A DNA stretch of 64,000 nt, taken from positions 1 through 64,000 of the forward strand of contig CAWKHF010000014.1 of the NCBI GenBank assembly GCA_963849325.1, in the 5' to 3' direction. The notes under the pieces were generated by a model. The model did no database searches. It was not told where the DNA came from and saw only the letters and a program-made list of their open reading frames with translations. The stretch is from an uncultured Planctomycetota bacterium. GTDB taxonomy: Bacteria; Planctomycetota; Planctomycetia; Gemmatales; Gemmataceae. The translations under genes and the position numbers were made by a program. Shown here in pieces: positions 1 through 64,000 of the stretch (within the stretch, counting starts at the first letter, position 1; each line of letters starts with the position of its first letter).

Positions 1-1
1 A

Positions 2-933
2 GAGCCTATCCGAATAACCTTGTGACGAGTACAATGTCTATAGCCCATCGGCACTTGTGTCTTGATGACTGGCGTTATGCGGAGGCTCTGCCATGGACGA
101 ACAACCCATCCCGGACGATTGGCGCATCCCCGATGATCTCTGGGAGGCCATCGCACCGCTGCTGCCCGAACACAAAAACACCCACCGCTTCGGCGGCGGT
201 CGGCCCCGCAAGCCCGACCGCGTCTGCATGGAGGCCATCCTCTTCGTGCTGCGCACCGGCTGTCAATGGAAGGCCCTGGACGCCACCAAGTTCTGCCCCG
301 GCTTCCACCGCCCACGACCGCTTTCAAGAATGGGTCCAGGCCGGCGTCTTCCAGAAACTGTGGGAGCACGGCCTGATGGCCTACGACGACTGGAAAGGCA
401 TCGATTGGTCCTGGCTGTCGATGGACGGGTGCATGACCAAGGCACCCCTTGGGGGGGAAAAAGACGGGCAAAAACCCCACCGATCGGGCCAAGAAGGGCA
501 GCAAACGCAGCCTGCTGGTCGAGGCCGAGGGCATCCCGGTCGGGTTGGCCGTGGACGGTGCCAACCGTCCCGACATGAAGATGGTCGAAGAGACGCTGGA
601 CAGCATCCCCGTGGAGCGTCCCGAGCCGACGGCCGACGAGCCGCAGGGGTCTGTGCCTGGACTTGGGCTACGACTATGACGAGGTGCAAGAGATCGCCGA
701 GGAGTTCTACTTCACGACGCATCTGCCGCCTCAAAAGGGAGCCGCGCAGCAGGTGAAGCGGAAGGCGGGCCACAAGGCGCGTCGTTGGGTGGTGGAGCGG
801 ACGCACAGTTGGATGAATCGCTTCCGTGGCGTCCTGATCCGCTGGAGCAAGAAGGCCGAGAACTATATTGCCCTGTTGCATATGTCCTTCGCCTTCATCA
901 TTTACAAGCGTATGGGGTTAACCGGATAGGCTC
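2..933 (+). mobile_element. IS5-family insertion sequence (IS427/IS1031-like), complete
   Basis: Terminal inverted repeats: 1-19 AGAGCCTATCCGAATAACC vs revcomp of 916-934 AGAGCCTATCCGGTTAACC (17/19). TA follows the right end (934-935) and base 1 is A, consistent with a TA duplication. Confidence 0.9.
93..929 (+). CDS. IS5-family DDE transposase (split over 4 frames)
   Basis: Motifs ILFVLRTGCQWKAL, STAHDRFQEW, SMDG, GKNPTDRAKKGSKR, DxGYD, RWVVERTHSWMNRFR in ORFs 93, 22, 449 and 663. Confidence 0.9.
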
Positions 934-1513
934 TAAAGCCGCGGTCCAACAGCAGATAACGCGGGCGGATGCCGGCCCGCGCCGCCTCACGCAGCAGCCG
1001 CTTGAGCACCTCCGGCATGGCGTCGTGGCGGGCCACCGGGGTGAGGGCAACGGTGAAGCGTCGGCCCTTCTGGATGACGTAGGCGGTGGCGTAGGCGTGG
1101 AAGTGGCTGGTGCCGCTCTTGGCTTGGCTGCGGTAGACCTCGTCGGCGTGGTGCAGGGGTCTGCCGTGGTAGGGGATGAGCACCAAGTCGATGGCCAAGG
1201 GCTGGCGGCGTCGGCGTAAGGCGTGGGGCAGGTCGCCTTGCAGGGCGCGGTTGAGGCGGCGTTGCAGTTCGGCGTAGTCAGGGAGGGTGGCGAGCAGGGC
1301 GTCGTGGGCGGCGGTGTCGGAGGGCGCGTCGCGGAGGGCGGCGCAGGCGGCGGCCAGAGAGATGATGCGGCTGGCGGCGTAGCAGAGGACGGCCCACAGG
1401 GTATCGGCTCGGCAGCGGGGGCCGTGGTCAGCCAGGCGGAGATATTGTTGCATCCGGGCGCTGACGTGGGCGTGGACGTGGGCGGGGGTGAGTGTATACT
1501 GCCGTTGTCGCAT
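934..1513 (-). pseudogene. ISH3-family transposase, N-terminal part
   Basis: LAIDLVLIPYHG, AKSGTSHFHAYAT and LLLDRGF, after which the frame reads into the IS5 inverted repeat. Confidence 0.75.
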
Positions 1514-1616
1514 GGCTCCCTCCTGGAATGTCCTTGGTGGTACAAGTCATTCTCAGGAGGAGCCTTGCGATTGTCTCCCTCACCCCTCCTCCCTCAGCCC
1601 GAACCGGAAACTACTG
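934..1616 (-). mobile_element. ISH3-family (IS4-like) element, interrupted by the IS5
   Basis: Putative end CAGTAG on the minus strand at 1616-1611. The transposase is cut at the TA next to the IS5 end. Confidence 0.65.
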
Positions 1617-1721
1617 AATTTACCTTCACGTCCGGGACTTGCCCTTCGCTGCTCTGGTCCGTAGGCCAGCTAAAGGAAGCCGCGGCCGCCCGCGCCGGCA
1701 GGCTTCGGAAGACGAGGAGGC

Positions 1722-2441
1722 ATGCCCATGACGCCGGTTACGCGCGAGTTCTTCCCCAGGGTCCGCAAAACGGTCGTCCCCCGCCCCGTGGTGAAGCTGG
1801 AGACGGACGTGCTGGGACAGAGCGGCTCGGTGCGCGCCGCGGCGGCCACCATCTACGGAGCCAACTGGCACCACGACTCGTTCCAGGACCTCATCGAAAT
1901 CTGGGACGCGGGTCCGGCGCTATGCTTCAAGGACGTCCTGCCGCGCAAGGACAAGTATGCCCGCGAGGGGCTTTATCTGCGATTGTCGCTGGCCTACCGG
2001 ACGACGGCGAACGCCTTCGCCAACATCCGCACCTTCTCCGGCAACCACGTCAACCTGCCCAACGCCCCCGAAGGCGCCATGTACGACGATCCGTACACGC
2101 GCTTCTTTGTCACCGACGACTGTACCCTCAACATCAATTCCATCTACCGCGAGGAGCGGCTGTGGTTGCAGCGCGTGGACTGGGAATGGGTCAGCCAGGA
2201 CACCATCTACGAGGATGAGTTGGCCTACCAGGAGCCGTACCAGGATCGGACCCGCGACGAGGTCGAGGCGCTGTACGCCGAGAAGAAGATGGACGATGAC
2301 AAGGTCAAGGAAATATTGCTCGACAAGATTTGCGGCGACACCACCTTCGCCAAGCGCTGTCTGCTGCTTTTGGGCGAGGACAGGCTGCTTCGCCAGGATC
2401 TCGTCGCCCTGCATGGGATGCTCAATCATGCCTCCGACTGA
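1722..2441 (+). CDS. hypothetical protein overlapping the glgB start
   Basis: GAGGAGG RBS, GC3-rich codons, 239 aa, no family recognised. Confidence 0.75.
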   Translation: MPMTPVTREFFPRVRKTVVPRPVVKLETDVLGQSGSVRAAAATIYGANWHHDSFQDLIEIWDAGPALCFKDVLPRKDKYAREGLYLRLSLAYRTTANAFANIRTFSGNHVNLPNAPEGAMYDDPYTRFFVTDDCTLNINSIYREERLWLQRVDWEWVSQDTIYEDELAYQEPYQDRTRDEVEALYAEKKMDDDKVKEILLDKICGDTTFAKRCLLLLGEDRLLRQDLVALHGMLNHASD

Positions 2442-4476
2442 TCCCCGGCGGAAGCGGCCCGCCCCCAAGACCGCCGCGAAGCCCGTCGCCGAGCCGGCAC
2501 GTCCTCCCCAGCCGTCCAGTGAGCCGGTACGCGCCGAACAGCAGCCGATGGAGCCGGTATGCACGGAGCCGGTACGTCCGGAGCCGCCGCCGGACCCGTC
2601 CAAGCTGCGCTCCATCCCCGATCTCGACCTCTATCTCTTCAACGTGGGCGAACATCGCCGCGCCCACCGCCTGCTCGGCGCCCATCTCGTGGACGATGGC
2701 GTTCGCTTCGCCGTGTGGGCGCCCAACGCCAAGTCCGTCTCCGTCGTCGGCAGCTTCAACGGCTGGAACGCGGACGCGCACCCGATGGAGCGCCGCGGCA
2801 GCACCGGCGTCTGGGAGCGCTTCCTCCCCGGACTCGGTCACGACATCTACTACAAGTTCGCCGTGCAGAAGCCCGATGGCCGCCGTGAGTTTCGCGGCGA
2901 TCCCTTCGCCCGCTTCCTGCAGAACGACGCCAACCGCACGCCGATCTTCGCCGAGACCTATTACGAGTTCAAGCATCCGAAGGTCACACTCGACGACAAG
3001 TTCACCGGCGCCCTCAACGTCTTCGAGGTCCATCCTCTGTCGTGGCGTTTCAAGGATGGCCGGCCCCTCAGCTACCGCGAGCTGATCGACGAGCTGGTTC
3101 CCTACGTCAAGTACATGGAGTACACGCACGTCGAGCTGATGGGCATCCTCGAACATCCGTATGTTCCCTCCTGGGGCTACCAGGTGATCGGCTTCTATGC
3201 CCCGACCTCGCGGCTGGGTTCGCCGACCGACTTCAAGCGTCTCGTCGATGCCTTCCACCGCGAGGGCATCGGCGTAATCCTCGACGAGGTGCTGGTCCAC
3301 TTTCCCAAGGACGCGACCGGCCTGGCCCTGTACGACAACGATGTCCACCTGTTCGAGTGCCCCATCCCCGAGCGGCGGCACACGCCCTGGGGCACCTCCT
3401 ATTTCGACTTCGCCCGCAACGAGGTCAAGAGCTTCCTCATCTCCAGCCTGTTCCACTGGATCGAGGAATATTACATCGACGGATTTCGCTTCGACGCCGC
3501 CGGGCAGTTCCATTACTACGAGTTCGCCACGGAGGAGAAGTTCCAGGCTTTCCTGCGCAAGTACGGCAACTGTCACAACCCGGAAGGGTTTCGCTTCATG
3601 CAGTCGATGAACTGGGCCGTCAAGGAGGAACATCCCGAGACGCTGCTCATCGCCGAGGACTCGACCATCGCCGCCGGCGTGACGCGGCCGGTGGAGCACG
3701 GCGGCCACGGCTTCGACTTCAAATGGGACCTCGGCTGCACCTCGCACATGCTGAAGTTCTTCCGCGCGCCGTACAGCAAGCGCGGCGCGGTCTACGGCGA
3801 TCTCACTTATCCGATGTTGTATCACCACACCGAGAATTTCCTGCTTCCCCTGGGTCACGATGAAGTCGTCCACATGAAGCGCAGCATGGTCAACAAGACC
3901 GAGGATCTGACCGACTTCGAGAAATTCGCCAACGTCCGCTTGCTGTATCTCTTGCAGTTCGGCTATCCCCAGAAGAAGCTGCTCTTCATGGGTCAGGAGT
4001 TCGGCCAGAAGAGCGAATGGAACGCGGAAGGGCCACTGCCCTGGGAGTCCACCTGGGATCCGTTGCATCGCTCGCTGCAATGGTTCGTCAAACGGCTCAA
4101 CGAAGTATACAAGTACATTCCGGCAATGCACGAGGGCGACAACATCCCCAACGGCTTCGAGTGGATCGAGTGCCAGAATCATCAGCACCTGATCCTCGCC
4201 TTCATCCGCTACGACCGGGAGTACAAGGACCACCTGGTTTATTTGCTCAACCTGTCGAAGCAGCATTTTCCGGAGTTTCGTCTCGGGGTGCCCTTCGCGG
4301 GGAAGTATTACAAGGTCATCGACACGGACGCTAAGGAATTCGGCGGCAACGGCCACAACTGGGTCAACGAATACGAGGCGACGGCCGACCCCGCCTTCCA
4401 TCACCCCCACAGCTTCCGCACCCAACTCTTTCCGCTGCACGGGATGATTTTCCGCTTTGTTTCGGCACGTCCGTAA
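2428..4476 (+). CDS. glgB: 1,4-alpha-glucan branching enzyme (GH13), divergent
   Basis: FAVWAPNA (CBM48), SWGYQ, DGFRFDA, IAEDST, LGHDEVVH, KKLLFMGQEFGQ. ATG at 2428. Confidence 0.9.
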   Translation: MPPTDPRRKRPAPKTAAKPVAEPARPPQPSSEPVRAEQQPMEPVCTEPVRPEPPPDPSKLRSIPDLDLYLFNVGEHRRAHRLLGAHLVDDGVRFAVWAPNAKSVSVVGSFNGWNADAHPMERRGSTGVWERFLPGLGHDIYYKFAVQKPDGRREFRGDPFARFLQNDANRTPIFAETYYEFKHPKVTLDDKFTGALNVFEVHPLSWRFKDGRPLSYRELIDELVPYVKYMEYTHVELMGILEHPYVPSWGYQVIGFYAPTSRLGSPTDFKRLVDAFHREGIGVILDEVLVHFPKDATGLALYDNDVHLFECPIPERRHTPWGTSYFDFARNEVKSFLISSLFHWIEEYYIDGFRFDAAGQFHYYEFATEEKFQAFLRKYGNCHNPEGFRFMQSMNWAVKEEHPETLLIAEDSTIAAGVTRPVEHGGHGFDFKWDLGCTSHMLKFFRAPYSKRGAVYGDLTYPMLYHHTENFLLPLGHDEVVHMKRSMVNKTEDLTDFEKFANVRLLYLLQFGYPQKKLLFMGQEFGQKSEWNAEGPLPWESTWDPLHRSLQWFVKRLNEVYKYIPAMHEGDNIPNGFEWIECQNHQHLILAFIRYDREYKDHLVYLLNLSKQHFPEFRLGVPFAGKYYKVIDTDAKEFGGNGHNWVNEYEATADPAFHHPHSFRTQLFPLHGMIFRFVSARP

Positions 4477-4488
4477 TCAAGGTCGACC

Positions 4489-4541
4489 GAGCCGGCGTTA
4501 GCCGGCTGGTTGGAGGTCGCACCAGCCGGCTAACGCTGGCC
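4489..4541. repeat. palindromic REP-like hairpin / possible terminator
   Basis: GCCGGCGTTAGCCGGCTGGT ... ACCAGCCGGCTAACGCTGGC immediately after glgB. Confidence 0.6.
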
Positions 4542-4731
4542 GTTCGCACATCATGCTACGCCAGCAAAAGGGTCTGAATCGGTGGTTCTTTCGGAGTGGG
4601 ACGGGCAAAATGAGTCATCGTTCGCAAAAAGGAGGGCGTCCTGCCCTGCGGAGGCTGGGCGAGATGTGGTAAAGTAGGAGGAGCGAAGTGATCCTTCATC
4701 TCGACAACTCGCAATCTGGAAGTGAACCACC

Positions 4732-6029
4732 ATGTCCATCGCTCCGGCCCAGACCAGCAGTGACCCTCGCGCCAGGGCCAGCCTGGCGTTTTTGCAATTC
4801 CTCTTCGGAGATTATCGGCCGCGCGATTTCGCGGTTCGCTTCTGGGACGGCAGTGGCTGGGATCCAGAGCCGGGACAGACGGCCCGGCTTACGCTGGTCT
4901 TCAAGCATCCGGGAGCGGTGCGGGCCATGTTCTGGCCGCCGCGCGGACTGAGCATCGCCGAGGCGTTCCTGTTCGACGATTACGACGTCGAAGGGGACAT
5001 CGAGTCGTTGTGGCTGCTGGTCAAGCACCTGGGCGAGGGGAGGACGTTCGGCCTCGTCGATAAGCTCCGCTTCCTCGGTCACGTGCTGCGGTTGCCGCGG
5101 GAGAGACGGCCGCGCGTCGGCGGGCCGCCGCGCGTTCGACTCAAGGGCGCAAGCACTCGGTGGAGCGCGACCGCGAGGCCGTCTCCTACCACTACAACGT
5201 GTCCAACAAGTTTTACGGCCTGTGGCTGGACCAGAATATGGTCTATACCTGCGCCTACTTCCACACACCCGAAGACAGCATCGACAAGGCGCAGGAACAA
5301 AAACTCGATCACGTCTGCCGCAAGCTGCGGCTGCGTCCGGGCGAGAAACTGCTGGACGTGGGATGCGGCTGGGGCGCGTTGTCCATCCATGCCGCCAAGC
5401 ATTACGGCGTCGAGGCGCTGGGCGTCACCATCAGTCAGCCGCAGGTCGATTTCGCCAACGAGCGCATTCGCCGCGAAGGCTTGACCGGCCGCTGCCGCGT
5501 CGAAAACCGCGATTATCGGCAGGTCGAGGGGATGTTCGACAAGATCGCCGCCATCGGCATCCTCGAACACGTCGGCGAGTCGATGTTTCCAACCTACTTC
5601 CAGTCGGCCTGGGACCGCCTCAAGCCGGGTGGCTCGTTCCTCAGCCACGGCATTGCGGTGCGCGGCGATCAGACACTGCCGAAAGGACCGACCTTCGCTC
5701 ACTGCTACGTCTTCCCCGATGGCGAGTTGATCCCCATCGGCCGGAACTTGACCTACGCCGAGCAGAGCGGCTTCGAGGTGCGCGACGTCGAGAACCTCCG
5801 CGATCACTATCACCTGACGCTGCTGCACTGGCTACGGCGATTGGAGGAGCACGCCGACGAGGTGCGGGCGCTTACCGACGATGTGACCTATCGCATTTAT
5901 CGCCTTTACCTGGGCATCTCGGCATTGCTGTATCGACTGGGCCGGGTCAATCTCTACCAGGCGCTTCTCGTCAAGTCGCCCAACGGTGAGATGCCGTTGC
6001 CGCTGACGCGGGCGGACTGGTACGCTTGA
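4732..6029 (+). CDS. cfa: cyclopropane-fatty-acyl-phospholipid synthase family methyltransferase (frameshift ~5150)
   Basis: HYNVSNKFY, MVYTCAYF, LDVGCGWG, EHVG, YVFPDGEL. Confidence 0.88.
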
Positions 6030-6060
6030 TGATTGATGACCCCTCATCAATTTGATGAGT

Positions 6061-6158
6061 CGCCCACGAGTATCCGAATCGTTGCGAGCGGTCAAGCTGG
6101 TCAGAATGTCTCGAAAAACCAGAACAGCCGCTCGGTCTTCTGCCGCGTCTTGTTCGGC
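6061..6158 (-). other. degenerate attC-like site
   Basis: Shares TGTCTCGAAAAACC with the 6923-7020 site at identical spacing. R'' GCCGAAC is intact; the R' core is degenerate (GTG instead of GTT). Confidence 0.55.
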
Positions 6159-6191
6159 CCACAATAACTGTTTCCGGAAACCACCCGTTGC

Positions 6192-6606
6192 TTACGGGAT
6201 AACCTCCACTGCCGTTCCATTGGCAAACCGATAAACATAGAAGTCCCGATCCAGGGTGAAGACCTGTTGCGTGGCGAGCCGCTCGGCGGCGGCGGCGACG
6301 ACCGAGGCGTCGGCGAAATCCATCGGCAAGTCCCGGTACTTCTCCATCAACTCGGCCATCCTCGCCCAGTTCCGTCTCGCTTGGCCCATGCAGGATCAGG
6401 CGACCTGTCTCGACAAGCCGCCACAGCGCTTCCTGCCCGACGTAGCCGCCCGCCCGGTGCAGTAAGTACATGGCCTCGGTAAAGCATGGCCATGTCGTCA
6501 CCAGCGGCCCGGAGGGCAAGGTTTTCGCGGCGCTGACGCAGATACTGTGGTTGGGGTCGTTGCGATTGAGCAGAGCAACCAGTGGGCCGGTATCGGTGAG
6601 GATCAC
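6192..6606 (-). CDS. vapC: PIN-domain VapC toxin (frameshift ~6375)
   Basis: ILTDTGPLVAL, CFTEAMYL, PMDFADAS, FTLDRDF. Confidence 0.88.
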
Positions 6607-6872
6607 GGCTGCCCCCGCCGCTGCTTATCGGTCAGTCCCTCGGCGAAGCGGCGGCCGCAGTCCTCGGAGAGCAATTCCGCCGTTCCGGCGACCGCGCCGA
6701 TGTGACCCGCGAGGAAATCGAAGAGGGTATCGGCGGGAACAGCCTCGCCCGGACGCGGCGCGAAAAGCCGCCGCAATCCATCAAGGGCAAGTAGTTCCGG
6801 CGTAGTACCCCGGCGCAAGGCTTCATCAACGAGACGGCTCTCCAGGTCAGGCGGAAGCGTGATGATCGTCAT
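6603..6872 (-). CDS. putative VapB-type antitoxin
   Basis: 89 aa, ITLPPDLESRL RHH-like start, GTGA overlap with vapC, GGAGG RBS. Confidence 0.75.
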   Translation of the reverse strand: MTIITLPPDLESRLVDEALRRGTTPELLALDGLRRLFAPRPGEAVPADTLFDFLAGHIGAVAGTAELLSEDCGRRFAEGLTDKQRRGQP

Positions 6873-6922
6873 TTTGTACCTCCCCCCTATTCTACCGCGG
6901 CGCCACCCGAAGGCCACGCGCC

Positions 6923-7020
6923 GTCGAACGACAAAGCTCCCCTGCCGAGGCCGCCTGCAAGTGCGCGGTGTCTCGAAAAACCCGTATGGCGGCCCCGGTC
7001 AGGTGCGGGACTTGTTATTT
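6923..7020 (-). other. attC-like integron recombination site
   Basis: Minus strand AAATAAC ... GCACCTGACCGGGGCCGCC ... GGCGGCCTCGGCAGGGGAGC ... GTTCGAC. Imperfect 98-bp palindrome with extrahelical bases, 13 bp downstream of the DUF4279 stop. Confidence 0.75.
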
Positions 7021-7033
7021 GCCGCCGCCACCC

Positions 7034-7498
7034 TCAAGCAATGATTACAGATACACCAAACGGGACTTCCAGAGCCGTGAACAACTCCAAGAACTTGTGC
7101 GATACTTCAAACCCCGCCGTATCGCAGTTGGACCGATACCCACAGAAGACATCGACCTTGAATCGCTGTTTCAGCGCCTTGAGATACTCAACATGCGGCC
7201 GCACCACTTGCCACAGCCCCTCGATGTGGCGTTCGAGCGGCTCGGTTTCAGGCACCGCCGGCTCGAAATGCCACGCATCGTCACGCCAGGCAGGTGAACG
7301 TGGCCCACGGTGTTCGCCCTTGCGATGAAGGTGCGTTGGTTCGACCCCTAGCCGCTCACTGATCTCCTGAAACGGCACCCCGTCACCGTGAATGCGCAGC
7401 GTTGCGCTGAAGCGGAAGTAGTTCGCTTCGTCCGGTTCTTCGCCGTTGAGGAAGCCCCTCAACGTGCGAAACATCTTGGGCGTATCAGCGTCATCCAT
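7034..7498 (-). CDS. DUF4279 domain protein
   Basis: EISERLGVEPTHLHRKGE...W pattern, acidic 154-aa protein. Confidence 0.7.
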   Translation of the reverse strand: MDDADTPKMFRTLRGFLNGEEPDEANYFRFSATLRIHGDGVPFQEISERLGVEPTHLHRKGEHRGPRSPAWRDDAWHFEPAVPETEPLERHIEGLWQVVRPHVEYLKALKQRFKVDVFCGYRSNCDTAGFEVSHKFLELFTALEVPFGVSVIIA

Positions 7499-7530
7499 AG
7501 GCACATAACTTGCTCTTCGACGTCTTCGAG

Positions 7531-7923
7531 CTACGACAGTTCCTCTGGACGGGGCACCCTCACGTTACCGAGGAACCGCTCCTCCGACGCTCCGAGTTGG
7601 CGGTAGTTGGCACGTGCTTGGGTTAAACTCAGCGCCCCGTTGGGGCCGCCACGAACCACGTCGGCATCGTGATCGTCCTGGCCGTCATCTTCCCAGAAGC
7701 AGACCGGGCAGATGTCGTACCCGCCGCGTTCGTCGAGCGTCCGGAACCCGCAACAGGGGCACCGGAATGGGCCGGCCTCACTCTCGGCCGAGCGGATGGA
7801 GTTGCACGCTTGTTGCTCGACGTACCACTCGAACCACCGCTGGCGTCGGTTCAGTTCTTGCGGTGACGGCTCCATGTAACCTCTTGCCTCGCTTCGCCGA
7901 ACTTGTTCTTCGAGCATGCGCAC
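7531..7923 (-). CDS. CPCC-family cysteine-rich protein
   Basis: CPCCGFRTL, ICPVCFWEDDG, GPNGALSLTQARANY. Confidence 0.85.
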   Translation of the reverse strand: MRMLEEQVRRSEARGYMEPSPQELNRRQRWFEWYVEQQACNSIRSAESEAGPFRCPCCGFRTLDERGGYDICPVCFWEDDGQDDHDADVVRGGPNGALSLTQARANYRQLGASEERFLGNVRVPRPEELS

Positions 7924-8109
7924 CCTAATACCCCGCTTAGGTGCGCCCTAATACAGATAGCTCAAACCTAGGGCACCTCGCTGTCAAGCGAAAAATCCTC
8001 AACCTGTGCCGTTTTAATTTGACGATTTAATCGAGCCGATTGGAGGGACAATCGAAGGTTGCCCTCCTTCGCTTACGCTTCAAGCTCAGAGGCGTTAAGA
8101 ACGCAGGTA

Positions 8110-9667
8110 TCAGAATCGTTGCGAGCCGATCCGGTACGCCGATGCTAGGGCCAGACCCCACCAGAGCACCCCGAAGGGCAGGGCAAGCGGCAACTGTTGG
8201 CGCAGCGCCGGCAGGAAACCAGGGGCCAGTCCGAGCACGCCCACAAGGGCGAGCGCGGTCAGCACCAGGGCGAACGCGCCCGAGGGCGACGGAGCCGTGA
8301 TTGCCAGCCCCGCGCAGGACACCCACACCGATGACGACCGCGCACGGCCAGGCCAGCCCCAGGGAATGAATACCGAGTTGGGACGCCGCCAGCAGTAGCA
8401 GAATGAATGCGATCGCGGCGGCAGTCAGTCCGAGTGCCGTGCCTCTCAAGACCTGCCGGCACCGGGCGGATCGATCCGGCGCGGGGAGCGCAACGGACTC
8501 GGGGGCGCGTCCATCATGTCGCCCTTGCTCGACCAGGGACTGCAAAGCGGAGGCCATTCGCTCCTTCTGCTTTGGCGATGGGGGGGCGTGGACGTTGGGT
8601 TGGTAGTCGCGGTTAGCGTGCAGGTAGGCGATCATCTGCTGCTCGAAAGCCGGAGTGAAAGAGAGACCAAGCTGGTCGTAGACTCGCCGCATGGTCCCGA
8701 GTGGATCGGCCTGGAGATCCTGCAAGCGAATCTCGGCGAGGTCGCCCGCGGGGATCAGCGCGCGCGTCCGCCGATACTCCTCCTCGGTGGCGACGAACTC
8801 GCCGAGCACGTACTCCTCCAACTCCTCCTCTTCAAGAGGCGGCTGGAGTCCGCAGATGTCCGTCAGCTGGCGAAGCATGGCCACGTTGGAGCGGAAGACC
8901 TTATGGGGATGTCGCGAAATGTAGACGAACTTTACGCCCGTGGTGTTCCGGTACAGATCCAGCAAGGCCGCGATGCGCGCCGTGTGCGCCGGTGTTTTCA
9001 GGAGGACACGCCGTCCTCCGGCCTGCGGCGCCAGCTTGCGTACGAAGGCGAGCTGATAGAGTCGCCAGCGCCGGCGCTCGGCGGGGGTCAGGTCTTTCAG
9101 GTCGTGGAAGCGGTCGTAGAACGGGTGGGCCTGCGGAAGAACGATTCGTCCGGGTAGGGTCGAGGCCAAGACCCCGTTGTTGAGGGCGAAATCGTCCTCG
9201 GCCGGGACCAGGGGACCGAAGGCGACGTTGTCCTGCGGCCGGTTTCGCGGGAAGAACGGTAACACGAACCAGCGGAGTAGGGTCCACGTCAGCCACCATC
9301 CCTGCGGCGCGAACGCCTGCCCCCAGTGCGGCGCGTAAAGGTTCGGGTCGCAACTCAGCAGGTACTGTAACAGGGTTGTTCCCGATCGGTAATAACCTAA
9401 AATGATGACCGGACCAGGCCGCTGTTTCTCCCGCTTCGACAGCCGCAGGTAGAGGGCAGCGATTATCCGTTCCGGCAGCGTGACGAGGGTGAACAGGGAG
9501 GACAGCAAGAGAGCGAATGCCAGGCGCGGCCAGAAGCGTGGCGAGATCGTCACGCGCGGCCGGAACAGCAAACGAAACCACACGTCCAGCGGGGCGAAGC
9601 CCATGAAATGAACGTGGGGGAACGGGATCGATCCGAGAACGGATGGAGCCGGCCGCATGGTTGTCAT
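8110..9667 (-). CDS. PAPS-dependent sulfotransferase with C-terminal membrane segments (frameshift ~8280)
   Basis: PSB motif IILGYYRSGTTLLQ, LLKTPAHT, SRHP..VFRS, and a hydrophobic C-terminus. Confidence 0.85.
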
Positions 9668-9677
9668 TTCTTTCCGA

Positions 9678-9722
9678 GCCGCTTGCGGCTTAGCGCGAGG
9701 AGCACGCTAAGCCGCAAGCGGC
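9678..9722. repeat. REP-like palindrome family A (also 25078-25127; half copies 16344-16361, 24071-24089)
   Basis: GCCGCTTGCGGCTTAGCG ... CGCTAAGCCGCAAGCGGC. Confidence 0.8.
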
Positions 9723-11003
9723 GGTAGCCGACTCTTGAAAGCGCTCCATCAACTCCCGTAGCCGGGGCAAGCCGGCGAGGATGGCCGGCGATGCGGGTCC
9801 GAAGTCGAGCAGGCAGGCGATCTCCTGCACGCCGATGTCCACCAGCTTGCCCACCAACTCCACACAGTCGTCCGGCGTTCCCATGAGCGAACGCTGCCGC
9901 AGGAACTTCTCGAAGGCCCACCGGATCGCCTCGTCCAGCTGCGCCGGCGTCAGACGGTCCAGCGCGATGGGGACATTGCGGCTCTGGGCCAGCTTTTCCA
10001 GCAATTTCAGGTTCTTCTTGAGGTAATCGCAGTACGGCTCGTAGGCGTTGCGGCGCACGTCCTCGGGATCGTCGGCGAGGTAGGTGTGCAGGGTGACGGC
10101 GACGCGGCCGGCGTCGGGGTCCCAGCCGTGTTCGGCCCGCGCCCGGCGATAGAGGGCGACCTTCTCGGCCAGCTCTTCCACTCCCTGGTCGAACAGGTGG
10201 GTCAAGACGTTGGCGCCGATCTCGCCGGCCTGCTGGAAACTGCGCGGGCTGCCCGCCGCGGTGATCCACAGAGGAAGCCGCTTCTGCACGGGCGTCGGAT
10301 ACGTGCGGACGCGGATCTTCTGGCCGCAGCCGTCGGTCGCCTCGATGGACTGGCCGCTCCAGAGCTGCTCGACCACCCGGATGCTGTCGTACATCGTTTC
10401 ATAGCGGCGGGCGTAGCGGGCGGGATGCAGAGCGAAGTCTTCCGCGTTCCATCCCGGCGCGAACGACAACTCGATGCGGCCCTTCGAGAGGTTATCGACC
10501 ACGGCCCACTCCTCCGCCACGCGGAGAGGATCGTGCAAGGGCAGGACGACACTGCCGGCGCGCAGGCGAATCCGTCGCGTCTCACGGGCCAGGGCGGCGT
10601 GCAGCACGGCCGGGTTGGGGTAGAGACTGCCCATTGCCGTGAAGTGGCGCTCCGGCAGCCAGACGGCCGAGAAGCCGGCGGCGTCCGCATACCGCGCCGC
10701 CTCGATCACCAACTCATACTTCTCCGCCGCGGCCTCGCCCTCGTCACCGCCGAAGAAGAGCAGGCCGAACGCGAGGGTCTTACGGGTCGGTCGAGGAGAG
10801 GCAATCGTCGGGGCCGTCCCTTGCCGCCGGACGTACTCCAGACAATCCTCGCGGGTCGAGGCGGGCAGCACCTCGCGCCAGCCTGCCGGGATCGGCTTGT
10901 GGGCCGGCCACAAGCTCTGACGGCCGGACTCGCTGCGCAGCACCCGAAATCGGGAGGATTCATTCGTCAACACGGCATCCGTCATAACACTCTCCGCGCT
11001 CAT
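9690..11003 (-). CDS. MbtH-like domain fused to luciferase-like flavin monooxygenase (LLM, natural-product type)
   Basis: QSLWPAHKPIPAGW...CLEYV (MbtH), then FGLLFF, WLPERHF, LYPNPAV, LHDPLRVAEEWAVVDNLSKGR. ATGA overlap with the upstream gene. Confidence 0.85.
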   Translation of the reverse strand: MSAESVMTDAVLTNESSRFRVLRSESGRQSLWPAHKPIPAGWREVLPASTREDCLEYVRRQGTAPTIASPRPTRKTLAFGLLFFGGDEGEAAAEKYELVIEAARYADAAGFSAVWLPERHFTAMGSLYPNPAVLHAALARETRRIRLRAGSVVLPLHDPLRVAEEWAVVDNLSKGRIELSFAPGWNAEDFALHPARYARRYETMYDSIRVVEQLWSGQSIEATDGCGQKIRVRTYPTPVQKRLPLWITAAGSPRSFQQAGEIGANVLTHLFDQGVEELAEKVALYRRARAEHGWDPDAGRVAVTLHTYLADDPEDVRRNAYEPYCDYLKKNLKLLEKLAQSRNVPIALDRLTPAQLDEAIRWAFEKFLRQRSLMGTPDDCVELVGKLVDIGVQEIACLLDFGPASPAILAGLPRLRELMERFQESATAACGLACSSR

Positions 11004-14000
11004 GCGTAATACAGGGCGCACCACACCTGCAAGCCGGCTGCGACTTCGATCAACAAGACCGGAGCGCCGGCCGTGAGCCGGCCTTCCTGGCGGACCTTCT
11101 GAAACGCGAAGGCCAGGGACGACGTGAAGTAATCGCGCTCCGCGCCGACGTTGACCACCTTTTCGATCGACATCCCCAGACCCTCGGCGATGACGTTCTC
11201 CCAGCCTCCCCGGCCGCTGCGGCGGCACCAGCAGGCCAACGTCCGCCGGCGAAAGCGACTCGCGGGCAAGGAACTCGCGCACCACCCGGCACACGCATTC
11301 GACCTCCCGGTCTTCCAGAGCCGCGTCCCGATGGTGGAAGACAGCGGGCTTGTCTTCATGGACGCCGGTGGCGCTGACGATGGCGTCGAGGTGTTCGGGG
11401 AAGGCGCGGAAGCCGAAGGCCGCGAACCCTTCGCTGCCGCCGGACTCTTCGAGGACCAGCGCCGACGCCGCCTCGGCACGGGCAGCATGGCCCTCGGGCC
11501 GCAACTCGCGGCAAGGCTCGACCTCGGAGGCGATCACGAGGGCCCGCGAAAACTTCCGCGCCGCCATCAACTCGGCGGAGAGGAGGCAGGCGGTCAGCGT
11601 CCCGCCCGCGCCGTTGAGGACGTCGAAGGCCAGCGTCCGCCGTTCGCCGAGTTGCTTGTCGTCGTGGTTGATGGCCAGCTCGCCGGCGGCGATGCTGGCG
11701 ACGGACGGCTCGGCGAGAAACTCACTGCGGTACACGCCGGTGTGGATCACGACGTCGATCTCGTCGCGCGGCCGGGCCGAGCGTTCCAGGCAAGCCTCGC
11801 CGGCGCGGCGGACCAGGTCGATGGTCTCCGCCGGCCCGTCCGCCGACCGATCCACGGTGGCGATGCTTTCCAGACGCACGCGCCGCTGACAGTGGAAGTG
11901 CCGTAGCGGCTCGGCCGGCCGCGCCGGCGCTGCCTCTCGCGGCCGCGGCGGTTGTCGCAGTCGCTCCGGCAGATCATCGAAGGTGTACAGAGCGGTGCCG
12001 ACGGTCTGGCCCGAACCGCTCACCGCGAAGACGAGCCGTTCTCCGGCCGCGAAGCGCCCGGCCTGGATCGCCTCGTAGACGGCCAGGAAGTGCGTGTTGG
12101 TGGCGGTGTTGCCGCGCTCGGCGACGTTGTAGAGCGTGTTGCCGCGATGACAGAACGGCTGACCCAGGGCGCGATTGATCTCCTGCACCGCGCCGTCCAG
12201 CGTCGTCTCCGAAGTCTGGTGGATGACCAGCCCCTTGACCGTATCGAGGTCCCAGCGCCGGCGCCGCAACATCTCGGCGGCATGGCCGACGGCTTGCTTG
12301 ATGGTGACGACCGTGCTCGTCACCGAATCGGTGTGCATGACGGGTCCGCTGCCCGGTACGGCAGACAGCTTGGCCACGCACAGGTCATGGTATTTGCCCA
12401 GCGTGTATAGCTCGACCTCCTGGAAGCCGACGTCGGCGGTCGGCGCCCGGCCCAGCAACAGCGCCACCCCGGAATCGCCGAGGGTCAGGCACGGCAAACG
12501 CGGGTCCATGAAGCCCGCGATCTCCTGCTGGGCCGTCCGCATTAGGTGAGTGATGTATTCGCCGCTGACGATCAGGACGCGCCGGACGACGCCCTGGCGA
12601 AGAAGCGTGTCGGCCAGTAGGATCGCCGTGAAGGTGCCGGCGCAGGCGTTGCTGAGGTCGAAGGCCACGGCGTTGACCAGGCCGAAGCGGCGAGCGATGC
12701 GGGCGGCGGTCGCCGGCTCCAGCGAGAAACGATACGGGCCGTCATAGCGAGAGATGTTGCAGCAGATCAGCAAATCGATTTCGTCGGCGCGCACACGCCG
12801 CTCGCCGCAGACACTCGGCGGCGGCCTTCTCGGCCAGGTCGAGAGAGAATTCCGTATCGCCGGCGACGCGGCGGCTGCGGATACCGGTCAGTCGCTCCAG
12901 CGGGAACTCGATCTTGTTGCGGCAGTCGCGCAATACCTGTTCGGTCGTAACCGACTTTTCCGGTAGATAAACGCCGATACTCTCTACCAGAGCACCGGCT
13001 CGCTGGGTGTCGGAAATAGGGACCAGGGGCTCGGAAGCAGGGACGAGGGACGAGGGACGAGGGACTAGGGAAGGAACTGGCTCCCTGTCTTCCCTATTCC
13101 CTAGTCCCTGGTCCCTAGTCCCTGTTTCGAGGGCCGCGGCCAGTTCGGCGATGGTCTGATGGCGGAACAGCATTTCCGGCGTCACGGACAAGCCTTGCTC
13201 GCGGGCCAAGGCCGACACCTCCAGCGTCTGCGTCGAGGCACCGCCCAGCTCGAAGAAATGATCGTGGATGCCGACGCGCTCCACTTTCAAGACACGCGAC
13301 CAGATGCGCGCCAGTTGATGTTCCAACTCCATCCGTGGGGCACCGGAAGACGTTTCGGCCTCTCCGTTCGATGCGCCCACCGTCGCCGGATCGGGTAATC
13401 GTGTTCGGTCCAGCTTGCCCGTGGTGCCCAGGGGGAAGGCGTCGAGCGTCACGACGGCGGCCGGCAACATGCAGCGCGGCAGTCGTTCGCGGAGATGGGC
13501 GCGGACGCCCGGTAGGGAGAAAGCGTTCCCCTTGCGCGGCACCACGTAAGCGGCCAGGCGCGGCGCGCTGCCGTTGTCTTTCCACACGACCACCGCCGCG
13601 TCGAGGACGTCAGGGTGACGCCGAAGGACTTCCTGAATCTCCTCCAGCTCGATGCGATGTCCGCGGATTTTCACCTGATGATCGGCACGGCCGAGGAATT
13701 CCAACTCGCCCTCCGCCGTCCAGCGGACCACGTCGCCGCTGCGGTACAGGACCGCCTCGTCGGCCTGGTCGAACGGATTGGGGAGGAAGCGCTCGGCGGA
13801 CAGGTCGGGCCGGTTAAGATAGCCCAGGGCCACGCCTGGCCCAGCGAGGTACAACTCTCCGGCCACACCGACCGGCACGGGCCGAAGATCGCCGTCCAGC
13901 ACATAGACACGAGCATTGGCGATCGGCCGGCCGATGGTCGGCGGTCGTCCTCCGGGCACACATTCGGCGAGGGTGGCCCAGACCGTCACCTCGGTCGGGC

Positions 14001-16315
14001 CATAGGCGTTGAAGAAGCGCCGACCGGGCGCCCAGGTACAGACCAACTCGGCCGAGCACGCTTCGCCCGCCACAATCAGCGTCCGCAGGGCCGGCAGAGG
14101 TTCGGCCGGCACCATCACCAGGACTGAGGGCGGCAAGGTGACGTTGGTGATTCGTTCCTGGCGCAGCATCTCCCATAACGGCCGACCCGGCAGGAGGGCG
14201 GTTTGGCTGCCCAGCACCAGCGTCGCCCCGGACGCTAGGGCCATCGCCAGCTCGAAGACAGAGGCATCGAAACTGAACGAGGCGAACTGGAGCACGCGAT
14301 CCGCGGGGCCGGTTGCGAAGGACTTTTGCTGTGCCGCCCACAGGTTACACAGACCACGATGGCGCAGCACCACGCCCTTGGGCTGCGCCGGTCGAGCCGG
14401 ACGTGTAAATAAGGTAAGCTCGCTCCTCTGCCGACAACGGCAGACCGAGGTCCGTATCGCCTCGTCCCTGGATCTCCGTCTCGGCTCGGTCGAGCAGCAC
14501 GACCGGCAGCGGCAGGGGCGATTCGGAAGCCAGGGTGATCGCCGCCGCCGGGCGGGCGTCGGCGAGGACACCCTCGCGTCTCTTGCCGGGGTCCGACGGG
14601 TCGAGGAACAGAAACGCCGCTCCCGCCTTCCACACCGCCAGCACCGACACGATCAGATCCGGGCCGCGCGGCAAGCTGATCGCCACCGTGTCTCCCGGCC
14701 GCACGCCCATCGTCCGCAGGTGACGCGCCAGCCGATTCGCCCGCCGATTCAACTCGTCATAGGAGAGCGTGACGCCCTCGAAGGACACGGCCGGCGCCGC
14801 GGGTGTCTTCTTGACCTGCTGCTCGAACAGTTCGTGGAAGCAACCCGAGGGATAAGGGGTCTCCGTCCGATTCCAGTCCCCCAGGATTTGTTGTTTCGCG
14901 CCGGCCGACAGAACCTCCGCCTCGCTCAGCGGCGCGTCGGGAGAGGCGGTCAGCGATTCCAGCAGCGTATCGAAGTGCCCCACCCAGCGCCGGATCGTGG
15001 TGGCGTCGAACAGGTCCGAATTGTAGCGGAAGCTGGCGACGAGCTTCTCGCCGAACTCGAAAACGATGAGTGTCAGATCGAACGGAGCGCCGCGCTGTTC
15101 CATCAGCAGCGTCTCCACGGGCAACCCTTGTCCGGCCGTCTCACCGGAGGCAGCGAGGTCGCGCGGCTTGTCCCAGACGAACATCGCCTGGAAGATCGGC
15201 GGACGGGCCGGATCGCGTTTCACGTGCAGTTGTTTGACCAGCAGACCGAACGGGTAAGCCGAATGCTCCAGGGTCTGGTGTACCTGGTCGCGCGTCTCTT
15301 CCAGCAGCCGGCGGAAAGAGTGATCCGAAGCGAACGAGGTCCGCACGACTACCTGGTTGAGGAAGTAGCCGACCACCCGCTCCCATTCGGAGCGTTCGCG
15401 GCCGGCCACCGGAGTGCCGACCAGGATGTCGTGCTGGCCGCCGAGCCGGTGCAGCAGAAGCTGGAAAACGGCCAGCAGGGCCATGAAGCGCGTGGCGCCG
15501 TGTTCGTCGGCCAGAGAGCGCAGCTTGCGGACGACCTCGGCATTCAAGGTCCAGGAATGGGCGGTGCCGTTGTAGGTCTGGACGGGCGGACGGGGCCGAT
15601 CCGTCGGTAGTTCCAGCGCCGGCAGCTCGCCGGCAAGGAGGTTATGCCAGTATCGTTGCGCCTGCCGGCCACGCTCGCTGTACGCCTGCACGGTCTCCCA
15701 GCGGACGAAATCGGCGAATCGCGCCGACGTTGGCGGCAGTCGTGCGGCTCGGCCGGCACGCAGGTCGAGGTAAAGCTGCCGCAGTTCCTGGATGAGCAGG
15801 TCGGCGGACCACAGGTCGGCGATGATGTGATGGAACGTCATCAGGAGCACGAATTCCGCCGGCGCGCGGCGAAACAGCTCGATGCGCAGGCACGGCGCCC
15901 GGCCGAGGTCGAACGGTACGTCCGCCTGCCGGCGGGCCGTTTCTATCAGGCGCTCCTCGCTCCACGACGAGGCATCGGTCACGGGGATGTCGAGGGGAAC
16001 TTCCCTCTCCACCTGCTGCATCGGTTTGTGATCGCGCGCGAGGAAGCGGGTCCGCAGGGCGGGATGGCGATCCACCAAAGCCCGGCAAGCGCGGCGGAGG
16101 ACGGCCGCGTCAACCGCGGCGGGGATGCGGGCGGCGTAGAGGAAGTTGTAGGCGGGACTGGCCGGCGCCAACTGGTGCAAAAACCACAACGAGGCCTGGC
16201 CATGCGAGAGCGGCACCGGATCCTCGGAGCCGCCCGGCTGCAGGCCGAGCAGGTGTTTCACCAGTTCCTGCTTTTCCTCGACAGGCAAGGCGTGCAGTAT
16301 CGATCGATCGATCAT
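11000..16315 (-). CDS. NRPS C-A-PCP fused to two OleA/KAS III-like domains (frameshifts ~14390, ~12795, ~11200)
   Basis: C: HHIIADLWS. A: YTSGSTG..KG, FDASV, NAYGPTE, YRSGD, GRADHQVKIRGHRIEL, GKLDR. PCP: FFELGGAST. Thiolase-fold domains: DLSNACAG/HQTS/GNT and FDVLNGAGG. Confidence 0.85.
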
Positions 16316-16361
16316 CGCTTGTCCTCTCCGTTCCGTGCTGCTCCGCAAAGCCGCAAGCGGC

Positions 16362-19300
16362 TTACTCCAAAAGCGATTCCAGAAGTCCGTCGAGTTTTTC
16401 CTCGGGAAGCTGGTCTACGTTCTCCGAGGTAAGGCCCGCCGGCGGTCGCGGTCCCGTCGGGCGCTCGTCGGGCTTTTCGCTCAGCGCCGCCGCCGCCCGG
16501 TCCCGAATCTGGCCCAGGCTCAGCCCACGGAGGAAATCGACCACGGACAGGGACAGCCCCAGGTGGTCCTCGATCCGGTTGCGCAGCTGAATGCCCGTCA
16601 GGGAATCGAGTCCGAATGCCTGCAACGGTTTGTCCACGTCGGACGCGGAGACGTCCAGGCCGAGGACGTTGCGCAGCTGTCGCCGTAGGTACTCCTCAAT
16701 CAGCCGGCGCCGCTCCGAGGGAGGGGCCGACAGGATCGCCTTGCGGTCGAGGTGCCTCGTCTTTTCCGTGCCGTTGACGCTGGCAAGCTCCGGCGCCGGT
16801 GTTCCCGGAACGTAGCGCTGGCCGCCCCGATAAGCCACCACCCGCTGCTCGTCGGAGTGGCGGAGGGTCTGATACAAGCATTCCACCTGTTCGGCGGCGG
16901 ATTGATTCGGATCGAGGTCGATGAGACCCATCGATCCGTCGGCTCGCGGAGGGAAGAGCGATTGCCACTCCGCGGAAGACACCTCCGCTGTCTCCCTCCC
17001 CGGGAGGCAAGGAGCCGCGCCGCGCGTGACGACCCACGTCCCGGACAGTGAGTCGTTCGTGCAGACACGGGAAGGGTCATGCTGCCGGCAACTGCAAGGA
17101 GGTCTGGCGAGTGCGCCTGCCCCGTCCGTGAAGTCCACCAGGTAGATCGCCGCTCTCGGGTCGGAGGGCCGGATTGCCTCGGTGATGCAGGAATCGCCAG
17201 GGGCGAGACGAACAACCGTGCCTCCATCCGCCTTCAACCTCGCGGCCAGGGCGTCCGCCAGGTTCAGCCGGTCCCCGGCCAGGATCCAGGTCGTCGAGGT
17301 CCGGGCCGGCCCCGTGGACCCGTTTCCGATGGGACTGATACCGTTCTTTCGGAACGTGGGCTTCGCTGCTGCTGACAGGCTGGTGTCATTGCGAGCCAGG
17401 ATGACTACCTGGTCGGGGTCGGGCAATTGCGCATCGGCGGCGGGAAGGGCCGCGACGTTCCGCAAAACCTTCGTCGGCAAGCAGGCGTCCCCAGTCCGCG
17501 GGCGGCAGCAACGGGTATTGGGGCCGCAGCTCCAGGTCGGCGAATTTCCACCATCCCTCGGTCAGGCCGAAGATAAGGTCCAGCAAGCGCCGCGGCCCCG
17601 TCCCTTCGAGCAGGACCAGGACACCGCCGGGAGCCAGCAGACGACGCGCCGTGCGGACGCTGCTTCGCAGGTCCGGGGTGGCGTGCAGCACGTTGGCTGC
17701 CAGGACCACGTCGAATTGGCCGTCCGCGAAGCCCTGCGGTCCCGGAGCTTTTTCCAGGTTGAACGTGCGGTACTGGACGAAGGGGAACGCCTCGAACTTG
17801 GCGGAGGCCTGGGCGACGAACAGCCGCGATACGTCGGTGAAGACGTACTCGACCCGATCCGGCGGCAGGGCCGGCAGGACGTGCGCCGTGGTGCCGCCCG
17901 TGCCGCCGCCGACCTCCAGAATGTGGACGGGGCGATGGTCGGCGAGGCGCTCGATCAGGCGAGACAGCGAGCCGACCACCAGGTCGTTATAGAAGCGCGC
18001 CACCGGAGATTCCCGATACAGCCGCTCCGTCCAGGAGGCGGCCTCGTCGCCGAACAGAACGTCGAGCGGATCGGCCTCGCCGCGCAGGACGCGGTGCATC
18101 CGCGTGGCGCAGCGATGGGCCAACCGCAAGTCCGCCTCGAAAGTCGGATGACGGCCGAGCAGGTCGCGGTGCCAATCGCCAACGTCCCCCGCAGCGGGCA
18201 TGCGGATCACGCGCCAGCCGGTCTCCGTGCGGGCGAGCCAGCCGTCCTCCGCCGCCATCTGCAACAGCCGGCCGAGAAGCCGGTGGTAAGAGGGAATCAC
18301 TTTCAGCCGTCCGGCCAGTTCGTCGTCGCACACCTCGTCGCCGGGTCGCGGGGTCCAGCCGAGACGGCGCAGCGTGTCCACGACGTAGGCACCGGCCAAG
18401 CGATCAAATTCCTCTCTCAAGGGTATGAATTGTTCGATCCGATGCTTGGCTCGCAGCGGGGGAACGAGCGCAGCGGCGTCGGCGAGAGTCTCGAACCCCG
18501 TTGCTCCGCGGGGCAAGTGCTGGCGCCAGTTGGAACAGGGTCTCCAGTGGAGGCTTTCGCCAGTCCCACGGGAAGGTTTGGCCACGGCGGCAACAGGCGG
18601 CCGAGTGGGGGCGATGGCATCGACCCAGTAACGGAAGCGCTCGAAGGGGTAGGTCGGCAAATCGACGCGCGGGCGATGGGGCCGGCCATCCATCTGCTCC
18701 CAGCTCACGTTTGCTCCGTCCGCGTACAGACGGCCAAGGGCCGCGAGCATCTCTGCCTGATCGCTGCCTCCTCGCCGTAGCGACGACCGCCAGACTGTAC
18801 CCTCCATCGCCTCCAGGCAGGCCGGGCCGAGCCGAGAGAGGACGGCGTCGGGTCCGACCTCGACGAAGTGCGTGATACCGGCCTTGTGGAGCGTGCGGAT
18901 GCCGGCGGCGAACTGCACCGGCCGGCGGGCGTGCTCCGCCCAGTATTCCGGCGCGGGGATGGCGTCGAAAAAGGCGCCGGTGACGTTGGAGACGAGGGGG
19001 ATGGACGGCGGGCGGTGCGACATTCGCGCGGCCAACTCGCGCAGTCCCGGCAACGTCGGCTCGATCAGGGACGAATGGAAGGCGCGGCGGACGTGCAGCA
19101 GGCGGGTCTCGACTCCCTGGGCCGCTAATTCCTCGCGCAACGCCGTCGCCTCCGCGGCGTATCCGGCGACGACGATGCTGTCCGGGCCGTTGACCGCGGC
19201 GACGTCCGAGACGTCCGCCCCATCGCCCGACATGATTTCGTACCACATCCAGCGGCGCGAAGCACACCAGCATGGCGCCTTCGGGACAGTCCTGCATGAG

Positions 19301-22300
19301 CCGCCCGCGCCGGACGATCAGCTCCAGGGCGCTCTCCAGCGGCAACACGCCGGCCACGCATGCCGCCACGTACTCTCCGACGCTGTGGCCCAGCAGCGCG
19401 GCCGGCTGGACGCCCCATGCCCGCCACGTCTGCGCCAGGCGCGTATTCCACGGCGAAGAGGGCCGGCTGGGAGACATCGGTCTGCTCCAACCGTTCCACG
19501 TCGCGCAGAAGGTCCGGCAGGTTTTTCATGCCGAGGGCATCGAGGATGTCGGCGCAGCGATCCAGCGTGCGGCGATAGGTGAGGCACGATTCGTACAGCT
19601 CGCGCCCCATGCCGGCGTACTGCGCGCCCTGGCCCGTGAACAGGAACGCCACCCGGCCCGTCCAGCTCGCGCGCGGCCTGTCCTTCCTGGCAGGCGGGGT
19701 GATGGCCCGTCTCGGCCCAGGCGGCGAGGGCCGTGGACAAATCCTGAACCCGTGGCGCCGATCACGGCGAGCCGATACTCGAAGTGACATCGTTCTCGGC
19801 TGGCGGCGGCGCAAACGTCCTCCACCGCGACGTCGGGGTGGTCGCGCAGCCATCCGGCGAAACGGCGCGCCAGCTCGCGCAGCGCCGTCTTACTTTTGGC
19901 CGACAGCGGCAGAAGATGACAAGGTGACAAGGTGACAAGGTGACAAGGTGAACGGAGAACTGCCGCGGTTGCGGCCTCTCTGTTTCTCGTGTGTCCCTGG
20001 CTCTCTTGCGACAAGGTCACCTTGTCACCTTGTCTCCTTGTCACCTTGTCATCTTCGGGGGCTTGAGCGACGAGGACGTGAGCGTTGGTGCCGCCGAAGC
20101 CAAAGGAACTGACGGCGGCCAGCCGCGGACGTTGCTCGTTGGGCCAGGGGGTTAGCTCGCGGGGAATGTGGAAGCGCGTGCCCGCGAGTCCGATGCGCGG
20201 GTTGAGATTTTCCAGGTGCAGGTGCGGGGCGATCTGGCCGTGATGGACCTGCAAGACGGCCTTGATCAGACCGGCGATGCCCGCCGCCGCTTCCAGATGG
20301 CCGAGGTTCGTCTTGACCGAAGACAGGGCGCAGGGCACGGTCGCGGAACCCAGGGCGGCTTGCAGAGCGTCGAACTCGATCGGGTCGCCCAGAGAGGTGC
20401 CGGTGCCGTGGGCCTCGATGCAAGACACGTCGTCGGGGGAACGGCCGGCGAGCCGGAGCACGCGACGGATTAGCTCGGTCTGCCGTGCGCCGTTGGGGGC
20501 GGTGATGCCGTTGCTCTTGCCGTCCTGATTGACGGCCGACGCCTCCACAACCGCGAGGATGCGATCGCCGTCGCGCACGGCCGCCGACAGCGGCTTGAGG
20601 ACGACGACACCGCAGCCCTCGCCGCGGACGTAACCGTCGGCGGCGGCGTCGAACGTCTTGCACAGGCCGGCCGACGACAACATGCCGCCGTGCGACAGTA
20701 CCTCGGTCAGATCCGGCGTGAGGATCAGATTGACGCCGCCCACCAGGGCCAACTCGCACTCGCCCAGCCGCAAGCTCTGACAGGCCAGGTGGATCGCCAC
20801 CAGCGCCGAAGAGCAGGCCGTATCGACGGTCACGCTCGGGCCGTGCAGGTCGAGATGATAGGACAGGCGATGCGCGGCCATGCTGGCCGCATTGCCGACA
20901 CCCGCGTAACCGTCGGAGGCGCAGCCGTGCGCCAGCAGCAGCCGACTGTAATCGTTTGTCGAGGCACCCACGAACACGCCCACGGGACGGCCGGCCAGGC
21001 CGTCCGCGGGCAAGCCGGCGTGCTCCAGCGCCTCCCAGGCCGTTTCCAGCAGCAAACGATGTTGCGGATCGATAAAGACGGCTTCTCGGGGAGCGATGCC
21101 GAAAAACGGAGCGTCGAAACAGGCGACGTCCGCCAGGTATCCGCCTCGCGTCGTGGCCGCGCCCTCGGCGGCGCGCTCCCAGCGACCTTCGGGCAACTCG
21201 TCAATCACACAGCGGCCATCTCGGAAGACCTGCCAGACCTCGTCCGGCCCGTGGGCCGTGGGGAAACGACAGCCGATGCCGACGACCGCGATCGACTGGC
21301 GCCTCGCCTCGCAGGCAGGAGCCTCCAGCTTCACGTCAGCCACGGAGTCGCGGGCCAGGACGCCGACGAGGGCGCCGACGGTCGGAGCGCTGTACAACAG
21401 AGTCGGCGATAGGGGACGGCCCAGCCATTCTTGCAGGTCGGAAGCCAGGGCCGCCAGCGCCAGGGAACCCATGCCATAGGCGGACCAGGGCTTGTCCGCG
21501 TCGATCTGATCGGGCGGCAGTTTCAAGAGCCGGGCCATCCGAGCCACGAGCCAGTCGCGCAGCGCCTCGGAAGAAGTGGCGAGTGGCGAGTGGCGAGTGG
21601 CGAGGGAAGAAGAAGCCTCTTCACTAGCCACTGACCACTGGCCACTAGCCACTTCTTCCGAGGCACGTTCGATAGCGTTGAGTTCTCCGTCTCGGAAGCG
21701 ACGGGCACATTCCTGGCGCTGCACTTTGCCGCTAGAAGCCCGCGGGATCGAGCCGACCTTGACCAGCAGCAAGTGGTGCAACTCCAACTCGAACAACTCG
21801 GCGAGGCGTTCGCGGATGCGGGCGAATAACCCCTCGCCTCCGCCGGGCTTGTAATCGCGCGCCACCTCGAACACGAGCACCAGTTCGGTGCCGGACTCTC
21901 CCTCGACCGCGAAGGAGGCGCCGGTCTGTCCGCCCAGTTCGGGACAGGCGTCCGCGGCCGCCTCCTCCAGGTCGTGCGGGTAGAAGTTACGGCCCCGGCA
22001 GATGATCAGGTCCTTGCACCGGCCGCTGATGAAAAGCTCGCCTTCGTGGAAGAAGCCCATGTCGCCGGTGCGCAGGAAGGAGAGTTCCGGGTCTGAAGGA
22101 CACCGAGCCTGAAACGTCTGCGCCGATTCTTCCGGCCGATCCCAGTAACCGCGGCGCGACGCTGGGACCGGACACCCAGATTTCTCCGATTCGCCCCTCG
22201 GAAAGCGGTTCGGCGCTGGCCGGATCGACGATGCGCACGGTCAGGTCCGGCAACGGCCGACCGCAGCCGACCATCGGCTGTCCGTCGCCTTCCAGCTCGA

Positions 22301-23385
22301 CTCGTTTCTCGCCCAGGGCCGACCGCGAGAACGAGCGGACGATCGGAGGCGCGGTCCGGTCGCCGCCCGTCACCATGAGCGTCGCCTCGGCCAGACCGTA
22401 GCAGGGGAAGAAGGTCTCGCGGCGGAAGCCATACGGGGCGAAGACCTCGGCGAAGCGGTCCAGCGCTTCCGCGGCCACCGGCTCGGCGCCGACGTAGGCC
22501 ACCTTCCAGCAGCTCAGGTCCAGACCCTGACATTTCTCCGGCGTCATGCGCTGGACGCAGTGGCGGAAGGCGAAGGTCGGCCCGCCGCTGACGTAGGCCC
22601 GCCGCGCGCTGATCGTCCGCAGCCAGAACATCGGCTCCTGAACGAAAGCGGCTGGCGGAAGGACCGTCATGGGCAGGCCGGTGAAGACTGTCTGCAACAG
22701 GTTGCCGATCAGCCCCATGTCGTGAAAAGCCGGCAGCCAACACACGGTGTCCGTCTGGGGGGTCAACCCCAGGATTTCCCGCATACGGGTCAGGTTGTGG
22801 AGCAAGGCGGCGTGGGTCAGCATCACGCCCTTGGGCAGCCCGGTCGAACCGGAGGTGTACTGGAGGACGGCCAGGTCGTCGCGTCCGATGCTCGGCACGG
22901 GACACGTCCCGGCGTCGCTCTCCGCGATCGCGGAGGTGTCGAGCCAGTCGAGGGCTTGCAGCCGAGGCACTCGCGCCGTCAGCCGCCCCAGGTCGCGGAG
23001 GGTTTTCGTGTTCGTCAGGGCCAGGACGGACCCCGAATTCTCGGCCACGCTTTGCAGGCGCACGTCCGAGCGGTTGGCCCGCGGCGGGTAGAGGGGAACG
23101 GCGATCACGCCGGCATACAGACAGCCGAACAGGCCGACCAGGAAATCCAGACCCGGAGGGTAGCAGAGCAACGCCCTCTGCCCGGCCCGGCCTGCGGAGC
23201 ACGGAGGCGACGGCACGGGCTTGCCGGTCGAGCTGGCGGAAGGAGAGGCGGACCTCCTCGGCGCGGCCGTCCGCGAGGAAGGCATAGCCGTGGACGCTGC
23301 CTTCTTCGGCCCGAGCCTGGAGCGAATGAATCAGGCTTTCGTTGGTCGAGCCGTTTATGAGGGCGATGCGCGACATAGCAATCAT
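16362..23385 (-). CDS. type I PKS: FAAL-ACP-KS-AT-MT-(KR remnant)-ACP (several frameshifts)
   Basis: [119 protein letters not shown]. Confidence 0.88.
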
Positions 23386-23699
23386 GGGGCAGAGGCCAAT
23401 CCGAGGAAACCTCGGTGGTGATCATTCGGTGCGAGAGGATCTCTCCCCTCCACCTCGACTCTTTTCCTGTACGGCACCAACCGAGAACTGTGACACAATC
23501 TTGCCCGGAGACCGCGAGGGATTCAAGGATAAAGGCAATCTTCTCGCCAATATCCCAGGACGCCCCGTCGGAAGAAAATGCCCAATCCACGTCTTCGCCA
23601 AAGACCATCGGTTCGAGACGCTGATTGATTCTCCCTTCCTGGTTGAATCCGCACGGAAGGCGGGCCGAATCGACGATCGCGGCCCGTTTGTGGCTACCC

Positions 23700-23812
23700 T
23701 GGAAAAAGAAGCCGGCATGGCCGAACACCCTGAGGTATTCGATCACGCCGGCTTACTCGTCAACGGACCCCCCGGCATGGCCGGGTTGTCCTTCATCTAG
23801 TCATCCGACGAT
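23700..23812 (-). promoter_or_regulatory. candidate structured leader RNA with intrinsic terminator (attenuator/riboswitch) upstream of the PKS operon
   Basis: Nested stems, then a 21-bp hairpin followed by CTTTTT. A duplicated 12-mer allows an alternative pairing. Confidence 0.55.
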
Positions 23813-24126
23813 TACAATCGAAATCTTTAGCGCAGTTGGTGAAAAGCTCACTGCGACTCCGCTACGTTTTGTCATTCTACGGCTCGGGACCGGGAAAGCA
23901 AGGGGATTGTCGTTCCGCGCCCGCTATCCCGCTATCCGAATCCCCAGCTCGACTGGGAATCGAGAGTTCGCATGGACTCGACCCCGATTGCCCGTTTCGC
24001 CGCAAGTTGACGGGTGCCAAAGGGCTGCCTACAATTCGGGTGCGATGGCTGCCGCTTCGCCTCGGGAGAACGCTAAGCCGCAAGCGGCTTGGCGGAGGCG
24101 GCACGTCTCGAAGAAAGGGAGTTCCC

Positions 24127-25065
24127 ATGAAACGTTTGATCGCTTCCGTCGTCCTTCTCGGTCTGTTCGTCGTCGTCGGCACGTCCTGCTGCGCCGGCCG
24201 ACAGGACCGCAGAGCGGAGCCGGTCGCCCCGGAGGTGACGCCGCGAGCCGCCGAACCGGACGAGAAAGTTGATCTGACACCCAAGGCGCTCGATCGCATC
24301 CCGGTCGGCACTGTCATCGGCGCCGCGCGCCGAAGGGTTGGTCCAACCTGGTTCTGTTCGCCATCCCGACGTTGACGCGCGAGGACGAGCAGTCCGCGCC
24401 GCGCATGGCCGCCCACTACGCACAAGCTGTTCAAGTTCACGGTGCTGGCCAACGTCGCGCGCGGCAAGGGCGGCGACAAGGCCCCATTCTATCTGCAAAA
24501 AGTCGCGCGTGGCTTCGCCACGACCATCGACGGCAAGAACACCATCGTCAGCGGCGCCAACACGATGGGCGCCGACCTGGGTCTGTTCGGTCGTCGCATC
24601 CTCGACGAGAACGAGAAGGTCCTCGACGAGGATGTTCGGCAAGTGGTCCGCAGCAACACCATGCTGATCTTCGACGCCCAAGCGGTCATGCTGCGGGGCG
24701 GCGATCACGTCAACATGATCATGCGTCACGCCCTCCTGGTCGATCCGGCCAGCGGCCGCCTCTACACGCTGGTGTGGCTGCTGACACGAGATTATCAGCC
24801 GGCCGAGAAGGCCATCCAGCTGCTGCCCGAGGGGATGCGCGAGAAACGGCTGCTGAGCGTCAAGCGCGATAAGTTCTCGGCGCTGGGCATCCCCAACCGC
24901 GACGCCTTCGCCCTCCGACAGCTTCCCCAGGGCACGGCGATCCCTTACACGCCGGCGCTCAAGGAGGCGGCCAGCGTCAAGAAGTTCCAGGAGTTGCAGG
25001 TGCCCAAGATCGAGGAGACGCTGCGAACCGTGGCGGCGACAACGGCCGCCAAGACCGCCAAGTGA
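24127..25065 (+). CDS. hypothetical lipoprotein (frameshifts ~24325, ~24425)
   Basis: MKRLIASVVLLGLFVVVGTSCC signal peptide; AAAGGGAG RBS. Confidence 0.65.
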
Positions 25066-25151
25066 GCTTCGACCCCAAGCCGCTTGCGGCTTAGCGTTGG
25101 CCGCCCTACGCGAAGCCGCAAGCGGCTCGGATTCTCGGGGAGTGCCTCGCC

Positions 25152-26043
25152 ATGAAGCGCTTGTTGTCCGCCCTGGTCCTGACCTTTCTCTCCGCTGCGG
25201 CGGCGGTCGCGGAGGAGGTCAAAAATCCGCTCTTCGAGGAGCTGGTCTCTCGCGGCATCGTCCTCCCCGATGGGCCGACCGTCAAACTCCCCGACCCCTT
25301 GCTTCCACCCGGATCGCCGCCCCCCGCCGATACCGGCGCCTTGCTCGACAAGGCTGCCGGCCGCGTTCCGGTCGAACTCTTTAGGCGGCGGACGATCAAC
25401 GCTCCCTTCTCGTTGAAAATCAGCTCCGTCGAGAAAGCGGACAACGAGCGCCGCGGCCAGATGATTGACCTCACCTTCCTGGCCTACGGCAAACTCGACG
25501 CCGTGCTCGACACGGACTTCATGAAGCACTTTCTCAGCGGCAAGGAGAAGGCCGGCGCGGGCGGCAACAGCACCATCCTGAGCGCGAAGGAACTGAAGGA
25601 ACGCGGCATCCGTCTGCTGGACGTGCCGGGCCTGAAGGACCAGTACGCCACGACGACACTCTCGCTGTTACAAAAAGTCCAGGTCGAGGGGATCATGCGC
25701 AGCGTCGCGCACGAAGTCGCCGCACGCGGTCCTGTCCGCGACTCGGCTCGACGATCGTTTTCGGAACGACAAGGAGCACCCGAATATCTGGCGGCACATC
25801 ATACCGGCCGGCGACGACGAAAAGCTCGGACCGCCCCATCCCTATACGGGTCTGGCAGGTTATGTCCTCGTCACCCAGTTGCCGGAGCCGAAAGACGCTC
25901 TGCTGGTCGAGATGCACTTCCTTTTGCACGAACCGCACGACTGGTTCGGCGGACTCCCCCTCCTGCGCTCGAAAATGTCGATCCTGATCCCGGACAACGT
26001 CCGCTCCTTCCGACGCAAACTGGCCAAGAAAGAGACGGAATAA
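25152..26043 (+). CDS. hypothetical secreted protein (frameshift ~25705)
   Basis: Signal peptide MKRLLSALVLTFLSAAAAVA. The C-terminus continues in another frame (HEPHDWFGG...LRSK) to TAA at 26043. Confidence 0.65.
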
Positions 26044-26046
26044 AAA

Positions 26047-26143
26047 ATGAACCGACAGATGAACACGGATAAGACAAAAACAGCCGCCCTTTATCATCTG
26101 TCTTTGTCTTATCCGTGTTCATCCGTGTACATCTGTGGTTCAT
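26047..26143. repeat. MITE-like inverted repeat
   Basis: GATGAACACGGATAAGACAAA ... TTTGTCTTATCCGTGTTCATC. Confidence 0.7.
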
Positions 26144-26338
26144 TGTTCTTCTCCACCTAAGTTCCTCCGCGGCGCGGCTAAACGGATTTGGAGAGTTGTA
26201 ACGCCTGACTTGGATGGGCAAGGTGGAAAAACGCTCCGGCCTCTCTGGTAACGCGAACGGGGACAATTTTATGATGGATTGGACAGCCATTCGCGCTTCG
26301 GTCCCCCGACCCGTAACCGAGAAGAGAGCCTTTCGCCA

Positions 26339-28482
26339 ATGTCCCAGCCCACGCGGAACAGCCTCGAACTCTGTTCGTCCGTCGAACCGCCTGACACCCT
26401 CTTCCGTCTGGCGCGTCATCGCGCCGGGGAGCACCCGGACGTTCGCGGTTACACCTTCCTCGCCGACGGCGAGACGGAAGAGCAGATCCTGACCTACGGC
26501 GACCTGGACGCGCGGGCGCGGGCGATCGCCGCCCGCATTCAGTCCGTCTGCCGTCCGGGCGAACACGTCCTGCTGCTGTACGGCCCGGGCCTGGATTACA
26601 TCGTCGCCCTGTTCGCCTGCCAGTACGCCGGCGTCGTCCCTGTCCCCGCCTATCCGCCGGATCCCCTGCGAGCGGCGCGGACGCTGTCGCGGCTGCAGGC
26701 CATCGTGACCGACTGCGGAGCGAGCCTGGCGCTGGGCAGCGACGAACACCTCGGCTGGCTCGGCGGCGCCCTGGCCGGCGATTTGGGGCTACGGCTGGCG
26801 CTCTCGACGGAACGATGGCCGGAGTGGACGGGATTGCCGTGGACCGCGCCGGAAACGCACCCCGACCAGGTCGCCCTGTTGCAGTACACGTCCGGCTCGA
26901 CGGCCACGCCGCGCGGCGTCATGGTGACGCACCGCAACTTGTGGTTTCAATTTCAGGGGATGCAGGTCGCCGATAGCGACGACTCGGCCGGCGTGAGCTG
27001 GCTGCCGCTGTATCACGACCTGGGCCTGATCGGCGGGGCCTTGACGCCGATCTACTTCCGTCGTCCAGTGACGCTGATGTCGCCGTTAGCCTTCGTCCAG
27101 CGACCTCTGCGCTGGCTGCATGCCATCTCGCGCTACCCGCGCTCCCATCACGGGCGCCCCCAACTTCGCCTTGGACCTGTGCGTGAGTAAGTTCTCTCCC
27201 ACCGAGGCGGAAGGGCCTCGACCTGTCTTGCCTGCGCGTCCTCCTGACCGGGGCCGAGCCAGTGCGGTCCGATACGCTCGACCGCTTCACCGCAACCTTC
27301 GCTCCGTATGGCCTCTCCTCGAGGGTTTGGTGTCCCTGTTTTGGCCTGGCGGAAGCGACCCTCGGCGTGACGGCCGCCACCGACGCCGCGCAGGTGCGAC
27401 GACTGGACTTCGCGCTCCGCGAACTGGAACGCAACCGAGCCGTGCCCGTAACGGGCACCGGCGAGCCATGTCGTCGCCTGGTTGGCTGCGGCCGGCCCCT
27501 GGAAGGCAGCGAGGTACTCGTCGTCGATCCGCTCCGCCGCACGGCCCTGCCGGATGGACAGGTCGGCGAGATTTGGGTACACGGACCCAACGTGGCACGC
27601 GGCTACTGGAACAAGCCGGAGGAGACCGAAGCTCTCTTCCACGCCCGCCTGGCCGACGACGGCGAACGGGGGCCATACCTGCGAACCGGCGACCTGGGCT
27701 TTTTCCACGACGGGCAACTGTACCTGACGGGACGGATGAAAGAGACGATGGTGTTCTGGGGCCGCAATGTCTACCCTCAGGACGTGGAGAGGACGGTCGG
27801 CTCCTGTCATCCGTCCTTGAAGCAAAACGGCGGCGCCGCCTTCGCCGTCGAGGTGGACGGCCGGGAGCAGTTGGCCGTGGTGCAGGAGGTCGTTCGCCCC
27901 GGCAAGGTCGATCTCAACGCCGTTGCCGACGCCGTCCGCCAGGCGGTCCAGGCGGAGCACCTCGTTCCTCTGCATGTCCTCGTCCTCATCAAGCCGGGCA
28001 CCCTGCCCAAGACCTCCAGCGGCAAGACGCAGCGCAACCTGGTGCGCGAGCGGTTCCTGGCCGGCGAACTGGCCGTGGTACGACGGTGGCACTCCGCGGT
28101 TGAGGGAGAGGCGGCGCCCGCCGCGATAGAAGGGCGAGCGTTCAGCCGCGAGGAGATTCGCTCCTGGCTGGTGGCTCGCGTCGCCCGGCACTGCCAGGTG
28201 GCCGAGAGCGAGATCGATCCCGGCCTGGCCATCAACAGCTACGTCCTGGATTCGGTCAGCGCCGTTACGATCGCCACGGAGCTTCAGGACTGGCTGGGCC
28301 GAACCATCTCGCCGACGGTACTCTACGATAGCCCTTCGCTCTCGGTCCTGGCCGGACGACTCGCCGACCCGCCCACGCAAGTCCCGGTGGTTGCGGTCGA
28401 GAAGCTGACACCCGGCGAGCTGGACGACGTCCTGATGCGGTTGCTCGGGGATTCGGGCGAGCCGCTATTTCCCAACCACTAG
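26339..28482 (+). CDS. stand-alone fatty acyl-AMP ligase-ACP didomain (frameshifts ~27135, ~27215)
   Basis: [57 protein letters not shown]. Confidence 0.88.
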
Positions 28483-28536
28483 CCCGGAGCGTCCGCGACG
28501 GGTGCCACGAACCCATCGCGGACGCTCTGGGCTAGT
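28478..28536. repeat. palindromic REP-like hairpin
   Basis: ACTAGCCCGGAGCGTCCGCGACGGGT ... ACCCATCGCGGACGCTCTGGGCTAGT. Confidence 0.7.
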
Positions 28537-28683
28537 AGTTGGAACCACGCTACCCGCCAGCCCCGGCCATCCTTACACTGAAGAGGAACGATTTCCTCAC
28601 AAGCCCCCAGCGCAAGCGACGGACGGAAAAACCCATCACCTGGGCTGCGGGCTACTATAATTTCGCATCCACGGATTCACTCG

Positions 28684-29445
28684 ATGACCGGCGACAACGC
28701 CCCCTGGCTTTCCCCTTCCTGCCTGATCTACTGCGATCATCTGCAGCGCCGCTACCCCGATGGCGAGGTGATGGCCGTGCGCGACATCACGCTGCGCATC
28801 GATCGCGGCGAGTACGTCGCCATCATGGGGCCCAGCGGCAGCGGCAAATCGACGCTCTTGAACCTCATCGCCGGCCTGGATCGGCCCACGGCGGGGGAGG
28901 TCTACTTCGAGGGCGAAGCGCTCTCCCGCGCCGGCTCGCGCAGCCGACTGCGCATCGACAAGATCGGCTTCGTGTTTCAGTCGTTCAACCTGCTGGCGAC
29001 GCTGACCGCCTGCGAGAACGTGCAGGTGCCGATGTTCGAGGGGCCGCTGCCGGGACGGGCACGCCGCCGCAAGGCCATCGAGTTGCTCGGCCTGGTCGGC
29101 CTGGGGCACCGGCAGAATCATTTGCCGAGCCAGTTGTCCGGCGGCGAGAAGCAGCGCGTGGCCGTGGCGAGGGCGCTGGCCAACGATCCCCGCGCCCTTC
29201 TGGCCGACGAACCGACCGGCAACCTCGACAGCGCCAGCGGCGAGGAAGTGCTGGCCCTGTTCGACCGGCTGCAAGCGGAGCGGAAGGTCACGCCGATCGT
29301 CGTCACGCACAGCGACGAGGTAGCCCGACGGGCGCGGCGGCTGATCCGCCTCCGCGACGGACGGATCGTCGAGGATTGCCGAACCGGCGAAGCGGCGGAC
29401 GAGCGCTCACCCGCGGCGCGGCCTCAGAGCCAGCCCCGATCATGA
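28684..29445 (+). CDS. ABC transporter ATP-binding protein (LolD/MacB type)
   Basis: GPSGSGKST, LSGGEKQRVAVARAL, LLADEPTGNLD, VVTH. Confidence 0.92.
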   Translation: MTGDNAPWLSPSCLIYCDHLQRRYPDGEVMAVRDITLRIDRGEYVAIMGPSGSGKSTLLNLIAGLDRPTAGEVYFEGEALSRAGSRSRLRIDKIGFVFQSFNLLATLTACENVQVPMFEGPLPGRARRRKAIELLGLVGLGHRQNHLPSQLSGGEKQRVAVARALANDPRALLADEPTGNLDSASGEEVLALFDRLQAERKVTPIVVTHSDEVARRARRLIRLRDGRIVEDCRTGEAADERSPAARPQSQPRS

Positions 29446-30449
29446 TACCAGCGGGCGGTGGCGCGCAACCCGGTCGCCAAGTCGTTGCGGCAGACGAAGC
29501 CGAGTTCGTGTTTGGCCTTGCTCGGGTCGCAGATCCAGGAGCCGGCCAGGATCTCGCGGAGCTTGTCGGAGTTGAGCCAGTAGGCGCGGCCGACCGGCCG
29601 CGCCCGGTAATCGTTGATGTAGGCGCCGAGCCAACACAGGGGAAGGGGGACGCGAATGCTCCAGGAGATTCGGCTGCCCACGGCCTCGGCCATGAGATTG
29701 GCCAACTCGGTCACGGTGGGCCGCTCGTCGAGGGCGACGAAGTAGACGCCGCTTTCGTCGCGGAGAGGGTCGGCATACGGAACCAGGCGCCGTCCCCGCT
29801 CGGCGGCCAGGACCATCGCCTCCACGAGGTCTTCGACGTAGATCCAGGAGTGGCGCGATTTGTCGAGTCCCGGATGCAGGACGATGCCTCGCCGGGCCAG
29901 GCGGAGTAGCTTGAGCAGGTACGGCTCGCCGGGTCCGAACACGCACGGAGGACGCAAGACGGTGATAGGCAGTCGGCCCGCCAAGGAGCGCAGGCTCCGT
30001 TCGCCGTCCAACTTGCTCCGGCCATAGTCCGATACCGGGCGGGGAGGGTAATCCTCGCTCAGAGGTCGGTAGCGTGACGGGCCGGCGGCGGCCAGCGAGG
30101 AGATGTACACGAAGGTTGGCGGCACGGAGCGGCCGGCGCAGGCCTCGGCCAACCAGCGCGTTCCTCGGGCGTTGACCAGCCGGTAGGTACACGGATGGAT
30201 CGCCAGCGTGGCCCCGGCCAGGTGATAGACCGTCTCGACCCCGGACACCGCCTCCTCGAGGGAATCCCGCACGGTGACGTCGCCGCGGACGTACTCAACG
30301 TCAGAGGGGAGGGGACTGTCGATGGGCATCGCCCGCAGCCGATCCGGATTGCGGACCAAGCAGCGCACTTGGTCGCCGCGCTCCACGAGGCGCCGGACGA
30401 GGTGCCGCCCGATGAAGCCGGTTGCGCCGGTGACGAGCACTCGCGCCAT
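29424..30449 (-). CDS. NAD(P)-dependent extended SDR (3-beta-HSD/OleD-like)
   Basis: VTGATGFIG, SSLAA, YGRSK, LRPPCVFGPGE. Confidence 0.85.
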   Translation of the reverse strand: MARVLVTGATGFIGRHLVRRLVERGDQVRCLVRNPDRLRAMPIDSPLPSDVEYVRGDVTVRDSLEEAVSGVETVYHLAGATLAIHPCTYRLVNARGTRWLAEACAGRSVPPTFVYISSLAAAGPSRYRPLSEDYPPRPVSDYGRSKLDGERSLRSLAGRLPITVLRPPCVFGPGEPYLLKLLRLARRGIVLHPGLDKSRHSWIYVEDLVEAMVLAAERGRRLVPYADPLRDESGVYFVALDERPTVTELANLMAEAVGSRISWSIRVPLPLCWLGAYINDYRARPVGRAYWLNSDKLREILAGSWICDPSKAKHELGFVCRNDLATGLRATARWYHDRGWL

Positions 30450-30484
30450 GATGAACTCCGCGTCCTGATAGGGAGTCTTGAGCC

Positions 30485-31616
30485 ATGTGGTTTACGACGT
30501 TTATCTTCCGCAACCTGACGCGGCGACCGCTGCGATCGCTGCTGACCGCCTTCGCCGTCGCCATCGCCATCGGCTCCGTCATCGCCCTGGTGGGCGTCGC
30601 CAGCGGCTTCGAGCAGACGTTCCTGACGCTGTACGCCAACGCCGGCGTGGACCTGACCGTGATCCGCTCGGGCGCCCGGCAGCGCTTGAACAGCACCCTC
30701 GACGAGAGACTGGGCGACAAGATCCAGCAAATCGACGGCGTCCGCGAGGTCCTGGCCGGCCTGGCCGACATGGTGTCGTTCCAGGAGGCCGGCCTGTACA
30801 GCGTCCTCGTGCAGGGTTGGGAGCCGCAGACCGCCATCTTCAACCACTTGAAGATGAAGGAGGGACGCAGCCTGGTCAAGGGCGACAAGCGGGCCGTGCT
30901 GCTGGGCGTCATCCTGGCCGGCAATCTCGGCAAGACCGTCGGCGACGAGGTCGAGGTCGTCGAGGGCGAGAAATACCGTGTTGTCGGAATTTATGAGAGC
31001 AATAATATCTTTGAAAACGGCGCCCTGGTCATGCCCATCAAGGAACTGCAGCGCCTCATGGATCGGCAGGGCAAGGTAACGGGCTTCAGCCTGATCCTGG
31101 ACAACCCGCACGACACGGCCGCCGTACAGGAGATCCGCCGCCGGATTGAGGCGCTCGCCCCCGGCTTGTCGGCCCTGACGACGGAGGACCACGTCAAGAG
31201 CATCAGCGAAATCCGCCTGGCCAAGGGCATGGCCTGGCTGACGTCGTCCATCGCCCTGTTCATCGGCTTTTTCGGCATGTTGAACACCATGGTCATGTCG
31301 GTCCACGAGCGCATGCACGAGATCGGCGTTCTGCGCGCGTTGGGCTGGCGGATGACTGCGCGTCATCCGCATGATCGTGCTGGAGTCGGTCTTCCTCAGC
31401 GCCGTGGGAGCGCTGGCGGGCATGACCGGCGCCTTGGCCCTTGTCCACCTGCTGACCCACTTTCCTGCCGTCAAGGGGCTGATCGACCCGAACATTCATC
31501 CGCGTTTCTTCGCCTACGGCCTGGGCATCGCCGTGGTCCTGGGCCTGCTCGGCAGCATCCTGCCGGCCGTGCGCGCGGCCCGCATGTTACCGACCGAGGC
31601 GCTGCGCTACGAATGA
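30485..31616 (+). CDS. ABC transporter permease (MacB/FtsX family; frameshift ~31355)
   Basis: NLTRRPLRSLLT, NTMVMSVHERMHEIGVLRALGW, PAVRAARMLPTEALRYE. Confidence 0.9.
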
Positions 31617-31620
31617 ACTC

Positions 31621-31742
31621 AAAAGAGCCTCACGCAAAGGCGCAAAGAACGCAAAGGTAAAGAAATAGAAGGACAAAAACGGACTTCCCTTTCGTATCTC
31701 ATCTTTCTTTGCGTTCTTTGCGCCTTTGCGTGAGGCTCTTTT
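31621..31742. repeat. MITE-like inverted repeat
   Basis: AAAAGAGCCTCACGCAAAGGCGCAAAGAACGCAAAG ... perfect reverse complement. Confidence 0.8.
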
Positions 31743-31885
31743 GGGTGGAACCACTTAACCATAGCCCCCACTTTGCCACGGGTAAACTGCCTTTCCGCAG
31801 CAGCCATCAAGAGCGCCGGTCCTATCGCCGATAACATCTTTGCAGTGTTTGCAGGCTTTCGGATTTTTCCCGGCCTTGCCGGAGG

Positions 31886-32965
31886 ATGGCCCCCGTGCGA
31901 AGCGCATTGCGGCTGTGCTGGTGTGTGCTCGGACTGCTGCCGGCCGGCTGCGGCTGTCTGCCGCCGATGAAAGTCAACACGCAGGGCGACGTCAACGTCT
32001 CGGTGCGCACGCCGGTGACGGCGAAGGTGGACGCCACGCTCAACACCATCTCGGACCCGGGACCGCTCCAGGAAATCTGCTTTGCCGCCCTCGTGTCCGC
32101 CGGGAAGCGAGAAGATCGCGGTCCTGGACGTGGATGGTCTGCTGCTGAATCTCAATCGAGTCGGCGCGTACTCGCTGGGTGAGAACCCGGTGGCGGCATT
32201 CCAGGAGAAGTTGATGGCGGCGGCGGCGGACCCCGCCGTCAAGGCCGTCGTCGTCCGCATCAACAGTCCCGGCGGCAGCGTGGCGGCGGCCGAGCTGATG
32301 GGCCGCTCCCTGGCCGATTTCCGCCAGCACTGCGGTAAGCCGGTCGTCGCCTGCCTGCTCGACATGGGCGCCGGCGGCGGCTACTACCTCGCCAGCGGTT
32401 GCGATCAAGTCTTTGCCATCCCTGCCGCGGTGGTCGGCGGTATTGGCGTCATGTTGAATCTCTATTATCTCGAAATTGCCATGGAGCAGTGGAATGTCTT
32501 CCCCGCCGCCATCAAATCCGGCGAGCACACCGACATGGGCAACCCGGCACGCAAAATGACGGCCGAGGAGAAGGCCATGCTGACGGCGATGGCCCGAGAA
32601 TATCACGAGAATTTCAAGCAAGTCGTCCTGCGCCACCGCCCGCGCCTGAAGGCGGAGGCGGGCGTTTTCGATGGCCGCGTCATGTCGGCGTCGAAGGCGG
32701 CCGAGGTCGGTCTGATCGACGGTGTCGGCTTCTTACCGGAGGCCATCGAAAGGGCCCGGCAGCTGGCGAACGCCGGCCCCGTCACCGCGGTGATGTATTC
32801 GCGCGCAGCAGTCCCGCCCGGTCGCTGTACGAGGTCGCACCCAATCGGCCGGCCCAGGCCCTCAATATGCCCTGGAGCGTTCCCGGCATGGACCGCAGCC
32901 GAATGCCGCTGTTTCTGTACCTGTGGCAGGTCGAGCCGACGCTGCTGCGAGTCGCGCCCGATTGA
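31886..32965 (+). CDS. S49/SppA-family peptidase homologue, lipoprotein, probably inactive (frameshifts ~32085, ~32805)
   Basis: LLPAGC lipobox, VRINSPGGS, GGYYLA, FDGRV. The catalytic residues are substituted. Confidence 0.75.
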
Positions 32966-32975
32966 GGCCGACGCT

Positions 32976-34153
32976 TCAAACGCGGACGACACGTCCTTTG
33001 TGGACCTGATAGCGGACGCCGCGCCAACGAACCGTGCGCGCGAACAACGAGGTCCAGGCGATGACCGGGGCGAGCAGGTCCGCCAGCGGATTGGCCCAGT
33101 AATAGACCCAGCGCAGGCGACGCATTTTCTCGACGTGGGCCGGGAACAGAGAGCGCGACAACTGGTACGTCATCAGGCCGCGTCCCAGGTAGTACACGGC
33201 GGCGACGGCCAGGGCACCGGCGGGCAGCGCCCAACCCAACCCCTGGTTCGGCACGAAGAAGAGCGCCCCACTCATCAGGAAGAAGGCGGCGTACACGTTC
33301 GCGGCCGCGAACCCCATCAGCCACAGCCACGGCGTCACGATGCGGATGAGCTGGGACTGACGCACGGCCCAGCGGAAGAAATCGCCGAAGCGCTCGGCCG
33401 GCTCGCTGAGGACCATGCCGCCGGGGCTAAAGCCGGTGCGCTCACCGGCGCGATGCGTGCAGACTTGCAGGGCCAGGTCGTCGGTGATGGCCCGGCGCAA
33501 ATGATCCTCGAAGCGGAGTCGTTCGTAGGTGTCGCGCGTGAACGCCATCGAGCCGCCCCAGGTCGTCTTGCCCAGCGCGTGCAGCAGACACCATTCGGAA
33601 TCCCACGCCGATTGCAGATAGCCGGTACACGAACGGTTCGCCGGGACGTACCAGCGGAACCCCGAGACGAGTGAGCAATGTTGCAAGCCCGCCACCAGGC
33701 GCGCAGCCAATCGCCGTCGCGCGGAAGGCCGTCCGAATCGCTGCACACGAAGACGTCCACGTCCGGAGCGGCGGATCGCAGCGCCGCTACCTGGTTGGAG
33801 ATTTTCTCGACGCAGCCCGGCAGGCGCGGCGCGACGACCATCGAGGCGGGCCGGCATTTCTCGCTGGCGATAAGTTCCTGGATGATCGCGCAGGCCGGAT
33901 CGTCGGCGTCCGCCACGGTGAAGACGATGCGATAATCGGGATAATCGTGGTGAAAATGACGGCGCAGGTTTTCTTTCAGGTCCGGGTCCAGCCCCTTGCA
34001 CGGAATAATCAGGGCGACCCGAGGCCATTCCTTGCGGTCCTTCACCGCCGCATGACGCCGGCTGATCCAGAGAGCGTGGAACGAATAGCCGTACAGAAAC
34101 AACATGACGACCAGCATGGCCGCGCAAACGGTGCCGTAGACGATGTCGATCAT
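32976..34153 (-). CDS. GT2/GT21-like glycosyltransferase (ceramide glucosyltransferase/HpnI-like; frameshift ~33685)
   Basis: N-terminal TM, IIPCKG, EKISNQ, SDSD, WGGSMA, TDDLAL, RWAVRQ, VRWRGVRY. Confidence 0.8.
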
Positions 34154-34167
34154 TCGACTTCCGCCTG

Positions 34168-34231
34168 GCGAGCGGGGTCGCATTAGCGCCCCGAGCGCAC
34201 GCATTCGGGCGCTGATGCGACCCCGCTCGCC
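34168..34231. repeat. long palindromic hairpin
   Basis: GGCGAGCGGGGTCGCATTAGCGCCC ... GGGCGCTGATGCGACCCCGCTCGCC. Confidence 0.7.
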
Positions 34232-34281
34232 ACTGTTGAAAGCGCTTTGACGCTCCCGGCTCGCCAAAAAGTTACCGCCTC

Positions 34282-34564
34282 TTACAGTTGTTCCAGGAGT
34301 TTATCGTAAGCGTGAAGATAATGGGCGTGTGAACCGATCCAGAACCAAATGATCGTGCCGCCGTCCAATGCGCCGAACCGCGCGGTAGCCGATGCCGACA
34401 CGGGCCGAGTAGATCGGTGGGTCCGCATTCACCTGTTTGAAGTGCCAGCCGGGGTGCGCGGGATTCTGCTGGAAGAGTCGGTACGCTTCTTGAGCCTGCC
34501 GCCGGACGTGTGCCGGCAGCGCCGCCAACAACTCGCGGAAGCGGCGAGTGGTCCGCGAGTTCAT
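34282..34564 (-). CDS. RelE/ParE/HigB-superfamily toxin (frameshift ~34375)
   Basis: YRLFQQNPAHPGWHFKQV, SARVGIGYRA, WFWIGSH. Confidence 0.78.
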
Positions 34565-34778
34565 AGCGCTCCGGGTCTAACTCCTCGGTCATCCCCGCAC
34601 GGTGCTCGGCGAGAGCCTCAACCGCCAGATGGACGAGTTTGTCCGAAGAACGAGCGATAGCGCGGTCGAAGTCGTCCTCTGCTGCCAACTCCGCAAGCAA
34701 CCGGGAAGCCAGCAAGTCTTGCTCGGCGGCAGATAACTTGGCTGCTTCGACGAATGCCTGTTGAAGCAATGTGGTCAT
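34561..34778 (-). CDS. putative antitoxin
   Basis: MTTLLQQAF...EQD...LLAELAAEDDFDRAI. ATGA overlap with the toxin; GGAGG RBS. Confidence 0.72.
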
Positions 34779-34842
34779 CGCGATACCTCCTTCCTCCCCA
34801 TTATAGCTTCGACAAAACACTGTGGAGAGGACAAGGTATCGA

Positions 34843-35969
34843 TCAATTCCAGGCGATCCGGTTGAGGACCTCGATACCGCGTTCCAGGGTACGTTCATCG
34901 GCGGCGTAGCTGAGACGGAAATGCGTATCGCGGGAGCTGAACACGTTGCCGGGGATGAGCAGCAGATTATTGCGGATCGCCTCGGTGACGAAGGCGCTGC
35001 CGGTGCCGTGCGGCGCTTTCGGAAAGGCGTAGAACGCCCCTTCGGGCCGCACCAACTCATAGCGGTCTTTCAACCCCTCGTAGATGCGATCGCGCTTGCG
35101 GCGATAGTCGGCGACGATAGCGGACACGTCGTAATCCCAGGCGGCGACGCCAGCGTGCTGTACGATGCTCGGGGCGCAGACGAAGCTGAACTGTTGCAGC
35201 GTGATCATCTCCTCGATGAGCCGGCGCGGCCCATGAGCGAAACCCAGGCGCCAGCCGGTCATCCCATACGCCTTGCTGAAGCCGTCGAAGACCAGCACGT
35301 CCTCGTTGAACTCCGCCGGGCTGACGAACGGTTGATCGTAGCAGAAAATGCGATAAACCTCGTCGCTGAGCAAGAGTACGCCGCGTTCACGCGCAGGAGG
35401 GCGAGGTCGCGCAGCAGCTCGCGCGAATGGACGCGGCCGGTGGGGTTGGCCGGGCTGTTGACGAGGATGGCCTTGGTCCGTGGCGTCAGGGCGGCGCGGA
35501 CGCGATCGGGATCGATCGAGAAATCGGGGTAGGTATCGACGTAAACGGTCGTGCCGCCAGCGAGCGTGACGAGGTGCGGATACATGACGAAGTAGGGATC
35601 GAAGACGATCACCTCATCGCCGGGGTTGACGGTGCAGCACAGGGCCAGAAGCAGGCCGCCGCTGGTGCCGCTGGTGACGAACACCTCGCGGTCGGCATGG
35701 CGATAACGAGTGCGTAGCTCGGCCTGGATCTTCGCGCGCAGCTCCGGGATGCCTTGCGTGACCGTGTAGGCATTGGCGCCGCGGTCGATGGCAGCGTGGG
35801 CGGCGGTCTTGATCGGCTCGGGTACGTCGAAGTCCGGCTGACCGATGCTGAGGTTGATCGGATCTTGGAGACTGCGCGCCAGCTCGAAGACCTTGCGGAT
35901 GCCGGACGATTCGATGTGCCGCATGCGCTCGGCGATCCAGCGATCCGCCGGGTTGGAAGACTGCGCCAT
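34843..35969 (-). CDS. PLP-dependent aminotransferase class I/II (frameshift ~35390)
   Basis: NLSIGQPDF, NSPANPTG, SDEVY, FSKAYGMTGWRLG. Confidence 0.9.
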
Positions 35970-35998
35970 GTCCGCTATCTCCGATTGAGTCGCAGCCT

Positions 35999-36058
35999 AT
36001 CCGAGCCTGAAGCGTGAGCGAAGAAATTCCCTTCTTCGCTTACGCTTCAGGCTCGGAT
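35999..36058. repeat. REP-like palindrome family B (also 37182-37237; half copy ~8067-8088)
   Basis: GAGCCTGAAGCGT(G/A)AGCGAAG ... CTTCGCTTACGCTTCAGGCTC. Confidence 0.8.
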
Positions 36059-37083
36059 CGATCGTGGTAGCCAGCCGCGCTGCACGAGCACCTCGGCGAT
36101 CTGCACCGCGTTGGTCGCCGCTCCCTTGCGGAGGTTGTCGGCGACCACCCACAGATTGAGTCCGTGCGGCACCGTCGGATCGCGGCGAATGCGGCCGACG
36201 AACACCTCGTCGCGGCCGGCGAGGTTCAGCGGCAGCGGCACCTCGCCCTTGCTGACATCGTCGAGCACCACGACGCCGGGAGCGCGGCGCAGCGCCTCGC
36301 GGGCCTGCTCCGCCGTGATCGGCTGGTGGAACTCCAGGTTGATCGCCTCGGAATGGCCGATGCGCACCGGCACGCGCACCGTCGTCGGCGACACCTGAAT
36401 GCTGTCGTCGCCCATGATCTTGCGCGTCTCGCGGACCATCTTCCATTCTTCTTCGGTGTAGCCCTCCTCGCCGGCCTTCCAGTCGTGCGGCAGGACGTTG
36501 CCGGCCAACTGGGCGGCATGGGCCTTGACCGGCGGGATCGGCTCGTTGCGGCCGACGGCAGCGAGCTGGGCGTCCAGCTCGAACATGCCGGTGGCGCCCT
36601 TGCCGGACGACGCCTGGTAGGTGGCGACCACCACGCGCTTGATCTGCGCCAGGTCGTGCAGCGGCTTCAGAGCGACGACCATCTGGATCGTCGAGCAATT
36701 GGGGTTGGCGACGATGCCCTTGGGGATGTGCCGCAGGGCGTCGGCGTTGACCTCCGGCACGACGAGCGGCACGTCCGGGTCCATGCGCCAGGCGCTGGAA
36801 TTGTCGATGACGATGGCGCCGGCCCTGGCGGCCATCGGGCTGGATTCGCGGCTGACCGCCGGCCGGCGTACTCGACAGCACGATGTCCACGCCGGCGAAC
36901 GCTTCGGGACGGATCGGCTCGACCGTGTACGTTTTGCCCTGGAAGGTCGAGGGTTTTACCCGCGCTGCGCTCGGAGGCGAGGAACTTGATGGCGCGGAAG
37001 GGGAACGCATGCTCGTCGAGCACCTGCCGCATGATTTCGCCGACCGCACCGGTCGCACCGACCACCGCAACGCTTGCTGACAT
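36047..37083 (-). CDS. asd: aspartate-semialdehyde dehydrogenase (frameshifted)
   Basis: VVGATGAVG, DNSSAWRM, ANPNCST, RVPVRIGHS, ADNLRKGAATNAVQIAE. Confidence 0.93.
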
Positions 37084-37279
37084 AGTTCGTCGTCCGTAGT
37101 TCGCAACTCACCGTCCTAAACAACAAAATAAGCATACGCGATGATCCGTGAATTGACTACTCTGTTCTGTATGTGCTGACGATCCGAGCCTGAAGCGTAA
37201 GCGAAGAGCACTCTTCGCTTACGCTTCAGGCTCCGATAGGATCTCGCTTGCCTGGGCATTACAGACGACGGACGATCTT

Positions 37280-38258
37280 ATGCGTGTCCTTTTGACGGGT
37301 GGTTACGGTTGTATCGGCAGCTGGATCGTGCGCAACCTGCTGGAGCGCGGCGACGAAGCCTTCATCTACGATCTGAAGGAAGACCCGCGCCGGATGCGGC
37401 AAATCCTGAGCGACGAGCAGGTCCGCCACGTGACGTTCCTCCAGGGCGACGTGACCGACCTTGCCTGGCCTGAAGTCGGCCCTCCAACGACACGGCATCA
37501 CGCACGTCGTCCACCTGGCCGGCCTGCAAGTGCCGGTGTGCCGGGCCAATCCGATCCTCGGCGCCAAGGTCAACGTCCTGGGCACGCTGGCCGTCTTCGA
37601 GGCGGTGCGCGAAGCACAGGGCCGCGTGCAGCGTTTGGTCTACGCCAGCTCCGCCGCCGTGTTCGGCCCGCCGGAGAGCTATCCCGCCGGCCCGCTCGGC
37701 GATGACGTGCCGCTGAAACCGACGACGCACTACGGCTATTTCAAGTGCTGCAACGAAGGCAACGCCCGCATCTATTTCCAGGATCACGGCCTGTCGAGCA
37801 TCGGCCTGCGGCCGTGGACGGTCTACGGCGTCGGCCGCGATTTCGGCATGACCAGCGAGCCGACCAAGGCCATCAAGTCGCTGGCGCTGGGCCGGCCGTA
37901 CCACATCAGTTACGGCGGCTGGCAGGACTTGCAATTCGTCGAGGACGTCGCCGAGGTCTTCCTCCGCTGCCTGGAGGCGCCGTACACCGGGGCGAAGTCG
38001 TACAACCTGCGCGGCGACGTGGTGGACCTGCCGGCGTTTCACCGGGCGCTGTGCGAGGTCGATCCGGCAGCGGCGCAGCTCATCACCTACGGCGAGCGGC
38101 AAATCGCCATCGCCTACGACCTGGACGATTCGGCCCTGCAGCGCGACGTGGGACCGCTGCCGCACACGCCGCTGGTCGAGGGCATTCGGCAAACGCTGGC
38201 GCAGTTCAAGCAGTTGCAGGTCGGAGGACGACTGGATACCTCGGACCTGGAGGCTTAG
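37280..38258 (+). CDS. NAD-dependent epimerase/dehydratase (frameshift ~37462)
   Basis: LTGGYGCIG, ASSAAVFG, YGYFK. Confidence 0.85.
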
Positions 38259-38379
38259 CCGATACTCCCGTCGGTGGAAAGGTTGGCACTTCGTTTGCTT
38301 CTCCCCTGTCTCCGTGTGCTCGTGGTCGGGCTTCGCAGCCTGCTCGGCGAGGTCTACTCCGGAACAGACAGGACTGCAA

Positions 38380-39525
38380 ATGAAGACCATTCGACGCGGC
38401 GGCTGCCCCGCTTGCAAACCCCGTCGCGGGAAACACCGCCTGGTAAGCGACCCCGTGGAGTCGGCCCAATCGGCGGGACTGCGCTATGTCCAGCGACGAC
38501 CGTCCCGGCATCCGCCGCCTCCGCTCCGGCAAGGGCTTCCGCTACATCGGACCCGACGGACAGACCATCCGCGATCCCGACACGAGTGCGGCGCATCCGC
38601 TCGCTGGTCATCCCGCCGGCCTGGACCGACGTCTGGATTTGCCCGCTGGCCCAACGGCCACCTTCAGGCGACGGGCCATGATGCCAGGGGCCGCAAGCAG
38701 TATCGCTATCACCCGCGCTGGCGGAGCGTCCGCGATGAGACCAAATACGACCGCCTGATCGCCTTCGGCCAGGCGCTGCCGCACATCCGCGCCCGCGTTG
38801 AGCAGGACCTGGCGCAGCCGGGCCTGCCGCGCAACAAGGTGCTGGCCACCGTCGTTCGCCTGCTCGAAACTACCCTCATCCGCGTCGGCAACGAGGAGTA
38901 TGCTCGCGCAGAACGGCTCCTTCGGACTGACCACGCTGCGCAACCGGCATGTCCACGTCGAGGGGCAGACGGTGTGCTTCACTTTCAAGGGCAAGAGCGG
39001 CGTCCGCCACAGCATCTCGCGTGGACGACCGCCGCCTGGCCCGCATCGTCCAGCACTGCCAGGATCTGCCGGGCCAGGAATTATTTCAGTACCTGGACGA
39101 CGACAGCACGCCGCGCGACATCGACTCGGCGGACGTCGAATGCGTATCTGCAAGAGATCGCCGGGCAGGAGTTCACGGCCAAGGACTTTCGCACCTGGGC
39201 CGGCACCGTCCTGGCCGCCCGCGCCTTGCAGGAGTTCGAGGTCTTCGATTCGCAGACGCAGGCCAAGCGCAACGTCGTCGAGGCCATCGAGTCCGTCTCC
39301 CAGCGCCTGGGCAACACCAAGGCCGTCTGCCGCAAGTGTTACGTCCATCCCGCCGTGATCAACGCCTACCTCGACGGTTCGCTGCTGGACACCCTGCGAC
39401 AGCGTGTGGAGAAGGAGATCACCGGCGCGCTGGCGGACCTGCCTCCGGAGGAGGCCGCCGTCCTGGCCTTCCTCCAGGAACGACTCAAACGGGAGGCGCA
39501 AGAGCGGACGGCGCCTGGCCGGTGA
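38380..39525 (+). CDS. bacterial DNA topoisomerase IB (frameshifted)
   Basis: IPPAWTDVWIC, DARGRKQYRYH, RVGNEEY, KDFRTW, LGNTKAVCRKCYVHP. Confidence 0.9.
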   Translation: MKTIRRGGCPACKPRRGKHRLVSDPVESAQSAGLRYVQRRPSRHPPPPLRQGLPLHRTRRTDHPRSRHECGASARWSSRRPGPTSGFARWPNGHLQATGHDARGRKQYRYHPRWRSVRDETKYDRLIAFGQALPHIRARVEQDLAQPGLPRNKVLATVVRLLETTLIRVGNEEYARAERLLRTDHAAQPACPRRGADGVLHFQGQERRPPQHLAWTTAAWPASSSTARICRARNYFSTWTTTARRATSTRRTSNAYLQEIAGQEFTAKDFRTWAGTVLAARALQEFEVFDSQTQAKRNVVEAIESVSQRLGNTKAVCRKCYVHPAVINAYLDGSLLDTLRQRVEKEITGALADLPPEEAAVLAFLQERLKREAQERTAPGR

Positions 39526-39630
39526 AGGACGTGAGATCATCGATTGCCGATACGCCCACTTCCGAGAAGTTCCCCTCGCTCGTAAAATCGAGGAAACGTG
39601 CGATGAAGAACGGAGGAGCCATTCGGTCCC

Positions 39631-42178
39631 GTGGCGCGCCATCCTCTGCCGATTGATCCGGTCCTGCCCGACGTCCTCGACGCCTTGCGACGACAGCCCA
39701 ACGTCGTTCTTCGCGCCGACCGGCGCCGGCAAGACGACGCGCGTACCGCCGGCCCTTCTCGACGCGGGATTGTCGAGAGATGGACGCATCCTCATGCTGG
39801 AGCCGCGCCGATTGGCCGCCCGCGCCGCCGCGCGGCGCATGGCAAGCGAACGCGGCGGCCAGGTCGGCGACGAGGTTGGCTATCAGGTGCGCTTCGATCG
39901 CCAGTGCGGTCCCGACACGCGCATCCTCGTCGTCACGCCGGGCATTCTCATTCGTCTCTTGCACGACGATCCGTTCCTGGAATCGACCGGCGCCGTCCTC
40001 TTCGACGAGTTCCACGAGCGCGGCCTGGAGAGCGACCTCGCCCTGGGCATGGTCCGTCTGGTGCAGCAAACGGTACGGCCGGAGCTGCGCCTCGTCGTCA
40101 TGTCGGCGACGCTGGCCGTCGAGTCGGTGTCGGCGTACCTGGGCGGCTGTCCAATCGTCGCCAGTGAGGGCCGGTTGCATCCGGTGGAGACCGTTTACGA
40201 GCCGAGGCCGGATCAGCAGCCGTGGCCGCTGGCCGTCGCGCGGGCCGTGGAACGCACGCTCGACCGCACTCCCGGCGACTTGCTCGTCTTTCTGCCGGGA
40301 CTGCACGAGATCCGGCAGACGGCGCGGCACCTTGAAGCCGTCGTCAAGGAGCGCGGCCTGGCCGTGCTGCCTCTGCATGGCGACCTGCCCGCCGAACAGC
40401 AGGACGCGGCCTTGCTGCCGCAGACACGCCGCAAGGTCGTCCTGGCGACGAACGTGGCGGAAACGTCGGTCACGGTCGAGGGCGTCACCGGCGTCGTCGA
40501 TTCCGGCCTGGCCCGCACGCTCGTCTTCGATCCGCGCGTCGGACTGGATCGCTTGCGGTTGATGCCGATTTCTCGCGCCTCCGCCGATCAGCGCGCCGGC
40601 CGGGCCGGACGGACGCAGCCCGGAGTGTGCGTGCGGCTGTGGAGCGCCGGCGCTCACCGCGCCCGCCCGGAGCAGACCGAGCCGGAGATCCGCCGCGTCG
40701 ATCTCGCCGGCGCGGTTTTGCAGCTGTTGTGCCTGGGCGAGACGGACTTGCAGCACTTCCCCTGGCTGGAACCGCCCAGGGAAGCGACCGTGGCGCAAGC
40801 GCTGACTCTGCTGCGCCGTCTCGGCGCGGTCGAGGCAAGCGGCGTGACGGAATTGGGCCGCGCCATGGCCCGCCTGCCGGTGCATCCGCGCCTCGGCCGT
40901 TTGCTGATCGAGGGCCAGCACCGGGGTCGGCCGGAGCGCGTCGCCCTGGCCGCGGCCCTGTTGTCCGAGCGCGATCCCTTCGCCCGTTCTCTCGATCAAC
41001 CGGCATCCCCCGCCGTCTCGCGGCACGACACGCTCTCCGACGTGCTCGATCGCATCGAGGCACTGGAAGAGTACGAACGCTCCGGCCGGACGGCGTCGGC
41101 GTTGGGAACGCTGCATCGCGCCGCCGCCCGCTTTGTCCTGCGCGCCCGCGATCAATTGCTGCGCTCGGTGCGGCAGGTGCGAAGGGAGCGCGCGCACGAT
41201 TCGACCTCGGAGGATGAGGTCGTGCTGCGTTCCCTGCTGGCGGCGTTTCCGGATCGCGTGGCCCGGCGACGCGGAGGGGGAGGCCGGCGCGGCGTCATGG
41301 TCGGCGGACGCGGTGTTTACCTGGCCCCATCCAGCGGCGTCCTCGAAGCGGAGTTCTTCCTCTGCATCGACGTGGACGCGGGACAGAAAGAGACGCTGGT
41401 GCGGCAGGCGTCCGCCATCGAACGGGACTGGCTGCCCATTGAGCCGATGGGCACGACGGTGGAGGTCGAGTTCGACCCGGACACGGAGCGCGTGACGGCC
41501 AGGCGGCGCGTGCGTTTCGCGGATCTGCTGATCGAAGAGGCGGACGCCGCCCTGCCTGACAGTGAAGAGACGACCCACGTACTCGCCGCCGCCGCCGCCG
41601 AACGCCTGGAGCGTGTGTTGCCGCCGGACGATTCGCCCGCCGGGCTGTACCGCACGCGCGTCCGTTGTCTGCGTGCGTGGATGCCCGAGTTGCAACTGCC
41701 TCCCCTGGACGATGCCGAGTTGCGCGAGTTGTTGTCCGGGTTGTGTCCCGGTTGCCGCTCCTTCGCCGACCTGCGCAAGACCGACTGGCTGCGCGCCTTT
41801 CAGGGTCGCTTGACCTACGCACAGCGGCAGGCGGTGGAGCGCGAAGCGCCGGAACGTTGGACGGTGCCCTCGGGCAGCCGCATCGCCTTACGCTATGAAG
41901 TGGGCCGGCCGCCGATCCTGGCGGTGCGCATTCAGGAGGTGTTCGGGCTGGCGCAGACGCCGCGTCTCGCCGGAGGGCGTGTGCCGGTGCTGCTGCATCT
42001 GCTCGCCCCGAACTATCGACCGCAGCAAGTCACCGACGATCTCGCCAGCTTCTGGGCCAACACCTATCCGCAAGTGCGCAAGGAACTCCGTGCCCGCTAC
42101 CCCCGGCACTCCTGGCCGGAAGACCCGTGGACGGCGACACCCGAGAATCGCCCGCGCCGCAAACGTCCCTCGGGATGA
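39631..42178 (+). CDS. hrpB: ATP-dependent RNA helicase HrpB (frameshift ~39710)
   Basis: APTGAGKTT, DEFHER, MSAT, ATNVAETSVT, QRAGRAGR, LRARYPRHSWPEDP. Confidence 0.93.
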
Positions 42179-42192
42179 GTTCTGTTCTTTCA

Positions 42193-42250
42193 ACGAGCCG
42201 CGAGCGCCAGCGAGCGATGTTGCCTCCGCTCGCTGGCGCTCGCGGCTCGT
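42193..42250. repeat. REP-like palindrome family C (also 43884-43940, 46184-46247, 48237-48312, 51746-51805)
   Basis: (CCG)AGCCGCGAGCG(T/C)CAGCGAGCG ... CGCTCGCTG(A/G)CGCTCGCGGCT. Confidence 0.8.
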
Positions 42251-42457
42251 CTCGTTTCCCGTGCCCCAATCGATAAAGTCCTCCTCGTCCAGCGAACCGT
42301 TGCAAGCCCTACAGTCTCCGGCCTGCAATTCGAGAGGACGGTTCGTTTCGTTTGCTCTCCTCCCGCTCGGCGGCCGATGGGAGGAAAGCCAGCATCACCG
42401 CGATCCGCTCCCGGAGACGGCCCAACTGCTTACCTCCCTCGCCACGAGAGACGGATC

Positions 42458-43870
42458 ATGGCCGCGCGCTATCTCGGGGTACTGGGTCTCGTCCTGCTCG
42501 CCGGCTGCCGCCCATTGCCGGCCCACGTGCAGCCGTGTGACGCCGATCCGAAAAGGGTGCCGGCCCGCAAAGGTCTGTTCGTACGTCAGGTGGTCGGGGA
42601 TACCGTGGTTGAGACGGGACAGCATCCGCTCAAGGAAGTGCGGGCGCTTCTCTCCTTGCCCCTGGATTACGGCGTGGCCATCCAGCAATTGGCGATGCGC
42701 CGACGGCTGATGACGATGGTGCGTCGAGAACCTCCGCCGATCCAACCCTGCCGGCCGACGCTGGACCCCGACGCCCTCGAAGAAGTCCTGAAAAAGAAGG
42801 CGGGCGGCGAACTGCAACCGGGATGGGTCGATCTCTATCCCAACGGAGAAGAGGCCGCGGCCGCCCTGCACCAACTCATCGACCTGGCGGCGTGCCGCAT
42901 CGACATTCTGATGTACCTGTGGGACAACGATCCGCTCGGCTGGGAAGTGGCGCACCATCTCGCCGCGGTCGCCACCCCATTTCGGCCCGTACGCATCCTC
43001 ATCGACGGCGGAGCCAACCTCAGCCAGGGAGAACCCAAGGAGGCGAGTTCCACCGACGTCCAGCGCGTCGTGTGCTGGCTGGCTCAGCAGCCAAACGTCT
43101 TTCTCATCCGTCACCGCGACCCAAACTTTCACTTCGACCACCGCAAGATCGTGGTGGCCGACGGCCGGCTCGCCTGGAGCGGCGGCCGCAATTTCACCTT
43201 TTCGTCGTTCTTCAAGGACCGTGACGTGTCCTATATCGTGGCTGGGCCTTTGGCGTGCCAGATGGAGAAGGACTTCGAGTATTACTGGCGAGAGCAGGGC
43301 GGTTGTCCGGCCGAACCTCTACCGCCGCCGCCACTGCCTCAGCAAAACGTGATGGCGCGGCTCGTGGAATCGTCATCGACCGACTTCGCCTTGGCCGAGG
43401 CGGTCTATCATGCCGTGGACAGCGCCCGCCATCACATCTACATGGAAAATCCCTACCTGACCGACAACCGCATGCATCTCAAGCTCGAACGCGCCCGTCA
43501 ACGCGGGGTGGACGTTCGCCTGGTCATGACCATCTCCGACGAGAGCGAAACGATCGACAGCTCGAACAAGGTGACCATCAATCGAATGATCCAAGGCGGG
43601 ATCCAGGTGTACCTCTATCCCAGCATGACCCATGCCAAGATAACGGCCGTGGACGGTGTGTGGGCCTACGTCGGCACCGGGAATTTCGATCGGCTGAGCC
43701 TGCGCCACAACCACGAGGCCGGATTGGCCATCGGCTATGGGCCGATCATTCAGGAGTTGGAAGAACGGGTGTTCCAGGTGGACTTCAACCCGGAATGGCT
43801 CGTGAAGGAACCGCTGCCCACGACCATAAGAGACCATCTGCGGGGTCTGATCGGAAGCATGTTACTGTAA
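42458..43870 (+). CDS. phospholipase D / cardiolipin synthase-like lipoprotein
   Basis: Two HxKxxxxD motifs (HRKIVVAD, HAKITAVD); LLAGC lipobox. Confidence 0.85.
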   Translation: MAARYLGVLGLVLLAGCRPLPAHVQPCDADPKRVPARKGLFVRQVVGDTVVETGQHPLKEVRALLSLPLDYGVAIQQLAMRRRLMTMVRREPPPIQPCRPTLDPDALEEVLKKKAGGELQPGWVDLYPNGEEAAAALHQLIDLAACRIDILMYLWDNDPLGWEVAHHLAAVATPFRPVRILIDGGANLSQGEPKEASSTDVQRVVCWLAQQPNVFLIRHRDPNFHFDHRKIVVADGRLAWSGGRNFTFSSFFKDRDVSYIVAGPLACQMEKDFEYYWREQGGCPAEPLPPPPLPQQNVMARLVESSSTDFALAEAVYHAVDSARHHIYMENPYLTDNRMHLKLERARQRGVDVRLVMTISDESETIDSSNKVTINRMIQGGIQVYLYPSMTHAKITAVDGVWAYVGTGNFDRLSLRHNHEAGLAIGYGPIIQELEERVFQVDFNPEWLVKEPLPTTIRDHLRGLIGSMLL

Positions 43871-43963
43871 ACCGCCCGATCGTCCGAGCCGCGAGCGTCA
43901 GCAAGCGCGCCAACCACGCTCGCGGACGCTCGCGGCTCGGGCCTTGACCGTGCGTCTGTCCCG

Positions 43964-44269
43964 TTACCAGTAGCGGTAGCGGTAACCGGAGCGTCCGGTC
44001 CAGGGGTTGTAAAAACTGCGGCCGTAACCCCAGGTGCCTGTGTAAGGATTGGCGTAGATCCCGCCCTGGTAATAGCGACCGGACCAGGGGTTATACCCGG
44101 CACCCCCGCGATAGTAGCCACCTGTCCACGGGTTGTAGCCGGCTCCGCCATAACCGCGTCCCCCAGTCCAGGGGTTGTAGTAATAGCGGCCTCCCCACTG
44201 CGCGTTCGCACTGGATGCCAGCGCCAGCGTCAGCACCACTCCGGCGACCCACGCAAAGATACGTTTCAT
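43964..44269 (-). CDS. secreted Gly/Tyr/Arg-rich NP[WY][TS]G-repeat protein
   Basis: Signal peptide ending ANA; five NP[WY][TS]G repeats; GGAGG RBS. Confidence 0.75.
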   Translation of the reverse strand: MKRIFAWVAGVVLTLALASSANAQWGGRYYYNPWTGGRGYGGAGYNPWTGGYYRGGAGYNPWSGRYYQGGIYANPYTGTWGYGRSFYNPWTGRSGYRYRYW

Positions 44270-44303
44270 GACTGCGACCTCCTCCGGGCGATCGTCCCGA
44301 ATC

Positions 44304-44618
44304 TTACCTCGCATCCCTGGCGTGCTTCGGTTTAATCACCGGCTTGCCGACCTGCGTGAGATCGACCGTGCCGCGCAGGCGCAGCTCACTGCCTATCTCC
44401 TTGTCCTTGTCGATCGTGTAGAAGTACAAGGTGTTCGTCTGATTGTCGGTGACGATGAGGTTGTGTCCCTCGGTTTCCACCACGTTGAAATGAGGGGATC
44501 CTCCCATCCCCTTGTCGTCGGCGCGGCTGAACGCCGGCGGCGCGTAACTGCCTACCAGGAAGGCGCCAACGATCACGCCCAGAACCAACGCCACGACCAA
44601 ACCTGTGCGCACTTTCAC
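44304..44618 (-). CDS. small hypothetical exported protein
   Basis: AGGAG RBS, hydrophobic N-terminus, 104 aa. Confidence 0.65.
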   Translation of the reverse strand: MKVRTGLVVALVLGVIVGAFLVGSYAPPAFSRADDKGMGGSPHFNVVETEGHNLIVTDNQTNTLYFYTIDKDKEIGSELRLRGTVDLTQVGKPVIKPKHARDAR

Positions 44619-44960
44619 GACTCGCTCCTTTGTGCTGGACTGCCGGGTCGCACGACCCGAAGACAGTTACCGGAAGCCTCCAGGGTAATGGCTCTGTCTG
44701 CTAGGCAAGTTTGCAAAAAGTGCGCCAAAGTTCGTGGTCCTCTTGTGCTTATCAACGTGAAGGGATAGAAAGAACTCCCCCTCCTCTTTAATGGCGTCTA
44801 CAACGTCCTTCCTGGCGACGACCACGTTACGGCCCAGGGTCCGTGACGTGGGTTCCGCCTTGGTGCGCGCCTTCTCGCTGGGCGTCGCCCCCTGCCTCCG
44901 TCGTGTACAATGTCCGCGGAGAAGGACGTACGCGATTCCGTGGGAGAGCAGGGAGCCGAT

Positions 44961-46156
44961 ATGCGTATCGCCTTGGATTGCGGCCTCGCTCGGATGGCGT
45001 TCGAGGTCGCGGACGCCAAGTTGGTCCCTGGTCCGCAGCCGCCAGTGGCACTGAGCGACCCGGCCGCCGCCGTCCGCGCCGCCCTGGATGAGCCTTTCGG
45101 CTTCCCCGCCCTGCGCCGTGCCCTGACGCCGGACGACCACGTCGCCATCGTCGTCGATGAGCAACTGCCGCACCTGACCGAGATGCTGGTGCCGCTGCTG
45201 GAGCACGTCCATCGCGCCGACGTGGCGCCGGAGTCCATGACGCTGCTGTGTCCGCCCTCGTCGTCACGGCAAACGTGGATCGACGAGTTGCCGGATGCGT
45301 TTCAGGACGTACACGTCGAGGTGTCCGACCCCGGCGAGCGACGGCGCATGGCATACCTGGCGACGAACCACAAGGGCAAGCGTCTGTATCTGAATCGCAC
45401 GCTGGTGGAGGCCGACCAAATCGTCGTCCTGTCCGGTCGGCGTTATGACCCTGTGCTGGGTTACGGTGGCGCGGAGGGTTCCCTGTATCCGGACCTCAGC
45501 GATGAGGAAACGCGCCGCGAGACGAGCCATCGCGTCAATCTCGGTCTGCCGGACGAGAACGCCTGGCCGGTGCGGCGCCAGGCGATCGAGACGGCCTGGC
45601 TGCTCGGCGCTCCGTTCTTCGTACAGGTGATCGAGGCAGCGGGGGACCAGGTGGCGCACATCGTCGCCGGCACGACGGACGCCAGCCGCGAGGGCCAGCG
45701 ATTGCTGGATGTCTGTTGGCGGCATCGCGTGTCGCGCCCTGCCGACCTCGTCATCGCCGCCCTCAGCGGCGATCCGTCGCGCCACACCTTCGACGCCCTC
45801 GCCGCCGCCTTGGCCTGCGCCGCGCGCGTCGTGCAACCCGGCGGTCGCATTGTCCTGCTCAGCCAGGTGGAACCCGTCCTCGGTCCCGAGATCGACCTGC
45901 TCCGCAATGGAGGCGATCCGCAGGCGATCCTCGACTCGCTGCGCGGCAAGCACACGGTTGAGTCGGTGCCCGTCCTCCGGTGGGGCGCGCGGCGGCCCAT
46001 GCCAACATCAATCTGCTGAGTCGATTGCCGGAAGAGACGGTCGAGGAGTTGTTCGCCACGCCGCTGCAGGATGCCGGACAGGTCCAGCGCCTGCTCGATG
46101 CGAGCGGCTCTTGCCTGTTCTTGCCGGACGCACACAAGATGCTGGCTGTCCTCTGA
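44961..46156 (+). CDS. LarA-like (DUF2088) domain protein (frameshift ~45990)
   Basis: AALDEPFGFPAL, VAIVVD, LYLNRTLVEAD, GYGGA, VQPGGRIVL. Confidence 0.7.
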
Positions 46157-46273
46157 GGTCGCGTTCAAGAATAAGTTCCTTGGTTTAGCCGCGACGCGCA
46201 GCGGAGCGCGGGACAGACCCGCGCTCCGCTGCGCGTCGCGGCTAAACGAGGAGCGATTGTTGGCCGCAAGCGG

Positions 46274-47381
46274 TCAAGCGCGCCATCCGTGGATGTACAG
46301 ATCGCCCTCAATTCCTTCCTGCGTCCATTCGACCAGCCGCAGCGCTTCCATCATTCGCCCCACGCCGGTCCCACCGATGGCGCTGAACGCCGCCGAACCT
46401 CCGGCCAGGCGCGGAGCGATGTAAACGTGAAACTCGTCGATGGCCCCGGCGTCGAGGAAACTGCCGAACACGCCAGCGCCGCCCTCGACCAGTACATTCG
46501 TGAAGCGCCGCCGCCCCAGTTCCGCCAGCAGCGCCTCCACGCTGGACCGGCCATCGACGGCGGGCAGCATCAGCACTTCGCAGCCGTTCGCCTGGAGCGC
46601 GGCGCGCTTCGCGTCGGCGATGCGATCCGTGGCGGCCACAAGGGTCGGCGTCGCGCGCGGTCTGCACCAAAACGGTGCCGTCCGGGATGCGTCCCTGGCT
46701 GTCGAGGACGATGCGCATCGGCGTGCGGGGACCGGGCGGCCGAGCCGTGAGCTGCGGGTTGTCGGCGAGAACGGTGCCGATGCCGGCGATAATGGCATCC
46801 ATGCGGCCGCGCAGCTCGTGGACGCGGTGGCGCGACGCCTCATTGCTGATCCAGCGCGAATCGCCGCTGTGCGTGGCGATCTTGCCGTCGAGCGTCATGG
46901 CCCATTTGGCGTGGACGTAGGGTCGGCCGGTCGTCAGCAGTTTCAGATACGGCGCGTTGAGTCGCCGGGCCTCCGCCTCGCCGACGCCGAATTCGACAGT
47001 GACACCCGCTTGTCGCAACTGCTCGGCGCCCTTGCCGGCGACGGCGGGGAAAGGGTCGGGCATGGCGGCAAGGACACGGCTGATGCCGGCGTGCAGTACG
47101 GCGTCGGTGCAGGGCGGCGTCTTGCCGTGATGGCAGCATGGTTCGAGCGTGACGTATAGCGTGGCGCCGCGGGCCGCCGCGCCGGCGACGGCCAGCGCGT
47201 GGACCTCGGCGTGCGCCTCGCCGTAGCGCTGGTGCCAGCCCTCGCCGACGAGCTGCCCATCGCGGACCACGACGGCGCCGACCAGCGGGTTCGGCTCGAC
47301 GTATCCGCGTCCGCGCTCCGCCAACTCCAGGGCGCGGCGCATCCAACCCGCATCGTTCACGGCCGGAATCTCGGCAGACAC
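46274..47381 (-). CDS. ribD: riboflavin biosynthesis deaminase/reductase (frameshift ~46655)
   Basis: [38 protein letters not shown]. Confidence 0.95.
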
Positions 47382-47482
47382 TCGACACCCTCCCCGAACG
47401 CAAAACAGTGTGAAAGCGCTTGCATTTTAGCGCACGAAGGAGGAGAAGGAAGCTATCTTCGGCATGAGGGGAGGGGAACGAA

Positions 47483-48234
47483 ATGACTACGGGAATCATG
47501 AACCACTCGACAGGACAGCCGCCGTCCGGCAACCCGCTTGTCATCGAATACACTCTGACACTATCCGATTACCACGCCCTCGACATGTTTCTCTACGATA
47601 ACGTCCTCCGCAAGCGCGCCCGATTCCGCTTCGAGTTTTATGGGACGTGGCTGCTGCAGGCTGCCGCGCTGGGGGCGGTCATGGGTTTGATGGTGTGGGG
47701 GATTTTGAAAGCGGAAGGGACGGTGCCCTCGGAGGTAGCCCCCTTTCTCCCCTCCGAGCCGGCTATGTCACGGCATCCCTTTTCTTCTTGCTTCTACTGG
47801 CCGGGATGGTCCCTGGCAGCTTTCTTCACCGTATGGTTCGCTCGGCGAACGAGAAGCGATTTCGGACGACTCGCCGTGCTCAGTTGCAGGCGAGCCTGAT
47901 CCATCCCGCGCGGCGCTACCGCGTGGAACTGACGCCGCAAGGATTCACGGAAACTACCGACCATCGAGAGACCGGCATCGCTGTCGAGATCAATGAGCAC
48001 AAGGAAACCCGCGTCTGGTGGGTGGCGGTGGGACGCATCGATGTCACGGACGAGCACGCCTTTTTCACCATAACCGACAAAGGGTATCTCCTACTTCCCC
48101 GGTCAGCCTTCGCCACGGATGCGAGCTTCCGCGATTTTGTGGATGTGGCGCGGAACTACCGCGAGGCCGCTCGTCTGGCTCTCGCTCCCCCTGTGGAGTT
48201 GCCTCGCCCGCAAGAGACGCGGATTACCTCGTAG
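47483..48234 (+). CDS. YcxB-like membrane protein (frameshift ~47750)
   Basis: Two TM segments, then a PH-like tail (W...LLPRSAF). Confidence 0.65.
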
Positions 48235-48312
48235 ACGGAAGCGAACCGAGCCGCGAGCGTCAGCGAGCGGTGTTGCCCCCGCTCGCTGACGCTCGCGGCT
48301 CGGTTCGCTTCC

Positions 48313-51081
48313 TCACTCCGTGGGTGGCGCTTCCTCCGGCGCGGGGGCGGGCTGGGCGCGTTCCTCCGGCTCCTCGCGGGCCACCTGGGCGATCGAGGCG
48401 ATCTTGTCGCCCTCGTTGAGGTTCATGATGCGCACGCCCTGCGTGTTGCGGCCGACGACGCGGATTTCGCGGACGTGCGTGCGGTTGACCATGCCCCCGG
48501 TCGTGATGAGCATGATGTCGTCGGCGTCGCGCACCGACGCCACGCCGACGACGGGGCCGTTGCGCTCGCTGGTGCGGATGTCGCGGACGCCCTTGCCGCC
48601 GCGGCGCTGCTTGCGATAGTGCATGGCCGATCGTTCGCCGCCGCCCTCCTCCTCGGCGGCGCTCTCGACGGTGTGGTCCTCGGCCGCGTCTTCGGTCGTC
48701 TCTTCGGCCTCAGCGGTCTCGGCACCGGCGATGTTGGCGCCGAACGGCGTTCGCTTGCCGTAGCCGTTCTCGCACACCGTCAGCAGGTAGCCCTCCGGGT
48801 CGGCCACCACCATGCCGACCACCTCGTCGTCGCCCTGCAAGGTGATGCCCTTGACGCCGCGCGTGTTGCGGCCCATGGCGCGGGCGTCGGCCTCGTCGAA
48901 GCGGATGGCCATGCCGTTGCGCGTGCACAGCACCACCTCGTCGCCGGGCTGCGTCAGCACCACGTCGATGAGCGTGTCGCCTTCGTCGAGGCTGATGCCG
49001 ATGATGCCGCCGCTCTTGGGCCGGCTGTACTCCTGCAGGGCCGTCTTCTTGACCAGGCCGCGGCGCGTGGCCATGATCAGATGGCCGCCGCGCGTCGAAG
49101 CGGCGCACCGGGATGACGCTGGTGATCTTCTCCTCCGGCTTGAGCGACAGCACGTTGGCGATGGCCCGGCCGGTCGAGGTGCGGCTGCCTGCGGGAATGT
49201 CGTAGACCTTGAGCCAGTACAGCTGGCCGCGGTTGGTGAAGCACAGCAGGTAGGCGTGCGTGGAGGCGACGAAGAAGTGCTCGATGAAGTCGTCCTCGCG
49301 CGTCGCGCCGCCGATGACGCCCTTGCCGCCGCGGTGCTGGGTGCGGTAGGTGTTCGAGCGGCAGGCGCTTGATGTAGCCGTTGTGGCTGATCGTGACGGC
49401 GTTGTCCTCCTCGGCGATCAGGTCCTCCATGTTGAGCCGGCCCACCGCGCCGGTGATCTCGGTCCGCCGTTCGTCGCCGTACTTGTCGCGCAGCTCGCGC
49501 AGGTCGGTCTTGATGACGTCGCGGATGTTCTGCTCGTTGCTCGAGCAGTTGCTCGTAAGCGAGGATCTTGCCGCGCAGGTCGTTGTACTCCTTGAGGATC
49601 TCGTCGCGCTCCAGGGCGGCGAGCTGGCCGAGCTGCATGCGCACCACGGCCTCGGCCTGGGCCTCGGTCATGTGGTAGCTGGCCGAGCACGCCGATCTCG
49701 CGCTGCAGCGCCGGCGAAGTGCGCCTCGCCCAGCGCCCGGCTCATGACGGCCGCCGCCACTTCCAGGCCCTGCAGGCGCACCTTCGCCTCGGCCCGGCTC
49801 GGCGAACGGCGGCAGATGGGGATGACCTCGTCCAGCGACGAGATGGCGATGAGCTGGCCTTCGAGGACGTGCGCGCGGCGCTTGGCCTCGCGCAGCTGGA
49901 TACTCGGTGCGGCGGCGGATCACCTAGACGCGGTGGCGGAGGAACTCCTCCAGCATCTGCTTGAGCGTCAGCACCTCGGGCCGGCCGTCCACCAGGGCCA
50001 GCAGGATGATGCTGACCGTCTTCTCCAGCGGCGAGAACTGGTAGAGCTGGTTGAGGATCAGGTTCGGGTCGGCGTCGCGCTTGAGGTAGACGACCAGGCG
50101 CACCGGCTCGCCGTTGCGGGCGCTCGATTCGTCGCGGATGTCGCGGATGCCCTTGATGCGCTCGTCCTTGACCAGCTCGCCGATGGCCTCGGCCAGGCGG
50201 TTGCGCGTCTGCTGGTAGGGGACTTCGCGTGATGATGATCTGCGTGCCGTTGTTCTCCTCGCGGATGTCGGCGCGGGCGCGGAGGGTGACCTTGCCGCGG
50301 CCGGTGGCGTAGCCGTCGAGGATGCCCTGCCGGCCGCAGATGATGCCGCCGGTCGGGAAGTCCGGGCCGGGGATGATCTCCATCAGTTCCGGCAGCGATA
50401 CGTCCGGCTCGTCGATGAGCCGGATGAGCGGCGTCGCAGACTTCGCGCAGGTTGTGCGGCGGGATGTCGGTGGCCATGCCGACGGCGATGCCGTCGGAGC
50501 CGTTGACGAGCAGGTTGGGGAACTTGCTGGGCAGCACGAGCGGCTCGCGGTACTTGCCGTCGTAGTTGTCGATGAAATCGACGGTGTCGCGCGTCGAGGT
50601 CGGCGAGCATCTCGGCGCCGACGGCGGTGAGGCGGGCCTCGGTGTAGCGATGGGCGGCCGGCGGCAGGCCGGCGATGGAGCCGAAATTGCCCTGCGGATG
50701 GACCAGGCGGTGGCGCATGTTCCAGTCCTGGGCCATGCGCACCAGCGTCGGATAGATGGACTGGTCGCCGTGCGGGTGGTAGCGCTTCATCGTCTCGCCG
50801 ATGATGCCGGCGCACTTGCTGGTGGCGCTGGTCGGGCCGAGGCCGAGGTCGTTCATCGCCACCAGGATGCGCCGCTGCGACGGCTTGAGTCCGTCGCGCA
50901 CGTCGGGCAAGGCCCGGCTGATGATGACGCTCATGGCGTAGGTGAGGTAGCTGTCCTTCAGCTCGTCGGCGATGTTGAGCGGATCGAAGCCGTTGCCGTT
51001 GCCGCCCGGCTGGGATGGGCCATCACTCGGCGGTCCAACGGGGGGCGTCGTCGCGGGCGGAAAGTCGTCTGGCAAGGCCAA
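48313..51081 (-). CDS. gyrA: DNA gyrase subunit A (multiple frameshifts)
   Basis: [49 protein letters not shown], GyrA-box QHRGGKG, C-terminal pinwheel repeats. Confidence 0.95.
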
Positions 51082-51313
51082 TATCCTCCGGGGCGCCGTG
51101 TCGAAGCTCGGTAGGCGCCGGTGAACGTTTCTTGTGAATTTCTTCGGTTTATTCTAACAAAAACGGCCCCTCTCCACTACGCCGGTTGACCTCTTCTGGG
51201 GAACCATTTTGCTTTCGCGGTGGACCGGGGGGATGGTAAGATGTCGCTGGCAGCCGGGGGCGGTTCGAGGCCCCTGCAATACCGTGGCAACCCTTTGTTC
51301 GGGAGGATCGATC

Positions 51314-51733
51314 ATGCGCCGTCTTGTACTCGCCGCCAGCCTTTTCGCCGCCGGCCTCGCGGGCTTCGTCAACCTGTCCGCCGCCCAGCAGGAGAAGGAC
51401 ACACCCAAGGCCGCCGCCACGCGGAAACTGCTGCAAACCAAAGTGTCGGTGGACTACAAAGACACCACGCTGACGGATGTCATCGACGACATCAAGGAGC
51501 AAATCAAGGATAAGACGAAGAAGACCTTGTTTGTACTCAAGGACAACAAGGGCGGCGTCTCCAACAACACCAAATTCACCTACAAGGCCGACAACAAGCC
51601 CCTGGAAGCCGTGCTCGACGAGATGTTCAAGAAGAACGATATGGGGTACGTCGTGGTCACCAAGGGCACCTACGATGGCGCACTGATGATCGTCAAGGGC
51701 AAGGCCCGCGGTTACCCGGAAAAGAAGGATTAG
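51314..51733 (+). CDS. hypothetical secreted Lys-rich protein (secretin/TonB N-terminal-like)
   Basis: GGAGG RBS, signal peptide, PLEAVLDEMF pattern. Confidence 0.65.
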   Translation: MRRLVLAASLFAAGLAGFVNLSAAQQEKDTPKAAATRKLLQTKVSVDYKDTTLTDVIDDIKEQIKDKTKKTLFVLKDNKGGVSNNTKFTYKADNKPLEAVLDEMFKKNDMGYVVVTKGTYDGALMIVKGKARGYPEKKD

Positions 51734-51824
51734 AAGCGATGGTTGTCCGAGCCGCGACCGTCAGGGAGCGGAGAAAGAACCGCTCCCTGACGGTCGCGGC
51801 TCGGATGGTCTCGGTTGACTCGTC

Positions 51825-52466
51825 ATGCCATCTCGTCTCTTTCTCGATCCCGAGCGAGCCGACGCCGAGGGTTTGGTAGGCGTCGGCGGCGACCTGCGGC
51901 CGGAGTTGTTGCTCGAAGCCTATCGGCGCGGCATCTTTCCGTGGTTCGACGAGCACAGCCCGATCCTGTGGTGGTCGCCGGACCCGCGCGCCCTCTTCGA
52001 GCTGGACGGCTTGCACGTGTCTCGACGGTTGGCGCGGACGGTGCGCTCGGGCCGGTTCACCGTGACGTTCGATCGCGCCTTCGCCGAGGTCATCCGTGGC
52101 TGTGCCGACCGGCCGGAAGATGGGGTCTGGATCACCGCCGACATGATCGACGCCTACACGCGCTTGCACGAGTTGGGGCACGCCCACAGTATCGAGGTGT
52201 GGCACGATGACCAGCTGGCCGGCGGCGTGTACGGCGTGACGGTCGGCGGCCTGTTCGCTGGCGAATCGATGTTCCACCGCGTCCGCGATGCCTCCAAGGT
52301 TGCCCTCGTTCATCTCATGGATCATCTGCGGCAGCGCGGCTTTGAGCTGTTCGATGTGCAGTTTCTCAACGATCACACGGCCAGCCTGGGCGCGATCGAG
52401 GTGCCGCGCCGCGACTACCTGGCCCGGCTGCGCCAGGCCGTCGCCAGGGACGTGTGCTTTGCGTAG
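51825..52466 (+). CDS. aat: leucyl/phenylalanyl-tRNA--protein transferase
   Basis: AYRRGIFPW, WWSPDPR, GHAHSIEVW, FAGESMFH, DASKVAL. Confidence 0.95.
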   Translation: MPSRLFLDPERADAEGLVGVGGDLRPELLLEAYRRGIFPWFDEHSPILWWSPDPRALFELDGLHVSRRLARTVRSGRFTVTFDRAFAEVIRGCADRPEDGVWITADMIDAYTRLHELGHAHSIEVWHDDQLAGGVYGVTVGGLFAGESMFHRVRDASKVALVHLMDHLRQRGFELFDVQFLNDHTASLGAIEVPRRDYLARLRQAVARDVCFA

Positions 52467-52478
52467 CGTGCAGGACGA

Positions 52479-53729
52479 TTATTTCGCCGCCTTGTTCCAG
52501 TAAATCTTGGCATTGTGCGACTGCCGGCCGACGGCAACGATGTCGATACGGCCATCGCCGTCGAGGTCGGCCACGGCCAGATCCTCGACGCGCACGCCGC
52601 CCTCGTCGAGCAGATGACGCTGCCACTTCGTGCCCTTGTCGTCCGTCGCTTTGAAGATACGCACACCGGATTTCTCACCGGACTTGTCGCTGAGAACGTC
52701 GCGCACGCCGATAATCAGCTCGTCGTCGCCATCGCCGTCGAGGTCGGCGCACCAGACGGCATGGCCCCATTTCAGCTTGTCGTCAAGGACGTGCCGATCC
52801 CACAGCTGAGCCGGATCGGCGGGCGGCGTGTAGACGACGACCTTGTTGCCATGCCACGGCTCAATGGTGGCGATGAATTGGCGACCGTTCTTGAGCTTGC
52901 CGCGCTTGATCTCGCTGGCGCCGCGATTGCTGTTGGGGGTCGATTGATCGCCAACGCCGAGTTGACGCCGCGTCCATCGATCGCCGGCCCGGCGAAGCAG
53001 ATGGACGCCCTCATAACTGGCGGTCAGCACGTCCATGCCCTTGCCGCGCGCCGTCGGGACGGCTTGGAAATTGTGGATGACGTGCATACTCTCATCGAGC
53101 ACTTCCATCGGCCAACGGTCGCGCACCGGATCGTGGGGAATGCGATAGGCCAGCACGCGCACCGGCTGGCCGTCCATGTGGTTCTTCGCCGCGGTGCTGT
53201 CGCGTCCCATGAGCGGCACGGCGAGGAGGACCGGCTTGCCGTTGCCGTCGAGGTCGGCGAAGCGGATGCGATGCAGGGTCGGCTCGGCGCCGATGGGATG
53301 GACGGTCCACGGCTCATCGAGCGTCGAGCCGCGCCGCAACCATTGCAGGGTGCCGCCCGATTTCGTGTTGCCGGGGTTCCACGCCGCCCCGAGGGCGAAG
53401 TCGAGCTTGCCGTCGCCGTCGATGTCCGCCGCCGAGAGGCACACGTTGTCCGGCTCGGTCTGGCCCTCGATGATGTTCCGTCGCTTCCAGGTGGGATTTT
53501 CGTACCACACCACGCGCCGCTGATCGACGACAACGATGTCCTTCTTACCGTCGCCGTTGACATCGACGAGCAGCACGGCATAGCCGACGCCGAGACCCTT
53601 TTCGATTTCTTGGACGCGGAAGTCCGGGATACCCGTGGACTCCGCGACGGCCCGCGATCGCGGCAGGCCGAGCAGGGACGAGGCGAAAAGGAGGACGATC
53701 ACGAGGTGGCGAACAAAACGGCTGCACAT
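52479..53729 (-). CDS. secreted FG-GAP/VCBS beta-propeller protein
   Basis: Signal peptide; repeated D[VIL]DGDG motifs. Confidence 0.85.
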   Translation of the reverse strand: MCSRFVRHLVIVLLFASSLLGLPRSRAVAESTGIPDFRVQEIEKGLGVGYAVLLVDVNGDGKKDIVVVDQRRVVWYENPTWKRRNIIEGQTEPDNVCLSAADIDGDGKLDFALGAAWNPGNTKSGGTLQWLRRGSTLDEPWTVHPIGAEPTLHRIRFADLDGNGKPVLLAVPLMGRDSTAAKNHMDGQPVRVLAYRIPHDPVRDRWPMEVLDESMHVIHNFQAVPTARGKGMDVLTASYEGVHLLRRAGDRWTRRQLGVGDQSTPNSNRGASEIKRGKLKNGRQFIATIEPWHGNKVVVYTPPADPAQLWDRHVLDDKLKWGHAVWCADLDGDGDDELIIGVRDVLSDKSGEKSGVRIFKATDDKGTKWQRHLLDEGGVRVEDLAVADLDGDGRIDIVAVGRQSHNAKIYWNKAAK

Positions 53730-53924
53730 GACGGGACCTCCGCAGGGGAGAAACCAGGGATGTACCCTACGTCATACGAGTCGGCCGTCCCGGCCACAAG
53801 GGGCGCCGCTTCCATCGGGGACGAAAGACAAAGGAAAGACGACCTTGGGCGCTCGGCAGTCATCGCAGCGATGGTCGGACGGGGTCCATATTGACAAGTC
53901 TCTTCTCTGGAGGAAAATGCGCTC

Positions 53925-54137
53925 ATGGAGACCAACCGCGACAACACCATCCCCGCCGATGTTATGGCCGACATGCAGGCCGTGGCCGACGCCCTCGCCG
54001 CCGGAAGGCCCGTGGACCCCGAGGTTGCGCGGCGCGTCCGAGCGCGATCGGAGAAGGCCCAGGAGGAGTTGGTGCAACATTATGGCATTCGGGAAATCGC
54101 TGTTGAGCTTATCCGCGAGATCCGGGACGAAGAATGA
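53925..54137 (+). CDS. putative antitoxin
   Basis: 70 aa, ATGA overlap with the PIN toxin, C-terminal VELIREIRDE. Confidence 0.75.
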   Translation: METNRDNTIPADVMADMQAVADALAAGRPVDPEVARRVRARSEKAQEELVQHYGIREIAVELIREIRDEE

Positions 54138-54559
54138 GATACGTCCTGGACAGTTCCGTCGCGCTCAAGTGGGTCCTCGCCGAACCCGACTCGCCGAAGG
54201 CCAGACAGCTGCGTGACGACTTCCGCAACCAGATCCACGAACTGCTGGCCCCCGTCGTCTTCGAGGTGGAGATTGCCCACGCTCTGACCCGGGCGGAACG
54301 TCAGGGGAGAATCGCCGTCCCGCAGGCAGGCCTGTTCTGGGCGGACATCATGTCCACGCCGCCCCAACTCGAACCGTCAGGACCCTTGCTCCCCCGGGCA
54401 ATTCAAATCTCCTCTTCCGCCCGCATCGGCGTCTACGATTGTCTCTACATCGCCCTGGCCGAGCGCGAAGGCTGCCCGTTCGTGACCGCAGACGCCCGCC
54501 TGGTGAGCAACTTGCAGAGACACTTCCCGTTCATTATTGCGCTGGCGGCAGTGCCATGA
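54134..54559 (+). CDS. vapC: PIN-domain VapC toxin
   Basis: VLDSSVALKW, E, VYDCLYIALA, FVTADARL. Confidence 0.9.
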   Translation: MRYVLDSSVALKWVLAEPDSPKARQLRDDFRNQIHELLAPVVFEVEIAHALTRAERQGRIAVPQAGLFWADIMSTPPQLEPSGPLLPRAIQISSSARIGVYDCLYIALAEREGCPFVTADARLVSNLQRHFPFIIALAAVP

Positions 54560-54631
54560 TGGCCTGTGCTTGGGAGAAGAGGGATAGGGCACCCAACGAG
54601 GGTGCCCCGGTTGTCGGCGGCAAACGCAGTA

Positions 54632-55111
54632 CTACTCGGTTTGGCCGTTCAGCTTGGCCCGCTCGGCCAAGAGATCAGCGAGATTATCGGGTTGCCCCAA
54701 GGCATCCGCCAATTGTTTGATTGCGGTATCGACCTTGGGGATGAACTTCTCTGCGGACTCAACGATGGCCTTCTCCAGTCCGGGCAGATGCTTGGCTGCC
54801 TCGACCCGAACCTCCGCCGAGCATTCCGTGATGGGCTGCCAGTCGGCATCTGGCTGACTACAGGAGTAATATTCTCCGTAGCAGATCCGCCACTTGCCCT
54901 TGACCTTTTGCAGACCCAAGCAAGCGCATTCGGGATCGCCTGGGAGGAAATCAGGGTCGTGGTGGGAGCGGCTGGCGTAGATGAACTGAACCGGGCGGGG
55001 GATGTGAAGCCTGGTCAGGCGCTCCTCGGCTTTGAGCCAGAGGGCATTGAGTTGATCGTAGCGAGCGAACAGTTCCTTGCGCGCTTTCTCGGCGCGTTCA
55101 TCGAGTGTCAT
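54632..55111 (-). CDS. hypothetical protein
   Basis: 159-aa ORF with AAAGGGG RBS; no family recognised. Confidence 0.6.
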   Translation of the reverse strand: MTLDERAEKARKELFARYDQLNALWLKAEERLTRLHIPRPVQFIYASRSHHDPDFLPGDPECACLGLQKVKGKWRICYGEYYSCSQPDADWQPITECSAEVRVEAAKHLPGLEKAIVESAEKFIPKVDTAIKQLADALGQPDNLADLLAERAKLNGQTE

Positions 55112-55339
55112 GGAGACACCCCTTTCTAGCCCCAAGGGGGCCGTCTTGAAACTCATCCGCCAGGGGCGGACGTGGGATCGGCTTCCGCCGACAACAACAC
55201 TAAACTACGCACTTCCCCATCTGTCGACAATGGTGCCGACTCTCTTCCGTCAACTCGTCGAGTGGGGTATTCACCTTGATGCCGCCCGCGTAGAGGAGAG
55301 GAGGCGTCAGGCGAATGGAAGCGGCGATGAAATTGACCC

Positions 55340-55368
55340 TTGAGGCTTGTAAGCACGTATGCTATCAT
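55340..55368 (+). promoter_or_regulatory. putative sigma70 promoter
   Basis: TTGAGG-N17-TATCAT with an extended -10 TG. Confidence 0.45.
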
Positions 55369-55416
55369 CCCCAGTGCGCTGACGGAAGGCATTGCCCGCC
55401 AGGAAGGCTTGAGGCG

Positions 55417-55750
55417 ATGAAGTTCACGACACTCATCCCCACGACGCGGAACGACGGTACGGAAGTCAAACCGGCTGTCTTGATTCGCCTCATCGACCGA
55501 CTCTGGCAGCCATTCGGCGGCATGACGGAGGAGGGACGAGTAAGGGGGCATTGGATTGACGACGACGGCACGGAATTCACCAACGTCTGCATCAAGGTAT
55601 CTATCGAATGCGACCGCGACCGGCTGCAAGAGGCCATTCAGGCTGTGCGGCGCGTGGGCCGCAAGCTGAACCAGAAGGCGATGTACTTCGAGGTTGCCGG
55701 TTACGACGGTGTGCAAATCCTGCGCATCGAATCCCCGAGGGGCTCACTGA
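55417..55750 (+). CDS. small hypothetical protein (PII/DUF3574-like fold?); stop probably lost to an indel
   Basis: MKFTTLIPTTRNDG...FGG.T...G.W...LNQKAMYFE; sits immediately upstream of the HicB-like gene. Confidence 0.55.
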
Positions 55751-55765
55751 CCACGGGAGGATGGC

Positions 55766-56173
55766 ATGACCGCGAAAACGAAATCCAAGGCGAGCAAACC
55801 GATCACCGACAAAGCCCGTCACCTCCTCCAGTTCGCGGAGTCCAGGGCCAAGGAGGTGGCGGACTGGCTGGAATTGCATTTCGCCTTGTTCGGAGTGGAC
55901 GGCAAGGCGACGGAGTTGTTCGCCACGGAGTCGGAACGGTCGGCCTTCTTGCGGAGCGCCGAATACCAACGCATCCTCGCCTTGATGGACACCTTGCCTC
56001 GGCCCAAAAAGGACGAGATGCGTGAATTGATTTCCTCCGCCAATGGGGCCATCAGTGTGCGTTTGCCCCGCTCGGTGCATGCCGCGCTCCTGGCCGAGGC
56101 GAAGGCGGAAGGAGTGAGCTTGAACCAGCTATGCGTGGCGAAACTCATCGCCCAGCTGCGGGCGGTGGTTTAG
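55766..56173 (+). CDS. HicB-family antitoxin-like protein (C-terminal RHH)
   Basis: GAISVRLPRSVHAALLAEAKAEGVSLNQL. Confidence 0.75.
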   Translation: MTAKTKSKASKPITDKARHLLQFAESRAKEVADWLELHFALFGVDGKATELFATESERSAFLRSAEYQRILALMDTLPRPKKDEMRELISSANGAISVRLPRSVHAALLAEAKAEGVSLNQLCVAKLIAQLRAVV

Positions 56174-56227
56174 CCGACCAGCCGAGGAGAAAGAACGCTT
56201 CCGGACACCGCGAGGATGAGGGCTTGC

Positions 56228-58443
56228 TCATCCTCCCGCCGGCAGCGGAAGGACGCGCCACGACAGCAGGTGCAGGGAATATTTGTCGATTACCTCCATG
56301 TCGAGACGGCTCCGGACCTCGCCGCGGCAGTAGAGGGCTTGCTGAAAGAGTCGGCCGAGCGGAGAGTCGAAAGTCCGTCCCGACGCACCGCGCGCGGCGG
56401 CGTCGCGGGCCTGTTCCAGGGTCGGCTGTGCCAGGCAAGTGAAGTCCACCGGCTGCCCCTCGCCGCGGACGGCTATCGCTACCAGATGTTCTTGCGCTGG
56501 TGCATTCGCCGCCTTGAGCCGTCGTGCCGGTGTCCGCAGCTCCTGATTGGCCAGCAGGCGATTCTCCACGGACGTCCCCGGCCGCGGAAAGACGACCTCA
56601 ATGCCGAAACCGCTGTTGACGAGCAGCAGCGTGACATCGACTGCCTCACGCCCCTGGTTGACGACACGCCAGGCGACCCAGTCGCCGTCGGACACCGTCG
56701 CCCCTGGTGTGCCGCCCTTCAAGGGAGTTCCCTCCTCGTCGTTCTCGTCCCGCAGCTTGAGCATCTCCACGTCCACGTTGATCGTGCCGACTGCCCCTCG
56801 CCGCGCCGCACGCACGGTCGGTTTGGTCAGGGCCAGCAAGTTCTCGGCGCGAGCGATGCGGCCGAGCGCTTCCTTCAGTGCCGCCGCCGGTTCGTCACCC
56901 AGGGGAAACCGAGGGCCAGACGATGCCGGCTGGCCGCGAACCGTCTGGGCGGCCTCGGCGGGCAGCAAGAAAAGGCGACCGTCGCGGACCTGCACGACCC
57001 AGCGAGCCTCGCCCAACACGCCGACCATCCGAAAGACGGCACCGGGTTCCTTCTCCCACTCCCGCAGCTGCTTGTCGAGCACGTTGAGGGACGCCGCCTG
57101 GGCTTTCTCGCTCTTGTCCACCGCCACCGGCACGCGGGCAAGGTCGTAGGCCAGCTGCACCATCTCGCAGCGTCCACCCTCCGGCAGTTCCTTCGGCGCG
57201 GCCATGCCCGCATGGGCGTGAGGCTCGACCTCGGACTCCAGGGCGTCGCTGTGGAGGATGTGGACGTGGCCAATGAGCTTGTCCTTGTTGGGCGGATAGA
57301 CGGCGAGGATGCTGCCTTCGCTCAGCCCGCGCAGCCGGCCGCCGTTCACCATCCAGTCCTTGACCGAATCGCGGCGCAGGACGAACTCGGATCGGCCCGG
57401 CCAGCTTTTCAGCCCGAGCACTTCGCGGTCCACGTCCGCCCCGTCGATCAGAGGAGTCGGAGAGGTACGACCCCAGCGCGTGTACTGCGCCCGGATGCGC
57501 TGGGCCAGCTCGCGGTAGGTCAAACGCGCCGCCGGTTCATGGAGGACTTGGCAGAGCGTATAAGTGAGCAGACCGTGCGATTGCCGGACCTCGCCGTCGG
57601 GAGGCAGGAGCATCTCGAAGGTCGGCTCGAAGGGCTGGGCGGCGTACAGCGCGACCAATCGCGGCGGCGCCGGCCGCGGCGCGGCGGCTCGTCCGATGGC
57701 TCGCCGTCGCGCCTTCTCCAGGGCGACGCGGGCGATCACCTCCTCGGCCGGGACCTCGCGCCTACTTCGCCGCCGCCGCGCAGCAGCGTCCCGGAATGAC
57801 ACGAATCCGCGATGAGCCAAACGTGTACTCCTCGATCGATCAACTGCTGCGTTCGCTCGCCCAGTTCATCGTCCGCCAGCACATTGCTCCAGACCTCTTC
57901 GCCGTCCCTGGGCGGCCGGGCGTCGGCGGGCAGAAAGAGTTCGTCCAGACCATCCGCCTCGTCCAGGGGCGGCTGGTCGGGCTGCTGGCTGCCGTGTCCC
58001 GATAGCAGGATGACCACCTGATCGCCGGAGCGAATTCGGTGGAGCAAGCGGTCGAACTCGCGGCGGATGTGGGCCAGTGTCGGGCGGTTGTCATCTCCAG
58101 CCGACTCCGACAGGACCGTGATATTCTCCTCGGGGAAGTGAAAGCGTTCTTGGAGGACTTTGCGCAAAAGGACAACGTCGTTGCCGGGGCCTTCCAGGTT
58201 CGATAGGGCCGGGGGAAGGCAGTCGTAACGAGTGCAGCCAACCAGTAAAGCATGACGGCGATTGCTGGACTTGTCCGTTGCGGGGAGGGGCAAGGGAGCG
58301 GCGCGCGGATTTTCCTCCCTCTCTCGGGTTGATTCCTCGGGCCGTGGCGCGTTCGGACGGCCCGTGTCCCGCGCCGCGCAGCCGACGAGTATTCCCAACA
58401 GCAGAACGGCGAGCAGTCCAGCACGGCGGAAAGGGAGCTTCAT
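56228..58443 (-). CDS. caspase-like (peptidase C14) lipoprotein (frameshift ~57800)
   Basis: LVGC lipobox, HALLVG, LEGPGNDV, SGHGSQ, DSCHSG, HGLLTYTL. Confidence 0.85.
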
Positions 58444-58561
58444 GGGCAGTGCTCTCCGAGAGGAAGGATGGTGAAAGTCCTTTCCACCCTTGACACGTCC
58501 TTTCCCATTTGATCGATTTGAAGGATCGAGTCAAGCGAGGACGGGCGTCAGAGGGGCCGCC

Positions 58562-60918
58562 GTGTTACCGATCGTCTTTCGCAAGCGGTGGGGAGAAGCG
58601 CCGGCCGAGGGCGAGCTGTGGGTCCGGCCGCGACGGCCGGAGGACCGCTCGCGCCGGGCCGTGGCCCTGCTGGTGTGCGAGCAAGGACTGGAGGCGCTGG
58701 AGCGCGGCGACGGGCCAGTGCAACGCCTCGTCGTGGACGGCTCCGGGACGCAGCCGACGCTCGACGAAATGCTGGCGGCCTTCTTCGCCGACCGTCTGAC
58801 CGCCGGCGATCAACTATCGGCTGGCTTCCACGATTTCGCTCGTTACACGCATCTCGTTCGTCACGGGTTGTCGCCCACCGAGTTGCCGGTGACGGAGACG
58901 CTGGAGGCGATTTACCTGGCCATTCGTAACACGGCCGGGTCCGATCTGACCGAGGCCGACAACGCCGCTCGCTTCCTGGCCGGCTGGCAGCGCCTGGCCG
59001 ACCGCATCCGCCGAGCGGTCGAGGCGGGGGAAGACGTCTTCCGAACCGCCCTGTTCCCGCCGAGCACGAGTTCGCGGCGGAGCGGGCTTATCTGCGGCGC
59101 GACGAGGACGTGTACCGTCAGGACGTGGCCCGAGGCGAACGCTGGCGCGTCCACCTGCCCGATGGTCCGCCGCTCAGCTCCGGGTTGCTGCTGCGCCAGC
59201 CGAAAAGTCTGCTTTTCGTGGCCCACAGCCGCCAGGATCGACAGACGCCGACCGGCGAACCGTACCTGTTTCTGGCCGTCGATTGGGGCGCGGAAGAAAC
59301 GGGCAAGCGTTTCTGGGTATTCTCGACCGATCCGGTACAACGCCTGTCGCTGCGACCGCTGGCCGAGCGACTGAGCCAGGCGGAGTCCGCCCTCGATCTC
59401 GCGACGCCGCCGGGCAACACCTCGTGGTACGATGGCCGGGACAGCGATTACACGATGGTGGCCCCTCCGCGCGGGGGCACCCGGCTGCCGGCCGATGAGG
59501 TGCTGCGCCTCGTCAAGGAGTGGGCCGGAGCGGCAGAATCTCCCGCAACCGCGATCGAGGCGGCCCTATCGAAGGACGGCAAGTCCGTTGTCTCGCCGAA
59601 GCGGGCACGGCCCCGGCGGCACCGCTGGTTCGTCGGCGCTGTCGCCTTGCTCGTGCTCCTCGGCGTCACCGGCGCCGTCGTGTGGCGGCATCGGGATCGC
59701 GGCACCGAGAGAGATCCCTGGCGTTCGGTGGCCCCTTTCTACAGCATCAAGCAGCGCATCACGGGCGCGGCCCCCGCGCGGTTCGCCCTGTGGAACCGCA
59801 CCGGACACGAGCAGCGCGTCCGCTTGCAGGTTCGCCTCGAAGTGGACCGGGAGAAACCGCCGGCCAACGTCGGCCCCCTGGAAGTCCGCGTCGTCGTCAA
59901 CCCGGACGGCACGAAGGAGAAGGCCCACAAGGTAACGGCGACGGCCAAGGGAGATGGCATCGAGGTGCCGCTTATCCACGCGGTCCTGGCCGAGGGAGCG
60001 AACACAGTCGAGGTTCGCGTCAGCGAGAAGGCCGGGATGCTGCGGGCCGTGCAGCTGTCGTGCTGGGAGAAGGAGGGTGCCATCGCCAACCTCTACGTCC
60101 TGGCCGTGGGCGTGTCCAAGTACGCCCATCCGCCCGAGGCGGCCGGACTCGACGCCGTGCGCGATCTGAAGTTTGCCGACAACGACGCCGAGGAGTTGGT
60201 CGCCGAACTCCAGGCCCAGGAGGGCAAGCTGTTCCACAAGGTCGCCTGCCGAAAACTGCTCAACGAAAAGGCCAGCCGCGACAACATCGTCAACGGCTTC
60301 GCGTGGCTGCACAGCTGCGTCCACGATGACGCCGGCGACGTGGACTACCGCCTGGCGATCGTGGCCCTGTCCGGCCACGGCGAGAGACATCCGCAGCTGT
60401 CCAGCAAACAATTCTTCTTCCTACCCTACGATTTCAACGAAAAACCGGATCGGCCTTTCGACAATCGCGGTGTCGCCTCCAACCAGATCCGCGATTACCT
60501 GTCGGACCTGGGCTGCCCGGTCATCCTGCTCCTGGATGCCTGCCACAGCGGAGGCTTCGCCTTCGGGCCGATGGACTCCGGCCAGCGCGGCGCCGCTGAC
60601 CCCGAGGCGATCAAGGAAGCGATGCAAGGGCTGGGTCGAACCAAGAACGGCATCATCGTCATCGCCGCCTGCCTGGGCGAGGAAAAAGCCCGCGAATACC
60701 AGGACCTCAAGCACGGCCTGCTGAGTTACACGTTCCTGGAGTGCATTCGCGGACAGAAGCGCCCCAACGCCGAGCAAAAAATCATTTTCCTGTCGGAGCT
60801 GCACGAGCACATGAATCGGATTCCGCGCTCGAAAACGCAAGGACAGGCGTTCGTCATTCAGCCGCTCAACGGGATCTCGCTCAACACCATCCCGCTTGCC
60901 GTCGCGCCGGGCGACTGA
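58562..60918 (+). CDS. membrane-anchored caspase-like (C14) protein with large N-terminal domain (frameshift ~59060)
   Basis: GTG with GAGGGG RBS. TM WFVGAVALLVLLGVTGAVVW; LYVLAVGVSKY, SGHGE, LDACHSG, HGLLSY. Confidence 0.82.
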
Positions 60919-60926
60919 GCGTTCGC

Positions 60927-63900
60927 TCACCGCGCCGCACGGGGCGGCGCCGGCACGGGCGGTTTGCTGAAAGCGTTGAGGTCGCGCAAGATCCGCTCGC
61001 ACGTCGCCTCGTCCAGAACGAACACGTCGCTGCGGTCGGGTTCGGGGATACGGGCGTAGCGGCGTTTCGAGGCGCCTTCCGTGTTGCCGATGTGCAGCAC
61101 GCGCTTGCCGGAGCGCGTCGCCACCTCCAGCACCAACTCCGGCTTGTCCAGGCCGAACAAGGCCAGGTTGGCCCCCTTGTCCACGGCATAGCGGCTCAAT
61201 TTCAGGCCGGCCAGGGCCGCCAGTGTGTCCTCGACCGTGGCCGTATTGATCTTTGCCTCCGACTTGCCGACCGCCTGCCAGCCTGACTCGATCTTCTCCA
61301 ACAGGAATGGGTTGCGAGCGTAGCGGTAGTTGAGCGACTCAACCTGCACCGCATCGACTGGAGGCGTCCACACGGTGCGCGGCCGATATTCGTCGAGCAC
61401 CTTCTGGCTCAGGCCGCGGTCCAGCAGGAAAACGAGATCGCCGTTGGCCAGCTTGGCGTAACGGCGCGGTCCCTTCTCCTCCGGGTTGCCGACGAGCAAG
61501 TTGAGCGCTTCCTTGTCGCCCGACTGCAAGCGCCAGTGCGCCTCGGGGTGGTCGAGTCCATATTTCTTGAGGTCGGCGGCGCCGGGCTTGTCGGCGACGA
61601 GGGCGTCGGCGCGGAGGCGGGCTAGGCTGCCCAGGAAATCGTCGAGTTGGTCCTGCTCGGCCTCGCCTTGCATCGGCTCGGTCAGTTTCCAGGTGCCGTC
61701 CACTTTGCGGAAGACGGCGCGGCGTGGGCCGCGCTCCAGCTGCAAGCGATCGGCGTCGCCGAAGCGGGCGATGCTGCGATCGCGGAAGGTCACGGGATCG
61801 CCGGCCAGACGCTCGGCCAACAGGCGCGGCAGCACGGCAACCGCCTTGCCGTCATCCACCAGGGCAAAGCGTTCGCCGCCGTCGCCGGTCGTCTTGCCCA
61901 GCTTGACGATGTGCTCGGCCGGCTTCTGGCCGGATTTCAGCTTGATCGTCAGCAGGGCCGACGGCGTATCCAGGCCGAACGGTTTCAGATCCTTGGCGGG
62001 ATAGGCGGCGATGCGGCTGGCGCGCAGGTCGCCGAGTTGTCCAAGCAAGTCCTGCATGCCCTTGTCGTCGGCCTTCTCCGCGGCCGGTTTCGTCACGGCC
62101 CAGGCGTCGTCCTTCTTGACGATTTCCAGGATGTTTGGCCCCATGTGACGCTGGAGCGCGAGTACGGCATCGCGGTCGAACTTGAGGACGTTGCGGTTGA
62201 CGTAATCGAGGTAGGTGCGGTCCAGCAGACGGGCCAATTCCGGCGGCAGCACGGCCACGCCCGCTCCTCCATCCACGCGCGCGTAACGGGCGCCCGGCTC
62301 GCCCTCGACGTCCTTGCCCAACTCGACGGCGTGCTTCGCCGGGGCAGGGGCACCATCCGGCTTGCGCGCGCTCACCGTGACGCGGACGGCGGGCTTGTCG
62401 AGACCGTACTTGCCCCACTCGACGGCGCCACCGTAGTCGGCGAAGCGCTCCGCCCGCAAGTTCGACCACAAAAAGCCCAGCGATGCCGTTGCCTCGGCGT
62501 CGGCGGCGTAGGCGCCGGCCGGCGACTCGGTCACGCTCCAGGTATCGCCCTTCTTTTCCAGTGTCAACGAAATGTCACCTAGTTTCACCTGCATGCGCTC
62601 CAGCCGTGCCGGGTCGAGGTGCAGCAGCGTCGTGTCGAGCAGGTCGAGCGCCGCGTGATCGGCAGCGCCGGCGACGGCATCGCCGATCACGAAGACCGCC
62701 GGATCTTCGCCCACCTTCGCATAGCGCGAGGAGGCGCCCTCCGCCGTCGGTTTGCCGATGAGCAGGGTATGCTCCTTGTCGTCCTTCGCCTTCAGGCGAA
62801 CCGTTACGGCCGGCTTGTCCAGGCCGTATTCGGACAGGTCCTTCGCTTCGTGGGCCTTGTAGCTCTCGACCTTCGGCGAACCGAGTTCCGCCGTCATCTT
62901 TTGCACCGTCTCGGCCAGGGCGTTGGCGTCGAACGGCCCGGCGATCTTCCAGGCATTGGCGGAGCGCGCCAGCGTGTACTCCTTCTGGCCCGCCTTGTGG
63001 ATGCGCAGCGAGACGATCTCTTCGGGCAGCACCTGCCACAAGGTCAGCGGCCGATAGCTCAGCGAATCGCGCGTCAACTCCTTGTGGATGTCCGCATTGA
63101 CGGCGAAGATCGGCGATGTTCCCTCGGGTGTATCCGCCAACTGGGCGAAGTATCCGCTCTTGCCGCCGCGCGCCTTGCCGATGCGCAGCAGTCGCGCCGC
63201 CTTCATCTTGTCCGCGAACTCGACGCGAACCGTCAACGCCGGCTTGCCGAGTCCGTACTGCTCTTCCAGTTCCTCCTTCTTCGGCGTCTGGTTGACGTAT
63301 TCGACCGCCTCCAGCTTGCCCAGGTCGCCGGCCAGTTGGTCGGCCTTGAGGGCGTCGGCATCCGCCTTGACCGGATGGACCAACCGCCAGGCGTCCTTCT
63401 CGTGCTCCAGCGTGAACTTGTCGCCCTTATTGTCGATATCGATCTTCGCCACCTCGGACGCGCTGAAGTCGAACAGCCGCTTGCCGCGATACGCCAGGGC
63501 CGGCCGACTGACCAGCGGCTCCAGGCTGTCGTCCACCATGTTGATGCGCGGCCAATCGCCGGCCATGACGTACAGTTTTTTCTTGTCCGTGTCGTGCTTG
63601 CCGATGCGCACCGTCAGCATCCGTGTCTTCTTCTCCTTCGTCTCGCTTCCCTTGATCTCCTCCTCGACGGTGACGGTCACGACCGCTTCTGGTTTGTCAA
63701 ATCCGAACTTTTTCGGATCTTCTTTGTCGAGTACGTCCTTGTCGCGGGCTTGCAGGTCGGACAGCTTGCCGAGCAGGTCCGTCACCTTGCCGTTGTCGGC
63801 CTCGGCGGCGATGGGCTTGGTCAACTTCCAGTTGTCCTTTTCCTTCTCCAGCACGATGTCCTCGCTGGCGTGCTTGATTTCGAGGCGGCGGGCGTCGGCG

Positions 63901-64000
63901 CTGTTGAAGCGGGCGACGTGGGCATCGCGCAGAGTATCCAGGGCGACGAACACGTCCTTGAGCTTGTCGGCCTTGATCTCGAAGATCTGGTCGTTGTACT
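60927..64000 (-). CDS. multi-DUF4340 repeat protein (5' end outside window)
   Basis: About six repeats with W.L..P...AD, [YF]GL[DG].P and L.IG...YA motifs. The ORF stays open to the window edge. Confidence 0.8.
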   Translation of the reverse strand, partial: YNDQIFEIKADKLKDVFVALDTLRDAHVARFNSADARRLEIKHASEDIVLEKEKDNWKLTKPIAAEADNGKVTDLLGKLSDLQARDKDVLDKEDPKKFGFDKPEAVVTVTVEEEIKGSETKEKKTRMLTVRIGKHDTDKKKLYVMAGDWPRINMVDDSLEPLVSRPALAYRGKRLFDFSASEVAKIDIDNKGDKFTLEHEKDAWRLVHPVKADADALKADQLAGDLGKLEAVEYVNQTPKKEELEEQYGLGKPALTVRVEFADKMKAARLLRIGKARGGKSGYFAQLADTPEGTSPIFAVNADIHKELTRDSLSYRPLTLWQVLPEEIVSLRIHKAGQKEYTLARSANAWKIAGPFDANALAETVQKMTAELGSPKVESYKAHEAKDLSEYGLDKPAVTVRLKAKDDKEHTLLIGKPTAEGASSRYAKVGEDPAVFVIGDAVAGAADHAALDLLDTTLLHLDPARLERMQVKLGDISLTLEKKGDTWSVTESPAGAYAADAEATASLGFLWSNLRAERFADYGGAVEWGKYGLDKPAVRVTVSARKPDGAPAPAKHAVELGKDVEGEPGARYARVDGGAGVAVLPPELARLLDRTYLDYVNRNVLKFDRDAVLALQRHMGPNILEIVKKDDAWAVTKPAAEKADDKGMQDLLGQLGDLRASRIAAYPAKDLKPFGLDTPSALLTIKLKSGQKPAEHIVKLGKTTGDGGERFALVDDGKAVAVLPRLLAERLAGDPVTFRDRSIARFGDADRLQLERGPRRAVFRKVDGTWKLTEPMQGEAEQDQLDDFLGSLARLRADALVADKPGAADLKKYGLDHPEAHWRLQSGDKEALNLLVGNPEEKGPRRYAKLANGDLVFLLDRGLSQKVLDEYRPRTVWTPPVDAVQVESLNYRYARNPFLLEKIESGWQAVGKSEAKINTATVEDTLAALAGLKLSRYAVDKGANLALFGLDKPELVLEVATRSGKRVLHIGNTEGASKRRYARIPEPDRSDVFVLDEATCERILRDLNAFSKPPVPAPPRAAR

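Follow-up and report, generated by a model that had tools for sequence, protein, structure and literature searches.

The 64,000-nucleotide stretch of DNA analysed here (the window), from an uncultured Planctomycetota bacterium, carries a FAAL-PKS line on its minus strand and, downstream of it on the same strand, a C-A-PCP module of an NRPS (16315-13129) that leads into a pair of KAS III-fold domains. The line is headed by a FAAL-type adenylation piece (21990..23330; Pfam AMP-binding, E = 9.7e-58); FAAL homologues also head the PKS in related loci, and of 81 such loci 58 have FAAL1 matches, which in some cases fall on the A domain of the NRPS. The PKS module comprises an ACP and KS (19529..22240; Pfam PP-binding, ketoacyl-synt, and Ketoacyl-synt_C), the C-terminal part of an AT together with a C-methyltransferase (17389..19317; Acyl_transf_1 and Methyltransf_12), and a further ACP (16365..17561; PP-binding alone, at residues 290-352) that follows about 285 residues matching no family. 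Neither a KR nor a DH was detected in the window PKS module by Pfam search. Within the NRPS gene, Pfam recovers in order a condensation domain (14882..16225; Condensation, E = 4.2e-109, residues 42-489 of the ORF at 14345-16348), an adenylation domain (13414..14827; AMP-binding and AMP-binding_C), and a PCP, or thiolation, domain (13129..13317; PP-binding, E = 5.4e-11), and the core motifs HHIIAD, the Asp of FDAS, GKLDR, and the serine of the PCP motif GGAS are all seen. An alignment-based reading of the A-domain pocket code gave DAFTIAAVWK, with anchor positions that we take to be those of the Stachelhaus et al. scheme.

Following the PCP, and in place of a TE or R domain as the original prediction had proposed, the NRPS ends in two tandem KAS III domains recognised by Pfam. 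Domain a (12993-11961) matches ACP_syn_III and ACP_syn_III_C, whereas in the degenerate domain b (11885-11003) ACP_syn_III_C matches the last piece; the stop codon lies at 11000-11002. It is overlapped by the start ATG (11003) of the next minus-strand gene (9690..11003), in which an MbtH-like domain is fused to an FMN-dependent luciferase-like monooxygenase (LLM) of the MupA/Atu3671 family (Pfam MbtH and Bac_luciferase; 465.5 bits on NCBIfam TIGR04020, above the cut-off of 244.45). An ORF at 9690-12794 that would join the KAS domains and the LLM into a single protein was rejected as a frame artefact spanning this overlap. Further along the minus strand is a sulfotransferase (8027..9667; Sulfotransfer_3, E = 2.7e-23, residues 86-339), a possible tailoring enzyme that we rejected as part of a conserved core, having found homologues in 0 of 81 related loci. 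On the other side of the assembly line lie a second FAAL-ACP in two frame pieces (26252..28479, plus strand; AMP-binding, AMP-dom_DIP2-like, and PP-binding) and, also by Pfam, an ABC ATPase (28582-29442, plus), an extended SDR (29427-30491, minus), and a MacB-type permease (30482-31657, plus). Among the 81 related loci, homologues of the SDR were found in 26 and of the ABC protein in 25. No OleB-like or OleC-like gene was found near the NRPS in the window by Pfam, and the source genome has a separate ole-type locus elsewhere.

The single ORF at 16315-11000 that had been anticipated is not what the window contains: the NRPS gene consists of four colinear pieces across three frames. We located the breaks by tblastn against the orthologue of a genome from the same family (G016), placing them near 14375-14385 in the A domain, 12797-12808 in domain a, and 11217-11223 in domain b. 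At the first, the AMP-binding match switches frame, covering profile positions 1-176 before the shift and 176-384 after it, and the tblastn pieces join at G016 residues 652-655. None of the three breaks falls at the PCP-KAS junction, where the window has no in-frame stop and the G016 ORF is continuous. The G016 orthologue is an uninterrupted protein of 1784 aa with an identical, colinear domain set and 56-59% identity along its whole length, and it is likewise followed by the MbtH-LLM gene; the fusion of NRPS and KAS domains is therefore real and not an artefact of misreading. Because rpoB and rpoC of the source genome are broken in the same manner, each into 3-4 frame pieces, we attribute the shifts in the NRPS to assembly indels, and on these sequence comparisons they are assembly errors and not gene decay. 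That the gene is instead a decaying pseudogene is very improbable: three breaks within 5.3 kb and outside long homopolymers would fit true frame shifts, but the assembly that also fragments rpoB and rpoC is only 84.69% complete in 14 contigs, all four pieces are free of in-frame stops and keep their catalytic motifs, and similarity to the intact orthologue extends over the full length.

Translation of the minus strand recovered all the motifs originally quoted for both KAS domains. In domain a, TGIRSRR is read in one frame and LEPATA (Glu codon 12717-12719), DLSNAC (Cys, 12642-12644), IHQTS (His, 12219-12221), GNT (Asn, 12108-12110), and SGSG in the next, while domain b has AEPSVAS (Glu, 11709-11711) and FDVLNGAGG. 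The originally noted loss of Cys from domain b, and the lack of a His or Asn motif there, extend across the family: column counts, made with verified E. coli FabH numbering, find each of Cys, His, and Asn in 26/26 domain-a sequences and in 0/26 domain-b sequences. The Glu behaves differently, with a Glu-Pro core that is invariant in both domains and falls at the column of OleA Glu117 and FabH Phe87. This column holds Glu in all 26 domain a, all 26 domain b, and both planctomycete OleA sequences, as opposed to F/L/L/F in four FabH-type proteins, and the Glu of domain b, whose conservation had been singled out for checking, is also kept in at least 93% of 123 sequences. Compared with the OleA motif [LIVYF]-E-P-X-X-[VIL], as given in PMC8180931, the window domain a has LEPATA, identical to the OleA of a related genome (G013) but with A at the last position, and AEPSVA of domain b departs from the motif at its first and last positions. 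Domain a also shares with planctomycete OleA an identical DLSNAC and, following the SGE strand, an insertion absent from FabH. Conservation of the Glu may be partly structural, because domain a likewise keeps its own Glu without exception though this residue would point into the dead domain b.

We assessed family membership with curated NCBIfam cut-offs and a tree that included two OleA and four FabH-type references. The highest NCBIfam score of the didomain was to the FabH-subfamily model NF006829 (173.8 bits, cut-off 249), and it likewise fell below the cut-off of the FabH model TIGR00747 (153.4 bits against 292.1). On the OleA-type model NF006720 (cut-off 285), a free G016 didomain scored 167.6 bits and the fused G016 protein 137.9, whereas the true OleA proteins of two relatives (G013 and G011) reached 468.9 and 484.5 bits. 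Of the features looked for in FabH, the triad is present in domain a and absent from domain b, and the hydrophobic residue at the F87 position is replaced by Glu in both. In the tree, which has few references and long branches, domain a, OleA, and the FabH-type proteins part as three groups of undecided branching order, each with an SH-aLRT of 100; the KAS domains do not cluster with FabH there, as had been a concern. Judged by these cut-offs and this small set of references, neither KAS domain can be assigned to FabH or OleA. The OleA-like label first given to the didomain agrees with the shared Glu column, DLSNAC, and LEPATA of domain a, but domain a is equally close to FabH models and lies below the OleA cut-off.

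Structural comparisons place the didomain in the KAS III fold at large. The profile of domain a matched solved structures of FabH (E = 3.2e-32), OleA (4.9e-19), and PqsC (8.7e-15), and the family profile of domain b matched FabH over its full length (1.4e-21). PqsC belongs to the quinolone signal synthase PqsBC, a FabH-like heterodimer of one catalytic and one non-catalytic subunit, and is not known to have the Asn that domain a retains. The free G016 didomain, modelled with AlphaFold2 (688 residues; mean pLDDT 87.1, pTM 0.90), has halves that each match KAS III structures with a target-normalised TM of about 0.8-0.9, and in Foldseek searches of the PDB, FabH, PqsD, BioZ, and OleA were indistinguishable, all with E values of 1e-27 to 1e-24.

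The architecture is common beyond the window. We found 476 loci across species genomes and kept 80 for analysis; the C-A-PCP-KASIII-KASIII architecture, for which a search had been suggested at the outset, lies in one frame in 56 of these 80, in Mycobacterium/Mycolicibacter and Ktedonobacteria. The didomain is free-standing in another 12 of the 80 loci, and therefore fusion is not essential. It is followed directly by a stop in 77/80 loci, and all but about five of the best 150 domain-b matches lie at the protein C-terminus. Hosts span hundreds of species in at least six phyla and include cultured Ktedonobacter, Dictyobacter, Pontibacter, and non-tuberculous Mycobacterium/Mycolicibacter, while existing annotations give these proteins only generic names; such recurrence suggests a class of products, probably lipid-like, that has so far gone unrecognised and that cultivable and well-sequenced hosts would make directly testable. 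Where the pocket code was read (62 loci), 49 A domains, from Ktedonobacteria and Mycobacterium/Mycolicibacter, are read as serine-activating. The upstream PKS carries a KR, or a DH and KR, in other clades (Mycobacterium sp. L090, Ktedonobacter L030, and Pontibacter L073).

Chain release determines the product of an NRPS, and the known release devices are thioesterase, reductase, terminal condensation, and Dieckmann-cyclase domains, along with one fungal case of a KS. Full-text literature searches, a scope that takes in few subscription journals, gave no account of an NRPS that carries fused KAS III domains or terminates in them, and the arrangement is apparently unstudied. The original prediction knew of no such release in a characterised NRPS, but release by a thiolase fold is known from the characterised fungal enzyme TAS1 (C-A-PCP-KS), in which, according to PMC4640141, the KS performs the final, releasing cyclisation. 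TAS1 and LstAB are the nearest precedents. In TAS1, as here, a C-terminal thiolase-fold condensing domain is the only release device of the NRPS module and forms a C-C bond, but that domain is a single fungal KS close to those of type I PKSs, whereas the bacterial proteins have two KAS III domains (ACP_syn_III, not ketoacyl-synt), one of them degenerate.

LstAB, from lipstatin (with NltAB as a further case), is a FabH-like dimer of diverged KAS III folds that carries out non-decarboxylative condensation; according to the published description (PMC12141560), LstA carries C128/H271/N305 and the E60A mutation of LstB, which lacks the triad, abolishes activity. In OleA, E117 enters the active site of the partner subunit (PMC8180931). 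Both accounts agree with the roles earlier ascribed to the trans Glu of OleA and to LstA and LstB. The didomain has the same division of triad and Glu between two diverged folds, but differs from LstAB in being one polypeptide, usually fused to C-A-PCP, in its presumed substrate, a carrier-bound N-acyl amino acid as opposed to two acyl-CoAs, and, in the window, in having no OleC-like or OleB-like partners near the NRPS. It resembles OleA in the Glu column, the triad, the two motifs, and the insertion, yet OleA is a homodimer in which both subunits have an active site, and the didomain forms a separate clade in the small tree. FabH has the same fold and triad and gives the best PDB matches in sequence and structure, but the didomain has Glu in place of Phe/Leu at the F87 column and is fused to a dead copy and, in most loci, to an NRPS module.

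By analogy with OleA and LstAB, the best-supported mechanism, which we favour only tentatively, is release by Claisen condensation, with domain a active and the Glu supplied in trans by domain b. The window gene would be the last of a FAAL-primed PKS-NRPS line, in which a fatty acid would be activated, extended once by KS-AT-cMT-ACP, and coupled by the C domain to the PCP-held amino acid to give an N-acyl-aminoacyl thioester. The terminal KAS III pair would then act as a covalently linked pseudo-heterodimer, presumably with the thiolase dimer geometry, in which domain a provides the sole working active site (Cys-His-Asn) and domain b, as a catalytically dead partner, completes the dimer, its invariant Glu probably entering the domain-a site as general base. 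A second acyl thioester, putatively from CoA or an ACP and loaded on the domain-a Cys, would undergo non-decarboxylative condensation with the PCP-bound thioester, freeing the PCP and yielding a beta-keto product, predicted to be a 2-alkyl-3-oxo-4-acylamino acid or a decarboxylated acylamino ketone. Tailoring might fall to the LLM and the sulfotransferase, perhaps also to the nearby SDR, with export by the MacB-type pump. An asymmetric, fused KAS III pair ending C-A-PCP would add a C-C-forming step to NRPS release, one by which an N-acyl amino acid could acquire a second lipid chain, and the didomain would offer a natural single-chain model of the trans-Glu mechanism of LstAB and OleA.

A more specific proposal, to which we assign a small chance, is that this fused LstAB-like thiolase, as a new and widespread NRPS ending, joins the PCP-bound N-acyl amino acid head-to-head with a second fatty acyl chain, and that in serine-type loci decarboxylation of the beta-keto acid and reduction by the adjacent SDR would lead to an N-acyl-2-amino-1,3-diol, a lipid resembling ceramide whose synthesis would bypass the PLP enzyme serine palmitoyltransferase; the window would produce an oxygenated and sulfated analogue with an aromatic amino acid.

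The second FAAL-ACP is a candidate donor of the second acyl chain, and is not a conserved neighbour in related loci. The window SDR is below the cut-off on HpnA, OleD (69 bits against 580), and thioester-reductase models, and in Actinomycetota loci an SDR lies directly downstream of the NRPS. As context, the presence of an SDR with a sub-cut-off OleD score at that position and near the window NRPS, together with the second FAAL-ACP, is in favour of the Claisen reading. On the opposite side are the higher score of the SDR on HpnA than on OleD, the lack of conservation of the second FAAL-ACP, the closer match of the domain a profile to solved FabH than to OleA, the similarity of the didomain scores on FabH and OleA-type models, and the three-way split of the small tree.

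A serious rival, possible though rather unlikely, is a FabH-like decarboxylative extension, in which the chain would reside on the domain-a Cys and react with malonyl-ACP or malonyl-CoA to give a 4-acylamino-3-oxoacyl thioester, with domain b purely structural. On the same reading, and with the same limited likelihood, the product would be cyclised (to an N-acyl tetramate or pyrrolinone), hydrolysed, or used to prime fatty acid synthesis. The intact triad in all 26 domain a sequences, the FabH enzymes as best sequence, profile, and fold matches, and the FabH-subfamily model as top NCBIfam score are consistent with such an extension; the His and Asn, which serve malonyl decarboxylation in FabH, do not discriminate, because OleA keeps both too. 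Against it, all four FabH-type proteins have F or L where both halves of the didomain hold the invariant Glu, the didomain scores under every FabH cut-off, a dead partner that retains just this Glu parallels LstAB, and no dedicated malonyl carrier or AT occurs downstream of the NRPS in the annotated loci.

Improbable, in our estimate, is an intramolecular Claisen (Dieckmann) cyclase that, like TAS1, would need no second substrate and would turn a beta-ketoacyl-aminoacyl thioester into a 3-acyl tetramic acid. Beyond the precedent of TAS1 itself, the beta-keto group could persist given a window PKS with no KR or DH match, and Glu would be a fitting base for taking the proton from the acidic C2. 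The KR, or DH and KR, of L090, L030, and L073 would nevertheless eliminate the beta-keto group in loci that still keep the didomain, and the C-methyltransferase of the window would crowd C2.

We consider it equally doubtful that the didomain transfers the acyl chain to an alcohol, amine, or water instead of forming a C-C bond, in the manner of the KAS III-like acyltransferases CerJ and ChlB3. Both are among the weak PDB matches, and in Ktedonobacter a type II thioesterase comes after the NRPS gene, which indicates that hydrolysis steps exist in some clusters. However, the complete condensing triad is kept without exception, as is the OleA-type Glu, and CerJ (5.8e-05) and ChlB3 (0.0011) match much more weakly than the condensing enzymes do.

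On the minus strand, Pfam matches on the ORF pieces of the window order the assembly line as a fatty acyl-AMP ligase (FAAL)-type piece (21990-23330), ACP-KS (19529-22240), AT-C-methyltransferase (17389-19317), an ACP with about 285 residues matching no family ahead of it (16365-17561), condensation (C, 14882-16225), adenylation (A, 13414-14827), and PCP (13129-13317) domains and, at the end, two KAS III units, each ACP_syn_III plus ACP_syn_III_C (12993-11003; domains a and b, together the didomain). All motifs cited in the original prediction are present in the window translation. The NRPS frame stops at 11000-11002, where it overlaps the start codon (ATG at 11003) of another gene, whose product joins an MbtH-like domain to a luciferase-like monooxygenase (LLM; TIGR04020, MupA/Atu3671, scoring 465.5 bits where the cut-off is 244.45); a sulfotransferase gene follows on the same strand (8027-9667). 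The stretch beside the cluster at 26252-31657 codes for a further FAAL-ACP, broken into two frame pieces, and for an ABC ATPase, an extended SDR, and a MacB-type permease. Neighbours unrelated to the cluster are genes for a branching enzyme resembling GlgB (1795-4473), a methyltransferase of the mycolic-acid-cyclopropane-synthase family (5064-6026), and a protein of the Cys_rich_CPCC type (7534-7947).

The C-A-PCP-KAS-KAS fusion is real and common. A search of 41 related genomes gave matches to the query in 38, of which 37 reached only a FabH-like similarity of ~30%, and close matches came from one genome alone (G016), which belongs to the same family as the window organism and to another genus. 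At one of its two loci, C-A-PCP-KAS-KAS is encoded in a single unbroken ORF of 1784 aa, with the same MbtH-LLM gene after it; at the other, the line is split between a C-A-PCP protein of 1111 aa and a free didomain of 688 aa. A 5.8-billion-protein collection yielded 957 matches to the didomain at E <= 1e-10 among 8000 near-length candidates scored; in the longer class there were 507 at E <= 1e-50 among 7999 scored, and nearly all of the 120 matches listed for that class were ~1800 aa long, bore generic names only, and combined both KAS Pfam families with C, A, and PCP. Searching 1.84 billion cluster representatives (50% identity) with a profile of domain b, we recovered 473 clusters at E <= 1e-30; about 30 of the best 150 matches were short proteins (250-300 aa) consisting of domain b alone, which could be fragments of genes, products of frame shifts, or genuine LstB-like partners that act as separate proteins.

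Across contigs drawn from one genome per species, 546 stretches matched the search patterns and 476 encoded a relative, the best 80 of which underlie our locus counts. Open frames of at least 1700 aa were found in 54 of these 80 loci (36 Actinomycetota, 18 Chloroflexota) and, with two frames of >4000 aa running off the locus, make 56 full one-frame architectures. Twelve loci (9 Bacteroidota, 2 Lentisphaerota, and G016) have a free-standing didomain of 675-756 aa, and six are of intermediate length, including four from MAGs that, judging by their names, are long-read bins sharing the frame problem of the window; a further six, under 1700 aa and running off a contig end, stand outside these classes. 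In 77/80 loci the didomain is immediately followed by a stop codon, and in 64/80 it is immediately preceded by C, A, and PCP in the same orientation; it is therefore the terminal element of the line. In two Mycobacterium sp. MAGs (L042 and L049), the PKS and NRPS-didomain share one open frame of >4000 aa that leaves the locus edge; the whole line can therefore be one protein.

Residues were compared in an alignment of 123 family members and in a second of 58 sequences, including E. coli FabH, three FabH-type proteins of relatives, and two OleA proteins assigned by NCBIfam from the canonical oleABCD clusters of two relatives (G013 and G011), with E. coli FabH F87, C112, H244, and N274, verified in sequence, as reference columns. 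Domain a carries Cys, His, and Asn in the last three columns (26/26 each), as do OleA (2/2) and the FabH-type proteins (4/4). In domain b, these columns hold Gly (5), Ala (13), or Ser (8); Pro (25) or Gln (1); and Asp (26/26), for which the HMM alignment gives Leu instead. The prediction that domain b has lost the triad Cys and kept its Glu was borne out (Cys 0/26, Glu 26/26); the F87 column is likewise Glu in domain a (26/26) and OleA (2/2), and reads F, L, L, and F in the FabH-type proteins. Domain b is a full-length KAS III fold with an invariant ExENN motif peculiar to it, and in profile comparison it matches FabH with E 1.4e-21 and the N-terminal half of OleA with E 2.4e-15. Domain a and planctomycete OleA are alike in DLSNAC and LEPATA and, unlike FabH, have an insertion after the SGE strand. 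For the free didomain of G016 (688 residues), AlphaFold2 modelling reached a mean pLDDT of 87.1 and a pTM of 0.90, and the packing of its two halves is therefore confidently predicted. Each Foldseek match spans one half, with FabH, PqsD, BioZ, and OleA not told apart, and no solved chain spanning both halves appeared among the PDB sequence and Foldseek matches.

The didomain fell below all curated NCBIfam cut-offs compared, scoring 173.8 bits on the FabH subfamily model NF006829 (cut-off 249), 153.4 on FabH TIGR00747 (292.1), and 167.6 on OleA-type NF006720 (285), on which the true OleA proteins scored 468.9 (G013) and 484.5 (G011). A quick maximum-likelihood tree of the 58 sequences placed domain a, domain b, OleA, and FabH-type proteins in four separate groups, each fully supported; both halves lie outside the FabH group in this tree, as the prediction requires, on a small reference set of two OleA and four FabH-type proteins. 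Domain a, OleA, and FabH split without a resolved order, and the branch leading to domain b is long. The same phylum-level groups recur in the subtrees of the two domains, and this suggests that the fusion or pairing is old and happened once. Complete oleABCD-like clusters occur in both G013 and G011, and the window organism's own genome has an ole-type locus elsewhere (G000:C7:398936-403372, outside the window), with an OleD-like reductase below cut-off (457 bits against 580) and a KAS III match 3.3 kb upstream.

According to PMC8180931, OleA E117 reaches the other subunit's site and is needed for Claisen condensation; according to PMC12141560, LstA bears C128/H271/N305 and LstB E60A is inactive. 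The didomain matches this pattern, pairing one complete active site with a dead partner that keeps the E-P Glu, and LstAB offers a precedent for an asymmetric KAS III pair. Because of this fit, our favoured, still tentative, reading is that the didomain would off-load the N-acyl-aminoacyl chain through non-decarboxylative Claisen condensation. A FabH-like decarboxylative C2 extension could draw on the triad that domain a shares with FabH-type proteins; with the Glu column and the sub-cut-off FabH scores set against it, we consider it a serious but less likely alternative. Fungal TAS1, which PMC4640141 describes as C-A-PCP-KS with a KS that frees the product by cyclisation, is a conceptual precedent for thiolase-fold release from C-A-PCP, and a comparable Dieckmann release is improbable here. 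Acyl transfer or hydrolysis likewise seems improbable. We found no description of the C-A-PCP-KAS-KAS architecture in full-text literature, where coverage of subscription journals is thin and an earlier characterisation is possible. Didomain-terminated NRPSs are widespread, without a name, and open to direct test in cultured hosts, among them the non-pathogenic genera Ktedonobacter, Dictyobacter, and Pontibacter, the last with a free didomain in P. diazotrophicus.

The expectation of one ORF for the NRPS gene failed in the window: tblastn with the intact relative divided it into four colinear pieces spread over three frames, with junctions near 14375-14385, 12797-12808, and 11217-11223, at G+C-rich sites without long homopolymers. 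Because the essential rpoB and rpoC are broken likewise in the same assembly (14 contigs, completeness 84.69%), into at least four and three to four frame pieces, respectively (G000:C1:334967-343005, outside the window), these breaks point to assembly indel errors. Real frame shifts in a decaying gene would also break the frame, and are very improbable alongside 56-59% identity to the orthologue over the whole length and retention of every catalytic motif across the pieces. Frequent indel errors across the whole assembly call for caution with any broken gene in this genome. A further frame shift probably lies close to the 3' end of the sulfotransferase ORF; its Pfam match covers residues 86-339, and the final ~150 residues, outside the match, are Arg/Gly/Pro-rich.

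Pocket codes were read by alignment from the 62 readable A domains upstream of the didomain, with Stachelhaus anchor positions and the usual meanings of the codes. We take DVWH.SLIDK or DPWH.SLIDK, present in 49/62 loci, to be serine-type, DILQLGLIWK (locus L020) glycine-type, and DASTVAAVCK (the split locus of G016) tyrosine-type; the window code, DAFTIAAVWK, is presumably nearest to aromatic codes, and those of L014 and L032 presumably denote Tyr and an Asn/Asp-like residue. In the window PKS module (16365-17561), the stretch separating the C-methyltransferase from the ACP gave no Pfam match to KR or DH; KR, or DH and KR, are present in PKS modules of other clades. Since amino acid and acyl reduction state differ by clade and the didomain is conserved, its chemistry should address the thioester itself. 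An unfamiliar code, DAAH[ST]GEITK, is common to six Mycobacterium-type loci.

Three related loci were fully annotated. Mycobacterium sp. SMC-14 has FAAL-ACP-KS-AT-KR-ACP followed by the NRPS-didomain and an extended SDR; Ktedonobacter racemifer DSM 44963 has a PKS with embedded LLM, DH, and KR, followed by the NRPS-didomain (L030, 6494-12007) and a type II thioesterase; and Pontibacter has FAAL, LLM, and PKS divergent from a free didomain, P450, and PPTase. LLM occurs in 26/80 loci (18 Chloroflexota, 8 Bacteroidota). Homologues of the window SDR, which is below cut-off on HpnA, SdmB, OleD, and thioester-reductase models, and of the ABC ATPase occur in 26/81 and 25/81 loci, mostly Actinomycetota, where they adjoin the NRPS-didomain gene, an arrangement that suggests tailoring and export functions in common. 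Ktedonobacter racemifer (L030) also has, 3 kb downstream of the NRPS-didomain cluster, a gene at 14962-16311 for a TnpB-family RNA-guided endonuclease, which scores below cut-off.

Follow-up and report, generated by a model that had tools for sequence, protein, structure and literature searches.

Terminator/antiterminator platforms are found in transcriptional ON riboswitches, e.g. adenine pbuE and guanidine-I ykkC. Antiterminator proteins of the BglG/SacY/LicT type act on RAT hairpins, and HutP acts at the terminator of the Bacillus subtilis hut operon, where its binding sites are spaced NAG triplets. Csr-type sponges carry many GGA motifs, mostly in hairpin loops. In Planctomycetota, to our knowledge, almost no gene regulation has been characterised. 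The stretch of DNA analysed here (the window), 64,000 nt from an uncultured bacterium of the Gemmataceae, carries on its minus strand a leader RNA that can be compared with each of these systems.

As in ON riboswitches, this RNA is promoter-proximal, and its closing helix and the terminator 5' arm have nucleotides in common; termination by default and read-through in a stabilised state are predicted, and many copies occur per genome. Unlike in ON riboswitches, the leader is a single rod hairpin with internal loops and precedes a mixed stress regulon. With RAT hairpins it shares the irregular hairpin, conserved internal loops, the overlap with the terminator 5' arm and a linked protein gene in or beside the operon. 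However, this genome (84.7% complete) gave no match to CAT_RBD (PF03123), for which control matches were obtained in 4 of 14 genomes, a sugar-PTS context is lacking, and the candidate partner, DUF2294, has no recognisable RNA-binding fold. As with HutP, the antiterminator could be a small protein whose gene adjoins a leader with a terminator; unlike in the HutP system, no match to the HutP family (PF09021) was found in this genome, in a comparison at the level of the protein family. An invariant GGA in a single-stranded segment and the presence of csrA genes in several of the putatively controlled operons recall CsrA-binding leaders, whereas, unlike Csr/Rsm RNAs, the 120 copies share one conserved GGA, which is base-paired or lies in a loop in the antiterminator fold. 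The pattern found is that of a rod hairpin set against a strong terminator, standing before stress-type genes and linked to DUF2294 (52/58 genomes; 63/120 copies) and often to CsrA. Judged by these analogies, the leader would resemble a transcriptional ON riboswitch or a protein-dependent antiterminator of the RAT/HutP type and is no member of those families; its partner is possibly of a new kind. One candidate cis-regulatory RNA motif, Rhodopirellula-1, has been reported from Planctomycetes and is not in Rfam (Weinberg et al. 2010, PMC2864571). It was considered as the identity of the leader and rejected, as the supplementary Stockholm alignment of that report shows a different sequence and structure.

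The element lies in a 745-nt divergent intergenic region, flanked on the minus strand by a FAAL gene (ATG at 23385) and on the plus strand by a lipoprotein-like gene starting at 24130. Its parts and surroundings are the following.

23815-23702, minus strand: leader RNA core
23901-23896 and 23879-23874, minus strand: promoter-like site with a weak -35 box TTGCTT, a 16-nt spacer and a -10 box TAGAAT, recognised from the sequence
Near 23868, minus strand: likely transcription start
23829-23858, minus strand: optional 5' hairpin P0, CGCAGU/ACUGCG plus AG/CU, from the MFE fold of the 169-nt RNA
23808-23805 and 23804-23802, minus strand: predicted antiterminator 5' strand, UCGG plus the loop nucleotides A-U-G, from alignment and pairing
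23755-23801, minus strand: rod-shaped irregular hairpin with loop CAU, from the RNAalifold consensus and compensatory changes
23801-23799 with 23757-23755, minus strand: rod helix P1a, ACU/AGU
Above P1a in the rod: P1b UGA/UUG, P2 GGAC/GUCC, a tandem A/G internal loop and P3 CCCGGC/GCCGGG
23791-23788 and 23768-23765, minus strand: P2, GGAC/GUCC
23785-23771, minus strand: P3 hairpin, CCCGGC-CAU-GCCGGG
23748-23754, minus strand: double-use segment AAG-CCGG, the predicted antiterminator 3' strand (loop AAG plus CCGG) and at once the first 7 nt of the terminator 5' arm
23709-23754, minus strand: intrinsic terminator hairpin of 21 positions with loop UCAG, from the fold and 16 of 21 covarying pairs
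23702-23708, minus strand: U tract CUUUUUC, from the sequence, with a T run in 120 of 120 aligned copies
23386-23701, minus strand: non-conserved spacer of 316 nt, from the end of the U tract to the ATG of FAAL
8027-23385, minus strand: co-oriented genes FAAL-ACP-KS-AT-MT-ACP-C-A-PCP, then KASIII/MbtH/luciferase-like and sulfotransferase, from Pfam

In the minus-strand sequence, the terminator hairpin 23754-23709 holds three G-U pairs and one A-C mismatch; it is G+C-rich and directly followed by a U tract, as is typical of intrinsic terminators. It does not belong to an upstream gene, because no minus-strand gene lies upstream in the divergent region. A 131-nt stretch folded at -62.4 kcal/mol, compared to -43.45 +/- 3.81 in 200 shuffles, none of which was as good (z = -4.97), and the 169-nt RNA reckoned from the likely start gave a z of -5.79. 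An earlier note, made from the letters of this DNA, had proposed a folded leader RNA with a terminator. That the leader is structured and conserved and closes with an intrinsic terminator was borne out by the 120 copies and their covariation described below, and the features which it had named (GGAC/GUCC, CCCGGC-CAU-GCCGGG, the 21-position hairpin and the UCGUCGG and UUGACGA stretches) are all present on the minus strand. The motif reaches further 5' than had been noted earlier, as far as the -10 box at 23879-23874 and the optional hairpin at 23858-23829.

The leader belongs to a multicopy family. Comparison by BLAST of the 745-nt intergenic region with 40 relatives gave matches confined to positions 203-428 of the query, almost all of them at 320-428 (23811-23703 of the window) and 74-90% identical, with many copies in some genomes. 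A covariance model built from 33 copies collected out of the relatives' flanks identified three leaders in this genome, i.e. the window copy, one on contig 6 at 174721-174835 and one on contig 5 at 8813-8927. With this model the leader was detected in 57 out of 150 further genomes of the taxonomic family, in up to at least 24 copies each, and in 46 of 90 genera of that family, counting this genome; among 150 other genomes sampled over the whole phylum it was present in five. A pattern scan of 185,579 species genomes yielded at least 132 stretches. Among the matches listed, the record titles name Gemmataceae, Isosphaeraceae, Pirellulales, Planctomycetaceae, Thermoguttaceae, Phycisphaerae, Tepidisphaeraceae and 'Kuenenia' MAGs; the single non-planctomycete locus among them (L110) was not confirmed by the covariance model at E up to 1e-5. 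A second set of 88 unique full-length copies was taken from 80 loci and, together with the first set, made up 120 unique copies, which were aligned with MAFFT blind to structure. In some loci the leaders stand close together. Tandem leaders 7-19 nt apart with one gene behind them were observed at L079 (1872-1986 and 1993-2107) and L125 (1462-1575 and 1594-1707), an arrangement that resembles tandem riboswitches. Locus L020 (2506-5510 of contig 1035 in genome G012) holds four leaders within 3 kb, one of them on the opposite strand, and the genes behind these encode a desaturase, a DUF1344-like protein, CsrA and an unassigned protein; the regulon is clustered in some genomes.

Rfam 15, the comparison proposed in the earlier note, holds no family that matches this leader: the window region 23000-24500 gave, at E up to 10, a chance miRNA match elsewhere only, and 20 loci with family copies gave no match at the gathering score. 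No description of the motif was found in the literature, judged from titles and abstracts. The leader therefore appears, on sequence comparison, to be an uncatalogued family, phylum-wide in Planctomycetota, and a new family of a known kind of device.

Over the whole structure (RNAalifold consensus and pair counts), 94.4% of cells in the 120 unique copies were paired, compared to 31-52% when the partners were slid by 1-3 columns. The covariation among homologues to which the earlier note had looked is present: compensatory changes occur in 24 of 35 pairs, and none of 500 shuffles matched any of the measures. They are found in 8 of 11 pairs of P1b-P3 and in 16 of 21 pairs of the terminator, each with 94.0% of cells paired, and P1a shows none, since the columns of ACU/AGU never vary over the 120 copies. 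The best-kept columns are GGA-N-GAC near the 5' end and AGUAAGCCG directly before the terminator. Invariant in all 120 copies are the GGA and the G of the 5' segment. In the segment AAG-CCGG, A, C, C and G are invariant, A and G are kept at 90% or more, and the seventh position, R, varies between A and G.

A promoter-like signal precedes the core in many copies. In 62 of 120 copies the hexamer TANN[AT]T stands 55-78 nt ahead of the GGA, whereas a control window of the same size at -50 to -27 holds it in 15, and 14 further copies carry a -10-like hexamer 15-26 nt before the GGA. For the window leader a consensus promoter scan gave no call because its -35 box is weak (3 of 6 matches). Perfect stems of at least 7 bp between the distal -10 box and the core were found in 86 of 120 copies compared to 42% of shuffles, and the optional P0 hairpin is missing in copies whose -10 box is some 20 nt away from the core; no conservation of the sequence 5' of UCGG was detected outside the window's own family. 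The divergent lipoprotein-like gene is preceded by a sigma-70-like promoter of its own at 24007-24035 (plus strand; TTGACG, 17 nt, TACAAT; 10 of 12 matches). The 5' UTR of this gene, which starts at 24130, also contains a dispersed palindromic repeat (24050-24092, core about 22-40 nt) with 47 further matches in this genome, several of them as inverted pairs; in the window a second copy is found at 25075-25120 and a pair at 9674-9722, and the repeat is frequent in related genomes and has a REP-like look.

How the helix that closes the rod and the terminator could exclude each other is suggested by the segment which they share. UCGG pairs with CCGR in at least 94% of copies at each pair, the sole variation being U-A to U-G. 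Together with ACU/AGU this gives an interrupted helix with a symmetric 3x3 loop in between (A-H-G opposite A-A-G), which is almost invariant and reads A-U-G opposite A-A-G in the window; the loop presumably recalls the GA-rich internal-loop motifs of rRNA. The antiterminator 3' strand doubles as the base of the terminator 5' arm. Folding of the 120 copies predicted a mean pair probability of the antiterminator helix of 0.90 in nascent RNA, i.e. RNA without the terminator 3' arm (over 0.5 in 93% of copies), and of 0.00 in full-length RNA. P1a reached 0.89 in nascent RNA and the base pairs of the terminator 0.99 in full-length RNA; a control for the pairing of the 5' tail with CCGR, in which the tail was shuffled, gave 0.35 in nascent RNA, all these values being energy-based predictions. 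The mutually exclusive folds that the earlier note had envisaged are thus borne out as a thermodynamic prediction. The antiterminator consists of 4 + 3 bp in invariant or one-sidedly variable columns and shows no compensatory changes, because the helix barely varies. On these models the conserved competitor of the terminator would be the 5' strand UCGG...ACU.

A crude ORF call placed the nearest downstream ORF in the same orientation in 84 of the 120 copies and on the opposite strand in 22; ten copies had no ORF call and four too little downstream sequence. Orientation relative to downstream genes, a further check named in the earlier note, is thus non-random: of the 106 callable copies, 84 have the nearest ORF in their own direction, a number that rises to at least 95 after a Pfam check, as 11 of the 22 contrary ORFs overlap a co-oriented gene with Pfam support. 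The median distance of the co-oriented starts from the U tract is 65.5 nt, and 60 of the 84 lie no more than 150 nt away; a Pfam-supported co-oriented ORF starts within 150 nt in 46 of 88 copies. Counts of downstream Pfam families were 24 of 120 copies for MpsC/DUF2294, 6 for CsrA, 4 for YflT and 3 for KaiC. CsbD, Hsp20, Hsp70, Transgly_assoc, DUF1328, and sigma-70 and ECF sigma factors were found as well, and so were histidine kinases, receivers, P-type ATPases, fatty-acid desaturases, ice-binding-like proteins and ferritin. From these annotations the downstream genes look like a general-stress regulon. In addition, a FAAL gene lies 70 nt behind one copy (L117) and a condensation-domain gene 68 nt behind another (L125).

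The operon behind the window copy is itself broken in places. At least three frame breaks split single Pfam domains, at 23190-23285 (FAAL N-terminus), 17386-19477 (AT) and 12742-16348 (A), in an assembly of 14 contigs; these breaks may be assembly indel errors or may mark a decaying cluster. A 1034-codon frame at 9690-12794 (minus strand) holds a KAS III domain followed by MbtH-like and luciferase-like monooxygenase domains and is either an unusual fusion or a set of genes read as one. A second FAAL-ACP, with AMP-binding, DIP2-like AMP and PP-binding domains, is present at 26279-28482 (plus strand), split over two ORFs. The leader is missing from all 29 homologous FAAL loci compared, which come from 23 other genomes and are in part truncated at contig ends, and the 316-nt spacer is non-conserved; the window copy therefore looks, on this comparison, like a recent recruitment to the operon. 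Indeed, the closest relatives of the window leader stand before operons with DUF2294, in two genomes that belong to the same genus. The ORFs in the spacer gave no Pfam match, and the spacer could hold a promoter of its own. The window copy may plausibly control the PKS-NRPS operon (about 15 kb).

One protein family, DUF2294 ('MpsC', PF10057), co-occurs with the leader. It was found in 52 of 58 leader-positive genomes compared to 30 of 93 leader-negative genomes, the 151 genomes being related and hence non-independent samples; six leader-positive genomes thus lack it, and 30 genomes have the protein and no detected leader. Among the 120 leaders, the DUF2294 gene lies divergently upstream within 900 nt in 33, downstream in 24, and on both sides in 12; at least one such gene is present in the flanks examined of 63 leaders and none in those of 57, including the window copy. 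Proteins of the divergent type A keep 65-86% identity from order to order and share only 22-29% with the downstream type B. This genome holds three DUF2294 genes: a pair flanks the leader on contig 6, the third lies at a distance of 2.2 kb from that on contig 5, and the window's contig has none. The contig-6 locus (L038, 173508-175335) combines a divergent DUF2294 type A gene with the leader and, behind it, genes for DUF2294 type B, for a response-regulator receiver and for CsrA, and looks like the family's core module in this genome.

MpsC has been described as dispensable for the MpsAB transporter after which it is named (PMC6689103), and a literature search with the term 'DUF2294', judged from titles and abstracts, returned an unrelated match only. 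A PDB sequence search with DUF2294 gave no match at E up to 1. The AlphaFold model of type A was poor from a single sequence (pLDDT 55.2) and good with a 60-sequence alignment (pLDDT 89.5, pTM 0.81). With this model Foldseek found weak matches only (Bet3/TRAPPC3, YslB and H-NOX; E 0.01-0.05, TM 0.37-0.46), and a wide VIA-align structure search gave unrelated proteins at a best Z of 6.8. The predicted fold would thus speak neither for nor against RNA binding. From the genome counts, the linkage between leader and DUF2294 is real at the genome level and makes the protein a candidate partner only; the adjacency may merely reflect that DUF2294 is the commonest regulated gene.

Taken together, the window element is probably an ON-type transcription attenuator, one copy of a phylum-wide family of 5' leaders acting as conditional terminators. 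Termination, read-through, an effector and control of the operon are what we infer from the family, its structure, covariation, orientation and predicted two-state fold. Transcription would start at the sigma-70-like promoter that lies some 60 nt before the core. While the RNA is still nascent, UCGG (23808-23805) and ACU (23801-23799) would pair with AGU (23757-23755) and CCGG (23751-23748), and this helix would close the rod hairpin, build the 3x3 loop and occupy the first seven nucleotides of the terminator 5' arm. Unless something stabilises this helix, it would give way to the 21-bp terminator (23754-23709) and polymerase would stop at the U tract; a factor holding the internal-loop helix would allow read-through into the downstream gene, here the FAAL-PKS-NRPS operon. 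As to this factor, a DUF2294/'MpsC' type A protein acting in trans is the foremost candidate, at a chance somewhat short of even, and no such gene lies near the window copy. A small molecule or ion comes next as a possible effector, CsrA or another protein has a slight chance, and what is left falls to no effector or to temperature.

The alternative that survives best is a metabolite- or ion-sensing riboswitch, in which the rod hairpin with its internal loops would be the aptamer and a small ligand would stabilise the antiterminator. A promoter-proximal conserved structured RNA directly followed by a terminator is the standard layout of transcriptional riboswitches, many copies per genome before varied genes are also seen with riboswitches for signalling molecules or ions, and the 57 copies without a DUF2294 gene in the flanks fit a ligand as well. 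However, the conserved part is a single irregular hairpin in which no multi-helix junction or pseudoknot was detected, the regulon points to no pathway or ligand, and co-occurrence with one protein family is strong at the genome level. This alternative is considered possible, though doubtful.

A free-standing small RNA with its own promoter and terminator, titrating CsrA or acting by base pairing, is unlikely. In that case the window copy would not control the operon, which would suit its own -10 box and strong terminator, the GGA invariant in a single-stranded 5' segment, the six downstream operons with csrA, the nine csrA genes of this genome, and the next gene lying 316 nt off in an arrangement that is not conserved. 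Against this, Csr-type sponges carry many GGA motifs and the family has a single conserved one, the 60 of 84 co-oriented ORFs that start within 150 nt leave no room for a separate promoter, and co-orientation is far above 50% in both the crude and the Pfam-checked counts. The terminated leader of an attenuator could act in trans as well.

The antiterminator drawn in the earlier note was a different one and has become very improbable. There, P1 (UCGUCGG/UUGACGA) enclosed an aptamer, and the upstream copy of a repeated 12-mer, located in P3, replaced the 3' arm of the terminator. Both complementarities exist in the window copy: the window indeed contains exactly two instances of the 12-mer (23712-23723 and 23772-23783; 0.10 expected), and in 12 copies of the leader one P1 pair has changed from G-C to U-A. 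Over the 120 copies, however, only 76.8% of P1 cells are paired, its probability in nascent RNA is 0.00 and its 3' strand belongs to P1b, which has the better support. Of the 120 copies, 47 break pair 9:66, a count that also applies to the C-G pair, and 49 break pair 7:68. In the 14 copies with a -10 box 15-26 nt before the GGA, transcription would moreover start too late to include the P1 5' strand. The swap of 12-mers is peculiar to the window copy, since sharing of at least 8 nt between P2/P3 and the 3' arm was found in 2 of 120 copies, and the longest common substrings between them averaged 4.72 for own pairs and 4.61 for cross pairs. P1 and the 12-mer antiterminator were therefore rejected at the level of the family.

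That the element is no RNA at all, and instead a mobile or REP-like DNA repeat or a coding gene (a 17-codon minus-strand or a 152-codon plus-strand ORF), is hardly credible: the family is multicopy, clustered in some genomes and overlapped by open frames, but compensatory changes keep the RNA pairing, the leader holds one orientation towards the genes behind it, identity between copies of a single genome is only 74-90%, and the leader peptide and the plus-strand ORF are ruled out by AUGs and starts that are not conserved, loop indels that are not multiples of three and overlapping ORFs that lack a Pfam match.

If the leader is the conditional terminator proposed here, one RNA device in dozens of copies per genome would stand before classic stress genes (CsbD, YflT, Hsp20, DnaK, KaiC and sigma factors), and the general stress response of the phylum would become directly testable. 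It may be speculated, tentatively, that the DUF2294 type A proteins are a new family of RNA-binding antiterminators that read the 3x3 loop, and that together with the leader they form a general stress master switch across Planctomycetota, based on constitutive promoters and conditional termination and not on an alternative sigma factor. In the window this switch would have been recruited to the FAAL-PKS-NRPS cluster, whose unknown lipopeptide-like product would then be made only under stress. The leader would also provide a first functional lead for DUF2294/'MpsC'. Furthermore, a conditional terminator before a silent PKS-NRPS cluster suggests a route to its activation, by deletion of the terminator or by the inducing signal.

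What the first reader, a model, noticed from the sequence alone, without database searches (positions are those of the whole stretch)
28385..28460. Stand-alone FAAL-ACP carries the same C-terminal docking tail as the PKS
Seen: the PKS ends [18 protein letters not shown] (~16420-16365) and FAAL-ACP2 has VEKLTPGELDDVLMRLLGD. Both fit V-[DE]-x-L-x4-L-D-x-[LV]-L-x-x-L-L. The NRPS begins with a complementary helix, LHALPVEEKQELVKHLL. Inference: two acyl donors can dock on one NRPS. They either give alternative starters (with or without polyketide extension) or deliver both chains for the terminal condensation. This ties the divergent arm to the assembly line.
Basis: partly seen in the sequence, partly recalled or inferred. 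Interest (0 to 1): 0.7.

Follow-up and report, generated by a model that had tools for sequence, protein, structure and literature searches.

The report
Shared docking tail on FAAL-ACP
A stand-alone fatty-acid-activating carrier protein ends in the same kind of short docking helix as the neighbouring polyketide synthase, so it probably plugs into the same peptide synthetase, but binding itself was not tested.

Summary
Window 28396-28446 (+) encodes VEKLTPGELDDVLMRLL after the carrier domain of a stand-alone FAAL-ACP. Window 16418-16368 (-) encodes [17 protein letters not shown] at the PKS end. The NRPS starts at 16315 with a helix-kink-helix.

The tail is conserved in 21 FAAL-ACP orthologues, while the linker before it and the sequence after it vary. 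In three other Gemmataceae genomes the FAAL-ACP lies co-directionally in an array PKS, NRPS, MbtH-LLM, lipoprotein, FAAL-ACP. In a fourth the three genes are unlinked yet keep tails and N-helix.

The hydrophobic spacing matches published type-2-related (PAX-like) helical docking domains. The same class joins a second PKS to a second NRPS elsewhere in the genome.

So this is a new member of a known docking class. It most likely tethers a second acyl donor to the cluster's NRPS. Binding was not tested because the complex predictor was unavailable. Whether the donor is an alternative starter or a second chain stays open. The frame breaks in the window are assembly errors; rpoB is split too.

The parts
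26339..28482 (+). Stand-alone FAAL-ACP2 gene (fatty acyl-AMP ligase fused to a carrier domain). It is read in three frames in this assembly because of two extra C bases, within the strings starting at 27131 and 27210.
   Evidence: Pfam AMP-binding, AMP-dom_DIP2-like and PP-binding. Best NCBIfam models are fatty acyl-AMP ligase families, all below their curated cut-offs. Intact orthologues are 705-722 aa. Frame breaks.
28165..28359 (+). Carrier (ACP) domain of FAAL-ACP2. The phosphopantetheine serine of the DS motif is at 28252-28254.
   Evidence: PP-binding covers residues 327-391 of the C-terminal fragment. Serine codon. The AF2 model gives the helices of a carrier fold (four helices plus one short). 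Foldseek top hits are ACPs, including the Pks13 N-terminal ACP.
28360..28395 (+). Variable linker between the ACP and the tail.
   Evidence: Length and sequence vary among 21 orthologues. Model residues 80-90 have pLDDT below 50.
28396..28446 (+). C-terminal docking tail of FAAL-ACP2, VEKLTPGELDDVLMRLL (the finding).
   Evidence: Column conservation in 21 orthologues: V1 20/21, L4 20/21, L9 21/21, D10 21/21, L13 20/21, L17 21/21. Predicted as a helix at residues 92-104 of the 114-residue model.
16362..23385 (-). PKS with FAAL1-ACP-KS-AT-C-methyltransferase-ACP-tail. It is frame-broken in this assembly and the start is approximate.
   Evidence: Pfam on the fragments. The intact orthologue in G046 is 2222 aa with the same order of domains.
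16368..16418 (-). C-terminal docking tail of the [20 protein letters not shown], followed by E and a stop.
   Evidence: Orthologous PKS tails in five genomes and in two more.
16247..16315 (-). N-terminal docking element of the NRPS (M1 to L23): helix 4-8, a break at A-L-P, helix 12-23.
   Evidence: L10, K15, L18, L22 and L23 are invariant in 9 aligned NRPS N-termini. AF2 secondary structure H4-8 and H12-23, pLDDT 67-76.
10990..16315 (-). NRPS with N-helix, C, A, PCP and a tandem KASIII-like pair. It is frame-broken in this assembly and the 3' end is approximate.
   Evidence: Pfam. The intact G046 orthologue is 1763 aa from its start codon: Condensation 32-483, AMP-binding 504-972, PP-binding 1001-1062, ACP_syn_III twice. 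The KASIII part matches window 11205-12797.
9735..11150 (-). MbtH-like protein fused to a luciferase-like monooxygenase. It is a conserved neighbour of the NRPS.
   Evidence: Pfam. tblastn against the G046 orthologue gives 56% identity.
31919..32956 (+). Homologue of the predicted lipoprotein that lies between the MbtH-LLM gene and FAAL-ACP2 in genus g25.
   Evidence: tblastn gives 54% identity over 242 residues. Gene order in G046, G045 and G044.

Best explanation
The last roughly 30 residues of FAAL-ACP2 form a C-terminal docking domain of the alpha-helical, type-2-related (PAX-like) kind. It consists of a short hydrophobic turn (V-x-x-L), an N-cap (T/S-P), and an amphipathic acidic helix (E-L-D-D-V-L-x-R-L-L), joined to the carrier domain by a disordered linker.

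Its partner is most likely the helix-kink-helix at the N-terminus of the cluster's NRPS. That is the same element that receives the PKS tail. FAAL-ACP2 would activate a fatty acid, load it on its own carrier, and dock on the NRPS. It would then present the acyl thioester to the donor site of the C domain. This would give an N-acyl-aminoacyl intermediate that bypasses the PKS extension, i.e. an alternative starter supplied in trans.

Shown: the motif, its conservation, its class signature, and its genomic and phyletic link to this NRPS type. Inferred: physical binding, the acceptor site, and the purpose.
For: 1. Specificity.

2. Conservation. In 21 orthologues the tail core is nearly invariant, while the linker and post-tail vary in length and sequence.

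3. Class signature. The tail hydrophobics at positions 1, 4, 9, 13 match the i, i+3, i+8, i+12 spacing quoted for PaxB, Bam_5925 and CurK C-terminal docking domains. NRPS L7, L10, L18 match the i, i+3, i+11 spacing quoted for PaxB, CurH and Bam_5924 N-terminal docking domains (passages of PMC11221535). PaxB's N-terminal domain is helix 3-8, a kink at P10, helix 11-24 (PMC8251938, section 5 part 1). The model here has helix 4-8, a break at A-L-P (9-11), helix 12-23.

4. The same pairing joins PKS to NRPS at translationally overlapping genes in the second cluster of this genome and in 8 relatives. Homologues whose carrier is fused to the C domain lack both helices: L095 and L103 and 11 of 56 loci.

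5. Synteny. The order PKS, NRPS, MbtH-LLM, lipoprotein, FAAL-ACP2 is co-directional in G046, G045 and G044. In G016 the three genes are unlinked, yet each keeps its tail or N-helix.

6. Phyletic pattern. Stand-alone FAAL-ACP2 orthologues were found in 6 of 252 family genomes, and all 6 are among the 10 of 252 with the KASIII-ending NRPS.

7. Tail subtype. FAAL2 tails resemble window-type PKS tails (mean identity 0.48 over 105 pairs) more than second-cluster tails (0.32 over 147 pairs). They share V1 and L9 with the former, against I1 and V9 in the latter.

8. C-domain type. The NRPS C domain falls in a 43-row clade (SH-like 97) with 25 of 28 C domains fused directly behind ACP-type carriers. 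It lies apart from a second, 32-row clade that holds 24 of the 30 other fused C domains (most behind PCP-type carriers).

9. Dispensability. Four of the 10 genomes with the core cluster lack a detectable FAAL-ACP2. This fits an accessory starter better than an obligatory second substrate.

10. Precedents. Two alternative FAAL loading modules feed one line in puwainaphycin clusters (passages of PMC9016887). Docking elements link a FAAL-associated ACP to a downstream enzyme (passages of PMC7923214).
Against: No binding test of any kind was possible.

The class assignment rests on hydrophobic spacing and predicted secondary structure. phmmer of the N-helix found only one unrelated chain (E 1.3), and phmmer of the tail found nothing in the PDB.

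The tail helix has low model confidence, pLDDT about 50-58.

FAAL2 tails differ from PKS tails at two conserved positions: V or A instead of L at position 12, and R, Q, K, A or E instead of S or T at position 15. These could encode a different partner.

If both tails use one N-helix they compete, and no covariation between tails and N-helices was visible in the 6 to 9 genomes available.

The four genomes without FAAL-ACP2 are only 63-83% complete.

Related genomes are not independent, so the co-occurrence counts overstate support.

The tree is FastTree only; the IQ-TREE run did not finish.
Confidence: 0.45

Rival explanations
1. Both chains are used. FAAL-ACP2 docks on the same NRPS, but its acyl group goes to the tandem KASIII-like pair at the NRPS C-terminus. 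That pair joins it to, or transfers it onto, the PCP-bound N-acyl-aminoacyl intermediate and releases a two-tailed product.
For: The NRPS ends in one KASIII-like domain with the active-site cysteine context and a second without it, instead of a thioesterase.

FAAL-ACP didomains feeding a ketosynthase that joins two acyl chains are described for NocH/NocG (passages of PMC11837247).

FAAL-ACP2 lies downstream of the NRPS in the same array in three genomes.
Against: The KASIII pair is kept in 4 of 10 genomes that lack a detectable FAAL-ACP2.

The only docking-type helix on the NRPS is at the N-terminus. The PCP-KASIII linker is Ser/Pro-rich with no such motif.

The tail is of the class used for ACP-to-C hand-over elsewhere.
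Confidence: 0.2
2. The tail is a docking element but for another partner. That partner could be the second NRPS on contig C12 (cross-cluster priming), or a protein without a recognisable N-helix, such as the MbtH-LLM fusion or a KASIII surface.
For: A second NRPS with a related N-helix exists. Its PKS begins directly with a KS and no loading module was seen upstream.

FAAL2 tails have their own conserved residues at positions 12 and 15.

In G016 the FAAL-ACP2 gene is not linked to any cluster.
Against: In the genomes searched, seven of the same genus have the C12-type NRPS junction (tails read in six) but no FAAL-ACP2 orthologue.

The C12 NRPS N-helix already has a translationally coupled PKS tail.

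FAAL2 tails carry V1/L9 like window-type tails, not I1/V9.

Only two ORF starts in the genome carry the N-helix motif.
Confidence: 0.15
3. The tail has no inter-protein docking role. It could be a self-association or intramolecular element (for example packing on the FAAL C-terminal lobe), or an inherited remnant.
For: The helix is short and of low model confidence. No partner contact has been demonstrated.
Against: The core is strongly conserved, with free variation on both sides, in 21 orthologues down to about 50% identity.

The same motif sits on PKS ends exactly where a separate NRPS follows, and it is absent where carrier and C domain are fused.
Confidence: 0.07

Closest known systems
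PAX peptide NRPS docking domains (PaxA T1-CDD/PaxB NDD, PDB 7B2B; PaxB CDD/PaxC NDD, PDB 6TRP), grouped with type 2 / type-2-related docking domains (CurG/CurH, Bam_5925/Bam_5924)
   Same: Purely helical docking at a carrier-to-C-domain junction between separate proteins.

The C-terminal element has four hydrophobics at i, i+3, i+8, i+12. The N-terminal element of about 30 residues has helix, kink, helix and hydrophobics at i, i+3, i+11, followed by a flexible linker to the C domain (PMC11221535 passages; PMC8251938 section 5 part 1; PMC9113145 sections 7 and 13; compared).

Acidic tail, lysine/arginine-bearing N-helix.
   Different: No detectable sequence similarity to solved entries.

The first helix of the C-terminal element is reduced to about one turn in the window-type tails. 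The second-cluster tails keep a longer first helix.

The tail is separated from the carrier by a variable linker of 12 to about 35 residues, so it probably does not use carrier helix 4 as PaxA does.

The upstream partner is a PKS ACP or a FAAL-ACP, not an NRPS T domain.

The complex fold was not tested.
SLiM / beta-hairpin docking (type 3; EpoA-EpoB, TubB-TubC, Bamb_5917-Bamb_5915)
   Same: It is the best-known docking mode at PKS-ACP to NRPS-C junctions. One tail type can serve several partners (PMC9113145 section 14; PMC13324335 passages).
   Different: The NRPS here has only about 33 residues before the C domain and these are predicted helical. There is no 60-70 residue alpha-beta-beta-alpha-alpha domain. 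Beta-hairpin-type N-termini are seen in other loci of the survey (L016, L026, L037, L047) and look different.
Stand-alone FAAL-ACP didomains and FAAL plus ACP starter cassettes (HapA, NocH, AmbG; JamA/JamC; PuwC and PuwI alternative loading modules)
   Same: A fatty acyl-AMP ligase loads its own carrier, which hands the acyl group to a downstream megasynthase in trans (PMC11837247 passages).

Docking elements on a FAAL-associated ACP are reported (PMC7923214 passages).

Two alternative FAAL starters for one assembly line are reported (PMC9016887 passages).
   Different: Here the second donor would enter at the NRPS C domain, in parallel with a PKS that has its own FAAL-ACP loading module. The two entries would therefore differ by a whole PKS module, not only by chain length. 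None of this is experimentally shown.

Membership tests
Type-2-related / PAX-like alpha-helical docking domains (C-terminal element) | Four conserved hydrophobic residues spaced i, i+3, i+8, i+12 across a helix-turn-helix at the extreme C-terminus behind a carrier domain | tested here: met
   Spacing is quoted in PMC11221535: PaxB L3304/L3307/L3312/L3316, Bam_5925 I2625/L2628/L2633/L2637, CurK I2209/L2212/L2217/V2221. Tails here have positions 1, 4, 9, 13 as V/L/L/L: 20/21, 20/21, 21/21 and 20/21 in FAAL2; 5/5 each in window-type PKS; I/L(M)/V(I)/L in 7 second-cluster tails.
Type-2-related / PAX-like alpha-helical docking domains (N-terminal element) | An element of about 30 residues before the catalytic domain, with helix, kink, helix and aliphatic residues at i, i+3, i+11 | tested here: met
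   The window NRPS has L7, L10, L18. L10, K15, L18, L22 and L23 are invariant in 9 N-termini. The AF2 model has H4-8, a break at A9-L10-P11 and H12-23, then a coil to the C domain at about residue 34.
Type-2-related / PAX-like alpha-helical docking domains | The two elements form a specific helical bundle with micromolar or better affinity | not testable with these tools
Only single chains were folded.
Type-2-related / PAX-like alpha-helical docking domains | Detectable sequence relationship to structurally characterised members | tested here: not met
   phmmer against PDB sequences at E up to 10 gave, for the N-helix, one unrelated hit (HUWE1, E 1.3) and, for the tail, none. Such short elements rarely score, so this lowers the membership claim only slightly.
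Fatty acyl-AMP ligase (FAAL) | An adenylate-forming enzyme closer to FAAL than to acyl-CoA ligase models, coupled to a cognate carrier | tested here: inconclusive
   The best full-length NCBIfam models are fatty acyl-AMP ligase families (PRK05850, 420.6 bits; FadD32, 385.9 bits). These rank above acyl-CoA ligase models but all lie below their curated cut-offs. Pfam AMP-dom_DIP2-like and a fused PP-binding domain are present. The FAAL-specific insertion was not examined.
SLiM / beta-hairpin docking (type 3) | An N-terminal domain of about 60-70 residues with a central beta-hairpin before the C domain | tested here: not met
   Only 33 residues precede the C domain, and the model gives two helices and no strand.

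The most novel reading that the evidence does not exclude
This is a convergent docking node. One N-terminal docking element on a single-module NRPS is used by two different acyl carriers with matched tails, a PKS ACP and a stand-alone FAAL-ACP. Both chains would be brought to one enzyme. The C domain would N-acylate with the polyketide chain, and the terminal tandem KASIII-like pair would use the FAAL-ACP2 chain for a second acylation or a Claisen-type release, giving a two-tailed lipoamino acid in Gemmataceae.

In the boldest form the two single-helix tails together supply the two helices that one C-terminal docking domain supplies in PAX-type three-helix bundles.
Probability: 0.2. Interest if true: 0.7.

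Novelty: new member of a known kind. Interest (0 to 1): 0.42.

Why it matters
Docking elements decide which carrier talks to which enzyme in assembly lines, and they are used as portable parts in engineering.

This work gives a family of short, sequence-defined tail and N-helix pairs from Gemmataceae, a group with almost no characterised natural-product pathways. It includes two orthogonal-looking subtypes within one genome: V1/L9 with an E-L-L-K N-helix, against I1/V9 with an M-L-L-A-E N-helix.

If the stand-alone FAAL-ACP and the PKS really share one acceptor, the cluster is a simple natural case for studying competition or cooperation of two donors at one docking site. It would also predict two product series, or a two-tailed product.

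For annotation, the motif links an otherwise orphan FAAL-ACP to its assembly line even when the genes are unlinked, as in G016.

Tried and rejected
**Complex prediction.** The job was the NRPS N-helix plus C domain (alignment A2, residues 1-480) with the FAAL-ACP2 ACP-tail (alignment A3, residues 318-431). Searches found the queue full. No complex was folded, so there is no computational binding result either way. Single-chain folds give secondary structure only.

**PDB searches.** phmmer of the 40-residue N-helix and the 42-residue tail found nothing useful. Foldseek of the ACP-tail model returned only carrier domains and nothing for the tail.

**Metagenome scan.** It returned mostly generic FAAL loci at 37-52% identity. 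The closest orthologues (P0002-P0014, 51-73% identity to the ACP-tail part) could not be placed in context.

**Split-domain idea.** I asked whether genomes without FAAL-ACP2 have a longer, two-helix PKS tail. G055 and G264 keep the short single-helix tail, so this gives no support. In G049 and G050 the PKS tail was not found by the pattern, possibly because of frame errors.

**Charge covariation.** Comparing N-helices and tails by eye across 6-9 genomes showed only one suggestive pair, in G000 (N-helix R to Q, PKS tail E to K). That is too few events to use.

**Tree.** The IQ-TREE 'quick' run of C domains did not finish in 288 s. FastTree was used instead.

**Chance match.** A tail-like string inside the luciferase-like monooxygenase (LTPAQLDEAIRWAF) is internal to a folded domain and was rejected as a chance match.

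**Earlier notes.** An earlier-findings look-up returned nothing for this place.

**A-domain specificity** was not determined.
Full report
**What is in the window**

The window is the first 64 kb of contig C14 of an 8.16 Mb, 14-contig, 65% G+C genome that is 84.7% complete. Record titles of orthologous loci place the family in Gemmataceae, Planctomycetota.

On the minus strand, from about 23385 down to 8027, lies a biosynthetic cluster:
- a PKS with FAAL, ACP, KS, AT, C-methyltransferase and ACP;
- an NRPS with C, A, PCP and two KASIII-like domains;
- an MbtH-like protein fused to a luciferase-like monooxygenase;
- a sulfotransferase.

On the plus strand, at 26339-28482, lies a stand-alone FAAL-ACP (FAAL-ACP2).

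**Observation**

- The FAAL-ACP2 tail VEKLTPGELDDVLMRLL is at 28396-28446.
- The PKS tail [17 protein letters not shown] is at 16418-16368, followed by E and a stop.
- The NRPS begins at 16315 with MIDRSILHALPVEEKQELVKHLL.

A looser version adds one more place, the C-terminus of a second PKS on contig C12. The pattern was derived from the two tails, so the count shows specificity rather than an independent probability. All three hits lie behind carrier domains, 1-11 residues from a stop.

**Frame breaks are assembly errors**

Codon-position G+C and stop-to-stop ORFs show the PKS, the NRPS and FAAL-ACP2 changing frame inside domains. In FAAL-ACP2 the two breaks are single extra C bases in short C runs, within the strings starting at 27131 and 27210. 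Orthologues are intact proteins of 705-722 residues.

The essential rpoB gene of the same genome is also spread over three frames; its conserved domain 6 sits in an open frame of only 612 residues. Other few-contig, low-completeness relatives (G002, G007) show frame breaks at the same junctions. I therefore read the breaks as consensus indels, not gene decay.

**The tail is conserved**

Twenty-one FAAL-ACP2 sequences were compared: the window, 15 database proteins, and 5 from relatives' genomes, down to about 50% identity. The 17-residue core keeps V1 (20/21), L4 (20/21), L9 (21/21), D10 (21/21), L13 (20/21), L16 (17/21) and L17 (21/21). The 12 to about 35 residues between carrier and tail, and everything after the tail, vary freely in length and sequence.

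An AF2 model of the last 114 residues gives a carrier fold. It has a linker with pLDDT below 50 (residues 80-90), a one-turn helix, and a helix at 92-104 with pLDDT about 50-58. That is what is expected of an element that folds on binding. Foldseek matched only carrier domains.

**The class is known**

[quoted passage not shown] It is four hydrophobic residues at i, i+3, i+8, i+12. The partner N-terminal domains (CurH, Bam_5924, PaxB) have aliphatics at i, i+3, i+11.

The tails here have V/I, L, L/V, L at positions 1, 4, 9, 13. The NRPS has L7, L10, L18, and L10, K15, L18, L22, L23 are invariant in nine aligned N-termini.

PMC8251938 (section 5, part 1) describes the PaxB N-terminal domain as helix 3-8, a kink at P10, and helix 11-24. 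The AF2 model of the window NRPS N-terminus gives helix 4-8, a break at A9-L10-P11, helix 12-23, and then coil to the C domain.

The review PMC9113145 (sections 7, 13, 14) lists the known classes. The beta-hairpin class is excluded, because only 33 residues precede the C domain and none is predicted as a strand.

Sequence searches of the two short elements against PDB sequences found nothing related. Membership therefore rests on pattern and predicted secondary structure, not on homology or a docked model.

**The class is general in this family**

On contig C12 a second PKS ends in a related tail (core IEDLPGEQVDALLSALL). It overlaps the start of a second NRPS that begins with a related N-helix, LSLTEKRMLLAELL. 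The same junction occurs in eight genomes of the same genus (G002 and G007 with frame breaks). Tails were extracted from six of these plus G000.

Where the carrier is fused to the C domain, both helices are missing. This holds for L095 and L103 and for 11 of 56 loci with an ACP hit. That is the behaviour expected of docking elements.

Similar N-terminal motifs (L-S/T-x-x-x-K/R-R-x-L-L) precede C domains in several unrelated metagenomic loci. The genome has three such tails but only two such N-helices.

**FAAL-ACP2 belongs to this assembly line**

In G046, G045 and G044 (another genus) the genes lie co-directionally in this order: PKS, NRPS, MbtH-LLM, a predicted lipoprotein, FAAL-ACP2, then a desaturase-like membrane protein. 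In G046 and G045 all frames are intact. In G044 the NRPS changes frame near its 5' end. The tails are VGELSESELDSLLVTLL on the PKS and VDSLSEGELDQVLAQLL on FAAL-ACP2, and the N-helix is LSVESKRELLKTLL. The window keeps the lipoprotein homologue at 31919-32956.

In G016 the PKS, the NRPS and FAAL-ACP2 sit on three contigs among unrelated genes, yet each keeps its tail or N-helix.

Across 252 genomes of the family:
- The KASIII-ending NRPS was found in 10.
- A stand-alone FAAL-ACP2 orthologue was found in 6, all among those 10. A seventh hit, in G077, is a FAAL inside a PKS frame.
- In the other four (G049, G050, G055, G264; 63-83% complete) the best FAAL matches are the loading domains of the adjacent PKS. 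No tailed stand-alone form was found.

Related genomes are not independent, so these counts are descriptive.

**Which N-helix?**

FAAL2 tails are closer to window-type PKS tails (mean identity 0.48, 105 pairs) than to C12-type tails (0.32, 147 pairs). They share V1 and L9 with the former, against I1 and V/I9 in the latter. Genomes of the same genus that have only the C12-type junction have no FAAL-ACP2. This favours the window NRPS as partner.

FAAL2 tails also have their own conserved residues: V/A at position 12, and mostly R (also Q, K, A, E) at position 15. What these mean is unknown.

**Purpose**

Two readings remain.

*Alternative starter.* The window-type C domain sits in a clade (43 rows, SH-like 97) with 25 of 28 C domains fused directly behind ACP-type carriers, many of them FAAL-ACP-C proteins. 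It lies apart from a second, 32-row clade that holds 24 of the 30 other fused C domains, most of them behind PCP-type carriers (FastTree; five duplicate rows dropped; IQ-TREE unfinished). FAAL-ACP2 is dispensable in some genomes with the core cluster. Two alternative FAAL loading modules on one line are reported for puwainaphycins (PMC9016887 passages).

*Second chain.* The NRPS ends in a tandem KASIII-like pair instead of a thioesterase. FAAL-ACP didomains feeding a chain-joining ketosynthase are reported for NocH/NocG (PMC11837247 passages). However, the PCP-KASIII linker carries no docking-type helix, and the pair persists without FAAL-ACP2.

I give the alternative-starter reading about twice the weight of the second-chain reading.

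**What is missing**

The decisive computation, a multimer model with controls, could not be run.

**Verdict**

The finding is real and biologically meaningful. It is a new member of a known docking class, on a known kind of protein, in an unexplored bacterial family. The unusual point is that two donors may share one acceptor site, and that remains an inference.

Noticed in passing
window 10990-12890 (-), and L120:16318-18309: The NRPS ends in a tandem of two KASIII (FabH)-like domains instead of a thioesterase. The first has the active-site cysteine context and the second lacks it. This architecture occurs in 10 of 252 family genomes. Its reaction is unknown.
   Followed up: partly
window 9735-11150 (-): An MbtH-like domain is fused to a luciferase-like monooxygenase directly after the NRPS. 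The fusion is conserved in G046, G045, G044 and G016.
   Followed up: partly
genome contig C1:334484-338629 and the whole window: rpoB is split over three reading frames, and many long genes in the window change frame. The assembly carries frequent single-base indels, so ORF-based gene calls in this genome are unreliable.
   Followed up: yes
window 31617-31746: A 40-nt inverted repeat, 98% complementary with a 50-nt loop, lies just after the MacB-like permease gene. Both arms translate to the same peptide on opposite strands.
   Followed up: no
window 16348-16363 and 24075-24090, with near-copies at 25072-25130: The 16-nt palindrome AAGCCGCAAGCGGCTT sits in intergenic spots, including the PKS-NRPS spacer. 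There are 18 exact copies in the genome, far above chance, so it looks like a REP-like or terminator-like element.
   Followed up: partly
genome contig C12:552769-563681: A second hybrid cluster has a PKS that starts directly with a KS and an NRPS that ends with a thioesterase-like region. No loading module was seen upstream. It is conserved in the genus.
   Followed up: partly
L121 (G046:C23:30927-31991) and L118 (G045:C3:396041-397030): In genus g25 a membrane fatty-acid-desaturase-like gene overlaps the end of FAAL-ACP2. The arrangement is reminiscent, from recall, of the JamA/JamB/JamC starter cassette. The window has no such neighbour; the best homologues lie on other contigs at 33-40% identity.
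   Followed up: partly
L158: An 8.6 kb contig (64% G+C) is titled as an uncultured Alcaligenaceae MAG. It carries an ACP-tail homologue (46% identity) at its very end. Its neighbours do not look like a FAAL, so mis-binning is possible.
   Followed up: no
L019, L035, L058, L059: Other stand-alone FAAL-ACP proteins in metagenomes end in different C-terminal extensions, for example with L-S-E-E-D-A or L-S-Q-E-Q-I-E-L-L. Docking-like tails of several kinds may therefore be common on this protein type.
   Followed up: no
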